Shown: positions 1 to 63,650, numbered from the whole stretch's first letter. The stretch: DNA of 63,650 bases, filler included, from Asterionella formosa (GCA_002256025.1; 14 parts of 14 records of this genome joined end to end with filler, not necessarily neighbours in it), one strand, 5' to 3'. A program made the numbers and translations. The notes: generated from the letters alone by a model not told the origin.

Positions 1-2
1 CC

Positions 3-788
3 ATGAGCAGGCAGTTGGAGATCAGCTTTAAGTCCAATCTTCTTGTTTTGGCTGGAGTTCCACAAGGTTAGTCACTTCGGGGAAGTGAACAAAGTGGAAT
101 TGTTGAACTGATGTTCATGGAAAATATTGACTAACTGATGGAAATTTTCATTGAAGTTACGCCAGGGAACAACAGTGTGCCTGCCATTAGAGTTCGTAAT
201 GATCTAGTGGCCATTTCTCGTCCAGTAAGCACAACTCCGGCATCTTCCATCAGTGGATTGACTCCACAAGTTATTTCAGGAAGAACTTCAAGGATAACAA
301 CTGGTAGTACTAAGAGTGCAAAGAGTTCAAAGAGTACAAAGAGTTTGAACGTGATTATTCACTTTCCCCCAGACCAAGTCAAGGGTGCCACAGATTGGTA
401 CTTCCAAGAGATGAAGAAAAAGATGTATGTGGAGCTTCAGATGAAGGAAAAGAGTGAAATTTATAAGGCTTGTATTGATCAGAACATTGCACCCCCAGAC
501 CTTTTTGGAGATGAAATTAAAGAAGGGATGATGAATGACGAGAGCTACATTAAAAAATTCGAGGAGGTTGCAGCAAAGGGCGAGAGGAAATACAAAGTGG
601 CTAAGAAGAAGATCTACGCAAAGTTGCACAGGGACTTTTACAGGTTCAAGAAAAGCAAATTAGACGAAGAATCAGTGGAGACGACAGATGAAAGAATCGA
701 GGTGGCAAATGGAACTAGGAGTGAATATGAGTATTTCAAACGGTCAATGAAAGGAGTTGCAAGACAATTGAACTTCACTCCAGTTTAG
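3..788 (+). pseudogene. Unknown lysine/glutamate-rich protein; 216-aa ORF (138..788) whose frame continues upstream through two stop codons
   Basis: Reading from ATG at 3 in the same frame gives MSRQLEISFKSNLLVLAGVPQG*SLRGSEQSGIVELMFMENID*LMEIF. The TAG and TAA stops are compatible with C>T changes. No family recognised. Confidence 0.35.
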
Positions 789-879
789 AGAAAAATGAAT
801 TTCAATTTTGACGAAATGACTTTTGTCAAAGGGCAAATGAACTAGGAACCAAAATTATTACTAATATTACTGATTTACT

Positions 880-1610
880 AATTCAATTGTTGACAGCAAC
901 TCATTCTTTCCTTCTTTTTCTATTATTGTACTTGCTAGAGTTATCGCTCTTTCGAGTATTTGGAGCTGCTCCAAAAAGAAGGATGCCATTGCGGCAAATC
1001 TCAATTTTGAAGCAATACGGCAACATGCATTGAATGTTAAAATATGCAGCAGCTGTTTCAAAACGAATTTATGAATTCGATCGTTGACAGCTGCTCCTCC
1101 TCTGCTTCTTTTTCTACTTTGTACTTGCTAGAGTTATCGCTGTAGACTATTTGTAGCTGCTCCGAAACGGAGAAGGCCATTGCGGCACATCTCAATTTTG
1201 ACTCACTACGGCGATATGCAAGGATAATATATGCAACACCTGTTTCTTAATGAAATAACGGATTCAATTCCTTATTGTCAGCTACTCATCCTTTCCTTCT
1301 TTTTCTATTATTGTACTTGCTAGAGTTTCTGCTGTAGACTATTTGTAGCTGCTCCGAAACGGAGAAGGCCATTGCGGCACATCTCAATTTTGACTCACTA
1401 CGGCGACATGCAAGGTTAAAATATGCAACAGCTGTTTCTTAACGAATTTACGGATTCAATTCCTTATTGTCAGCTGCTCATCCTTTCCTTCTTTTTCTAT
1501 TATTGTACTTGCTAGAGTTATCGCTGTAGACTATTTGTAGGTGCTCCGAAACGGAGAAGGCCATTGTGGCACATCTCAATTTCGATTCACTACGGAGACA
1601 TGCAATGCTA
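880..1610. repeat. Tandem repeat, about 192-bp unit, about 4 copies
   Basis: GTACTTGCTAGAG recurs at about 928, 1121, 1313 and 1505 with conserved intervening sequence (GCTGCTCCGAAACGGAGAAGGCCATTGCGGCACATCTCAATTTTGA). Confidence 0.9.
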
Positions 1611-2200
1611 AACGATGCTAAACGAGTACCAACGCTGCTTTATTTCTAATCTGGCAGGCTATTGTAATCTCTACAATCAACAATGACCAAACAATATTTC
1701 TACAACATCAACTACTAGTACTACTACTACGTGTGCTGAATTCTACAGTGTGAATCTTCCTCTTGCATGTATTATTCTTTGCCAGTTCAGATCAAAGAAA
1801 TATGTCAGAGCATAAAAATAATAAGTGAATCGGAATTGGCGACTCTTTCGTTCATTATATGGTGAAAGCAGCATAATTTCGCTCTTATACTGTCGCGATG
1901 GCTAGTTGGTCAACATATATTGTCACGAACACACATAATTATTCGATAAGTGAAATAAATTTTTGTTTAACCCGAATAAATTAGGGAAAAAGTAACATAA
2001 TATTTCAAAAAAGTAGCATAAATACGTCACTTTAGACATAAATTCGAAAAAGTGCCGCAAACGGGGTTTTAGATGTCGCACACTCCGATGTACATGCCGG
2101 ATTCTTTTTTCTTCACGCCGCGCAGTGCGCATTTTGATTCTGGGCAGTCTCTTGCAATATGCCCGACATATTTATTGCAATTATAGCACTTGATCTCATT

Positions 2201-2809
2201 TTATTGGTTCGTCCCATTTGCATTTGCTCCGCTTGTGTTCATTTTCGATTGGCACACGGCACATGGCACATGGCACGCGGCGCCCTTGTTTGCCGCAGTT
2301 TTTGCAAATACCTTTGTATTTCTGCGTGAATAGGGCGATGTGCTCTTCGTGCCCTTTAACTTTCTTTTGTAGAATGCTCGGATTTTGCTTTTCAATTCGT
2401 TGAGGCTGATTGTTGTCATGGCCTTGACGACTGTAACAACCTCGCTGTCCACAACTGGAAGCTTGTCGATAATGTTTGCAATCACTTCCATTTCTTTCTT
2501 CTCGAATGACAAGTCGATCGCCTTCATCTTGCTTTGTATAAGATTGAGCTCCATGAACCATTCGTCTAGATCAGAGGAGCTATTGTTCAGCTTGCATTTG
2601 TTAAATTCGCTAGCAAGCAGCTGAATCAGGTCCGACACAGGATTGGGGGCATACCTTGCTTCGAGGTTCTTTCATACCATTTATGCATCGCCATCGATCA
2701 ACGTTTTCGTTTTTGCTTGTTGGTTTACGATTCCGAAGGCAATTCCAGTGCAGCTCATGATAAGCAACTGGTAAGCCTTGTTGTTGGCTTCATAGATTGC
2801 ACTGACTCC
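2201..2809 (-). mobile_element. Ty1/copia gag remnant (UBN2/gag-like, diatom CoDi type), with stops
   Basis: Minus strand reads NNKAYQLLIMSCTGIAFGIVNQQAKTKTLIDGDA*MV*KNLEARYAPNPVSDLIQLLASEFNKCKL...DEWFMEL...VIANIIDKLP...LNELKSKIRAFYKR, a typical copia gag pattern. Confidence 0.75.
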
Positions 2810-2817
2810 TTTGTACC

Positions 2818-3015
2818 ACTCACACTTACTGGCTGATCATAGGTTCTTAACCATTGATCATTTACTTTCAAACTATCGGTCTTCCAAAATAGCTTATATT
2901 GTCCAGAGCTCATTATATACCAGTAACAATGTTGAATGTGTGGTTGATGAGCACTTGGTACATCAAAGTTGACTCATTCAAATCATTTGACTCGTTTGAC
3001 TGTGAGTCATAACTA
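2818..3015 (-). repeat. Dispersed repeat, homologous (inverted) to 48177..48412
   Basis: Reverse complement shares AGTTATGACTCACAGTC..ATGAGTC..TGTACCAA..CATCAACCACA..ATAATGAGC and ATGATCAATGG..TATGATCA..TGTGAG with the 48.2-48.4 kb copy. Confidence 0.7.
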
Positions 3016-6000
3016 TGTTGATGAGCCTCACTTTAACAAAAATGGCCCCTGGATTAAACTGGAGAAAATCATAGGAGTCAAAATGGCCCCGGATAAATTT
3101 GAAAAATCAATGCAACTGTTTCCGGATGGATAGAGTGTTACCAATTAAAATGTTCCAGTCTACTAAGTGAGTCTGCGTCGAGCGCCCTGGCCAAGGGGTA
3201 CCTCGTCCCACATTGGCATTTCACGATTTAATTAGAATATCACCAGAATGGAGAAAAACGATTGTACAATGATTGAATTCAAAATGGAATACTCTCTTCT
3301 GAAAGCAGAGCCTCCGTAATTAACCCCTTATATGCCATGGACCAAAAAGAGAGGAATCGCGTTGGTAGTACTACCGGTAGTAGTCTTTAGACACAGCGGC
3401 AACAGAGCTGACAACAGACCACAGCAGCAACAGACCTTACAACAATAATTACAGTGATCATGATATGGCGACGACACCTGAAACCAAACAAACTCCACAA
3501 TACCAATGGGAAAAACAGAAATGGACATGCCATATTGATTCCAATGGAATAAGAATGCAGTCAACACAACAACGATGAAAATTATATTGGACACAAAGAA
3601 AAGAAATAAATAAATAGTAAAAAATCTACAAATGACAACAATGATGTCAAACATATATTTATATATTGATAAATATGGAAAACCCAAGTACTGATTCCAG
3701 CACACAAGAGCTCGTCAATAAAATCCAGCAAACGATGAAAATAACAAGGGACAGAAGCAAGTACAGTGCTCACAATTTATCAAACTATGATTTAATCAGG
3801 ACACAAAAAAAGGAAGAAAGACATAGATACATCTACAAGCTACGACGACGATGCAAGTACAATGAATGATAAATACGGAAAAGCTACCGGGCCACCCCAT
3901 GCTCAGTTCACAGGTAAAACTCACCAAACAAAAATGAAAGGTCAGGCAGGAAAAAATACAGCACAGTGCTCGATCTATCAAACTGTGAAAATTGGACACA
4001 AACAAAAGAAAGAAAGACGTTGCAAACTACAAAGACAATGCCAGATGTACTGTTAACAAATACAGAAAACCTGATTCCGCCCCACAAAGGTTCATCGATA
4101 CGTGCAAACAATGAAAGGGCACGACCCAGCAGCAAAAATTACATTGATCACAATCTATCAAACAATCCGATTGATTCAGAAATGACTTTGGAACGAATTT
4201 TCGGAGCACCAAAGGTAAAACATATCAATCACCGAAGTTGTTCTACGAAATCACAACTTGCTCCACAGTGTGAATAATGTAACTTATCAATTTTTCCCGT
4301 GTTTCTTCTTCATTACTAGTGCGATTATAAGTTTAGTTTAACGTACTTTAAAATTTCATTTCACCCTCTTAGTTTAGTTTTAACGTACTTTTTATAATTT
4401 TATTACCCCCTATCGTCTAAACAAATTTATTCCAGCATACATTCATATCGTGTCTGGAAGCGGTAAAACTCGTGGCCCTCTTATTATACTTATATATTTA
4501 CCATGGTCCTTCCTGCATTCTTCTCTTGCGTGATAGCGTGGTCCTTGCTCAAATGAAACTAACCAAACTTATATGCACCATGTGATTGAAACCTGTGAAG
4601 TCAAAATAACACCAAATAAAACATGGCTATTTATTTCGCAAACCAGTTTAATTCTGATACAACAAAAGCAATCATCGAGACTCTGGTCTTGCTTGGAACT
4701 TTAAATAAATTCTTTGAATCACCTTTATGGAAATCTCGCCTCAAAAGGAATCAAAGAATAAATTGAAGATTGATTCATTCGAAGCCACAAATGGGGTAAT
4801 TTCAAATCGTTTGAAAACCAAAGATGAAAATCTAGCATTTATTTGACCAGAAACGAACGCCAGTAACCTAATTCTAGACAACGAAAGGGCATGTGTGGTT
4901 TCTTTTTGCTCATAAATTATGGATTTAACAAATGCTATAAATTCCGCAATGGTATTCAACAAAAATCTTCATTTTGCTGCACATGTGATGATAGTAACAC
5001 AGTTAACCGCGCCAGGTCATATATGAAAGAATAAAACAAAACAGTACTGAAATCCCTGATGTTGAATATAAGCGCCATTTATCCTCGAAAAACTAGCCAT
5101 TTATATTTTGCGGTATACAAAAGACCCCATCACACAAAAAGAGACATTTGAGCGGAATACTAAAAATTTCAAGATAGCTCAAAGACCTTTGCCATCACCG
5201 TTAGCGAAGGAAATCGAGTTGTTTGAAAGAATAATGGTTGAGAAGTTCAAAACAGAATTAAAAAATGTTCAGATACACGCCTGTTTCTTTCCTGATTCAG
5301 TTCTATTAATTAATTCGATCACTGTTGAGATATGCTAAATAGGCGTTGATGATGCAACTATTATAACAGGAGAAGGAATGGACACAAAAACAAACAAAAT
5401 GAATAAATTAGAGTAATTAAATCCGTCATTAACTACTTAATGAATCAAATAAGCCCTCGTCACAATTAATAAGTCAATGAAGTGTGCTAAAGACGTCGAG
5501 AGCGAAGACAAAAAGTAAGTTAAATTATGGGATGCGTTTTCGTCAAGGTGAGAAATGTGTTGTCGATGAGTCTTGGTCAAGATGAGAGATGTATTGGCGA
5601 TCTGGTGTGGTGACGAAATGATTTGAACGTCACTGAGAAATCTAACGCTTTCTCATACAAATTGGACAGCATGGATTTGTTTGGAAATGTCGAGTCATGC
5701 ATTTAACATAATTACCTGAGATAAATGACAGAATAAAAGAATGCTTTGAACATAAAAACCTACAATGAAAATATCATTCTTGCAGTCATGTGTACTTAAT
5801 GAAAAAGATGGTCTCTCTGTTTAGTGTATAGAATATTCCCCGAAAATGTCCTCAAATAGTTTCCAGATATAACAAAGCCTTTTTCCGTCAGGGAAACCTA
5901 TGAATGTACTTTGATCACAACTACCTACGATGTGAATCACTGTTTAGTTTCGTCATGATTGCTAATCATATTCAATACGAAATTTGATTGTCATCATATG

Positions 6001-7079
6001 GGCTTTGCATGTTAAATAAATGAATTTCTTTTTAATTTCGCTGAATTCAAACCTTCAGGATGTGTGTGTGTGGCGTGGAATTTTTAATTTGTTAGAGTAT
6101 AGGGTCATTTATTGCTTGGTGGTGTGCATCCCAGCCAGCAAAATGGGAGTCAAGTAACGAGAAATTGAGTGGATGAACCTGGAAATTCTCTATTAAAAAA
6201 ATCCAGCGCTGAGGAAAAAATCTAGAAATTCTCTAGCAAAAAAATTCAGCGCATTGCCCAAGTAATGGACGCATAATTCAAAAAATTCTAAGGGCATTGA
6301 AACATTTTGTGACAGAGAGAGCGGTAGATAGTAGATGAGTGAGAGAGGATGATGACGTGGGAAGGATACTGGATGGATGGTTCTCGAAGTGTGCACTGTA
6401 TTAATATATAAAAGGCAGCAAGGGCATTACATTATTTTAATTTATGTACAGCGCCAACTAATCCAACTTTGAATTGGTGGCGAATTTGGTCGCTTTCTTT
6501 TGTTGATTGAGAGCGTCGATAGGAGTGAATCCTGTTATCATATTTCTAGTGGGTTAAGGAGGGACAGCAGTGGATGCTGCTGTCTCATCTGACGATACAG
6601 GTGGGGACAGAAAATTGAGCAGCAGCCTTTGGAGGCTCCTGAGTAAGAGGGTATAAAATACCCTGGAAGTTGCAAGTTGCAATACTGAAAATCGTTTTTT
6701 ATTTGTAAAAATTATGCTGATAACGATTGCCAATTATTGAATGAGATAGACGAATGAAAATTATTAGTTTTATTAGATTAAGTACTGTAATTTAATTCTA
6801 TGCTGAGCGTCCTGCTCTTGATTGTGTTCTTTCTTTACCAGCTTACATTTTCTAGCTAGTTGAATAATATCAATAACATCCATTTTCATGGATTTCTTCA
6901 CATCATTACTTCCTTTTTGACTATGATCAGCCCTGAAGAAGAAGGAAAAACCTGTAGCTCCAAATCCACATTGATTCATTGCCATCATCACTGAGACATC
7001 CAATGAGTTTTCCAATAACTCGCATGGAGGAATCCTCAGCACACCTCCCAATGTAGCTAGGACTTCGCATTTGTGGTTA

Positions 7080-7326
7080 AGGGCCCTCCAGATAGCAACA
7101 AACCTTGCCATCCTCCCTTGTGCCCACTTATCTCCTGACACAATGACTGCTTACTAGCAGTCCTTTATCCCAGAAGTTGTCAAAATGACGACTTCATGAA
7201 ACATGATGCAGTCTGGCACAATAATTCTGGCACAATAATGCAGCCACACCAGATAATATCAATGGTGTCACAAGAATGGCAGTTGTTGCTGGCATTGAGA
7301 CCCAAGACTTGCCTATCAATTGCCAT
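7080..7326 (-). pseudogene. Decayed small Cys-containing protein (LGxNASNNxxSC family), homologous to 56295..56450
   Basis: Reads RQVLGLNASNNCHSCD..WCGCIIVPDCIMFHEVVIL...**AVIV after removing a 14-bp tandem duplication (ATTATTGTGCCAGA x2). Confidence 0.45.
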
Positions 7327-7416
7327 TTCCGAAATGCCAATTTTTGTTTAGCAAGGCATTTTAAATCATGTTTGTTATCATACAGTCAGCCAGTCTAGTA
7401 GTAGGGTAGCTGGAAC

Positions 7417-7521
7417 CACTACATCTAAGCCGCGTATTACGTAAAATGACCATCACATAATTAAGCCTAGTTGATTTTGAATGCATCACATGAATTACCG
7501 GTAGTTGAATAAATCAACTAC

Positions 7522-7589
<68 letters not shown>

Positions 7590-7830
7590 AATTTATCTGA
7601 ATACATCACGTTAAATATTTGGTCAAAGTATCATGTATGCATTCCTGATCATCACTATATTACGTCATCACCTTCACGTAATTATTTGAAATACATCAAG
7701 TAATTATTGGAAATACTTCACGTAATTTCTGTAAAATGTAGTTTCCATTGCCTTGTTATTTCGTTCACATAATTCTAGAATAAAGTTCACTTAATATGTA
7801 AAATTTGTTTACGTAATTTTCTGGAGTTCA
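7417..7830. repeat. Dispersed repeat or probable DNA-transposon end, homologous to 17482..17830; contains a (TA)n microsatellite at about 7527..7583
   Basis: CTACATCTAAGCC..TATTACGT..TGACCATCAC..AAGCCTAGTTGATTTTGAATG and about 350 bp beyond align between the two copies. Many CACGTAATT-like subterminal motifs. Confidence 0.85.
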
Positions 7831-8133
7831 TTGAACTAAAATTATCTTGGTTGTTCAACTAATTATTATCTTGAAGGCCATTCCACTATTTTTCTGAAGG
7901 TTGTTCAACTATTTTACTGTAGGTAATTCAACTAAATTAAAGAGTTTCATCAATGAAATAAAATCTGCTCATTCGGAATGGCAGGCATCGCTCCTGCACT
8001 TATAGGGTTGGCTGCAATGTCAATTGAATGTAGAAGAAGATCAGTGGTAAGTAAGTGTTGCTCATAAAGCCGTCAAAATAGCGCAGTAATCTTACCAGAA
8101 AAACTTTCATTCCGGACCTCATTGTATGGGTTG

Positions 8134-9290
8134 TCAACAACAATGCGTGAGCTGACAAGCCATACTAGCATTTAGAAGTACACAATAAAAGCACACTCGC
8201 CACTTATCATCGGCAGTCATATTTTTGTTCATTGCAAGACTCTGACCATCAAGTTTTGGTATATAAGACCAAGGGGGCGCCAAGCAATGACATTGTTCCT
8301 TACAAGTTGTATGGAAAATCCCAAGAGAAAACAAAACTGGCTCCATGGAGAATTTAGAATTTTCTACAGTGTGTATCAATGAAAAACATGAGAGGGACGA
8401 GAAAATCATTGGGTTGAATGCACAGGCAGTTGTGAGCTTTTCAATCCACCAACTCCCGGTGTGTAATTCTGAACGGACATCAGACGGTTGTGGAGCCTTG
8501 CAGAATCAGAAAAATCAAATGAAACATTATTGGGATGCAATTAATCTGGGATTGGAAAGTAAGCTCTTGATTGCAACAAGAAAATCAAAGCAAGCAACGT
8601 CGACACTTCTACCACAGTGGAGGGTGACTGCCTTAACACATGGCTTTTGGTATTCCATCTCACGCCGGGTAAACAGATCTTTGAGATGTGTGTTACGACG
8701 TCGAGGAAAAGCTTCTAAAATCGTCATTCCTGCCATTTGAGAAGAGACATGCCATTTAAGAATTGCATCATAAAGATAGAATGGTGACCTACTACCAAGT
8801 AAAATGCTAAGTAGCTCCGTTTTTACAACATCCTTTTGTGTGTAGGCTGTACCTGGACCTTCTTGGCAAAATCGGAAGTTGGTAGGGCTTACAACGTCGT
8901 TTATTTCTCCGTTCTGAATGATTGGACTGCTAATAGCAGCAGCATCATGATCTACTAAACTATCAAGGAAATTTTTATAAACCATTATCATAGTCATCAG
9001 CATCAAAACAAACTGTTTGAACGAAATCAATGGCTGGTGGCGATTGTTTCAGGAATTTCGCAAGGGGGTCTTGAGAGTGGTGTCGTCCATCTCTTCGCGA
9101 AGTCTAGCTACCATTGATGATTTCTGCGATGCTTGAATCTGAGATTGAATCATATACTGTTGCCCACACAAGGGGCTGTGTCTGTGATGACCACAAATTG
9201 ATTTAAAAGGACCTTTACCACAGAATTGACATTTGTCCTCGTCGTTATTGTCACACAGATCCATGATATTTGCTATCATTGCAGTGCTGT
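8134..9290 (-). mobile_element. Plavaka-type DNA transposase pseudogene with N-terminal Zn-finger-like motif
   Basis: Across frameshifts: CQFCGKGPFKSICGHHRHSPLC ... VACFDFLVAIKSLLSNPRL ... SELHTGSWW ... DFLVPLMFFIDTH ... FSMEPVLFSLGIF ... RNNVIAWRPLG/YIPKL. Motif order matches the Plavaka transposase family. Confidence 0.7.
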
Positions 9291-9811
9291 GTCGGTGAGA
9301 GAAAAATAAGAATAACCGGTAGCTCAAGTTTGCTGAACAAGCAAGTATCAGTATCAGTCTCTAATAAGCTTTAGGCTTCTGGATTGGTAACTTGAATGGA
9401 CCTTGTTCGGCACATAAAGGCAATGTCGCTTAATGGAAAAAATGAAGGAGGGATTAGGTGTGATCCAATTGCATCTCAAAAATTCCAGTGCTTCCAGTAC
9501 TCCACTGTCCCACCTGTCATCCACCACTGATGATTTTGATGTAGCAGATGATTCCAAATGAAGGAAAAATAATATAGATTACATGTCAATGCTAGTATGA
9601 TTGATTAGAAAGCTAGGCTATCACTCTAGCTAATTGGAAAAACGGAAGGTTTTTCTATTCTAGAATACCAATATACAAATGCATAGTCATATTAGTTTTT
9701 GATGGGCAGTTTAGATAGGCGTAGTACTAGCTGCGTAAGAATAAGGAATTTTCAGGAAACGTGGTGCTACAATTATTCAAAAAACTACAGGTACAGACTA
9801 CCGGTAGCTAA

Positions 9812-10254
9812 GCGACTTCCTTTGATCCTCCGCCTCCTCCTTCGGTTGCCTTTTCTCGTTTTCTTCCTGTATAGGCATGTTTAACTGGTATGTATGGAAG
9901 TGTAGGAGCGGTCGTCATCTGATGAGTCGCTATTGTTGCTCATTTCATCAGGCAGATACATATGGATGAGTACCCTGGTATGCTACCACAAACCACGCAG
10001 TGCGTCCCATCATTTTCTTATTGGTAGTAATCGGGTTTATTAAAATAACGATACACATGTAATAAAATTCTAGTGCTATTTCTATTCGCTAAAAGTTTTG
10101 GCGCAAGATTTGACTATTCTAGGATTTGGTCGATGCGGTGGGAAAAAATATGAAAAATTCGACTATTGATAAAAAATTTCTCAACCAAGTGACGTGTATT
10201 GATATTTTCAACTGCAATTGGCTTTGGTATTTGGTCGATGCGGTGGTGATGCTC
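9812..10254 (-). mobile_element. Truncated PIF/Harbinger end (terminus GAGCATCACCACCGCATCGACCAAA, flanked by TAA)
   Basis: Plus strand ...TTTGGTCGATGCGGTGGTGATGCTC|TAA ends at 10254. TTTGGTCGATGCGGTGG is repeated at about 10125. Inward on the minus strand is an acidic-then-basic ORF start (MSNNSDSSDDD...RKKTRKGNRRRRRR). Partner end not found. Confidence 0.5.
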
Positions 10255-10464
10255 TAAATGATTCATGTATCCATTTTTATTCAGCATCCTACTTGCCTAA
10301 ATATACTAAAATCTAAATGGAGCACCTAATGCTGCCAGCATTGTCAGTTCTGAATAATCTACATTGGGGTTTAAGAAAGTGAGGTAGTACAGAGTACCTC
10401 CTGCCTCCTGGTACTAGGTCTACTTATGCATTCCTCATGGTACCACTGCATACCAGTTACTCCA

Positions 10465-10595
10465 GTATACATTGTATTACTCTGCCTGTCCAGCTCCCTG
10501 GATCATGGCTTAGCCTTCACCTTCCAATTGACCTCATCTTACCTCTCTATCACCCTTGGGTGGCCCAAAGATGACCCCCCTCCTTACAACTCTTT
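10465..10595 (+). mobile_element. Small Ty1/copia RT fragment, same lineage as the 19.5-20.4 kb remnant
   Basis: LLCLSSSLDHGLAF..TSSYLSITLGWPKDDPPP versus VLCYLSASADHGL..TASYLSTTFGWPKPNPHPP at about 20.0-20.1 kb. Confidence 0.6.
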
Positions 10596-10629
10596 CCTTC
10601 ATGCATTTATAGAATCATCACAAGGTCCT

Positions 10630-10965
10630 CTTTGGTTGGCACTCTAAGATATTCTTTCCCATACCTGTTGATTATTGCATTGCAGAAGTTTTACAGACTG
10701 TTGAGTGTTGTTGACTCTGCCATCCTTGATAAATTGTCCAACTGATCTGCCGACATTCCATGGCTGACATTCAAAGTGCCAAGGTAAGTTTTTGGTGTGG
10801 TGAAAATCGAGCAAACCCAAGCATTTCTTCTGAGAAAAATAGACATCCGAGGCAACCATTTCATCAAGAATTTTCTCAAACAATGACTGGCTCATGCCTC
10901 CTGAAAATTGCCATGGAGTAAATTGGGTGTTAACTGAAATAATCCTTTTTCAAAAGCTTGTCTGA
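10630..10965 (-). mobile_element. PIF/Harbinger transposase fragment (pseudogene)
   Basis: KDYFS*HPIYSMAIFRR..MSQSLFEKILDEMVASDVYFSQK..FSPHQKLTLAL*M..HGMSADQLDNLSRMAESTTLNSL*NFCNAIINRYGKEYLRVPT matches the N-terminal HTH region of PIF-type transposases. Confidence 0.7.
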
Positions 10966-11183
10966 TTACCAATATCTACGAAAGTGTGTACTATTCCCAC
11001 AGCCGCGCTCTACACAAGTGATACCACATAAAATACTGGTAAACTAATAAACACTCAGTTACCGATAGCTTTTTTTAAAAATCCGTCGTAATCGCTTTTT
11101 GATTCCAGCAGCATGCGCTCACTCATCCCTCTCAACGCTCACTCTCCCTTCTGCCAGACGAGCAGCGTCCCGGAGACCTTCGA

Positions 11184-11713
11184 AGATATTCTGAAATCAA
11201 TATAAACCCCCGGAGCACCAGTACATATGCTCTGCACATGTTTACACTATAAATTGTTTATCTATTCATGTACGTATGTCAGCATAAATGAATAGGAAGT
11301 CCGGCAGTAGAAAGCGCTGTGCATTTGGATTCAAAAACTTTCGGTTTCAGTCACTGGTAACAGAGTACTGCTCGCCATTCAATCGCCAAGTCGTCAACCA
11401 CGCTGAGAATTTGATTTTGGATACGATGACGTGTGGAAGTTGTGTGTGTATATAAGAAATATATATACCAGCACCACAACCCAGTTGTTGTCTGCCCACC
11501 TCCGCCAGCCGAGTACGCCAGTATTACCTAGGCCGTGTGGGCGGGACTGAAACCGAAAGTTAGCGAATCCAAACGCACAGCGCTTTCTACTGCCGGACTT
11601 CCTAATCATTTATCCTGACATCCGTACATGGATAGATAAACAATTTATACGGTAAGCATGTGCAGTGCATATGTACTGGTGCTCTGGGGGTTTATATCGA
11701 TTTCAGGATATCT
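11184..11713. mobile_element. Fold-back or MITE-like element with 169-bp terminal inverted repeats
   Basis: 11184..11352 is the reverse complement of 11545..11713 with 15 mismatches by hand count (about 91%). Spacer 192 bp. No TSD seen. Confidence 0.85.
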
Positions 11714-11912
11714 GTTATACACGAACGGACGCACTTCAGCACTCCGTATTGCCGTGTGACCAGGTAAAGGCTACCTGGTTGCCTATAGGAAACCCGCATT
11801 ATTTCGTGTTCCATATACCGCTACATATTAGTGTACCTAAATAATACATTGCTAAAATACCGGTAACCACAAGCACTTGCAATCTACCGGTATTCTCGTC
11901 AACTGCTTCGTC

Positions 11913-12695
11913 ATGTTGACAAGTTTCGGACTGCTCCTAGTAGCCGCAATCTCTGGCGTTAACGCCTTCCCATATCAAGCTGGATCATGTGCGCCAGGAA
12001 AGGAAGCGATCTTGACACCTCAATTGTCACACGCCACGAAGATTCAAGTGGGAACGGGTCCTCTATCCGACAAGGGACTTGTTGTGCTTTTGAACGGAAT
12101 GCCGTTGGCAGACAGCGGAACAAATGTTTCGGTTGGGACGACTCACAAAATCATGATCAACTCAACGTCAGGCGATGCGTTTCGAGGTTTTCTATTGCGC
12201 TTGGATGGAAACGGCAACTACATGGATGCAGACCTTGCTTTGAACCCAATCGCCGGAGATGAACTTGTCCAAGTATCCACTACTTGTGTCGATGTTTACA
12301 GTGTGGGAGGCATTACACATACCAGTAATATCGACAAGACTGTTATTGTAGGCACTTTGAAGCTGGATGAGACGGCTCAAGGCATGACCCTTGACATCAC
12401 GGTGGTGATTAGCAACAATGTTTCTCAAAATGTGTCTGAGTGGTACTTTAGCAGCTATTCCCTGGATGCAATCCAAAACACAAGTGTTGTTACTGTGGCT
12501 CCAGCAACCAGTTCACCTGGTATCCCATCTGCTTCCCCTTTGGGTTCAGGGGCTAGCGACGCTCCTTCGAATGCACCTGTTATTTCCACTGCCAAACCCA
12601 CTACTTCAGCATCTTACGCTGCGCCTTTTGGTTGGCGTGCTGTGACAGTCAACACCCTTTCCGCTTTCCTTGCGGCTAGGTTCATCGTTACATAA
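11913..12695 (+). CDS. Secreted, probably GPI-anchored reeler-like domain protein
   Basis: ATG at 11913 gives signal peptide MLTSFGLLLVAAISGVNA. FPYQAGSC..FRGFLLRL..GITHTS is a reeler-like pattern, followed by an S/T/P/A-rich stalk and a hydrophobic C-terminus. Confidence 0.7.
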   Translation: MLTSFGLLLVAAISGVNAFPYQAGSCAPGKEAILTPQLSHATKIQVGTGPLSDKGLVVLLNGMPLADSGTNVSVGTTHKIMINSTSGDAFRGFLLRLDGNGNYMDADLALNPIAGDELVQVSTTCVDVYSVGGITHTSNIDKTVIVGTLKLDETAQGMTLDITVVISNNVSQNVSEWYFSSYSLDAIQNTSVVTVAPATSSPGIPSASPLGSGASDAPSNAPVISTAKPTTSASYAAPFGWRAVTVNTLSAFLAARFIVT

Positions 12696-12994
12696 AGTGA
12701 ATCCTTCGGAAGCGAATTAAGTGCACAGAATGCAGTTCATAACCCATAACATTTCACCCTAATACAAGCTCCACGTATGTTCAACCGCAAACTTGAGAAC
12801 TCACCGTATGCTCATTCCGCCAGTACAGCAGTGAAATACATTATCTATGTGAAGAGGAATAAATGCTCTATGTGTTCACAGGGTGCACTTTGCGATCAAG
12901 CAGAAGTGTTCACTATTTCTTGTCATACTTGGAGTAGTAGGATAGGGGCAATCCCCACCCAACAGCTATTGTCTTGTTTTGTTTTTCGATGAGA

Positions 12995-14292
12995 ACTCTG
13001 GGTGTCTAAGTAATTTTTATGTAGGGGAAATATAGGGGTGCAGCTGATTTTTCGGCTGTCCAATTTTAGGTTTGAGCAGGGACCATCGACCAATGTTAAG
13101 AGTAGAATTTTCATGGGAAAGTTTAGAAATCAATAGTATGATGATATCCATCAGCCACATCAAAATGCACAGCACAGAGCCCAAATATGAACGAAAAATG
13201 ATCACACAAGAATGATTGTAACCAAACGTCGAAAAATTTAGGAAAAACAGAAACAGAAGGGCAAGAAGCGACAATGACACGCACAGAGTAGAAGAAATAG
13301 TGAAAAAGAAATGGGTCAGTGGAAAATTCGTGTGAAAAATTGTCAATGCATGCTCATTTACAATTGTCAACTTACACTTTTTTGTTTTTGTTGAAACGGA
13401 ATTTCTGAAATGTTCAAATACAAACATAATTAGTAGTCAAGCAATATTGTAGCAATTTATATACTAACCAATAATGGTCATCCTTTGAACTCATCAATTA
13501 GCTTCTTACCCTACTTCCATGTGTAGTAACAAAGGTTGCTAGCGACGAGAAATGGAATGAAAAAGCTAAATTAATTTTTACTTCATTCAGCAGGCATCTC
13601 TTTTTATATGTGTACACAGGTATCAGAAAGTATTTCTGTCTATAGATTCATTTAGTGTCCAAAAGAGTTTTTGCTGGTACAAAATATACAACGGCGTCAT
13701 TTTGCTTACTCCTCTACCTAAATAGAGAACATCAGCTGCAACCTCCTGGCATGACTAGTACCTGAAACAGTACATACGAGATTTTTTCATGAAATTACCA
13801 CAATCACCTGTGACATGAGTTGAAACAACAAGAGGACAACCGGACAGATGAGAACTTGAAGTGATTGGTATGCGAGGTCTGAACAAGTTCTTGACAAATA
13901 TACTACTGTTATGATGGGCACTTAAAACCCAGGTACTCCCAGCAGGTACTGGTAATTATAGTATCAACAAAAGTAATAAAAAACAGTTTCTTGGTGACAA
14001 TCAAGAAACATAAAACACGGTTCGGGGGTAAAAGATTTTCATGTTTACATTAAAAACTATGTACTGAAAGACAATGTTAGCTATCATGAATCAAAATGGG
14101 TATAGTTAAATGTATGTTTTACTTCAGAATTGATACAATTAATGATAGCTATCCCCGTTCTATCGAGGACTACAATAAAGTTCGTACTTAGTTCGAATTT
14201 TATCATTTAAGAAACTTCGATAATTTTAGTAGGAAAAAGGAGTTATTAAACGTTGACTCTCAGTTTTTAGGTGGCACCAGGTACCAGGTGCA
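12995..14292. repeat. Patchwork of dispersed repeat fragments
   Basis: 12995..13075 resembles the reverse complement of 20678..20790; 13410..13640 that of 42292..42515; 13953..14205 that of 38620..38880; 14248..14289 matches 42577..42618 directly (AAACGTTGACTCTCAGTTTTTAGGTGG). Confidence 0.75.
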
Positions 14293-14905
14293 CAGTCTGC
14301 CTGGTAGCATCCACTAAATTTCCGCCAGCAGCATATTGCTGCCACGGCAGTACAGAACCAGCTGGAAGGTCTGGTAGCGCATGTTCTATGCGCGCCTTTC
14401 AGTTTCGACACACTCCCAATAGATCGTCTCATGCCTGCCGGACGAGATACTAGACTGGCTTTTCATTCCAAATTCTCTTGAGTAACTTTCTTCAATGTTT
14501 AATTATCATTCATTAAATCCAAGTCGTGTTCTGATCATCGAAATCGTTCTAACCTACTACTAATACTGGTAGTGTTATTCAGCAACTGGATGACGGTTTG
14601 ATGATGGAATTCACCTATCAGCAAGTTGTAGTCGTAGTCGTAGTCAGCAAATTCTAGTCGCATGTACTCCGTAGTCGCCAAATTGGGTCAGAAATCGTAA
14701 GCAAAGACTCATTTTGAGAAAGTGTCAATGGACTATTAATAGATATTACCTAAATAGAAAATCAAACAAATTTGGTTCTACCTATAGATTATCGTAGTGT
14801 AGCATATTCCTACTACTGCGAAAGTTTCAAATTTGTTCTTAAGGACTGTATTTTGTATTATTTCAATTACATATATCTATGATTATTGATTATGATTTGC
14901 AAATC

Positions 14906-15032
14906 TGTTGTTGTTGTTGTTGATGTTGTTGATGTTGTTGATGTTGTTGATGTTGTTGATGTTGTTGATGTTGTTGATGATGTTGATGATGTTGATGATG
15001 TTGATGTTGTTGATGATGTTGATGATGTTGTG
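14906..15032. repeat. Compound microsatellite (GTT)n / (GATGTTGTT)n / (GATGATGTT)n
   Basis: Directly visible 3- and 9-bp periodicity. Confidence 0.95.
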
Positions 15033-15120
15033 ACTATACATATTGGTACATTAATACATATCTCGGTTTGGTATATATGTACCAAACCGTTACCCTGCTG
15101 CTGGTTGTCGCCAGTGTACG

Positions 15121-15491
15121 AATTTTATTTCTGAACACCATCATTGCATTTGTATCATAGCTCCCCTCCATCCTGCTACCTGGTACAAGGTACCGGTAGG
15201 CTGAAAAATAAGACATTCCCTAACTCTAATGTAATTAGAAGTTTGTTTGCTGCTTAAGTTTAAGCAAGATGTCAGTTTCCTGTGTGAGTTTAAGGAAGAT
15301 GTTCAGTTCCCTGCTTACGTTAAAAGTTTCTTTGGTGGGAACAAGGCCGGCATGCATGCATATCACCCTGCCGGCCCATCCCAAGGATGCTAAGCAACAT
15401 ATAATGACTTAAGTTTTTGCAGCGAATTTTGAAACGTGTATCAAAAATTTACTTTCATGTGTACAAAACACGTTATCTGTATGTCCCTGGT
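15121..15491 (+). repeat. Dispersed repeat; parts homologous to 27598..27707 plus 28762..28790, and to 31666..31829
   Basis: CTGAACACCATCATTGCATT..GGCTGAAAA..AATGTAAT..GTTTGC.GCTTA..TTAAGCAAGAT shared with 27.6/28.8 kb. TTGGTGGG..GGCCGGC..AGTTTTTGC..AATTTTGAAAC.TGTATCAAAAATT shared with 31.7 kb. Confidence 0.8.
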
Positions 15492-15645
15492 AGTCCTGCT
15501 CGGCAGTATGCAGATATGCATATAACTGCTCAGATATATTTTAATCTTCATCTCTGGCCTGTCACCACTGACAATCCGTGTTATGCCATGATACACTGTG
15601 ATACAAATTAGGGATACAGTGTCAAGTTTGGAAAGAATGAAATTA

Positions 15646-16948
15646 AGGTCCGTTCTTATCATTTTTTTCGTGTATCACGGAATTTGAATTTTTTTGAAAA
15701 TGTATCAGCAACGGTAACTCGATTTGAACTGAATTTCATTCATTCCAAAAGTGTCACTGTATCACTTATTTGTGATCACATTGTATCATGGAGTAACATG
15801 GATCTTCAACGGCAACTGGCTGGCGAAGATCATGTGTATATCCCTCCGGAATATAATGATGGTCTTGATATCAAGCAACAACATAAAATATAATTACCGG
15901 GAAACTAACATTATATTAAAAACACACATTTGCATGAATCATGTCGTCGCCATTTGATTTACTTGATGATAATGATGATGACAGTAGTGATCTTGATTTC
16001 TTCTTCCTCTGTCATTTAGCTAAGGAAGCAGAGGAAAAAGAACACTCATCCAAACGACAAAGGCGACGCTGTAAACGGCAGCTTCAGTCATCTGAACGAC
16101 GACGACAACGAAGGCACAAGTGGAACCACGAAAGAATCTCCTGGCAATCACATGTCAAGAAACTCAATCACGAGATTGCTTTCGAGAAGACATACAGAAT
16201 GTCACACAGAGCATTCAAAAAACTCACCTCCATGCTGGAAATTCAGATTGCAGGGAATTATTCCAAATGTGGCACTTCTGAGCCCATAATTCCCGAAATT
16301 ATGGTAGCCATTGGTTTGCGATGGCTGGCTGGTGGCAGTTACATCGACATTCGTCATGCCTACGGTTGTAGCATTGCTTCATTTTATCGATGTCGTGATT
16401 TGTTCATTGATGCTGTACTAAACTGTGGAGAACTCGAAATTGTTTTTCCAAAAGAAAAAGAAAAAGAAGAATTTATCAAATTGGCTTCCAGCTTTGAATG
16501 CAAAAGCTCAGAGGGCATGATGAGAGGATGTTGGTGCTATTGACGGCTTCCTAGCCACCATCAACCGCCCGACTATAGTTGAAAGTGGCAACAACCCTGG
16601 TTCATTTTTTCCCGGTCACTACATGACTTATGGAATCAATGTCCAGGCTGTTTGTGATGCTGACTCAAGATTTATTTATTTTGGTGTAATTGCACCGGGA
16701 AAATGCAGTGACCAAGTAGCTTTTGAACGAACTTCCATTTTCGATCGAGTTGCAGCATTCAACACAGGTTTTTATCTGGTCGGCGATGCAGCTTACACAT
16801 TGTCTGATGTAATGCTTGTTCCCTTTGTTGGCTCACAACGTGATGATACAACACAGGATACATTTAACTTTTTCCTTTCACAGCTAAGGATAAGAATAGA
16901 AATGGCATTTGGTCTTCTTCAGACAAAATGGTGTGTTCTAAAAAAAAC
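15646..16948 (+). mobile_element. PIF/Harbinger transposon: putative left end plus HARBI1-like DDE transposase (CDS 15941..>16948, one frameshift, cut by contig end)
   Basis: FEKTYRMS..F, GLRWLAGGSYIDI, then after a frameshift near 16530 GAIDG..GINVQAVCD..LVGDAAY..FNFFLSQLRIRIEMAFGLLQTKW. TTA|AGGTCCGTTC candidate terminus at 15646. Confidence 0.9.
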
Positions 16949-17048
16949 NNNNNNNNNNNNNNNNNNNNNNNNNNNNNNNNNNNNNNNNNNNNTTAATTAA
17001 TTAANNNNNNNNNNNNNNNNNNNNNNNNNNNNNNNNNNNNNNNNNNNN
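16949..17048. other. Artificial contig linker (N44-TTAATTAATTAA-N44, stops in all frames); 13 occurrences
   Basis: Same linker at 16949, 18100, 19252, 20404, 21555, 22706, 39734, 40885, 42036, 43187, 44338, 61350 and 62501, each 100 bp. Confidence 0.99.
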
Positions 17049-17481
17049 GCTCGACTCAAGTAGAATTGATTGTTTACATAATCTGTCAGCTAACCCCAAA
17101 TTAGTTTTCGCTTGTTTACTTCCAGACCATATGAACTATTCTTCTTCATTGTGACCATAGATTTTCTCCAACAACACAAAACATGACAATACTGGTCCTT
17201 GTTCATACAAGTTGTTCTTCATGACAACCTAATTCCTTAGCAAATCAAAACAGTAAATTTTTACTTTTAGGGCTTTTTGGTGCAAGGTAAATCTTAGCAG
17301 GCCAAAACTTTTCGATAAGAATTGCTATTTATTGTCATGATGTGAGATCATATCCAACACCACCTCGAAATAGCGTGACCTTGGTACAGGTAGCTAACTC
17401 AAAATGCTATTCGCATGGTGCATTGAGTGTACTATGTATACTGGCGGGTGAACCGTATAAACGTATTTCCACATCAAGTAG

Positions 17482-17830
17482 CTACATCTAAGCCTCTTAT
17501 TACGTGAAGTGACCATCACGTAAATAAGCCTAGTTGATTTTGAATGGATCACATGAATTAGTTGAATACATCAAAATGCTTACTTGAATATATCTATATA
17601 TTATCTGAATACATCACGTTAATTATTTGATCAGAGTATCATGCATGCATTCCTGATCATCACTATATTACGTGATCACCTTCACATAATTATTTGAAAT
17701 ACTTCACATAATTATTTGAAATACTTCAATTAATTCTGTAATTCAGTTCACATTGCCTTAAATTTTTGTTCACGTAATTCTATAATATGGTTCACGTAAT
17801 TTATTAAATTTTTTTACGTATTTTAAAAGT
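17482..17830. repeat. Second copy of the 7.4-7.8 kb repeat
   Basis: Aligns with 7419..7830; lacks the long (TA)n and the CCGGTA insertion. Confidence 0.85.
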
Positions 17831-18202
17831 GCTATCAAATAATTTTGATTACTAATTCAACAACCGGTATTTCACATTACATGGGAAACAAATCTCGATA
17901 TGCAATCAAACAAGCAGTTCTTTCAGAATGGCATCTTCAGTCTTGAGAAGGCAGGCATTATGAGAAGTCTGTAAGACAAACAGAAGCCATGCATTCTGAA
18001 TGAAAAAATCATTCATTCTTGAAGAGGCATTATTGCACGAAGTTGCAACATGAATGCATCACACACTGGCTTCCTTCTTGTCCTTGAAATGACTTGCTTN
18101 NNNNNNNNNNNNNNNNNNNNNNNNNNNNNNNNNNNNNNNNNNNTTAATTAATTAANNNNNNNNNNNNNNNNNNNNNNNNNNNNNNNNNNNNNNNNNNNNA
18201 AG

Positions 18203-19099
18203 ATGACAGTATTTGAGAAACAAATGGAAAAAGTCTGTCATGATCCTGGCTTCCTGGCCGCCCTGGACCAATCTGGGGGCTCGACACCCAAGGCGCTTCG
18301 AATCTACGGTATTCCTGATGATGCTTACATCGCTGGCAAGGAAAGCATGTTTGATAGGGTGCACGAAATGCGCAGTCGTATCATTACGTCCCCTACCTTC
18401 GACGGCGATCGTATCCTTGGTGCAATCCTATTTGAGAACACCATGGATCGTCAAGTTGGAGGCAAGCCCACCGCCCAGTTCCTGTGGGAGAACAAGAATG
18501 TAGTGCCTTTCTTGAAGGTAGACAAGGGGCTAGAATCTGAACACAACGGTGTTCAGCTCATGAAACCTATTCCTGATCTTGATTCTCTCCTCAAGAGGGC
18601 CAAGGAGACCTGTGTCTTCGGTACCAAGATGAGATCTGTCATAAAGATGGCTAACCCAGTGGGTATCAAAGCTATTGTTGACCAGCAGTTCGAAATTGCC
18701 AAACAGATCTGTGCAGCAGGACTTATCCCCATCATTGAACCCGAAGTCGACATCAACAGTCCCGAAAAGGCTGAATGCGAGGCAGTGCTCAAAACTTGGC
18801 TCCTTGAGCATCTCGACAAGCTTGGTGAGGATGAGACGGTTATGCTCAAGCTCACTATCCCTTCAATCGACAATTTCTACGCCGAATGCATTGCCCATCC
18901 CAAATGCCTCCGTGTTGCTGCCCTTTCTGGGGGCTACAGTCGGGAATTCGCTAACGCACTTCTCGCCAAACAGGAAGGTGTGATTGCCAGCTTCTCCCGT
19001 GCACTCACAGAAGGGCTCACCTATCAAATGAGTGATGAAGACTTCGATGTGGCACTTGATGGCGCCATCAGAAGTATCTTTGAAGCTTCAATGAAATGA
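18203..19099 (+). CDS. Fructose-bisphosphate aldolase class I, bacterial type (diatom FBA4-like)
   Basis: GFLAALDQSGGSTPKAL, ILFENTM, FLKVDKGL, FGTKMRSVI, PIIEPEV, VMLKLTIP (Schiff-base Lys), ALSGGY, SFSRAL. 298 aa, no intron. Confidence 0.95.
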   Translation: MTVFEKQMEKVCHDPGFLAALDQSGGSTPKALRIYGIPDDAYIAGKESMFDRVHEMRSRIITSPTFDGDRILGAILFENTMDRQVGGKPTAQFLWENKNVVPFLKVDKGLESEHNGVQLMKPIPDLDSLLKRAKETCVFGTKMRSVIKMANPVGIKAIVDQQFEIAKQICAAGLIPIIEPEVDINSPEKAECEAVLKTWLLEHLDKLGEDETVMLKLTIPSIDNFYAECIAHPKCLRVAALSGGYSREFANALLAKQEGVIASFSRALTEGLTYQMSDEDFDVALDGAIRSIFEASMK

Positions 19100-19351
19100 A
19101 TTGAATTATCCTGTTCTTTTAGCAAATTAGAATCCAACAGCCATAGCATGTCTAATAGTAAATAGTAATTAAAGAGTTACTACTATATGCCAGCACTTTG
19201 ATCTAGCTGCCACTGGGCCAAGTACTTGAAACCTAAATGTTGCTCCCAACTNNNNNNNNNNNNNNNNNNNNNNNNNNNNNNNNNNNNNNNNNNNNTTAAT
19301 TAATTAANNNNNNNNNNNNNNNNNNNNNNNNNNNNNNNNNNNNNNNNNNNN

Positions 19352-19478
19352 GGTTTTTACTGTTGGCGTAGATTGTTTTCGAATTCTCTGGTACCATATT
19401 CTTTCTTGATTCATTCGATTCAATATGTAGTAGGTAATTTATACCGGGATTTTCTTTCCTAAAATATTTTCTCCAACA
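19352..19478 (-). mobile_element. 5' part of a copia LTR (same family as 47736..48155), cut by contig end
   Basis: Reverse complement TGTTGGAGAAAATATTTTAGGAAAGAAAATCCCGG... is near-identical to 47736 onward. Homology stops exactly at TGTTGG. Confidence 0.9.
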
Positions 19479-19499
19479 CCATTAAGCAGGAAAATTCCC

Positions 19500-20403
19500 A
19501 CAGGACGGGACAACAAAATTACGGAGGCAGAGAAAATGTGTGTGTCAGGCGTTTGTTCTTTGGTTGTGAACAATCAAATCAGCCATGTTGGTTGCCAGGG
19601 AGGTGAGTAACAAGGATTTCGGAAGAGCGTTGCACATCGCGGAGAGCCATGTTACCGATGTTAATATGGTGCATCTTTTTATTGGCACAATTGTGGCACC
19701 ATTCCTCCGCACCTTTGTTGTCATTCCAAAGGGTGTGGGGTGGTCGGTGTCAGGCATGCCAAGTTCAGTAAGGAGGTTGTGAAGGAACTGAGTAACCTTG
19801 GTACCCATCATCAGCTGATTTGATTTCTGACTCCCACAGGTAACTCCGGCTATAGTGGGGTTCACGAATAATGTGCCAGGCAAGCAGAGGACCACCAATA
19901 CAGGTACTGATTGAACCAAGGAGGGAGCAACATTCTAAAATGAAGATGGTGTTGGAAGGTTGAGAACAGTTGGGAAGCATCCGTGTAGGTGACAAGGAGG
20001 GTGGGGATTGGGTTTGGGCCAACCAAAAGTAGTGGAAAGGTAGGAGGCGGTATGATGAGCAAGACATGAAGGCAAGCCATGGTCAGCTGAAGCAGAGAGG
20101 TAGCAGAGAACATATTTAGCACCCAACAAGTGGGCAGGAGTGGCACATGAATAATTAATTGTATTGGGCAAGAAGCAGAGTGACAGCAATGGAAGAAATG
20201 TCAGGACAGGTAGTATTAACAGCAACCCAGTTGAGGGCCCCAATAAGGGATTGGTATTGCGTAATGACTAAGGCGTGAGGGCACTGAGGGAAGCACCATC
20301 GGGCACAATATGGTCATAAACAAGACCAGAGCGACAATCCACCATATCAGAAAAGTCAAGGATGGCGCAAAGGAAAGTCTCATTGACCCCATACCACAGA
20401 CAG
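19500..20403 (-). mobile_element. Decayed Ty1/copia RT-RNase H
   Basis: YQSLIGA..PDISSI..HLLGAKYVLCYL..DHGL; ESEIKSADDG..TQFLHNLLTELG..DNKGAEEW..KMHHINI..THLPG.NMADL, with many frameshifts. Confidence 0.8.
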
Positions 20404-20775
20404 NNNNNNNNNNNNNNNNNNNNNNNNNNNNNNNNNNNNNNNNNNNNTTAATTAATTAANNNNNNNNNNNNNNNNNNNNNNNNNNNNNNNNNNNNNNNNN
20501 NNNCAAAACAATTTTTTCTATTTCTCATTTGATGCTACTTATTACATCGCATTTCATACTTTGGTTGCTCCAAACATCATGTTCAATTTTCATTGATGTT
20601 GCATGTTACAATCATTCTCGTGTGTTTTACGCTTGTTGTACCATCTCCATGCATATTACCGTTATTTTGGTTGTCATGCTAAAATCGGCAATTTTATTGC
20701 CGAAAAATTCGATGTGCCCCATATTGCCCTTAAATAAAAATTACTTAAAAAATTACTTAAAGACTAAAAATTACT

Positions 20776-21416
20776 TAGAAGTACCCGAATGGCAAGACGA
20801 TAGCTGGAGCGGGAATTGCCAAGGAATAGTGTGTTTCAGTAAGAATGCTGCCTGAAACGTCCAAGAATTTTTGGATAGATAACTTCCTGAGGTACCTAAA
20901 ATACATGTGTGTGCTCTTCACCACCCCATTACGACTGAAGGTGTTGAGCCATTTATGTCAGATGTTGATCTAGAGGTGTTAGTTCAAAATCGAAGCGCAG
21001 GTGTCCTGTTCTTGGGACAACAATATCGAAGACTAGCTACCATACATCAATTGAAAACGAGTAGGAAGAAGCTTTGGCTCCCAGGGTACAAGTTAAATAC
21101 CACTGAATTCGATATTCTTAAAGGGAAGGTTGAGAAAGAGCTTGGTATCGCTAAATGTGAATCTGATCCCTTAGTTGAAGTTATATATTCCCATTCATTT
21201 TCAGATTATGCCAGACTCCTTAAGCAGAACATCAAAATTGTTGATTTATGGGCTGCTACTGCCAACAATGCCATCCTTGAAGAAGCCATTGGCCTTCAGA
21301 TTCCCATGCTAATTCGGCGAATCGACAGTACTGAAGAATACCTTGGCAATTCCTACCCCCTTTTTTTGACACAACAGAAGAACTGGCATTACTCCTTGTT
21401 GATTCATCAGAGTTAG
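20776..21416 (+). pseudogene. Putative glycosyltransferase-like protein with in-frame stops
   Basis: One frame reads PEWQDDSWSGNCQGIVCFSKNAA*NVQEFLDR*LPEVPKIHVCALHHPI..VLFLGQQYRR..ANNAILEEAIGLQIPMLIRR..EEYLGNSYPLF. The tail resembles the GT-B 'xxLEAxxxGxPxI' nucleotide-sugar motif. Confidence 0.4.
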
Positions 21417-21654
21417 GCAAGAAGCTTCGACTAGCAAACATTTACATGAAGGACATGGATTTAAGTGGGCTCACATTGGAAAAATTCAGGAAGGATTTAA
21501 TAGGATGTGCAGACAAAAATTTGAGTTAAATTATATTTGGTTGTAGCTACTCTTNNNNNNNNNNNNNNNNNNNNNNNNNNNNNNNNNNNNNNNNNNNNTT
21601 AATTAATTAANNNNNNNNNNNNNNNNNNNNNNNNNNNNNNNNNNNNNNNNNNNN

Positions 21655-22705
21655 GCCGCCGCGCCGAGGATCACCGCCGGACGCTTGGCGTTCTTCATCG
21701 CGTCGCCCAATTCCTTGGGGATGCGGTTGAGGAGCTTGAGGTCGCTGCCGAGGAAGGTCGCCGGATAGGTCGGCTCCCACGCGGGGCCGATGATGTAGAC
21801 CTTGGCGCCCGCCTTCACCGCTTTGCGCAGGCGGACGTTGAGGAGCGCGGCTTCCCAGCGGACGTTGCTGCCGACGATCAGGATAGCGTCGGCGGTTTCG
21901 ATACCAGCAAAGGTGCTGTTGAAGTTCACCGCCGCGAGGTTCGACACGTCGTAGGTCATGCCGGTCTGGCGCGCTTCGGTGAGCTGCGATCCGCAAGCGT
22001 TCACCAGCGTCTTGGCCGCAAACATCGTCTCGGCGTCGAGCAGATCGCCCGCCACCGCCGCGATGCTCGCCTTGTCGCCTTCCAGAGCGCCCGCGATCAT
22101 GCCGAAAGCCTCGGTCCATTCGGCGGACTGGAGCTTGCTGTCACGGCGCACCCACACGCGGTCGAGGCGGCGCTTGGTGAGGCCGTCGACCTGATAGCGG
22201 CCCTTGTCCGACAGCCACTCCTCGTTGACGTCGTCATTGATGCGCGGCAGCGCGCGCATCACTTCGCGGCCCTTGGAATGGAGCGGGATGTTGGCCCCCA
22301 CCGCGTCCGAGACGTCGATGCTCAGGGTCTTCTTCAGCTCCCACGGCCGCGCCTCGAAGGCATAGGGCCGCGAGGTCAGCGCGCCGACCGGGCAAAGGTC
22401 GATGACGTTGGCCGAAAGCTCGTGCGCCGCCGCCTTCTCCAGATAGGTCGTGATCTGCATGTCCTCGCCGCGATACAGCGCGCCGATTTCGTCCACGCCG
22501 GCGATCTCTTCCGAGAAGCGCACGCAGCGGGTGCAGTGGATGCAGCGGGTCATGATCGTCTTGATCAGCGGGCCCATGTACTTCTCGGTCACCGCGCGCT
22601 TGTTCTCGTGATAGCGCGAGCCGCCGCGGCCATAGGCGACCGCCTGATCCTGCAGATCGCACTCGCCGCCCTGATCGCAGATCGGGCAATCGAGCGGGTG
22701 GTTGA
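21655..22705 (-). CDS. nuoG: NADH-quinone oxidoreductase subunit G, internal fragment, alphaproteobacterial (sphingomonad-like)
   Basis: NHPLDCPICDQGGECDLQDQ, MTRCIHCTRCVRF, DLCPVGALT, NEEWLSDKGR. Whole contig is high-GC coding sequence, unlike the host contigs. Confidence 0.97.
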
Positions 22706-22805
22706 NNNNNNNNNNNNNNNNNNNNNNNNNNNNNNNNNNNNNNNNNNNNTTAATTAATTAANNNNNNNNNNNNNNNNNNNNNNNNNNNNNNNNNNNNNNN
22801 NNNNN

Positions 22806-23724
22806 CATTTCGACGTGCATGTGTTGATGGGTACTTCCGAAGGCTGTGTGTGCCAATCAAACCATTGTTCATTCGTTTGAACTCACTACTTTCCCATACA
22901 TCATCACGCAGAATTGTATAGGCCTTTCTTTTAGCATTTGATGGATTGTTGGTTTGTAGCGAAAACACCCATGGATTTTCAGGTGATGCGCCTTGTTCCA
23001 TACATTCTGTCTCAAGATGAACAGCCAAGGCAAGGAGAACGCAATAGTCTTGCGACATGGATGCAATGAGTACCTGGTTTGGTGCCTCCCTCTCTTCTTT
23101 AGCGTTTTTTGTCCAACACAGCTTGGCCATCAGAGTGAAAGGAAATCGAAGATTCGCAGTTAGGTTTATTTTTGTTAATTGCACACAATCGTCAATTCGG
23201 CCGACCATGTGGAATTGAAAGACACATAGTGCAGGCAACTGATACCGATGAATACTGTCCTTGAATGAATGAAGGATATGCATTGTACTGGAGAACTCTT
23301 GGGATTCTAGGGGTCGCCTTGCTTGTGATGGTTTCCCTTGTCTGCGCACTTCCTTCTTTTTCACTGCCTTGATGAGATTATTGACAGGCACAGACCTTGT
23401 TGGATTGCCACTGTGCATAATAGCATTCCAAGTGGAGAGTCGATTTGGCATAAAATACGACAATGCCTTTTTGTAGTATTCCAGGGAAGAAGACCGGCCA
23501 TGTGTTGGATTGTCATCATTGTTTGGATCAGGACGGCCATAGACTTTCATAGCCATCCATTTGTAGACATCCTCAGGTGTAACTTCCCCAAGTTCCTCTG
23601 GACTAAACTCGTAGCTTTTAGAATATTCTATGCCATCTCTGTATGACATCATAGCAATTAGGACACTCTTGTAAACAGGGGATTGTGTAGGTTCATTTAC
23701 TCTTCTTGTTGGCATTGTCGCCAT
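22806..23724 (-). mobile_element. Crypton-type tyrosine recombinase (stramenopile CryptonS-like), 3'-truncated by contig end
   Basis: Open 306+ codon frame: YYKKALSYFMP..GNPTRS..VN.LIK.VKK; candidate catalytic R (GRIDD), K (WTKN) and HxxR (GTHSLRK). No RT or other retroelement domain upstream. Confidence 0.8.
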
Positions 23725-23779
23725 GTTGATATTTAGTTTAATTTTTTACTTCAATCCCATTTCATACCATGTTGTATCG

Positions 23780-24113
23780 TGGTAGAATTTCTTGGAAAAT
23801 ACCATGGCATACTGCAGGGTTCCATTGGTCCGTTGGTAGAATATTCTACCAAAATGTGAAAAAAAATTCTACCCCCAGTACTACTGGGTAGAATTTTTGC
23901 CTTTGTCTATACCATATTTTCACCACGGTCAAGCAAGGGAGGGGTACCGGACAGTATTGACCTGTCCAGAGTAGAACACTACCGGAGCCCTGCAGAAAAA
24001 TACTACTTTGGTAGAATTTCGTCAATAATGTCAAGGTACCATCATGTCCCGAGTAGGACAATACCAGGGGTCTACAGAAAAATACAACTTGGGTTGAATT
24101 TTACCAATAACAG
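23780..24113. promoter_or_regulatory. Cluster of GGTAGAAT inverted and direct repeats upstream of the recombinase
   Basis: Perfect 20-bp palindrome TTGGTAGAATATTCTACCAA (23833..23852). 13-bp inverted arms AAAAATTCTACCC / GGGTAGAATTTTT (23862..23898). Two imperfect ~83-bp direct repeats (about 23958..24030 and 24038..24113). Confidence 0.55.
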
Positions 24114-24484
24114 ATATGTACCTGTCATCACATTGCTCTGCTTTTGGTACCAGGTACCAGTTACCAGGTACAACAATACCGGTAACCTCGTGCGGTCGCA
24201 TCATAATACGACGTTACCAAGCAGTGGGTACCTGGTACCTGGTACCACTTCTACCAGGTACCAGTACTGGTACGTACCAGCATCAACAAATGAGAATCCA
24301 AGCCACACTTCGGGTACCCGGTATGCATGTTAATAGCTACATCGTCACAATTAATATATTTTGTATGATCATTGAATAGAAGTCATCATTAAAATTATAT
24401 ACATTTCATCAGCAATCATCGTCAGTAGAGAGACCTTCCTTTCCAACCAGCAAGTGAATTCCACCCCCTTCCTCAACTGTCATC

Positions 24485-26209
24485 ATGGCGAAACCGAAGA
24501 AGATCATCAACGATCCCGCTGATGCTGTCGAAGAATTTGTCCAAGGGTTACTCGTTCAGTTTCCCAACAGATTTGTGAAGCTCCAAAATCACAATGCCCT
24601 GCTCAAATCCAAATTGACTCCACAAGTTCAGCTCTTGTCGGGTGGTGGATCAGGCCATGAGCCTAGCCACGCTGGTTGGATTGGAGACGGGATGTTGAGT
24701 GGAGCCATTCTAGGTGGGATTTTCGCTTCACCGTCCGTTGCTTCCATCCTTGCCACCATTCGAGCTGTCGCCAAGGATGGATCATCGGTCATATTGATTG
24801 TTAAAAATTACACTGGAGACCGCCTAAACTTCGGCATGGCCATTGAAAAGGCTAGTATGGAGGGAATTCACTGTGCCATGGTGGTTGTCGCTGACGATAC
24901 CGCTGTACCTAGGGAAAAGGGCATTACCGGTGCTCGCGGAGTGGCTGGCACAGTCTTGGTGCACAAGATTGCAGGTGCCGCCGCAAAGATGGAAAAGTCG
25001 CTCGAGGAGATATTGGAATTGTCGAAAAATGTTTGCGCTCGTATTGGTACGTTGGGCGTGGCTCTCGATGCCGTGACTGTGCCTGGTGCGTCGGAAATCA
25101 ACAACCGTCTCGACGACCATACCATTGAGATTGGTCTAGGAATTCACGGCGAGGCAGGCATGAGGCAATCTCATTTGCTATCTGCCAAAGCTATGGCCAC
25201 TGAAATGCTTCAAATAATCAAAGCCTATGGTCGAGATATTAATGGATCAATTGTTCCAATGTGGGAGTCGGGAGACGAAGTCTGCCTTTTGGTAAACAAC
25301 CTTGGGGGCACATCGAACTTTGAAATGAGTATCTTGGCGCAATCAGCTGTCAGAGTTTTGGAGACAGATCACGGAGTCAAGGTGACTCGACTACTTGTTG
25401 GATCGTACATGACTAGTTTTGACATGCATGGTGCTTCCTTGACTGTCTTAAACATGGCGGGCGCGCCTTCCTTGTTGGTAGAATGCTTGGATGCTACTAC
25501 GACAGCTCCAGCTTGGGTTGGTTGTGACGTAATGACCGGAGATGTTCGTCGATCAGCTACCGAGTTTCCAGAAATTTTTATCGAAGCAGCGGACGTGAAA
25601 ATCAACTTGCCACCATTGGTCAACTGGAACGATGCGGCGGCTGCTCTGGAGGCAGCGGCGGAAGCACTTGCTGGAGCGGAAGGCCTCTTGACCACATATG
25701 ATACCATTGTTGGTGATGGTGATTGTGGTATTACCATGAAACGTGGGGCTGTGAAAGTTTTGGAAGGGGGAATACCAACGGATCACCCCGTCTTGATGTT
25801 TGCGGCGCTAGCTGAGGCAATCTCAGCATCCATGGGAGGAACCTCTGGTGTCCTGCTCGAGCTCATGTTTCGTAAAATGAGCGCTACGCTATCCCGGTGT
25901 GATCGAATTTCCGAAAAGGAATTGGCCCTTGCCTTTCAAGCAGGCGTCGATGCGATCTCCCTGTACGGGGGTGCCAAGGTCGGAGCTCGAACAATGTTGG
26001 ACGCCCTAGTTCCTGCTGCCTCAAGTCTAGTGGCCAACGGTGACCTTTCTGAAGCTGCGAAGAAGGCTCAAGAAGGGGCCGAATCGACGGCGAAAATGAA
26101 GTCAGCAAGTGCTGGGCGATCCAACTACCTGAATGCAGAAACGTTGGAAGGGACCCCAGATCCGGGAGCAGTTGCTGTTGCTGTTGTTCTCGATGCTTTG
26201 GTCACATAG
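24485..26209 (+). CDS. DAK: Dihydroxyacetone kinase / triokinase-FMN cyclase (DhaK-DhaL fusion)
   Basis: SGGGSGHEPSHAG, KNYTGDRLNFG, GLGIHGEAG, VGDGDCG, MGGTSG, RTMLDAL, AGRSNY, PDPGA. 574 aa. Confidence 0.96.
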   Translation: MAKPKKIINDPADAVEEFVQGLLVQFPNRFVKLQNHNALLKSKLTPQVQLLSGGGSGHEPSHAGWIGDGMLSGAILGGIFASPSVASILATIRAVAKDGSSVILIVKNYTGDRLNFGMAIEKASMEGIHCAMVVVADDTAVPREKGITGARGVAGTVLVHKIAGAAAKMEKSLEEILELSKNVCARIGTLGVALDAVTVPGASEINNRLDDHTIEIGLGIHGEAGMRQSHLLSAKAMATEMLQIIKAYGRDINGSIVPMWESGDEVCLLVNNLGGTSNFEMSILAQSAVRVLETDHGVKVTRLLVGSYMTSFDMHGASLTVLNMAGAPSLLVECLDATTTAPAWVGCDVMTGDVRRSATEFPEIFIEAADVKINLPPLVNWNDAAAALEAAAEALAGAEGLLTTYDTIVGDGDCGITMKRGAVKVLEGGIPTDHPVLMFAALAEAISASMGGTSGVLLELMFRKMSATLSRCDRISEKELALAFQAGVDAISLYGGAKVGARTMLDALVPAASSLVANGDLSEAAKKAQEGAESTAKMKSASAGRSNYLNAETLEGTPDPGAVAVAVVLDALVT

Positions 26210-26836
26210 CAGATTTCGTTGCTTCATAATCATTGTACTCTATTTAATCGATTGCTCCGTCATGTATATATGATACTGGATCAATCAACGTTGTGACATG
26301 TACATTCACTTTTAGTTTTAAGTGAAGAATACTTGATAGAACCAATTTCCATGAACTATACGAGCAATCGTGGCCGCCATCCAACAAGATTCGACCCTTT
26401 TGCTTGCTTCGTCTAGACTCAATCCCGAATCATACTACTGATAAAAAAGTATACTTTAAATTTAGCCTTACATAATAGCAAATAGCATCCGAAAAATCTC
26501 CCAAAATATCACTAAGGAAAAGCTAAGGATTACATTCATCATTTCTCGTAATTATTAAACCTTTTTCCCGTGTTTCAGCACTCACCGTCACCACGTCTGT
26601 TGGGTTGATTACCGGGCATGTTCCAGCAGGCTGAAATCTAAATACATGGCTGGTACTCGGAGTAGCTGGGACATCCGGAAAACGTGCTTGAAACCGTTTA
26701 ACGGCAATAATTTTGGGGGTTAACATTTTATTAGCTATCTAACTACTATGCAGAACTTCAAATATATATAGAGAGTGCGTCGTGCAAGGGCTGGCACGCT
26801 TCCGTGGAGGCTTCGCTTGTGCTCTTGACCCATGCT

Positions 26837-26968
26837 GCTTAGGTTAAAAGTGAATAAGCATTTGATGCTTAAGTTACTAAAAGTAGATAAGCGTTCTTTG
26901 GTTCTTAAGTTAAAAGTAAATAACAAGCGTTTGGTGCTTAAGTTGAAAGTAAATAACAAGCGTTTGGT
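26837..26968. repeat. Minisatellite, four 30-36 bp units (TGCTTAAGTTAAAAGTAAATAACAAGCGTTTGG)
   Basis: Four adjacent imperfect units with no spacers. Confidence 0.85.
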
Positions 26969-27707
26969 ACATATTAGGTACTCGGAGTAACTTATTTCCA
27001 GAGTTACCTGAACGTAGGATTCCTTGTTGACAACTTAGAATGCAGCAAGCACAAACCCAATTATTCTCATCTTCGAGTCAGTATATAGCTATTGCTGAGA
27101 ATGGTGACTTGGCAATGGAAAAAACGATATGATAGTGACGATCACATGATCCAGCTATTATAACAGATAAATATTGAATTATAAATCAATTTTTGTTTGG
27201 GCCTGATCCCTTGTAGGCAATGGAGCATTGTAGAATGGCGCATATGTGCGAATAAGACGCGTTTCAATGCGATGATGAGGCATCGAGATATTGTCTTTGT
27301 TGTTGAGCCCACTTGTGGTGGGTTTCCGATTTTACTGTTTCTGCTATATCTAAACAAACGTAGTAGTAGCTAGCCTACAATTAAAATCGTGTGCTAATCT
27401 CTAGCGACTATTTGATTCTATCTATTTGACTAGTATACAATAAAAAATGAGGGGAAGGTGGCATGATCGTTCTCGTCAAATGATAAGGCCATTTGTTGTA
27501 GTTGTTGCTGACATAATTACATTTTTCATTAAATTTTTGTCATCCTAGCTATATCACAGTCGATGGGTGGCTGACAACGTTTAGGTTTTCTGGGAGAAAA
27601 TTTTACTTCTGAACACCATCATTGCATTAGCTAAACCTCCATCTGGCTACCGATGGGCTGAAAAGACACCCCTTAACCGTAATGTAATGAAGTTCGTTTG
27701 CGGCTTA

Positions 27708-28761
27708 AGGTTCCTGCATTTCAACCCTAGTTTAGAAGTAGGGTTAAAAAAATAATATAGAGTCAGAGTACTCAAACACACACTTCTTATGAGTAAAACA
27801 TAAATGTGTATCGCTAAACGGAGCTTTCACCAGCAATATACACCCTTTCCATATGCTTAGATACAGTCATTGACAAAAGTAGGGGTATAGGTCAACGCTA
27901 TATATCGTCAGGATATAGGATCTGGCGAGAAACTGCAGAAAAGAACTTCGGTTTTTTAACTGTGCTATAAAGACTAGAAATTTCGGGGGAAATCACTTTA
28001 TTTGGCATAGTAAAAAAACCGAAGTTCCTTTCTGCAGTTTCTCGCCAGAAGTTATATACTGATGCTAGTTGAAGGTTACCTATGTATCTAAATCGGCTTC
28101 AGACCCAGCCAACGTTGAGCTATTGTTGTCCAAAAATTCGACAAAATCGGCCTTTTCTACGGTCCCCGAAATATCGGAATCAGAACCACTTAGCGCCGAA
28201 ACGTCATCATTGGAATGGTAGTCTTGTGATGCAATATTTAGTTGTAAAATTTCCAGTACCAAAAATTCCATTGTAAGTGCGCGCAGTATTATATATATAC
28301 TGATTGGCTTTGGTGAAATACTCGCCTCCATTTGTTTTCAAGAGGAATTGCAATCCCACACCGGCCACATTGAATACACATGTAACATTTCTTTGGGTGT
28401 ACCGGTAGGCCGGTACTATATCCATTGCGGGTACCAGTAGATTATCATCATTGGACATCATACGTGTGGTACCTGCTACCACTCGTTGATTGCACTTTCA
28501 AATATTTGCCGAGCCGCCGGGTCCTATATAAGAAAAATAATCGTTGGTACATATACATACAGTCATGAACAATGTATATATATATATTTAGCTATTTCAA
28601 AAAGGAATCTATGTACGTACGCGCAAATTTTCACTGATTTGAATATTTCAAACGGAATCATGTCATTCAAAAATAGCTCCTATAAATTCTTAGTTCAAGG
28701 GAATTTCGGCAACCCTAAGCAATATTTTAATTTTTGCCTTAGGGTTGAAATGCAGGAACCT
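27708..28761. mobile_element. Non-autonomous PIF/Harbinger element, 1054 bp, perfect 22-bp TIRs, TTA target duplication
   Basis: TTA|AGGTTCCTGCATTTCAACCCTA ... TAGGGTTGAAATGCAGGAACCT|TTA. Empty-site homologue at about 15250..15270. A further family end at 39079. Confidence 0.92.
27921..28049. repeat. Hairpin with about 45-bp arms inside the Harbinger element
   Basis: TCTGGCGAGAAACTGCAGAAAAGAACTTCGGTTTTTT pairs with AAAAAACCGAAGTTCCTTTCTGCAGTTTCTCGCCAGA. Confidence 0.9.
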
Positions 28762-29928
28762 TTAGATTAAGCAAGATTGACTTTTGCTGCTCAAGGTTGC
28801 TTCCCCGGCTTAACCCTAGTTAGGAGAAAATATCACTAGGGTTGTAAAAACGGTGTGGAACAGGGAGTTTCCTACTATGAATTCCCATGATTCGAGTGTC
28901 CATCTGAATATTTGAATTAAATAGGAATCGGCGCCAGATTGATAGAGTTCCATTTTAAACAAACAAAAATGATATTTAAACGTTTATGCTAGATCTACAT
29001 TGCTTGATGTAGACATGATTTTGCTCAACGCCAAAAAAAAACCGGTAAATAAATCAAGAGTATGCCAACATGTATGCTCATGGTTCGTGTTTGTACGTTA
29101 TATTGAATCTACGCTGCTGTATGTTGGTCTAATAAAGATCAGCACGGTACCAGGTACCGAAGTTCCAGAGTAACGGTGTACTGGTAGTACATATTCTCGG
29201 TTCATGATGATGGAAGACAGGATGAAACTGGTACCGGTGTACTGGTACTGATTTTACCTGCATGTATGGTACATCAAATACTTGGGGTTCAAGTGTGGCT
29301 GGCGTGATTTTGCAAGACCGGAATACCTCAGCCAATCTGGAGCATGTAAGTAAATTCAATTCAACCAATCAGAATATGTGCAGTGACGTGGCAACGTACC
29401 CTGGAGTCTTTTCGGACTGAGAGTTAAGCAGCAAAACATACCTACGCAAGACTCTAAGTCTACGAGAACGTTTTGCACATACAAATTACGATTCCAATAT
29501 TTTGGCGACTGTTGAAAAAGCCGATCGGGTCGACTCTTTGGAGGAGGATTGCTCTACATCTGCGGGGTTTCATCAAGATTAAACTAGATGAGTCCTGATA
29601 AAAGGTGCTGAAAACACGTCATCATGGAAAAGAGGAATCTATCTGAAAGGAATCTTAGCCTATCACTTGCCCACCTTGATCTTTTTCGATATTTCTTTTG
29701 ATGTATTACACAATATATATTTATCTATTAGAGTTCATATATTACCTTGCCGGCGTTCCATTCCTCGATTTACAGCATACCTAGTTATCTCAAATGCATA
29801 AAAAGTAATTGCTCGATGCTGGACCACTGCCGCATTGCGTTGTTCATCATGATCATGGTTCATCCTCTCATTTTCTCCAATGAAGAAACAAGTGATTCTG
29901 GTAAGGAGGACGCTCAGCAACGGCGCCG

Positions 29929-30590
29929 ATGATCCTCAGTCCAGTCGGGTATGTTGATGTGTCAGATCGCTTGGGTGTGGCATTTGATAGCAAAATTGAC
30001 GTCAAGCATTTTGGCAGTGAGAACAAGACGATTGGAGATTTCATTGGTGATGAGCCTTCACGTAAGATCAGTGAACAGGTGCTTGATGATACCAATAATG
30101 ACAACGGTAGCGATGTTAAGATTGGTGGCGTTACTGTACAGCTGAAAGATCCCAATGGTACAATTATCATGCCAACCATGACTGACTGCAATGGTAACTT
30201 CACGTTGAATGCTGCTTCTCCAGGCATGTACCGGTAAACAATTGTCAAACAGAAACCTCCTGGATTTGTCAATGTTGGCAGCAGCACAATTTCTGTAAAT
30301 ACAAGTTCTGGAAATGTCTTAAACATTTTTTTCGTTGACCAGCACCCCAGCAGTGCTCCAAGTGTGAGTGGCTGGCTGCCTCTCCAGTTACTTTTTGCTT
30401 GGATCAATTTCCAGAAGCATTAAGGAAGATACCGACAACAATGATAGTGAATACACTAACTTGGTGGGTGTGACTGTTACTCTACAGGGTCCAAGTGGTA
30501 CCCGCCCTATTCTATAGAGGACTAGTAGTGTTAGTGACTTTAATGGCAACTTTTTGTTCGTGAATGCCCAATGGCAATTATGTTGTTAAG
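29929..30590 (+). pseudogene. Decayed SdrD-B / Cna-B-like repeat adhesin fragment
   Basis: ISEQVLDDTNNDNGSDVKIGGVTVQLKDPNGTI..TMTDCNGNFTL..PGMY*, and a second repeat ISRSIKEDTDNND..NLVGVTVTLQGPSGT..DFNGNFLF. Stops and frameshifts present. Confidence 0.65.
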
Positions 30591-31055
30591 AAGATCATCA
30601 TCCCAGCATTTGCACCACCACATCTTCCTTGTGACCCAACATGGAGCAGACCACTTCAGAAACATCTACTCCTTCCTTTTTTACGAACATGATAGCATCA
30701 TGATGTCTGTGTTGAATAAACCCGTCACCTTCATTTAAGCTGTTTGTTACCCTTTAGTTCCTCTGTATATCTCAATGCTGTCTGTAGTGAAGGTAAATAT
30801 TTATTTCGAGCAAGTTTACCAGACTTTCCGTTGCATCTTATCTTGATATTCATATCATTGCAGAAAAATTAAAGCAACTTGTTTGATGTTCCAGATATCT
30901 GGCGCTAGCTAGCTACTATTAGCTACGTGTCAGGCTACATAGCACAGTACGAGGAGTCGGATTTGATACTGCGGAAACAAAACTGATACATACAGGCGTT
31001 TCCTCTTATACCGGTATTATAGAATCTACACTATACCGTATACCAGGTACCAGGT

Positions 31056-31223
31056 ACCAGGGGACCACAGTTTGAACCAGCTTACAAAGCGTCGGGCATG
31101 TGTATTGAGACGGGTAGGCGCAGGTGCGAAACTACACTGTACCAGGAACACTGTTTGAACCAGCATACCCGGTATACAGAATCGTGAATGCGTATTGAGA
31201 CGGGCAGGCGCAGGTCCGAACAC
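31056..31223. repeat. Two imperfect tandem copies of about 85 bp
   Basis: GTTTGAACCAGC..GTATTGAGACGGG(T/C)AGGCGCAGGT present twice. Confidence 0.8.
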
Positions 31224-31350
31224 TTGTCTTCGCATTGTCTGATCAAGATTCCGTTCCCTCATGTGCTTCCACCTGGAATCTTTTATTCTACGTGGAAAAT
31301 ATACTAGTGACGTAGATGATGACGTGTTTTCAGCACCTTTTATCAGGATC

Positions 31351-31435
31351 CTATGTATCGTAGATTTTTAGAAAAGCTTCGTAGCCCCTTTTTTTTTGAC
31401 CATTTTTGCTATAGTTCCGAATCTACGATACATAG
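31351..31435. mobile_element. 85-bp miniature inverted-repeat element
   Basis: CTATGTATCGTAGATT ... AATCTACGATACATAG, a perfect 16-bp inverted repeat, directly beside the right 33-bp TIR. Confidence 0.65.
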
Positions 31436-32300
31436 CTGCAGTTTCTTTCCAGAAATTTTTAGGTCCATAACATATCCGAAGATAGAACACACCCCTAAGT
31501 CGACCCATGACTGTATCTAAACATTTGCAAAGTGGTCTTATTGGTGAAAGCTAATTTTCCCTTTAACTATTTTATGTACTTGTACGTAATGTGTGGATTG
31601 AGGTTCATCATAAAATTATTTTGGGAAAAAAGGACCTCGCAATATGCAACTGCGGGGCCGCAACCTTGGTGGGGAGGCCGGCGTGCTTGCATTTTGCCAT
31701 GCCGGTCCCTCCCAAACGACGTTGAAGTACCGGTACCGGTATGTAGTTTTAGTTTTTGCGGCAAATTTTGAAACATGTATCAAAAATTCACTTCGATGTG
31801 TACAAGGACGTTTTCCGTATGTAGCTGGTGCCTGTGCAAGTTGAGGTAAACGAGAAAATTAACTTTATTTACCTGATAGTAAGAACCCCTTTTTCCTGGC
31901 AATACCTAAGGTACCCTGGTACCTGCTACGCTGGTACCCTTCAGTACACGCACGAGGAGATAATTATCAGTGGCTGATACACACAGGTATGTATGTACCC
32001 GTACACCGTTAGGTGCGCTAGGTTTAGACATCATTGTCATTGCATACCGGGATATTTTCTACGAAGTATACAGACAGCACTGGATAATACAGTATTATCA
32101 GGTACGACCGCAGTGAATATGCATACCGGGTAACCTTCATACCGGTATAACTCAACAAAACTACCGTACCGGTATTAGCGACGAGCATTTTCGTCTTGAG
32201 GACAAGCAAGGCGATCCAATTGAAATTGGGAGCTATTATTTTCTGATCGGCAATTATAGTGTATCAATTGTAGACCGTCCACTACTATACACTATACACC

Positions 32301-33965
32301 ATGGTTCATCAAGAAGCGTTACAAGAAGCAGATGATCGATTGCCGATCGTTGCAATGAGCAATGGCGAAGAACCCCTTGAAGATCGAGTGACTGACCTTT
32401 CGTTGGAAGAGCTTCTTTACAGCTCTGCCTCGTTCCATGCCATTTCAATTCCAGTTTCGCTGACCTTGATTTTGACGGCGCTCTGTGTCGTCTATATCAA
32501 TACAGAACAAACAATGGCACAAGGAGAAGCAGCCCTGTCGTCTACGTACGAAGCCTTCAACAACAACACCGATTCCAACGCCCAAACTTTGGGGATAAGT
32601 TTGCTGAATGCCTTGATTATTGTTTCCGTCATCTGCGCAATGACATTTGTGATTGTCCTGCTCTACAAATATCACTGCATCAATTGTCTGATTGGTTACA
32701 TGATGCTAAGCAGTACTATGCTTCTTGGATTTCTTGGCGGGAACATGTTTAAAGTTGCGATTGATAAATACCAATTGGCAATTGATAAGTTCAGCTTCTA
32801 CTTCACCATGTACAACTTTGCCATTGTCGGTGTGGCTTCCATATTTTGGAAGAAAGGCATTCCTGTTTGGATTGAACAGTTCTACTTGATTTCGACCTCT
32901 GTCATTTTGGCTTGGCAGTTGTCTCATTTTGATCCATGGACATCGTGGACCTTGCTCGTCATGTTGGCATTGTACGATTTATGTGCTGTTTTAACTCCGT
33001 GTGGGCCCTTGAAAGCGCTTGTCAACCTAATGCACCAGGAGGGATCACCAGATATGCCGGGATTGTTGTATGAAGCCCAGCTACCAAGTGAAGCAAGACG
33101 ACCAAGGGCTCGGCGACGACGAGGTCCTCGAAACGATACAATGCACACAGCTGGCACTGTTGTTTCGGAGGAACCGTCTCCAGCCTCAACAGATGAACCA
33201 GTGCAAATCGCATCTAATAGATCTAGAGAGGAAGGTGATCAAGATAATGAATTCGGGACGACTGCAGCGACAACACCTGCAGCAGAAACACCACAAACTG
33301 AAGAAGGCCAAAGACGACGTCCACCAGCGCCAAGAGCAACTATACCTCTTGCAATCGCGAAACTTTACCGACTTCAGATCGTGGAAAATGTTGAACCACT
33401 ACGTCCTAGCCTAACTCCTCTCCTAGGGGAAGACGGAACTCCCGACGAGAGTGACAATGTCGCACCGCATGAAGCGATGAGCCCCCAGTATACACCAGAA
33501 CAGCTAAAGAGCGAGGTTACTGCCATTTTCCCACGAGGTGGAGGACGAATTGAAAAGGGCAGAAATGCAGCTGGTGCAATCCGATATGCGGTCAGGGACA
33601 GAAACGATAATATAACTCGTATTTTGTGTATCGATGATGAAGGCAGAGTGCTGGAGGAACGACACAGAAATGAGGGCGACGAAGATGAACCCCCACGAAA
33701 CTCGATCAAGTTAGGACTCGGTGATTTCATCTTTTATTCTGTATTGGTGGCTAACGCCATACTTTACTCATTCACTACATTTGCTGCCTGCTTTCTGGTG
33801 ATTCTTGCCGGACTGGGTGGGACGCTCGTGCTCCTTGCTGTATACAAGCAGGCACTACCGGCATTGCCGATTTCAATATTTTTGGGTGTCATATTTTATC
33901 TCCTTACGCGAGAATTGATTGAGCCGTGGATCCAGGTGATTTTCGACCAACCATATTACGTTTGA
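32301..33965 (+). CDS. PSEN: Presenilin (gamma-secretase catalytic subunit)
   Basis: Multi-TM protein with LALYDLCAVLTPCGPL (YD), KLGLGDFIFYS (GxGD) and ALPALPISI (PAL), plus a long hydrophilic loop. Confidence 0.96.
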   Translation: MVHQEALQEADDRLPIVAMSNGEEPLEDRVTDLSLEELLYSSASFHAISIPVSLTLILTALCVVYINTEQTMAQGEAALSSTYEAFNNNTDSNAQTLGISLLNALIIVSVICAMTFVIVLLYKYHCINCLIGYMMLSSTMLLGFLGGNMFKVAIDKYQLAIDKFSFYFTMYNFAIVGVASIFWKKGIPVWIEQFYLISTSVILAWQLSHFDPWTSWTLLVMLALYDLCAVLTPCGPLKALVNLMHQEGSPDMPGLLYEAQLPSEARRPRARRRRGPRNDTMHTAGTVVSEEPSPASTDEPVQIASNRSREEGDQDNEFGTTAATTPAAETPQTEEGQRRRPPAPRATIPLAIAKLYRLQIVENVEPLRPSLTPLLGEDGTPDESDNVAPHEAMSPQYTPEQLKSEVTAIFPRGGGRIEKGRNAAGAIRYAVRDRNDNITRILCIDDEGRVLEERHRNEGDEDEPPRNSIKLGLGDFIFYSVLVANAILYSFTTFAACFLVILAGLGGTLVLLAVYKQALPALPISIFLGVIFYLLTRELIEPWIQVIFDQPYYV

Positions 33966-34039
33966 TAGAAAAAGTACCTTGGTGATAGACATGAATACAA
34001 TTGCTAAACAGGCGAGCTTAGGACTCGTTTAAGATGTAA

Positions 34040-35795
34040 TTACAGAGCATCAGGATTTTCTGTTACAATTCCCACAATACCTTCGTGTTCCACAGGAGTG
34101 TCGTCTTCTTCGTCGTCTAGCGCTGGTTCATGGCGAACTTCTTCTTCAGGATTTTCTGTAATGTGTTCCACAGGAGTGTCGTCTTCTTCGTCTAGCGCTG
34201 GTTCATCGTCGACTTGTTCCTCCTCCTCGTTGAACTTCTGACTCTTCAAGATGAGCTCTTTTGCGACAGAGAAATTGCCAAGAGCTACCTCGAGGGCCCC
34301 AAGCAAGTATGGATCGACAAGATTCTCCCAAACGTTCATCATCTGAGTTGCTACTTCTCGCAACTCGGTGGCTTCACCCCTCAAACCTGGTGCATTCACA
34401 GCTCGATGATTTGTGTCCAGAACGGCTTTGACTGATGACAAGGATTTCTTCAAGTCCTTTCTAAGTATTCCGAAAATACCTGGCAAAAGACATCGGCGCA
34501 ACTCATTAAGACCTATCAAGTACGAATTGACCAACCGAGCAAGGGGTGGATATGCCAACAACTGTCGAGGGGGCTGGTCAGGAGTAGTTTCAGGAGCCGT
34601 CACAGGGGCGGTCAAGGAAGCCAGTGGCGAAGCTACACCTGCATCGCGACAAACTGTGAGGGTTTCCTGAAACTGATTGACTCCTTCCTTCCATTGGCTG
34701 GTCACTATGGATGCCATTTTGGGTTCAAAGAGAGGAGCCAGTAGAGCGGTGAAGTCGCCTCCTAGTCGGCCCATGCTAGTGGCGAAAAAGACACAGGCTT
34801 CTAGAGCATCACGGAGCGCAGCAGAATCTTGCATACGGGTCAAACTGATGGTCAACATATTCAAGAAAGAGTGAATACGACGAGTCGTCCACATTGACAA
34901 GAGACAAGCGGACGACGACGTATCCCTTCCGGGCGAAACACGGAATATGGCGTTGAATTGAGTTGCAATCTCAAAGACGCTGAAAAGGTTTTTGGTTTAG
35001 TGCTTTCCAATGAGAAGCAGAGATTTCAATAATAGCATGTATCTCCTTTACTCACCGTGTTCGATAGCGCTCAATTGTATCCAAGAATAACTCCGACGGC
35101 ACTGTGGCGGTGCCGGTAGTGCGTGGCGACGAGTCTAACCATGCATCTCTTGCTTCCAAAAAGTCTACTTGCAGCTTCAACTCCATGGCATCATGAATAA
35201 GCTCAATTCCCTCCGATTGACGCTCCAAATCAATACCATTCAATCGCCGCAAAGCTGTAACAACTTCCAAGCATTGAGGCATTGTGACATTTTGCTTCAA
35301 CCGAAACAATAAATGTCTTCGCAAATCACTTTGGCGAGCTCTTATCTGCGCAATGACGCGAAGAACGACTGCATTCTTTTCGGTATGGCGTCGCTCAAGA
35401 GTATTGGCAAATGAAGCAATACTGAGAGCTTCTTCGTATAGATTAGATCGCACGCAAGCGTCCATGAGGGAAGGTAGCTCCAACAACTCCAACAGGGACG
35501 AATGCTGCAAGAGCGTTCGGCGACGGACTCGATGCTTTTCCGAGAGACTCGCAAGAGAATTCCCTTCTTCGAGAGAGCCTTGCGCGTTGACGACTTGAGG
35601 TTCAACTTGCTTCACCGACGCTTCGAGATCAGCAAGCGCAGCAGCCAAGGCGACTCCACGGCGTTCGACTGCCACAAAGGTTCCTGCGTGCGTTGCACAT
35701 AATGATTTCAGTTGCTCTTCTGCCGCATCCAAGGCAGCCTTGGCAATTAGGCGTTCGTCCATTTCGGACGACTTCAACGAAAGAAGGCTTGCCAT
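34040..35795 (-). CDS. COG8: Conserved oligomeric Golgi complex subunit 8 (Dor1 family); exons 35795..35056 and 34979..34040
   Basis: LLELLELPSLMDACVRSNLYEEAL, FLEARDAWL, SMGRLGGDF, LLAYPPLARLVN. A 76-bp GTGAGT..TTTCAG intron (34980..35055) joins RYRTR/VFEIATQFNA in frame. Confidence 0.9.
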
Positions 35796-38229
35796 GGTCA
35801 ATGTCCGAAGCAATTGGCTGGCGTCGCCTGATTTCCTGAAGAAATGGGAGTAATTTTTTTTTACTCGGAGTTTATCGGATTCTTTCCGGCTAGGCTGATT
35901 TCAGTCTAAAAGACTGGATTCAGTCTGGGTTTTCAATCCCTTGCCCCTACCAGATGGCTCAATTCAATGGATATTTCATTTCTGAAAAGGTAATCTAAAT
36001 CTGCAGAACTGTAGGTTTCTGGAGGTATGCATGGCAATAAGCTTATAGGTTAAAGAAATTTCAGATACATATGGAGTCTCCCTGCAAAAATCAACTCAAA
36101 AAAATCTTTGCGGGATGGCTTGAAAACGAAAATTGACAATGGGCAAAGCTGTTATCATTTCAGGCCTTTCCAAGTACATTCACCCATCACTGTGGGTCCG
36201 AAATCATCGCAAAAGGTCATCAACTTGAAATAATGACAGTTCTGCAGAGGGAGCTAAAGAAAATCAGAGGTAAAGAAGTGATGCCATTGCAGTCACAGCT
36301 CCCGGGACTGTACATAGTAATGCTGACATGACTAGCTGAGCTACATGCCCTTGAAAATCACTTCTAGATCAATTCCAATGGTGATCCATACACCTTTTAC
36401 TATGATGAAGGCTATTTTATGTACTTGAGGAGTCAGCAGAAAGTGAAGTGATGCCTTCAGAGCTTCTCAAACTTGTCAAGAAGTGTACTGCACTGGTGCA
36501 GTTGAAGACTCTGATGATGTTGCCATTCCAGCTGGATTTGTTGACATTGGTGTCAAAAATGCCCCAGCATTTGAAAAGGTTTTTGTCTTGATGAAGTTGC
36601 AAACAATTTGGTTGATATTGAGCCAGGAATTTGCGACAGGAGACAGTTGAATGGATCAAAAAGCAATCCAATATTTTTTATCATTTCCAATTCATTTGAA
36701 GTCCACTGCCTTCCAGTTAAAAATTCTAATAATTTTTTAATCATTGATCAAAAGGTAGAGGGGAAACCTGTAACTCATGGTGAGCTACTCAGATGGATTG
36801 AAAAAATGTGCAATGAACATGGTGGAGGGGAAAGTGTTTCATAGGTCATGAACAACAAGAACAGATTACATATACAGTCGTGGTTTTCTACAGCCACTAA
36901 AAATTTCGCCATGCTGTTGAATGTCCATGACATAAAGCCTTCCCAAATCAGTTTGGAGGTGATATGGGCGACGAAACGGTGGCTAAATAGAGGTGTTAGC
37001 ATTGTTTCTTTCAGTCATGGCAGAAGATGCCATGCTTGCATATAAACACTTCTGTAAGGGAGGGTGATGGCATGCTCGGTTTTCTCAAGCTCTTTGTGGA
37101 GTCATTAGTATATAACTCTTATTACAAAGACGAAGATAAATCGCCAAGAAGGTCATCAAGATTCCAAAAATGCTGAGCACAAAATTTTTGTGTGCCATGA
37201 CCGTTCCCACCTCCAAAGTGCAGGTTTAGACTGGAAAATGACTTGGACATGTTGTGTATGGTACATGAGTGTGCTTCGATGTGTTGATTGTGATTTACAC
37301 CATTGCATTGAAGCAGTATTAGCCCTTCCAGTCCAGACTGATCTGGCTGTGTCACAGAATTTTTCATACTATTGTGACTTTCATATGACTAAATATTAGT
37401 AGTTCAAATTCCAATTATTTGTCTTTTAAATGTATAGCCCTTTTATTCAGGTGAAAATTTTCTATCCAAGCAACGATGTATCTAAAGTTAAAGGAAAGAA
37501 GTAATGATTTGGAAATCGCGAATATTCAAGGCTGCTTATCTATTACTTAAATAAATGCACTGGCATCTCAGACAACCGTTATCTTTCATTCTTGAAATGA
37601 TCGTTTCGAATACTATCATGCTGGAATTCGGTTTGGCAGGAACTATTTTAGGGTGAAACTCATTCCCCCAATCACAAACCCCCCATCCAAAACCCCCCAA
37701 TCAAAAGAAATTGGGGGTTTTACCGGAGAGCTAGATTTCATAGCGGTCAGAGCTGCACACAGAGCGATCATAGAATATCTTTACCGACCCTGCCAATGAG
37801 TGTACATATGATATGCATATGTATTGTTATGCAGCAAATAAAAAAGGTATGGGAATCTTAAAAGTAAGGTCAGTGATATTTCAACTAGCAAAATAGCCAA
37901 AATAAACTATATATGATTGTAAATGGTTTTACATACATGTATGTGTACTCTTGTAACACGATGTTTGCCAGCAGTAACAGTAGTAGTGGCAACATCACAA
38001 CAATGATGATACGCCTACTGTAAACAGATAAAATGGTAATGGAAAATTTCTCATGTTTGATTCATGACGATTGTATAAATATATGTATCAGTAGGTATAT
38101 AGAACATCATGCATGCTAGCCGTTAGCACTTCTGTACATTCTTCATACTGGTAGATGAAATGCATGTTAACAAGGAGATTTCTGGAAAAAGGATCGTATC
38201 TCGACACTCATAATTGAGATTGAGGAGGA

Positions 38230-38372
38230 GGGGGGGGGGGGGGGGGCCCCAAATAATAAAAAAAAGACAAAAAAAAAGATTTTATAAAAAATAANNNNNN
38301 NNNCCCCCCCTCCCCCCCCACCCCCCCCCCCCCCCCCCCTCCCCCCCCCCCCCCCCCCCCCCCCCAACCCCA
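38230..38372. other. Low-quality poly-G/poly-C sequence around a small N gap
   Basis: Homopolymer runs with 9 Ns; probably a sequencing or scaffolding artefact. Confidence 0.8.
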
Positions 38373-39078
38373 ATAGTTATAGCAAGGCTCAGAAAGTGCT
38401 TTTTTAAGAAAATCATTCTTTAAACTTTGATTTTGATAAAATTGAAATTAATGGGCCAGCGCGAAACCTTTCAGGAATTTCTAACGGAGGATTCGAATAT
38501 GGGTGCCTGCCGGCGCAAAATTTCGAAACTTGCAGGTACCTACCTGCTTACCAGTATCAGTGGGGAGCCAACGTTTAGTCACTCCATCAACCATCTAAAA
38601 TTATTGAAGCTGCTTGAATGATAAAATTCGAACCAAGTACGAACTTTATTGTAGATGATAGAAGGGGCGGGATAGCTATCATCATGTTATCAGTTCTAAT
38701 GTACAACATATAGTTATTCAGATGAAAGACATTTTACCTAACCCACTTTGAATCGTAACGTTGTCTCGGTGCATTTTTTAAAATGCATACATGAAGATTT
38801 TTACCCCCAAACCGTGTTTTATTTTACTCAATAGCTACCAAAAAACTTTTTTAAAAACTTTTGTTGAAACTATAATTATAGATACTACCAGGTACCAGTA
38901 AAAAATTGCCATGACCCATTGAACACAGAATAACACGTTTTGCTATCAAAACTTACGAAAATGTTAATTCTGAGAGTTCTGACTCCTTACCGAGCAAATT
39001 AGATTTTACAGTAGGTTAAATTTTAGCTTATAATTGCACTACAGCAATCTTTGTCCGCGTCATGGAGAATGTTGCTTA

Positions 39079-39390
39079 AGGTTCCTGCATTTGAACCCCT
39101 AGGCAAAAAAATAAAATATTGCTTAGGGTTGCCGAATTTCCCTGGACCTAATTTTTTTATGAGTTAATTTTGAATGACGTGTTTCCATTTGAAATATTTG
39201 AATCACTGGAAATTTGCGCGTACATACATAGATTCCATTTCGGATTCAATATATGTATACATTAACATTCTCCATCGCTCAATTTTTATATACCCTATCA
39301 TACAATCAACATATATGTGTCAGACGAGCTGGCAGCATGGCAAATATTGTTGATGACTACCGGTAAGAATCAAAAAAAGCAACAATCAAA
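39079..39390. mobile_element. One end of another copy of the 27708..28761 Harbinger family
   Basis: TTA|AGGTTCCTGCATTTGAACCCCTAGGCAAAAA..ATATTGCTTAGGGTTGCCGAA..GAAATTTGCGCGTAC matches the reverse complement of 28480..28761. Confidence 0.85.
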
Positions 39391-39833
39391 CATGAGCGAA
39401 ATTACACATCAAAATGATGACAATAGTAATGACGATTTTAACTACAGTCATGATAGTTGTCCTACCTGCCAAGACCGGTTGATTGTAGAGTCGTATGTGG
39501 AGGGATGTGAGGATCGCATCTTCTCTTCTGTAAATAAAAGCTATCATGAATATATGATCTTGAGTATTGTACGCTAAGAGGCACAGGATTTTTACATATA
39601 TGATAGTTTTTCGATCAAAAATATGATCAATGTATCATATAATTATGATCATGCAGTAAACTTTTACCGAGCTTGAAGTATGATGATACTATCATAGTTA
39701 TAATACCATTGCATCATATAATTAGTTATACATNNNNNNNNNNNNNNNNNNNNNNNNNNNNNNNNNNNNNNNNNNNNTTAATTAATTAANNNNNNNNNNN
39801 NNNNNNNNNNNNNNNNNNNNNNNNNNNNNNNNN

Positions 39834-40675
39834 TCTCCACCAATGCGTTCGCGGTTAGCGAGTTGGCTCATGAATCTGTAGTCGTTGACGCGTATATAAT
39901 CACGGCTAACACCGTCTCGGTTGAAGTCAAAGCCGGTGTCAGTCGGCGCTTGGCCGATCTGAAGACCACTTTGGCTAAATGCGACGTCCTGCCGAATTGA
40001 GCGCTTCGAATAGGCTAGTCCAAGCGATATGCCAAATGTGTCGGTCAATTTGTCTGCTACGAAGAAACTGAATCGGGGATCAAACTTCTTGCGATAATCC
40101 GAGTAAGTTGCCTCGGCACCGATTGCAATTGTGCGATCCTTGCAGCTCAGCGGTTTCCTCGTCACCAAATTGATCAAGCCGCCGAGCGTACCTTCAGGCT
40201 GAGATGCAAGAGTCGATTTCGATACCTCGATAGACTCGAAAAACTCTGCAGTCAGATTACGCATATCGAATTCGCGCGAACTACCGGGTGAAGCCGCCGA
40301 CCGGCCGTTGATATAGGTCGTAGCAGAAAGGCCGCGGATTTTTGCGTTCTGCCCTTCACCGCTTTCGCGAGTGATCTGAATGCCGGTCACTCGCTGCAGT
40401 GAGTCAGCGACATTTTCGTCGGGCAACTTACCGATGTCGGTGGCAGTGATGGTGTCAACAATGTTTGCGGCATCGCGCTTCATTGCGATGGACTGTTGCA
40501 GTGAACCCCGGATACCTGACACGATGATTTCGTCGCCTTCAGTCGACGCGCCTTCCGCAGGAGCACCGCTTTCCGAAGCGTCCGTTGGTGTCGTTGTTTG
40601 GGCATTAGCGGTCGTTGCAGTAGCAATCGCCAAAAAGCCGACCGTAGCCAAAAGAACAGAAGATTTTCCACCCAT
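39834..40675 (-). CDS. TonB-dependent receptor, N-terminal part (alphaproteobacterial)
   Basis: Signal peptide ..ANAQ, TonB-box-like EIIVSGIRGSL, plug IVDTITATDIGKLPDENVADSLQRVTG. GGGAG RBS-like sequence upstream. Confidence 0.93.
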
Positions 40676-40984
40676 CGTCAATGCACTCCCTCTCAAAAAC
40701 TATTCTCAGCATATAGACCTCACTGATTACTTATCAGATATGCTATATGCTGAATGAGTGCAAATGATTTTTTGCAGTGATTTCTCGACGTAATCTTTAC
40801 CGCTATCAATCGGCGTGTCGCACTGGCTGGGCAGCGGCCAGTCCAGCGAGCAAAATGCCTGCAAAGCCCGATACCGCTGCTAGANNNNNNNNNNNNNNNN
40901 NNNNNNNNNNNNNNNNNNNNNNNNNNNNTTAATTAATTAANNNNNNNNNNNNNNNNNNNNNNNNNNNNNNNNNNNNNNNNNNNN

Positions 40985-41339
40985 TGAGTGCGTGGAAAAA
41001 GAAAACATACGATTGCCAGTCTTGAAACAACGAGCATCCCGTCGAAAAGATGAGGTGATATTCTTGTTCGTGATCGTCTGTACCAGGCTTGATTGTCGAG
41101 GTAATTCGTTGTTTTGAGGCATTCGGAATGGAATGATCTCCATCTAATGTTTCCTTCTTCGCTCTTTCGTTTCTTTGGTTGGTTGAATGTATAATTATCA
41201 GTAAAAAGACCGCCATGGCCGACGCAGAGAGAGCCAGCATTGGAGCCAATGACTTCCCGAAACCCTTTCGCCTGTGGAACCGGCTTGGAAGCGATAAATC
41301 GCCCTTTCTTCTTTCGTTGGCTCTATGCCGTCGTTGCAT
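40985..41339 (-). CDS. Peptidyl-serine galactosyltransferase / HPAT-like type II membrane glycosyltransferase, N-terminal part
   Basis: Basic N-tail, one TM segment, stem, then YHLIFSTGCSLFQDWQSYVFFFH (family H-x-x-F-S-x-x-C..DWQS motif). Confidence 0.7.
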
Positions 41340-43286
41340 TGCAATAATGTCCCCTTACTACGGTAAACAAAACTCTGTATCCGATTAACTTATTATTAGT
41401 GGAACCAATTTTGGGGATGTTGATTATCCGCACGGTACCTGGTACCCTGGTACTCCGGAATGGATCATAATTTGTTGCTCAACCTCCATACCGGTATATT
41501 CCTCATGATCATGCTGGGTTGATTTACCGGTATGTTAAAGTGCAGCATACAATAAAGTGACTACATTTGACTACTAGTAAAAATGTGATACATCAAGAAA
41601 GTATACCAATAATTCTTACTAGGGTCTACCGGTATGTGATGTACTGTCAAGATTTAGTACTGCGTGCATATTAGTTCAGTCGAACTAATCAACCTTGAAT
41701 AATATTCCAGCCAAAATCCCGTATTGAAATGCTGTGAGAATTTGAACAGCATTGATTGCCAAGAACTATATCAGCAAACCAAGGTAAATATTCGAATGGA
41801 GAATGTTCTAAGTAATTAATATTTCAATGAAAGAAAGGTATATATGCAATGCAGATAGCATTGAATATTCACGATTGTTCTACTAAGTGAGTGGAGTTGA
41901 GTTGTCAGTTGAGAATTGAATGTCTAACAACACAATGAATATCTATATACAAATTTGGGAAGAGAACCTTAATAATTGGTCATGTGAACGATTACAAGAT
42001 AGATCAAATAAGCTCACAATAAGGTGGGATTAGAANNNNNNNNNNNNNNNNNNNNNNNNNNNNNNNNNNNNNNNNNNNNTTAATTAATTAANNNNNNNNN
42101 NNNNNNNNNNNNNNNNNNNNNNNNNNNNNNNNNNNTCTGTCCTTCAGCACACACAGGGGGGACTGATCACTTACCAGTCACCTGTAGGTCTCTGCAAGGC
42201 TAATCAATCGTGGTTGGTGACGCAACTCAAAGTTCCTTGACAATTTTTTACAGTTGACTACCTGGTACCGTAACCGCTATTACAATGTTGTAGAAATACT
42301 CTCTAATACCTTTATACATATATTTAAAAGGTGATGCCAGCTGAATGGAGTAAAAATTAAATTAGCTTTTTTATTTCATTTCTAGTCGACAGCAACCTTT
42401 GGGACCAAATGATGCGGAAGTAATGCTAGCTAATTGACGAGTTCAGAGCACGATTATTATTGGTTAGCACATAAATCGCTACAACATTACTTGAATAATT
42501 ATGTTCGTATCTAGCATATTTATCCCAAAACGTGAATTTACTCGATTTAACGTTGACTCTCAGTTCAAAATCTTTCAAACGTTGACTCTCAGTTTTTAGG
42601 TGGTACCAGGTACCAGGTACCGTACTATTACCGCAAGGGACCAGTACCAGGTAGTAGTACCGGTATATTTTCTTGTTGTCTGTTATTTTTTGGTTAGGTT
42701 CATGCTTTATTTCTGCCTTTGGTGTCAACGGGGAATCAATGATAACTGTAACATCAGAAAACAGCATTTTCTTTAATGTTTGGTTGTACTGCAATTTTGA
42801 AAAGAAGCAAGGCTTTATCTAAGTGCTGTTATGTATTACATGGTGTGGGCTACTTCCTAGGAGCCCTACGATAGGTGATCCATTGTAAGAAAACTGACTT
42901 TTGCGACTTCCTACATCACATAGCCGCCCAACCAATGCCTACAAGCGGTGTAGCATCCAACCAAACAACGGTATGTCTGGGGCTATGAAATAAATCCAAT
43001 TAAAATTTGCACATCCGACCATCTTATATTGTACTGATATCGACATGGACATTTCTCAGGGCTGCTAAATATACAGGATCATTCACAATCTCAGGATACT
43101 CTTGAAGCAAGGTTTTGAGGACTTGTTTGGCAGGCACCTTATCGAGCAAAGCCTGTTTCAAAGCAGCGACTCGTTCTTCAGTTTTGNNNNNNNNNNNNNN
43201 NNNNNNNNNNNNNNNNNNNNNNNNNNNNNNTTAATTAATTAANNNNNNNNNNNNNNNNNNNNNNNNNNNNNNNNNNNNNNNNNNNN

Positions 43287-44284
43287 GGTGGTCCCCACAG
43301 TTCAATCGGATCGACATAGTGTTCTCGTAGTCTCACTTCAATTGTCTTGATAGAATGAAAGCCACATTCCTTGAGTACCGCAATGGTTCGTTGTGATTGT
43401 TCCACACATGGCGAGTAACTACCCAATCTACCCCCGCACTTTAAAGTATAGGCCGCATGAGGGACTGCCAACCATGGCTCGGGTAGATCCAAGAAAATGG
43501 CATGCGCTTGTTGGCTTCCCAACAAAAAGCCTCCCCCCTTTCCATCCTTATTACATACATCTCGATGATGGACAGTTACTAAATGATCTACCTTGTTTTT
43601 GATAAATTCCTGTCGAGCTGTTTCGGCCCGCATTTGATTGAATTCAAACGTATGCAACGTCCCATGAGGAGCAATGGTTCGTAATATAAAGTGTGACATG
43701 GCCCCACTCCCTGTTCCCGATTCACAAACCACCATGTTGGGGGTGAGGCCCAAGTACCACACAATCATGCTGGCATCCAATTCATGTACAATTTGTGTCC
43801 GATGTGGCAACGACCGCGCCCACAATTCTGGAGTTGGTTTGAGTAAATAAACAAATCCATACCCCTGATTGTCTGCTGATCGGATCTTGCTTCCAAATGG
43901 TTTTCCAATAAAGTCATCATGTGGGAAATGCCCATTCTTGTTGTTGAACCGGGCGCCTTGTTGACAATACACAAAGTTTAAATTGTCAAAGGATTCAAAG
44001 ATGACAACTAAATCACCATTTTGAATAATACTTGATGTGGGAAGAACACGTTCCGTGTAGAGTTTGCCATCTGCCTTGGCAGGGTCGGAGGTTTGAAATA
44101 GATCGAGTGCAGATTGATTGGCCGCTTGGAGCAACTGTTGGTCCACCGTTGGTCCGGCCACAACAGTCGATGTCAGCAACGATTCGTCAACTGAAGTACA
44201 AGTAGTATCAGTCGTTGGAACTATTCGAATTCCAGACTTGGCAGTCACTCCGCCTTCCTTTATGTGTGCTCGGGCGAAATCCAT
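43287..44284 (-). CDS. TRM61: tRNA m1A58 methyltransferase catalytic subunit, 3'-truncated
   Basis: LLKPTPELWARSLPHRTQI, ESGTGSGAMSH, TFEFN, FLDLPEPW, SYSPCVEQ. Confidence 0.95.
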
Positions 44285-44679
44285 ACTCTCTCTCACTCTT
44301 CCTTTTGCTGTTGTTCAATATATACACTTTATCAAATNNNNNNNNNNNNNNNNNNNNNNNNNNNNNNNNNNNNNNNNNNNNTTAATTAATTAANNNNNNN
44401 NNNNNNNNNNNNNNNNNNNNNNNNNNNNNNNNNNNNNTACAAAAATATTGTTACTTTGCCTCAAAATTTATGTGGGTTTATAAAAGTTTATGGAAGTTGT
44501 CGAAACTATTTTAGTTCAATCCTATCATATATATTATATGATGCATCACATTTATATTTGGTTTCATACCCTTAAATTATGTACGTAGCCCAATTTTTCA
44601 TAGTAGGCCACCCAAATAATTAATTTGGGTGATCACATTTGACTAGCGTTTTTTTTGTGGCGGTTGTACCAATAATCGG

Positions 44680-47600
44680 CGTTGTAGATGTAAAAGGCAA
44701 GACAACTCGTCGCAAGCCGCTGCCAGTCGTGAACGACTACATCGAGATTCCTAAGGAGCTTATCCAAGCTCAATGCGAAGTGATTCTTTGCATGGATGGA
44801 ATGAAAGTCAATGGACAATCATTTCTCACAACAATTTCTCGAAACATTATGTATAGGACAGCGCAATGGGTCAAGAGTCAGACAGCTGATGTCTATTGAG
44901 ATGCTTTGACTCAGGTATGCTGTGTTTATAATACCGGAAGATTTAAAATTACAACAATCCACTGTAACAATGAGTTTCGACCTTTGATGGAACAAATTTC
45001 CAATGAATTTCAAGTCACTATGAACTACGCAAGCCAACAAGAACATGTTTCCGAAGCGGAGCGAAATAATCGAGTGATTAAAGAACGCGTGCGCGCAGCT
45101 TATCATCAATTACCTTTCAAACATTTGCCGCGACTGATGATTAAGATTCTAGTGACAGAATCTGCAAAGAAACTGAATTTCTTTCCGGCAAAGAACGGGA
45201 TATCCCCGTATTACAGTCCTCGTATGATTTTACATCAACAAAACCTGGACTATGCTCGACATTGCCAGTATACATTTGGCACTTATGTCCAAGCATATGA
45301 AGAACCTGTGTTTTCAAACACTAATGCACCTCGCAGCCTAGATTGCATTTTTCTACGCTACAATGACAATGTGCAAGGAGGTCATGAATTTTTACACCTA
45401 CCTACAAATTCATTGATCACTAGATGAACAGTTACTCCTCTACCACTTACCCCAGCAATCATGAATCAAGTACACGCCATTGCCGCGCAGGAAAATATGC
45501 CAAATGGTCTCAAGATAACAAATCGAATTGGACAACTTTTTTATGATAGTGCTTGGATTGCAGGAGTCGATTATGATGATGAAGCATTTGAAGACGCACA
45601 AGATGAAGATTATGAAGATCAACACACTAGTGACGATGAAAGCAATGATGAAATTCTCGGAGAAGAAGACTACAATGAAATGATTCCGGATGAAATATAT
45701 GAAGCAGAACAGCTCAAATTAAACAACAATACTCAAGAGGATGACCCTGAACCTGACGAGGGCAACAATGAGAATAATACTGAAATGAATTCAGATGAAA
45801 TCCAAGATGAGGATGAAGAGCCAGCAAATGAAACTGAAAATGTAGAGGCAATGTTAGAAGTCAATCCAAGCACCATTGAGGATGACTCAGAACCAAATGT
45901 TAGAACTACAAGGTCTGGAAGAGTCTCAAGACCGCCATCAAAACTAACCATGGTCCAAAATCATTTGCATACCCAAGCACACTGTCAAGAAGAATACACG
46001 CCTGCTAATGCGAAAGTGATCGCAACGACAATGTGTTATATGAATGAGATGTGTATCGATAAAGAAGCATTTCACTTTGTTCAGTCATACAGCTTAAGGA
46101 AAGGCCTCAAGAAATTTGGCCAGAAAGGAAGAGATGCTGCTTATAAAGAAATGAAACAACTACATGACAGGAGTTGTATTTGAACCGATTAGGATTGAAG
46201 ACCTAACTGATATCGAAAAGCGACGTGCAATGGGAAGTCTAATTTTTTGGTTGAAAAGAGTGACAAGAGCATTAAAGGCAGAGCATGTGCCAATGGCAGT
46301 TTGCAACGTGAATACATGGAAAGAGATGAAGCAGCTAGTACAACTACCATGAATGAATCTGTTATGATAACAGCAACAATTGATGCAAAGCAAAATCGCG
46401 ATGTTATGACTGCGGATATACCCACCAATGCATTTGTGCAAGTGTATATCGATGAGCAAGAAAAAGGGGAGCGAATCATTATGAAGATCAGAGGTTAACT
46501 TGTCAATATGTTGACAGAACTCAGCCCCAAGACTTATGAAAAATATGTTGTTTATGAAGGAAACAACAAGGTCCTATATGTTAGGATGATCAAGGCATTA
46601 TATGGCATGTTATAGTCATCATTATTATATTACAAGAAAGTTCGGAAGGATATTGAGTCAATTGGATTCAAGGTCAATCCATATGATCCATGTGTTGCAA
46701 ATCGCATTGTTAATGGCATACAGCACACAGTTACTTGGCACGTAGACGATTTGAAATCTAGTCACGTGGACAGCAAAGTGAATGATCAATTTTTGGAATG
46801 GCTCAAAAAGAAATACGCTTCTGACGAAATTGGTGAAGTCTAGGTCATGCGTGGAAAGAAGCATGATTATTTGGCGATGACACTAGATTACTCTCTTCCA
46901 GGAGTGTTGAGGGTGGACATGACCAAATATGTGAAATCATTGATTGATGATTTTCCAGTGAAACTTGAAAGTGTTGGAAAATTCCCATGGACAGATAAAT
47001 TGTTCACAGTTGATACAAAATCAAAGAAGCTTGAATATGAAAAAGCAAAAATGTTTCATACTTTTGTTATGACAGGAATGTTCCTATGTAAGCAAGGAAG
47101 GCAGGACATTCAACCAGGAATTGCATTTCTGGCAGCCCGAACTACCCAACCAAATGAAGGCGATTGGGCAAAATTAGTCAAGATCATGAATTTCTTGAAA
47201 GCAACTCAGAATGAGGTTGCATCTATGAGTGCTGATGACACTCAGAGCATTAAATGGTACGTTGATGCGGCGTTTGCAGTACATAAAGATTTTAAAAGTC
47301 ACACTGGAGCCACATTGTCACTTGGAAACGGAATTATTTGTGCTATGTCTACGAAATAGAAAGAGAACACTAGAAGTTTGACTGAAGCAGAATTGATTGG
47401 TGTCGATGACATTATATCAAAGGTGTTGTGGACGAAATTATTTATTGAAGCACAAGGACACAAGGTGACTACGAATGTCATTTACCGTGACAACACTAGC
47501 GCAATGAAGCTAGAAGCAAATGGAAAGGCAAGTTCAGGAAAACGCACGCAACATTTCAACATCGAGAATTTTTATATTACTGATCTTATTGAAAGAAAGG

Positions 47601-47713
47601 AAGTACAAATTAAGTACTGTCCAATGGATGCGATGTTAGCAGACTACATGACAAAACCACTGGTTGGAACGAAATTTATTCATTTTCGTCAGCAAATTAT
47701 GAATTCAAAGTGA
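44680..47713 (+). mobile_element. Ty1/copia (diatom CoDi-like) pol pseudogene: integrase - RT - RNase H
   Basis: KGKTTRRKP, EHVSEAERNNRVIKER (integrase), IKGRACANG, KALYGML, PYDPCVAN, WHVDDLKSSH (RT), WYVDAAFAVH, EAELIG, DNTSA, ADYMTKPL (RNase H). At least 6 stops plus frameshifts. Confidence 0.95.
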
Positions 47714-47735
47714 GCATCCGTGTCCAGCAGGAGTG

Positions 47736-48155
47736 TGTTGGAGAAAATATTTTAGGAAAGAAAATCCCGGTATAAATTACCTACTACATATTGAATCGAA
47801 TGAATCATTAAAGAATATGGTACCCGAGAATTCGAAAACAAACTACACCAACAGTAAAACCCATAATTCTATCAAAACTCTTAGGAACGATTACAATCGA
47901 TTACGGCAACATCGTTGTTCATATCTACATCCTATTTGGTCCCTGACGTGTCCTTACAGGATACTACAAGAAAGCATAGAGTGCTTCAGGACGCAATTTC
48001 AACATCATGTACCAAAATGGCACGATCAGCCAGCTATTGCCATAAGCTACATACCGGTAGTATGGACAAAAAGAAGAAATAAGGATTACATGATGCATAA
48101 GACCAGTAATAACAACGAGCACAATGCTTCGATCGCTTTCACGTAAATGTCAACA
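47736..48155 (+). mobile_element. 3' LTR (about 420 bp) of the copia element
   Basis: Follows the purine tract AGCAGGAGTG; begins TGTTG and ends CAACA. 5' boundary confirmed by the copy at 19478. Confidence 0.8.
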
Positions 48156-49695
48156 AAGTGAGTACCGGTACCATTAGTTATGACTCACAGTCGAATGAGT
48201 CGAATATGGTGTACCAACCTCCATCAACCACATTATTTCATTATTCTGCCATAATGAGCCCAACAATTTAAAAAATTGTCCATGAAATCTTATAGTATGT
48301 TAAAGCTATCCAATAATCACACTATAATGAGCCGAACAATAGTATACCCGTAGACTACTGGTATTTGGAAGATATGATCAATGGCTATAAAATTATGATC
48401 AATGAATGTGAGATAGACATGGTTCTATCTATAAATGTATGATCTGACAAAAGCAAACAGCATTTGAAATAAAGTTCATTTGATTATTAAAACCAAACAA
48501 TTCTAATACCCCTTAGTAACTCACAATAAGAATATAGCAATGAATGAGAAATGAATGTCTCTTTCTATGTTCTCCTTTGTCTAATGATAGATCTATCTAG
48601 AAAAGGAAATACTTTAACATAAAAATATGGGTACCTGATACGGAGTAGTCTTTCAGATCCTATGTATCGGTATCCGGAATAATGTACTCCCTTTGGTTGA
48701 ATATAGTTGTGGCAATTCTTAAAATTTCTCTTGCTCAATTGCTCTAGTGATGTGTGCCTTGCTTGAAGATAGTACAGATCCATGCAATATATATACGTAG
48801 TAAATTTAAAATTGGCAACTACATATCAAAATATCAAAAGCATTTTGGGGTTTTTCAATTTTCACATTTACTATCTTGAACAAAATTCAGATGCATCAGA
48901 TGCATGAGGACCCATTTTTTCAAACCATCTAGTGCAGTATTCTCAAAATACATACAAAGTACGATGTAACACTATAACTTCATTCAATTATGGAATGCGC
49001 AACCATGAAAGTGGCGATGATAGGAAGGAAGATAATGATGATTTTGCTTGTTTTGATGATTGGAACTGTTAAATTTCCAGCAGCAGCAGTGGACAGACAG
49101 CTGCTACTAAATTTCTCAATTTCCGCGCCTTCCCACCCTTGCTGGATGTATGCCCATACACCCATAGCTTTCTATTTTCCACCTACCTGGTACCAGGTAC
49201 TGACTGTCGTCCCAGAGAAAGCCAATCTCGACGTGAACAATGGTTTGTATGTATAGCTAGCCGAGATACCGATATGATTATGAGCGGTGCACATTGATAC
49301 ATAAACAACAAGAACCACCCGAAAAAACTTGTAGACCTGGGAGACTCCTACATACAGTACTTGGAGTACCAGGTTTGTTCGGGAAAGCAAATACCGGCAT
49401 TCCGTATGTATGTAGTTGCTACTGGAACCTGGTACCGGGTACTCGTTCTGTGCGAATCATCGCCCAACCAAGCAACAACTGTTTTCGCCAAACGTTCTAC
49501 CGGTACTGTACCTTTGTGCATATTGATGGATCTTCTTGAAGTTGTTTGCTTGTTGCTTTCAGTTTCCGGTAGTTTAAAGTCGTTGCTGCAGTTTGTGTTT
49601 TCATTCGACTAGCTTGCACTGCATTGCATTGTATTACCGTTGTTGTATTGCCACACTAAGCAGAAGCGATATCGCCAGCAGGAAGTCGCATTGCC

Positions 49696-52600
49696 ATGTT
49701 TCAATCTTCCATCCTGTTGCTCCGACGTCGTCAACGTTGTTCCATTCCTCTTCGAGCTTTCTCCTCGACGAAGGAATCCTTTTTGACTGGAACATCGTCC
49801 TTGTATGCAGAATACATGCATGAGCTTTACCAGCAAAAAAGTCCGAGTCTTCCAGAATCATGGAATGCCTACTTCACTGCCTTGGAGGATGCAAAGGAAT
49901 TGGTGATTCCAGATTTTCAGCAACCAACAGCAGTGCCACCCGTCAAGAAGCGACAAAATGTCACCGTGGCGGTATGTTCTTCTGGTTTTGCATGCATGTT
50001 GTCTTTGAATGCGTTTCTGAACTTAGTCTCCATTGCGTCCCAAAATACAACCACCATACTCCAACAACGAACTGCACGATTACTTTAGGACGCGGTACCA
50101 TCCGATTCCTTGGGTGTTTCTCATTTGATACGGGCCTATCAAGTCAATGGTCATATGGCAGCACAATTAGATCCATTGCACCTGCATGCGAAAGAATCAT
50201 TTCCGCAACGACCACTCCATCCACCATCCCTAGATCCAGCCTTCCATGGCTTTTCAAATCAAGACATGGATCGTCCATTGCAATTCAAAGGAACATCCAC
50301 TGGTGGCAACAAGGGCTTTTTAGAAGAATTGGCCATGGCTCCTGGGAAAGTGACATTACGGCATATTTTGGAACGGTTGAGAAGGACCTATTGCGGTACG
50401 TTGGGTGTCGAATATATGCACATTGGTGATTTTGCGAAGTGCAATTGGATACGTGAACGTGTAGAAACGCCTCGATGGCATTCATATAATGTGGAAAAGA
50501 AGCAACACATCTTTGAGCGATTGTGTTTCGCTGATACCTTTGAAACGTATTTGGCGCATAAATTCAATACTACCAAACGGTTTGGATTAGATGGTGGTGA
50601 AGCCATTGTTCCAGCACTCAAAGATGGGATCGACCGTGCATCAGAATTGGGAGCACATTCATTTGTTATTGGCATGCCACATCGAGGACGATTAAACGTA
50701 TTGGCTAATGTCATGAGAAAACCAATGCCATTGATTTTTAGTGAATTTCAAGGAACACATTATGATTTGGATCAACACATCAAGGGAGATCGTGCGTGGG
50801 GGATGAGTGGAGATGTGAAATATCATTTGGGAAGTAGTATGGATCGTACTTATCCAGATGGGAGGAAAGTGCATTTGAGTTTGGTGGCCAATCCATCACA
50901 TTTGGAATGCGTGAATCCCGTTGTGGTGGGTAAGACAAGAGCCAAACAATATTATTGCGGAAACCGGTATGTATACATGTTTGATTGTATATTCATGATG
51001 TGAAGGTTTGTGACTTTTGGAATAAACAAGGACTCACTCTTATTATTGTTATTATATATTACATATAAATGTCATATTCTGACCATTCACAGACCTGAAG
51101 ATGTTCGCAACGTTGTACCCATCTTGTTACACGGAGATGCCGCCTTTGCTGGACAAGGTGTTGTCTATGAAACTATGCAAATGGCAGGAGTAGAAGATTT
51201 CAATGTTGGTGGAACGATTCATGTTATTGTGAATAATCAAATCGGTTTTACTACCAATCCTATACATTCACGTTCTACTCCTTACTGTTCAGATCTTGGG
51301 AAAGCATTCAATTGTCCCATCTTTCATTGTAATGGTGATGATCCATTGGCAGTATCGACCGCGTTAGAAACGGCGGTGGAGTGGCGACATGAGTGGGGTA
51401 CGGATGTTATTATTGATATGGTCTGTTATCGTCGCAATGGACATAATGAGTTGGACCAACCGGCATTTACTCAACCAAAGTTGTACAAGGCCATTAGTCA
51501 TCAAAAGCCAACTTTAGAGATTTTTGAAAAAAGTTTGATCGACGATGGTACCATGACCAAGGAAGAGTGTATCGAGATTCGTAAGTTCGTTACTGACAGT
51601 TATGATCATGACTTCGAGGCTAGTAAAACATATGTTCGAAAGGAAACAGATTGGATGTCCAGTAAGTGGAATGGCTTCAAGGGTCCCAACCAAATTAGTC
51701 GCATTCGTCCCACTGGTGTTGACAAGAATATATTGACTAAGATTGGAATTCAAGCTGGAACTGTCCCGCTTGATTTCAAATTGCATCGTCAAATGGCCAA
51801 GATTTTCCAAGGTCGTCGTGAAATGACGGTACAGGGAGAAGCCATTGATTGGGGCCTTGCGGAAGCAATGGCATTTGGGTCGCTTCTGTTGGAAGGAAAT
51901 CATGTTCGAATCACTGGACAGGATGTGCAGCGTGGTACGTTTTCGCATCGACATGCTGTTGTCAAAGATCAAGAGACAGAAGAAGAGTACACTCCTCTCA
52001 ATTTCTTGGCCAATACCATGGACCCCTCCTCACCAAAGGAGTTGGCGAAGCCAGATACACAAGCCGGATTTACCGCTCGTAACTCAATCCTTTCTGAGTT
52101 TGCTGTTCTTGGGTTTGAACATGGGTACTCTCTTGAGAATCCGAATGCCTTGGTTTTATGGGAGGCTCAGTTTGGAGACTTTGTTAATGGAGCTCAGATT
52201 TTGATCGATCAGTTTATTACTGCTGGAGAAGACAAGTGGCTTCGTCAGTCTGGTCTCGTCATGTTGCTACCGCATGGTTACGATGGGCAAGGAGCCGAAC
52301 ATTCTAGTTGCCGTGTGGAACGATTCTTGCAACAGGTCGATGAAGATCCTCATTACGTACCAGCCATGGCAAGGGACGAGCGTATGCAGATTCAAACCCA
52401 CAACATCCAAGTTGTGAACTGCACCACACCTGCCAATTACTTTCATTGCCTACGTCGTCAGATCCATCGCGACTTTCGCAAACCACTTATTGTGGTATCA
52501 CCCAAGAATTTGCTTCGCAACAAGAGATGTGTGTCTAGTTTGGACGACATGGGTCCAGGTACCCGTTTTCAGCGTGTGATTGATGAACATGATTCGCACA

Positions 52601-53016
52601 TAACTAGCAATCCAGACAATGTCAAGACTCTAGTATTTTGTAACGGTCAGATCTACTACGAGTTATTGGCAGAGCGTGAATCTCGTGGTATCACCGACGT
52701 TGCTTTGGTTCGTTTGGAACAAATTGCTCCGTTTGCATTTGACCGTGTGGCCTCAAATGTTGCCAAATACAAGAATGCCGAATTGGTGTGGGCTCAACAA
52801 GAACCCAAGAATATGGGTGCTTATGCCTACGCCAATCCTCGTATCATGACCGCCACTCGTGAAATCAATGGTGTCGAGAAACGAGCTCGGTATGTCGGAC
52901 GGTCTGTAAGTGCAGCACCTGCGACGGGGATGGGACGTGTCCATCAGAAGGAGTATCAAGATATAATGAATGGTGTCTTCGGAGGACAAGGGAAGGAGCA
53001 GGCCTACGGAGATTAG
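49696..53016 (+). CDS. OGDH: Mitochondrial 2-oxoglutarate dehydrogenase E1; exons 49696..49971, 50089..50966, 51093..53016
   Basis: Arg-rich presequence; KRFGLDGGE, GMPHRGRLN, GDVKYHLG, HGDAAFAGQG, WEAQFGDF, LPHGYDGQGAEHSS. GTATGT..AG introns 49972..50088 and 50967..51092 keep the frame. Confidence 0.97.
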
Positions 53017-53319
53017 AGAAATGTGGTGGCATTCTATTTTCGTCTTTGTTTTCACATAATAGTGACGGGATCGAGTTATAAGCTTAATTTCCGAGTTCTG
53101 TTACATACCACCAAGAAGTTTCACTGTATGATAGTCTTCCTAGAATATCCTGTCGACGAGAACAATGACAAATAAGGAGCCGGACAACTGGACCGTTTCG
53201 AAGCTTCCTGGTTCTGGGCTGAGACTGCGATCATCAAACTCATCCATCGCTTCGCCAACGAATGGAAGTCAACGGGTCTCTACAAATCTTAGTACAAAAA
53301 CCAGAGAAGAAAGCGTTTC

Positions 53320-54396
53320 TTAATCTGATGTTATCTTCAAAACAAAATTGTCACCCCATGTTTCTCGAAAGGGAACCCAGCCTCCAGTGAGTAGGTAAGA
53401 TTTACTATTTGCTTCTCTCTCGATTTCGCAAAGAGTGGCTGCGTTCCGGGGTTGGGGACCATTTCCCCCCTTGTCATCGTCCCATAGTAACTCCCAGCTG
53501 CCCTCGCCACTATGAGTATCAATGTGTAGTGCCCAAACATCGCCTCTGGGATTCAGACCAGCTTCAGTTGCTTCCGCTCCTCCGAAGAGAATGATGCAAT
53601 TTTGTGAATACTCGCACATACAAGGTGCTGCTCGTGGAGTAGGTCCATCCCCAACACGAATTAGTGTCCAGTGCCAGATATCCGTATCAAGAAGGAATGC
53701 TTCATCGGACATGGTTCCCCCTTGCGCAGCCCCACCAAACATGACAACATACTTCCCCATGGTACAAGCGGCATGCAATCCTCTTGAACTCGGCGCTTCT
53801 CCACTGGTTAAAACCTTAGTAAAGCATTGGTTTTCAGCATGAAACACAAATACGTGATCGGTACATCGATGGTTGTGAAACAAGGCTGTGTTGGTATCAA
53901 GCGCCACAACTATGTGACGACTGGCGGGCCCATTTGGAAGCGTGATTGGTAGCTTCTTCCAGCGATTGTTTTGAAGTTTGCTAACTTCATCAAGAATGGT
54001 TCCACCGGTACCGGAACTTTGTGGGTCCCAGCCTCCAAAGAGGAAATATGCATCGCCAAGGAGAGCGCCAGCAGACACAATGCGAGGCCCCGGTATGTCC
54101 CCTGCTGGATCCAATCTCGACCATCCATCCTTCCATTTCCATAGATCATTGACGGCGTAACGAGACGAGTCGTGATCTTCTGCGTATCCACCAAACACAA
54201 AAACAGTCTGGTCAGCAGCCGTCCACGCAACATGGCCTGATCGTCGTGGCAGCAAGTTCGATCGTAGCAGTCTGTCATTTACTTCAAATTCACTCCATTC
54301 CAGTCTGAGACTCTTCTTTGACATCACGGAGAGGCTTTGTGTTGTCAAGATGAAATTGAAGAACAATAAAATGAAGTGGGAGCAAGAAGGCGACAT
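53320..54396 (-). CDS. Kelch-repeat beta-propeller protein with N-terminal signal peptide
   Basis: Repeated FGG..D.W units (RRSGH..VFGG, PGPR..LFGG, PSSRGLH..MFGG, PTPR..LFGG, LTGG). Hydrophobic MSPSCSHFILLFFNFILTTQS leader. Confidence 0.85.
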   Translation of the reverse strand: MSPSCSHFILLFFNFILTTQSLSVMSKKSLRLEWSEFEVNDRLLRSNLLPRRSGHVAWTAADQTVFVFGGYAEDHDSSRYAVNDLWKWKDGWSRLDPAGDIPGPRIVSAGALLGDAYFLFGGWDPQSSGTGGTILDEVSKLQNNRWKKLPITLPNGPASRHIVVALDTNTALFHNHRCTDHVFVFHAENQCFTKVLTSGEAPSSRGLHAACTMGKYVVMFGGAAQGGTMSDEAFLLDTDIWHWTLIRVGDGPTPRAAPCMCEYSQNCIILFGGAEATEAGLNPRGDVWALHIDTHSGEGSWELLWDDDKGGNGPQPRNAATLCEIEREANSKSYLLTGGWVPFRETWGDNFVLKITSD

Positions 54397-54896
54397 TCTC
54401 AATCTGCTTTACATCAAGAAAGATGAGAAATAGAAAGAACGATTCTTCTCATTTGGTGTATCATGTACCATACATATGAATACCGGTACCCCTGGTACCG
54501 GACGGTACCTGGTACCAGGTAGTATACAGCCTACCGATATATGCACACCCGGTTCTAGGAGTAGTAATTATTTCATTTTGCTACCGGTACATACCGTACA
54601 TACATCTCGAATTTTTGGATTATATCGCTCAAAGCTCTGACTGTGCAATGATTGCTCGTTTGTCTGAGCACTTCTTTTATACCAATATTGCAAATAGAAT
54701 GCACAACAGTGCAAACCCTGGTACACCAGGTACCAGGCACCCGGAGCTCCCGTCTCCTATTTGAATGATGATGTTAACATACCGGTACATACGATGGACT
54801 TCACTTCCGGTACCTGGTACCAGGGTTCTATCCATCTACGACCACAGAAGGATAGACAACAAACTGTAACCTGGTACCAGGTACTTGCTTCTGACG

Positions 54897-55745
54897 ATGA
54901 AGAAGTTCGGATCACTATTCTTGGCGTTATTGTTGCGGACAGAAATAGTGGTCACGTCCTCCAGCAACAATGCACATTTTGCATCCCCCATCAAGCATTT
55001 GGAGGCCTCACTTGCTGCTTCCAGCGCTCACAGCACTATTGTAGCCATTAGGTGTGACGATTGCGTGATTTTAGTGTCGAGATCGCAAAAGGAAGAAGCG
55101 TCGGAGTTGATGCCTAGAGAACAAGACTCTGAAACCACAATGTTCGAGGGATTGACAGTATGCAAAGACAGAGGGAACAGATGGAAACGACTTACTTCCA
55201 CTACTGTATGCACCATGACTGGTCTTACAGCTGATGTTCAACACCTAATGGGTGTATTGACGCGGCAAGTGGAATCACATCAAGCGTTGTACTGCGACTC
55301 TCAGCCAATACAATTGACAATACGGAATTTGGCAACCATCTTTCGACGAACAGCTCAACGCGAGGGATCAAGACCGTTTGGAGCTCAGGCGCTCATGGTC
55401 GGACGGGAGGCGAGTGGGTGGCAAATTTACACGGTGGATCCAACTGGGCTCTGGAGGCACTTTGGATCCGGCTCAACCGCGATTGGGAGGCATGCCGACA
55501 AGGTGAAGGAGGCACTCAAAGAAGCACTAGAAGAGGTGCCGGTCCTTAATGCCAAGCTTGGGTTAGATATGGCGTTGTCATCCATTATGAAGGGAGTATC
55601 AAAGTCTAATGAAAAGTTTGACTCGGATACTTACAGTGGCCTTCTGATCTCAATGGACGAAAATGGCTGCTGTCAAATGTCGAAGATTACAGCTGACTCA
55701 ATTGACGAATGCTACAAGCGTTACTTGAAACAGTTATTGATGTAG
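54897..55745 (+). CDS. Divergent 20S proteasome alpha-type subunit with signal peptide
   Basis: STIVAIRCDDCVIL, MTGLTADV, RPFGAQALMVG, IYTVDPTG, TAIGR. Hydrophobic leader MKKFGSLFLALLL. Canonical alpha N-terminal YD..FSP motif absent. Confidence 0.8.
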   Translation: MKKFGSLFLALLLRTEIVVTSSSNNAHFASPIKHLEASLAASSAHSTIVAIRCDDCVILVSRSQKEEASELMPREQDSETTMFEGLTVCKDRGNRWKRLTSTTVCTMTGLTADVQHLMGVLTRQVESHQALYCDSQPIQLTIRNLATIFRRTAQREGSRPFGAQALMVGREASGWQIYTVDPTGLWRHFGSGSTAIGRHADKVKEALKEALEEVPVLNAKLGLDMALSSIMKGVSKSNEKFDSDTYSGLLISMDENGCCQMSKITADSIDECYKRYLKQLLM

Positions 55746-56294
55746 ATTTTTGTGACTTTTACAGTATCATCAAACTGTCAGAGAGCATAGGTAAAGTTGG
55801 ATTCAGATGAAATGATCATCAATTTTGATCTATTTTTGTTTGTTCATATTTTTTAGTAATCAGATGCAACCTTCCCCATAATCAAACATTTGTAAAAGCT
55901 GGGTTGTTTTTGTCTGTTTTTCCTTTAGGTATAACTTCTTCTTCGAGATTCACTGAATTTTAGTTGATACATTCAACAAATGCATTTAATACTTAATGTT
56001 TCTAATTACTTATCTTGGAAAAATTGGCCATTATTATACCCCTTGAGCACTGAAAAGCACGAAGTCAAATGAATCAGCTGATTGACAATGGTGGTGCTCT
56101 TGGTAGTAACAGTGATCTAACACCAGGTTTAATGATAACAGGCTAAAAATTTGACTTCGCTTACATTAAGTTTTTAAGACTAAGGGAATGGCTTATGGTA
56201 GTTGGTTGAGCACGATGCCTTTGATCTGAAGTTGTGTGGTTGAATTCCCGCAATTTTTTTGAGAAGCAATTTGTTGGGCTAGTAAGACAACTGA

Positions 56295-56450
56295 CAGCCT
56301 TGATTGTCTCCAATGGCTTGCCCACTACATCCTCCACAACAGAAGCTTGAACCTAATAATTTCATCAGCCTTAACCGCCTTCCTACGGCATTCATGTTAC
56401 TCACATGAGCGCCCATTGTTGGAAGCATTCTGTCCAAGCAACTCCCCATT
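56295..56450 (-). pseudogene. Decayed LGxNASNNxxSC-family protein, homologous to 7080..7326
   Basis: GELLGQNASNNGRSCE*HECRRKAVKADEIIRFKL / SVVEDVVGKPLETIKAV. Confidence 0.45.
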
Positions 56451-56998
56451 GCAGCGGCCATTGATTGGTGTTGACCTTGTTGTTGACATGAGTAATATAT
56501 AGTATGCATTGGTAGTACCGGTATTACCAGTATTATCAGTCGTCTTTTATGGTAGCATCATTCAATTTCAGCCACAAAAATCAGAATTACAGCACGTTAC
56601 TTTGTCTATGTCTAGAAAATTTTGGCTGTTTGGTGCCACCTCGAAAAAATGTACAGGGGGTCCAGCAACCTCAGGGGGGGGGGCGTCCAGGACAAGATAT
56701 GGTAGCCACTTAAAACATATAGAATCTACATCATTCAGCCTATTCAGAATAATATCAGAATAATTATTGAATAGAAATAGCTGTTAGCCGGAGAATTATT
56801 GAAGCTTGCACTTCATGAGAGGCAGTGACCAAAAGTTTTGTTGCAACTATTCTGGTAGTTGATGAACAAGACAATGGAGTACGAGTACTATGTAGCTGTA
56901 GTATACATGGATCAGGACTACATATACCATAGCTGATGGTACACAGGAAACAAAAATACCTTGTAATGGAATATAATTCAAGGTGAAAATTTTATTTA

Positions 56999-57228
56999 CC
57001 AAACAAGGTTGACCTTGTATTGGCTAGCTTCATCGTTAGGGATGCAAATCCGTGCTCTCGCCAATACAAGGAAATAGGTTCGTTTTTCCAATATAAGGTA
57101 GTATTTCATGAAATGAGCTGAATTTCTTCCAATAAAAGGTATGAATAGTTTCTCCGAAATAGGGTTTCATTTCCAATACAAGGTGAACCTTAGATTGATT
57201 CTACTATTTCGCATCCACCTTGTATTGG
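56999..57228. repeat. Array of seven CCAATACAAGG-like motifs in both orientations
   Basis: At about 56999, 57013 (rc), 57061, 57088, 57129, 57173 and 57218 (rc). Confidence 0.75.
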
Positions 57229-59184
57229 TTAACCAACCAGATCATCAGTTACATTTTAAGATATACCTTGCTTGTTTGCTTTGGATATGCCCATACAACG
57301 TATACATTGATTTAGACCCAATAACTCATTTGCAAAACCAATACAATATGAGGATGATAATTTTAAGGTTAATAGAAAACTAATACCTATAATAGTGTGT
57401 TCTTTTGCCAATGGTACTAATTATTTTGCTATTTTAACAACACACGAATACATTATTGAGTAATACAGCAAAAAAGAATTTCTGAAATTTTTTGAATTGT
57501 GTTGGTTTCTAGTCCAAGCATTGCCATCATAGCAATTTACCAATCCCTTACAATCAGTCAATCCGAATTGGAGCGCTCATAACGATGTTGACAGTGAAGC
57601 ACTTCAATGACAGAAACAAGAGCACGGTTGAGGAAATGCATTCACAAACAAAAGAACAACAAACCATCACCATCCAATTTGGACTACTTACATCATTTTG
57701 CATGAAACAACCGGAACTGACTGATTCCTTTCCAATCACTTAACAATTCACTGATCCTTCAATTGCATCAAAAGGAGCATTTAGACAGACATGGTGACTC
57801 TGAAGTACTCCTGAATTGAACAGAATCACGATGATAGATGAGAAATAATGCACAGGCGATTTTTGCTATGTCCAAGAAAGTCGCAGGACCTACATGCTAT
57901 TGCATAAAGCAATTTCAATTTCTTAAGCTTAGCACCTTATCTATTATTATGAGTATTCCCTATACAACCGGTGGAGATGAGTGAAACTGTGAGGCAATGC
58001 ATGCTTTCCGCACATCGTTGTAAATGATAAGAAAGAGAACTTGGAGGCATTATTTTTGTGATGTCAATAAATAGCATTAGTGATGATTTCCCAGTTTATA
58101 TACTATGCTATTATACACATTCAGTACAGAATAATTTGAGTGAGAACAAGTCAAATGCCAGATAGATACATTGAAAATTTGACAGTATACATTACTGTAT
58201 GATAATATGAAACACAAAATGACAGTTTTATATGATCAATACACATTGGGTTGAAAACGGAAAAAAAATTGCTCAGACAGAGGAGTACTTTCGTTTCCTG
58301 TATCATAGCTACTCCTCCCCACCATGGTACCTAGTACCTAGTACCTTGTACCCCGTGAAGTATCTAACTAGAAGTAGTAGTATTTGTTGAATATATGGGC
58401 TTATTAGTTAATCCTTGTGTGCAACTCGATCTCCTAGGTTGACACTAAAGTATTCAAATAGGTGTTCCAGCAAGTGATGAATTTGTCTGCAAATAAAAAC
58501 TATCATATTTCCATGATGCATCATAGGATTGTGATCATCTGATCATAATATTTCGTTATATCATCTAATAATTTTGACAAATGCCCTTGTAATTTAAATA
58601 GTAACCCTTTTGACTACATATATTTAATTTTTATATGTATTGTTTCTATTATATTCCTGCATTCGAATTTCTTGGTAGGATAATGTACCACCTGAAGTAA
58701 TGTAATTTGGCTCGTCATTTCCATCCGTCATCACTCTGATTTTTGCAACAACAGCGAATACTAGCGATGACAAGTGGAATGATTGTTTGCGATAACGAAG
58801 TCTTCAATTCTTGGTCATGTGATCATTATATCTTTAAGTAATCGTCATATGCAGTGAAACTTTGTTCATAATCATTCAATTCAGATTTTACAGAGAAGAA
58901 ATCATTCAAACTCGTAATGGTTCCGCACACAGCGCACATTGTAAATCCGTTTTGTCGACCACCAGCATTACAATCTCGCCAATCAACCCGTAAACAAACA
59001 CATTCTACTTGTTCTTGTTGACATTTTCAATTCTCACATGATACTACATCTACTATTGAGATTCAGTATAGAAGGAGATACGAAAATGTAACAGCAGACT
59101 ACTGTCCACATAGCTATAGTTATAGAATGATTCTGATTATAATTTCTTTTTCATGTCGCTCGTTTCTGCATTTGGCATGCTGTA

Positions 59185-59600
59185 CTTGTATTTACTATTG
59201 AACTTGTCCGCATCTTTGATACCATCAAGAGAGCGAAAGCAAGTGGCTCTCTTCATTGTTCTTTGCTCGTAGGAAATGTTTGATATCCGTATCATCATTT
59301 GCTTGTTGGAACTGTCCGTTGCCTCAAACCTGCTTGGCTTGTGCGTACACACTGCCGACTTGTTTTCATTGGTATGTTGTTCTTGTATTCACTGTTGAAC
59401 TTGTCCGCATCTTTGTTACCATCAATAGAGTGACAAGTGGGTCTCTTCATTGTTTTTTGCTCCTGGAAAAGTCGGTGTCCGTGTCATTCTCATCAATAGA
59501 GGGACAAGTGTCCTTCATCATTGCCGTGTGCCACTGGAAAAATTGGTACCCGTGGTATCATCATTCGCTCGTTGGAACCACTGTCCGTTGCCTCAAAGCT
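59185..59600. repeat. Imperfect direct duplication, about 195-bp offset
   Basis: TTGAACTTGTCCGCATCTTTG..ACCATCAA..CTCTTCATTGTT..TATCATCATT..CTGTCCGTTGCCTCAAA present twice. Confidence 0.8.
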
Positions 59601-61451
59601 GATTAGCGTGTGTGTATGTGCACTGTAGACTTGTGTACATTACAGGAGTGACTTAGCTACTAAAGTGCGTGTTATAATATCATACTCCATAGCACGATGC
59701 AGAACACTAAAGTTCCCAATCATCTAATCATGATTGATAAGATGAAAATGTGATATCACGATAGGTTTACATCGATGCATACATCACCAAAGTATGATAT
59801 GTAATATTGAATAAATTATATCACATAGCTATGATGCATTGATCATAGAACTGTGATGATTTCTTAAAATGTTTATGATATAATTTTGATCAAAATATGA
59901 TCATGTTAAAATAATACAATGACGAAAAATACGATAAAATATATATGCAAATGTTATCGATACATCATAAAAAATAAATGAAAAAATCATAAAATATGTT
60001 ACTTAATATATATATATTCGACTTTTAATGTGTACAGTAAAAGCCAACAGTTAATATGATAGTATTATACAGTGTAAAGGATCTAAGTATACGGATGCGT
60101 TGATATGTACATCACTATAATATGATTTGTGATATGTATTGATGCATATCACATACCGGTATCCTCAACAACCAGCCATCACGTTCATTGTTCTATCGTT
60201 TTTCCTTGTTAAAGCTATATATATGCCGGCATGTGTATTGTGTAAACACTACTCTGGCGGCACATGCATATTACACTGCTGTGCTCTGTTCAACAATTAC
60301 TACACTCGGTTACCATCACACCAGCTGCACCTCCACAAGCGCCGCAAAAAGCTCCGCGTTTCCCTTCCACTGTTTTAAATCATAGTCTTCTGGCCCTTTG
60401 ACAACTTTCCAAATGGCATTTCATGGATTTCATGCAAAGGATCAGTGAAACAAGAAACGTGACTTACTTCCATTGTTTACACTACACGACTTTATGTTTC
60501 CGGAAAAGAAGATGAAGAAACTTATAAAATCAATCGAAGATTCCTTTGAATACACTTAAAGATTGATAAGATGAATTTGAACAGATTCATAATACTCCAG
60601 AAAAAATAATGAAGCAAGTATGCCGATACAATAGTGGCAGAGACTGAAAAGAAGGAAAGATTGCTTTCGAAGAGCAAAGGAAAACCAAACAGTTTTTCTT
60701 CGCGGATGAAGACTCTATTCCTACAGAGTCACAGTTCCATCCAGTGTCGTAATTTTTTCCTCATTCTCCTGAAATCGTTGATAATGAAGAAGAAATCAGT
60801 GATTCTCATTCATTGATTGAACAAATTCATGCGATAAATGAAAATACTGGCGGAAATGTGGGAGACATGCATCACTTCTGAAGTAGAAATGGTTGAAAAG
60901 GTGCAAAACAAAGAAATATGTCTCACTATTCGTCCAAACCATGCATCAAGATGAACATCATAAAACCAGAGCAGAGAAACTATTGCATTTCTAAAAGAAA
61001 AGCAATATATTCAAGAAAAAGTCCGAGCTAGATCAAGACCTCGAATTCAAGAAGATCAATGCAGACAGAGATTGGCTGTGATGCTGGCTAAGGCAGTTGA
61101 TGCACTGAGTCGGGAATGAAGTTTGAAGAAAAAAATTGAATCGTTTTCCAAATCATACACGGAAAAAAAAAGTTTAGGATTTCTTTGTAAAATCATCGAG
61201 AACAATCCCGAAGGCAGCTAGACTACTTTTGTGAAGAGTCAGCATATGAAATGTGTAGAGTTATTATGCCAAAGAAAACTGCATTTTGCTTGAGTTTGCC
61301 GAAAACTCATGGACAACTAAAATTGTGGAAAGATTTGTACGCACGTACCNNNNNNNNNNNNNNNNNNNNNNNNNNNNNNNNNNNNNNNNNNNNTTAATTA
61401 ATTAANNNNNNNNNNNNNNNNNNNNNNNNNNNNNNNNNNNNNNNNNNNNAT

Positions 61452-61976
61452 CTTGCTCAGTCAGTCAGTAACCCCAATATATATGCTGTTGGTGATTGCG
61501 TGGCAGGAGTTCCTAGACTGACGCATATGAGTGGCGAAATGGCAAAGCAAGTGGTGCAAAATGCATTGTTCAATGATACTTGGAAGCTCAGTGACTTTGT
61601 AGTACCTGCAGTAATGTACACGGAACCAGAATATGCAACTGTAGGTATTGCTTCTCAAGACCAAGCCGACAAGAGGGGCATTGCTGTGGACGTCTACCGA
61701 GCAGGATTGGAACACAACGATCGGGCAATACTAGAAAGTGACAATCGAGGCTTTTGTAAGATTTTCTGCAAAAAGGGCACTGACGAGATTATAGGGGCGA
61801 CGCTGGTAGCAGCACGGGCTGGTGAAATGATAAATGAAGTGACTTTGGCTATGCGGCACAATATTGGACTCCGGGGAATTGGACGGAATATTCATGCATA
61901 CCCTACTACTGGAGAGGCAGTTATGGGGTGCGGAATTCAATTCATTAACTCACGGTGGGAGCGAATCAATTCTTAG
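61452..61976 (+). CDS. C-terminal part of a pyridine nucleotide-disulfide oxidoreductase (MerA/Lpd-like)
   Basis: NIYAVGDC, YTEPEYATVG, NDRAIL, IIGATLV..AGEMINE, IHAYPTTGE. No C-terminal Cys-Cys pair. Confidence 0.85.
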   Translation, partial: LAQSVSNPNIYAVGDCVAGVPRLTHMSGEMAKQVVQNALFNDTWKLSDFVVPAVMYTEPEYATVGIASQDQADKRGIAVDVYRAGLEHNDRAILESDNRGFCKIFCKKGTDEIIGATLVAARAGEMINEVTLAMRHNIGLRGIGRNIHAYPTTGEAVMGCGIQFINSRWERINS

Positions 61977-62217
61977 TGTCAAGTTTATTCACGACTAAAA
62001 GTACCTGGTTTTTTCCTCAAGGTGCCAATTCACTTTTTGTTATGCTTAATTTTTGACCAAATAGTGTACTTGAGTATGACGGAGTTTGAAAATCGAATCC
62101 ATCATTCACCTGCACGATATTAGCCTCAAGTCTATTCGATTCGCACAGTAAATAAACTGAATCTGCTTGGAAGGTAATGGTACGCTTGTATTTTTGATAT
62201 CAAGAAAAACTAAATTT

Positions 62218-62499
62218 CTACTCAATATTCGGTACATCGAGAAACATCTCCCCTCTTTCGTGTGTATCACACACGTTTGAATCATTCTCATTAATGTCAA
62301 ACTTAGTGTCTCCTTCGAGCGAATTCATTGAAAGAGCATCTCGTTCCAACGGATCGGGATAATACCAAACAACCAAGGATGAAGTTTCTTTCTGGGTTGC
62401 CACAGCCCTCTCGATCTCACGATGTTTGAGGATTGATTCCCGTTCTCTCCATCCATAATCGTAGACTTCGTCTTCATGAGTCTGTATCTTGTTAGCAAC
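62218..62499 (-). CDS. C-terminal part of an unknown protein
   Basis: Frame open from the contig edge (VANKIQTHEDEVYDYGWRERESILKHREIERAVATQKE...) to the stop at 62218; convergent with the reductase. Confidence 0.35.
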   Translation of the reverse strand, partial: VANKIQTHEDEVYDYGWRERESILKHREIERAVATQKETSSLVVWYYPDPLERDALSMNSLEGDTKFDINENDSNVCDTHERGEMFLDVPNIE

Positions 62500-63650
62500 T
62501 NNNNNNNNNNNNNNNNNNNNNNNNNNNNNNNNNNNNNNNNNNNNTTAATTAATTAANNNNNNNNNNNNNNNNNNNNNNNNNNNNNNNNNNNNNNNNNNNN
62601 GTGCACAAAAGACAGTACAATTTTAATCGACTGGCTGATACTTAGTTGTGAGACTCACCATTCTGCAATGGGGTGGACTTTGATCATTGCTTCGTTCAAA
62701 GCACAATCAATTCGAATGCTGTCCAGTGAAACAGCCAATGAAAACAATTGTAGCGAAAAAGCGCAGAACAGATCAAGAGATTTCATAGGAATTAAAATAA
62801 CTGGGCATATATGATGCACTGCTCCTTGTGTAGACTAGCTATATTTGATCATTTCCATATTTCATACTATACAGGTGCAGCATGGATGACTCCTCCCGCC
62901 CTTTCATTAGATATGCGGCCATATTGCGATAATTCTACAGGACCTATAGGATTGGTCGTCTGGTGGTCATCACTCCCGCATTGTATATACCAGTAGGAGT
63001 CATGTATGCATGCATGCTGCGATAATTCTTACAAGACATAAAAATTTGGTAGCTTGGGAGTTATCACTTCCGTACTGTATACAGGGGAGGAAGGGGTTGC
63101 ATGCAAAAGCAACGACTACTCCGGTATAAACTATGATCTTCAATCGATGATTCTTGATTTGTTTATCCTATAACTTTGATCATAACATATTGATCATATG
63201 ATGAACGGTGTCGTTGATGAGAAAATGAACAATCAACATTTATTTTCAAGAATCAGGATTAATTGATCTTAAAAATATGATCAAATGATCCTAAACACAT
63301 GAGCATATTCAGATTTTCGCTGCACTATTGTGGTATTTCCATGATGGAAGTAATTACCAGCAATTATACAGTACTACCGGTAGGCCATATGAATTTTGGT
63401 CAATATGTCTATATACATAAATGTATGATTTCGACCATTTGAAAAATTGGTGATGACTCCCGTTTATTAAGGGGCTTAATTTAATCAGCCACTGACTTGT
63501 AGGTACAAGAATTGACACAAAAAAAGCTCAACAGGTCGTGGAAAACTATGAACTCATCATGCATTGTATATATTTGAATTATGTATAATCAAAATTGATA
63601 TTAGTATACACAGGATGTGCCGTATAATGAGCGTGTTCAAAACTATGCAA

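Follow-up and report, generated by a model that had tools for sequence, protein, structure and literature searches.

TA-bounded palindromic units on the promoter side of diatom genes: possible hypermutable arrays of a promoter element

The stretch of Asterionella formosa DNA analysed here (the window, 63,650 nucleotides with filler) carries, upstream of a dihydroxyacetone kinase (DAK) gene, a series of short strings in which TA dinucleotides alternate with segments beginning in C and ending in G. The question raised by this locus is whether such strings record repeated visits of a TA-duplicating transposon, as proposed in a first-pass annotation of the DNA, or have another origin. The DAK gene (Dak1+Dak2 by Pfam; 24485..26209, + strand) has its ATG 162-337 bp downstream of the arrays; the named relatives of its protein are all pennate diatoms, with the best named match in Fragilaria crotonensis (69% identity). 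An orthologue of DAK with 82% identity is present on a contig of 15.6 kb. The strings at 24146-24323 read exactly as previously given. In order, and with no strand assigned, they are an array GGTACCA-GGTACCA-GTTACCA-GGTAC, equivalent to TA-CCAGG-TA-CCAGT-TA-CCAGG-TA (24146..24171; GGTACCA x3.7 by Tandem Repeats Finder (TRF)); a single unit TACCGGTA (24177..24184); an array of GGTACCT x2.9, equivalent to TA-CCTGG-TA-CCTGG-TA (24227..24246; TRF); the chain TA-CCAGG-TA-CCAG-TA-CTGG-TA-CG-TA, TACCAGGTACCAGTACTGGTACGTA (24252..24276); and a single unit TACCCGGTA (24315..24323), the single units and the chain being taken from reading of the sequence. With 10 units in 176 bp and a count of 9 core units, this is the densest of the 27 clusters in the window.

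The window itself is an artificial concatenation. Thirteen linkers of the form N44-TTAATTAATTAA-N44 (the first at 16949-17048, with 12 further sites) join three contigs of ~16.9 kb (1-16948, 22806-39733 and 44438-61349) and eleven of ~1.05 kb, so that neighbourhood and features across linkers are not real. DAK, presenilin and COG8 are genuinely linked on one contig, and the array sites at 41435 and 42602 each lie on their own separate 1-kb contig. Two 1-kb contigs, 21655-22705 (GC-rich and open on both strands) and 39834-40884 (with a TonB-dependent receptor plug domain), look bacterial; the assembly combines the alga with bacteria associated with it. The sequencing runs containing window DNA are lake/freshwater metagenomes and an "algae metagenome".

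All of the further sites at which the same grammar had been noted (31728-31938, 32163, 41435, 49184-49510, 54481-54875, 29146, 31038 and 42602) were found to be present. The cluster 5' of presenilin (32274-33965, + strand) extends over 31728..32174 and comprises TACCGGTACCGGTA, an GGTACCCT array, TACCGGGTA, TACCGGTA and TACCGTACCGGTA; that 5' of 2-oxoglutarate dehydrogenase (49660-53016, + strand) occupies 49184..49510 and includes a 16-nt palindrome, TACCTGGTACCAGGTA. Seven core units lie at 54481..54883, in the divergent spacer between a kelch gene (53320-54408, - strand) and a proteasome subunit gene (54870-55745, + strand). On the 1-kb contig 40985-42035, a cluster at 41436..41634 adjoins an LTR (41645-42035); the label "glycosyltransferase" formerly attached to this locus could not be confirmed, Pfam returning no families there. 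A further cluster (42259..42665), on a separate 1-kb contig, contains a 41-nt module that ends in an array and is common to 14249-14289. Units at 28400..29247 lie within or beside a high-copy MITE-like element (27709-28762) and a neighbouring repeat, and those at 31009..31174 (TACCGGTA, (TACCAGG)x3 and TACCCGGTA) lie inside a TIR-bounded element (29599-31347). Head-to-tail arrays of the same core, with periods of 6, 7 and 8, were reported by TRF at 24146, 24227, 31041, 31727, 31910, 41434 and 42602.

Compared with expectation from base composition, TACCGGTA occurs 28 times in the window (0.9 expected) and TACCWGGTA 21 times (0.5 expected); GGTACC (56 versus 9.9), TACCAGGTA (13 versus 0.3) and TACCTGGTA (8 versus 0.2) are also in excess. 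The grammar as first formulated matched 127 chains, 16 of which had at least two units, for a total of 147 units. Means of 42 chains, 0.5 multi-unit chains and 43 units were obtained from order-1 Markov resamples (n = 60), and of 63, 1.2 and 64 from order-3 resamples (n = 60), the most multi-unit chains in any resample being 5. When the sequence was cut at every TA and each segment was compared with 20 order-1 resamples, CCGG was found 28 times versus 0.65, CCAGG 13 versus 0.15, CCTGG 8 versus 0.05, CCAG 8 versus 0.55, CTGG 8 versus 0.65 and CCCTGG 3 versus 0; the corresponding figure for TACCWGGTA was 21 versus 0.2. Enrichment of the TA-unit-TA grammar in this inter-TA segment test is 40-180 fold, as TA duplication bracketing a short remnant would give.

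Isolated occurrences define the elementary object. GGTACC with no unit on either side accounts for 17 of the 56 copies in the window, where 9.7 are expected for all GGTACC, and for 55 of the 302 in the second diatom described below, where 49.3 are expected for all GGTACC. By contrast, isolated TACCGGTA and TACCWGGTA are strongly enriched. Given that isolated GGTACC is little or not enriched, GGTACC is the seam of two units and the elementary object is a palindrome running from TA to TA; the TA-(C..G)-TA parse adopted earlier is therefore the right one. Neighbouring units share one TA, and a chain therefore reads GGTACC(W)GGTACC. The forms observed are TA-CCGG-TA, TA-CC(A/T)GG-TA, the shortened CCAG/CTGG and CCG/CGG, and CG. 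Most of the 28 TACCGGTA sites in the window are solitary, and their flanks are mutually unrelated. The spacing from GTAC to GTAC is most often 7, lesser peaks falling at 5, 6, 8, 14 and 21; at 10-11 bp, where helical phasing would show, there is none. Rfam gave no matches.

A metagenome collection was scanned for GGTACCWGGTACCWGGTACC, yielding at least 124 stretches, and 123 loci (502 kb) were analysed, with 4 duplicates removed. These loci were selected by an array 20-mer and are in that sense ascertained; further units were therefore counted at >40 nt from the 20-mer. Among the matches listed, at least two further units were present in 47 of the 74 loci with a GC content of 0.38-0.50 (1.38 units/kb) and in neither of the two with GC <0.38 (0.23/kb), and 5 of the 43 with GC >0.50 had further units (0.24/kb), most loci of this last class being plain (GGTACCW)n. 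Three loci of the 0.38-0.50 class have bacterial-type genes (L021, L029 and L066). Twenty-three long loci with a GC content of 0.43-0.48 (255 kb) are here termed the second diatom. They carry ordinary eukaryotic genes, five with DUF6824 domains, and one of their enzymes has named relatives that are all diatoms, at ~55% identity or less. Their inter-TA segments include 153 CCAGG (0.8 expected), 143 CCTGG (0.9 expected) and 16 CCGG (1.6 expected); GC, GTC/GAC and (TAG)n segments are also enriched, and (TAG)n/(TAC)n, TAGCTA and TAG(A/T)CTA abound in the spacers as well. The unit class is present in at least two diatoms, the proteins of which are distant both from each other and from those of named species, and the recurrence of the same 8-9-bp palindromes in both and in 47 of 74 loci argues for a conserved reader or process rather than chance microsatellites. 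No match to the array 20-mer was detected in the viral contigs scanned.

Other low-complexity sequence was encountered in these loci. Promoter spacers of the second-diatom loci, for example in L014 (21-567, 2425-3298 and 9658-10264), consist almost wholly of TA plus G/C strings, (TAG)n, (TAC)n, TACTAGTA, TAGCTA and TAG(A/T)CTA, and TAGTAG occurs 470 times in the second-diatom loci (74 expected), a vocabulary wider than that of the window species. L021 and L066 (GC 0.40), which have Bacteroidota-like genes (Por_Secre_tail and DNA polymerase III beta), contain intergenic heptamer arrays of GGTACCT plus GCTACCC/GTTACCT that may be an unrelated heptanucleotide-repeat phenomenon. At ~150-260 of L006, a (GGTACCT)n array abuts telomere-like CCCTAAA repeats.

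The location of units relative to genes was determined in the second diatom by taking ORFs of at least 200 aa as rough genes and counting units as TACC(N0-2)GGTA. With ascertained arrays included, coding DNA held 6 units in 133 kb (0.05/kb) and 3'-3' spacers 2 units in 9.5 kb (0.21/kb), compared with 51 units in 18.5 kb of 5'-5' spacers (2.75/kb) and 130 units in 56.7 kb of tandem spacers (2.29/kb). Of the 130 units in tandem spacers, 96 lay in the half closer to the downstream gene and 2 in the first fifth. Given that the loci had been picked for carrying an array, the count was redone excluding spacers with the ascertained 20-mer. Units were then present in 14 of 43 spacers containing a 5' end (40 units, 0.82/kb) and in 1 of 19 convergent spacers (0.10/kb); these counts were strongly clumped, with many zeros followed by 6, 10 and 10. 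In the window, two divergent spacers hold 14 units and 13.2 kb of ORFs of at least 200 aa hold none, in keeping with the earlier remark that units are rare in CDS. The promoter-side position of the units is thus borne out by density in each spacer type, by the skew within tandem spacers and by the non-ascertained spacers. No strand bias relative to gene direction was observed for ten complementary unit pairs (C/G, CAG/CTG, CCAG/CTGG etc.), which is how palindromic sites or promoter DNA that is not transcribed should behave. A reading of the units as 5'-UTR sequence or as a means of uATG avoidance was rejected on the same absence of strand bias. The Pfam content of unit-bearing genes in the window and loci reveals no common function.

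Our tentative preference, to which we assign somewhat less than an even chance, is that the units are hypermutable arrays of a palindromic cis-acting promoter element. The putative element would either be bound by a candidate dimeric DNA-binding factor, as a palindrome of TACC half-sites spaced by 0 or 1, or act as a chromatin-opening sequence, and unit number would change via short-homology (TA) recombination, slippage and quasi-palindrome template switching. We infer that the units are bound or otherwise functional, as well as this mutational route, from several lines of evidence. The palindromes are strongly enriched where lone GGTACC is little or not enriched, and they lie on the promoter side in both counts, such enrichment of a defined core being the pattern of binding-site clusters. 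Orientation bias is absent in ten unit pairs, the palindromes are common to distant diatoms, and no transposon agent was found in the searches described below. That a single palindrome recurs in distant lineages, and there only on the promoter side, suggests that either its reader or an enzyme has been conserved. Against the cis-element reading, units occur in only about one-third of non-ascertained promoters and are clumped there; the genes concerned lack a common function; the spacing peak is at 7, with no helical phasing; overlapping sites that share a TA could not all be occupied simultaneously; and the binding factor is a candidate only.

Comparison of repeat copies was informative as to how the units change. 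GAAT-TA-GTTG in a repeat copy at ~17560 stands opposite GAAT-TA-CCGG-TA-GTTG in its paralogue, so that the copies differ by exactly CCGGTA and TACCGGTA (7496..7503) occurs in place of a bare TA. A tandem pair differs by 7 nt, yielding TACCCGGTA at 31166. Three pairs had been cited as support for gain at single TAs: those at 7496 and 31166 stood, the first as a clean TA versus TA-CCGG-TA and the second as the 7-nt difference, and the one at 15177 proved not to be clean. Among the metagenome loci, all-against-all BLAST for allelic pairs returned L049/L063 and two Copia copies in L035 only; 0 of 9 indels between the Copia copies were of unit type. The homologous promoters of L049 and L063 hardly differ in unique DNA; in this one pair the differences are almost all whole units: CCTA-AGCA versus CCTA-CAGG-TA-CGCA, GAGTTA-T-TA-TA-AG versus GAGTTA-CCGG-TA-CCAGG-TA-CTGG-TA-GC, and GTCTGC-TG-CCGCTG versus GTCTGC-TA-CTGG-TA-CCAGG-TA-CCAGG-TA-CTGG-TA-CTGCAG. 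The units are hypervariable and, as these differences imply, not fixed in position, arrays standing opposite one dinucleotide in the relative. Positional conservation was not observed between L049 and L063 (one pair), which counts against the cis-element reading, as does the appearance of a new TACCGGTA at a bare TA, which slippage does not make. Units therefore come and go at single TA sites, as had been claimed, with direction unset in these two-copy comparisons, in which deletion between two TAs would look alike.

The same comparisons can be viewed as excision scars. Here, the units would be footprints left either by a domesticated transposase cutting at TA in open promoter DNA or by a TA-duplicating Tc1/mariner-like element whose ends are CC(A)G...C(T)GG. 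Repeated visits, each adding remnant bases and a further TA, would grow the arrays; we regard this as unlikely, if deserving of serious weight. The grammar is exactly TA + remnant + TA, the repeat copies show TA versus TA-CCGG-TA, the arrays of L049/L063 stand opposite a single TA or TG, and the clumped distribution is as local hopping would yield. Nevertheless, inter-TA deletion gives the same picture as gain in comparisons of two copies, and the second diatom enriches GC, GTC/GAC and (TAG)n, which the scar grammar cannot make.

The central W of adjacent units bears on both scars and slippage. Adjacent CCWGG pairs of the second diatom numbered 8 AA, 10 TT, 10 AT and 10 TA once the ascertained 20-mers were masked (25/22/18/21 for AA/TT/AT/TA unmasked). 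A random A/T between neighbours indicates that plain slippage is insufficient, and, in line with the first-pass annotation, the variation is not slippage of identical adjacent units. The footprint of Sleeping Beauty is C(A/T)G, and resolution of an A:A mismatch between identical overhangs would give a random W in scars. Quasi-palindrome correction, an established mechanism, could also randomise W. The full two-overhang form TACCATGGTA is rare, with 0 in the window and 4 in the second diatom, and we know of no 5-nt stagger in the Tc1/mariner superfamily, a point counted against scars.

These observations also apply to a neutral origin, in which the units would be a self-propagating palindromic micro/minisatellite that spreads by slippage and hairpin template switching where selection is weak, with neither function nor transposon. 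The TRF head-to-tail arrays with periods of 6, 7 and 8 are what slippage produces, unit number differs between homologous promoters, pure (GGTACCW)n is also found in the 43 loci of GC >0.50 and in bacterial-type contigs, (TAG)n/(TAC)n occupy the same places in the second diatom, and randomisation of W could come from quasi-palindrome correction. Such an origin is nonetheless improbable. Units are depleted in 3'-3' spacers, which are expected to be equally neutral; solitary units with unrelated flanks, which slippage does not make, are the commonest in the window; the unit is common to distant diatoms; and identical neighbours are not in excess.

Shortened units were examined in the same manner. 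Random one-base loss from CCWGG predicts CCAG, CTGG, CAGG and CCTG in equal numbers. For the window, the second diatom and other diatom-like loci, the observed ratios of CCAG+CTGG to CAGG+CCTG were 16:3, 114:11 and 66:10, respectively (196:24 summed), and that of CCA+TGG to CCT+AGG in the second diatom was 61:13. The 4-nt variants in all three data sets accordingly match the end-remnant grammar of the first-pass annotation and fit remnants of an element with CCAG...CTGG ends, and CCAGG/CCTGG contain the 4-nt and 3-nt variants as prefixes or suffixes, in line with scars. However, C-to-T CpG decay of CCGG explains CCAG/CTGG equally well, and CpG decay of CCG/CGG also predicts enriched CAG/CTG and CCA/TGG; the same asymmetric variants are therefore predicted without scars. 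The single-substitution variants of CCWGG, 20 in kind, together account for 64 segments of the second diatom (13.7 expected), whereas shorter and longer forms are ~258 above expectation (sum of per-token rows). Given that length variants far exceed substitution variants, junction-like length variation dominates, which favours scars; neither this excess nor the CCAG/CTGG asymmetry is predicted by simple decay of a binding site, a further point against the cis-element reading. A hairpin-opening (P-nucleotide-like) origin was rejected, given that GGTATACC is absent from the window and has 3 occurrences in the second diatom.

In summary, the footprint reading explains the grammar better than any rival, but without an agent, and CpG decay together with quasi-palindrome correction can mimic its finer predictions. 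A broader form of it, in which TA-targeted DNA breaking by a mariner-like element or domesticated transposase in open promoter DNA leaves CC(W)GG + TA scars and remodels promoters unit by unit, is in our judgement doubtful; the rate of such remodelling would be visible between close strains.

Read contigs from four DNA runs were placed on 23900-38200. These contigs break at arrays, and the joints 24171->24227 and 24247->31041 have short sides (20-25 nt); they probably derive from other array loci and were not used as alleles. One contig (X9) covering 24151-24780 contains 15 gap letters at places not shown, a hint of length polymorphism.

Neither the window nor 409 kb of diatom-like loci yielded the element predicted to account for the scars, TA-flanked with CC... 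termini, an outcome that the first-pass annotation had named as a refutation. A search for TA-flanked inverted repeats starting with CC in the window and all 123 loci returned only arrays pairing with arrays, and a general TIR scan of the 409 kb of diatom-like loci gave no TA-bounded element with CC... ends. By Pfam, no Tc1/mariner or pogo transposase was present among 144 window ORFs (38 + 106) or among 143 ORFs of the loci (12 + 131), a small, gene-rich sample. Both results weigh against excision scars. The only transposase found was a PIF/Harbinger fragment at 16524-16948 (DDE_Tnp_4, E 1e-22), truncated where its contig stops. There are also related 22-nt subterminal repeats (7674-7727 and 17539-17825). 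A large hairpin-forming element at 11184-11713 consists of a 169-nt inverted repeat whose arms, 91% complementary, are 192 nt apart.

The window contains other mobile DNA, part of which carries units. The MITE-like element at 27709-28762 has roughly 21-nt TIRs (GGTTCCTGCATTTCAACCCTA), an internal long hairpin and units inside, and its summed contig depth, ~1000-2000x that of coding bins, marks a very high-copy family. A 1.7-kb element at 29599-31347 has perfect 27-nt TIRs (TAAAAGGTGCTGAAAACACGTCATCAT) and a 183-aa ORF without a Pfam match, with several palindromic units near its right end. Over 41645-42035 the window matches, at 99% identity, a Copia-type retrotransposon LTR; L035 (1-9149) has two copies of this retrotransposon, and the window segment is, to judge from the match, a solo or truncated LTR. 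L035 is from the window's species or a close relative and has sequence in common with the window through the Copia LTR only; its use as an allele of the 41-kb array locus was rejected on that account. The 41-nt module (AACGTTGACTCTCAG...GGTGG followed by a TACCAGG array) is present at 14249-14289 and 42578-42618, two unlinked sites with 98% identity, and its 12-mer GTTGACTCTCAG is duplicated 29 nt upstream, at 42552. The module may be a second promoter word or an element end. As an element end with a CCA terminus, AACGTTGACTCTCAG...GGTGG was rejected, no inverted partner being found in the window or loci. L022 and L028 (GC 0.53) were likewise rejected as a MITE with CCAGGT ends flanked by units: their similarity continues past the ends, indicating a larger repeat, which was left out of the analysis. 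Over 23900-38200, summed contig depth in intergenic bins is 100-2000x that of coding bins. High intergenic depth and these mobile elements together indicate a repeat-rich genome, although no element observed ends as the scar model demands.

The arrays might simply be passengers, internal parts of MITEs or other repeats that were carried upstream of genes by them. The intergenic depth, the units inside the elements at 29599-31347 and 27709-28762, and the array-ending module common to 14249-14289 and 42578-42618 are consistent with this. It is nevertheless very improbable, given that the flanks of most units are unrelated, that repeat copies differ precisely at units, that arrays are dense in the second diatom although its 143 ORFs include no transposon gene, and that depth arises partly from arrays cross-mapping (joints 24247->31041). 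The remaining probability falls to an explanation outside the four considered, namely cis-element, scars, neutral satellite and passenger.

The arrays of TA-bounded palindromes are real and apparently undescribed. Excision footprints of Stowaway/mariner elements are treated in PMC4561436. Within reach of the literature search, which left subscription journals and preprint supplements outside and took in some sources only in part, there was no description of such units or of promoter accumulation of footprints, and no GGTACCWGGTACC-type strings were in print within the papers covered. The terms mariner, MITE, promoter, excision and upstream are absent from the accessible part of bioRxiv 10.1101/2025.10.24.684338. 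If functional, the units would be a candidate general diatom promoter element, where diatom promoter grammar is poorly known, and would give strains an inherent means of diverging rapidly in expression. As scars, they would constitute the first instance known to us of a transposon or transposase visibly building promoters unit by unit. On either reading, TACCGGTA and TACCWGGTA provide a cheap, testable marker in any diatom genome, one that lends itself to mapping against open chromatin, transcription start sites and polymorphism among strains.

Four known systems invite comparison. As in Tc1/mariner footprints (Sleeping Beauty TA-C(A/T)G-TA), a few bases stand between duplicated TAs, the A/T at the centre resembles mismatch resolution and the variants are prefix- or suffix-like. 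Unlike those footprints, the diatom units are of 4-5 nt rather than 2-3, are chained, lie on the promoter side only at ~1 per kb, and have no element or transposase in the window or loci. Unstable tandem repeats are known from promoters, examples being yeast promoter repeats and GAGA-type microsatellite elements; like these, the units are short, concentrated in promoters and variable in copy number between close relatives, but they are TA-bounded palindromes of mixed length, with a random W and many solitary copies. Palindromic sites for dimeric transcription factors with a CCGG/ACCGGT core, exemplified by Leu3-type CCGG-NN-CCGG, Grainyhead AACCGGTT and STAT TTCC(W)GGAA, serve as leads. The diatom units resemble them in being 8-9-bp palindromes with CC(W)GG centres, and CCGGTACCGG occurs within the chains; they differ in that the spacing varies (0, 1 or 2), sites overlap, positions are not conserved and the factor is a candidate only. 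Finally, HIP1 of cyanobacteria is a highly iterated 8-bp palindrome found genome-wide, including coding DNA. The diatom units share with HIP1 an 8-bp palindrome that is tens of times over-represented and scattered among unrelated flanks; unlike HIP1, they occur in chains and are depleted in coding DNA and 3' spacers.
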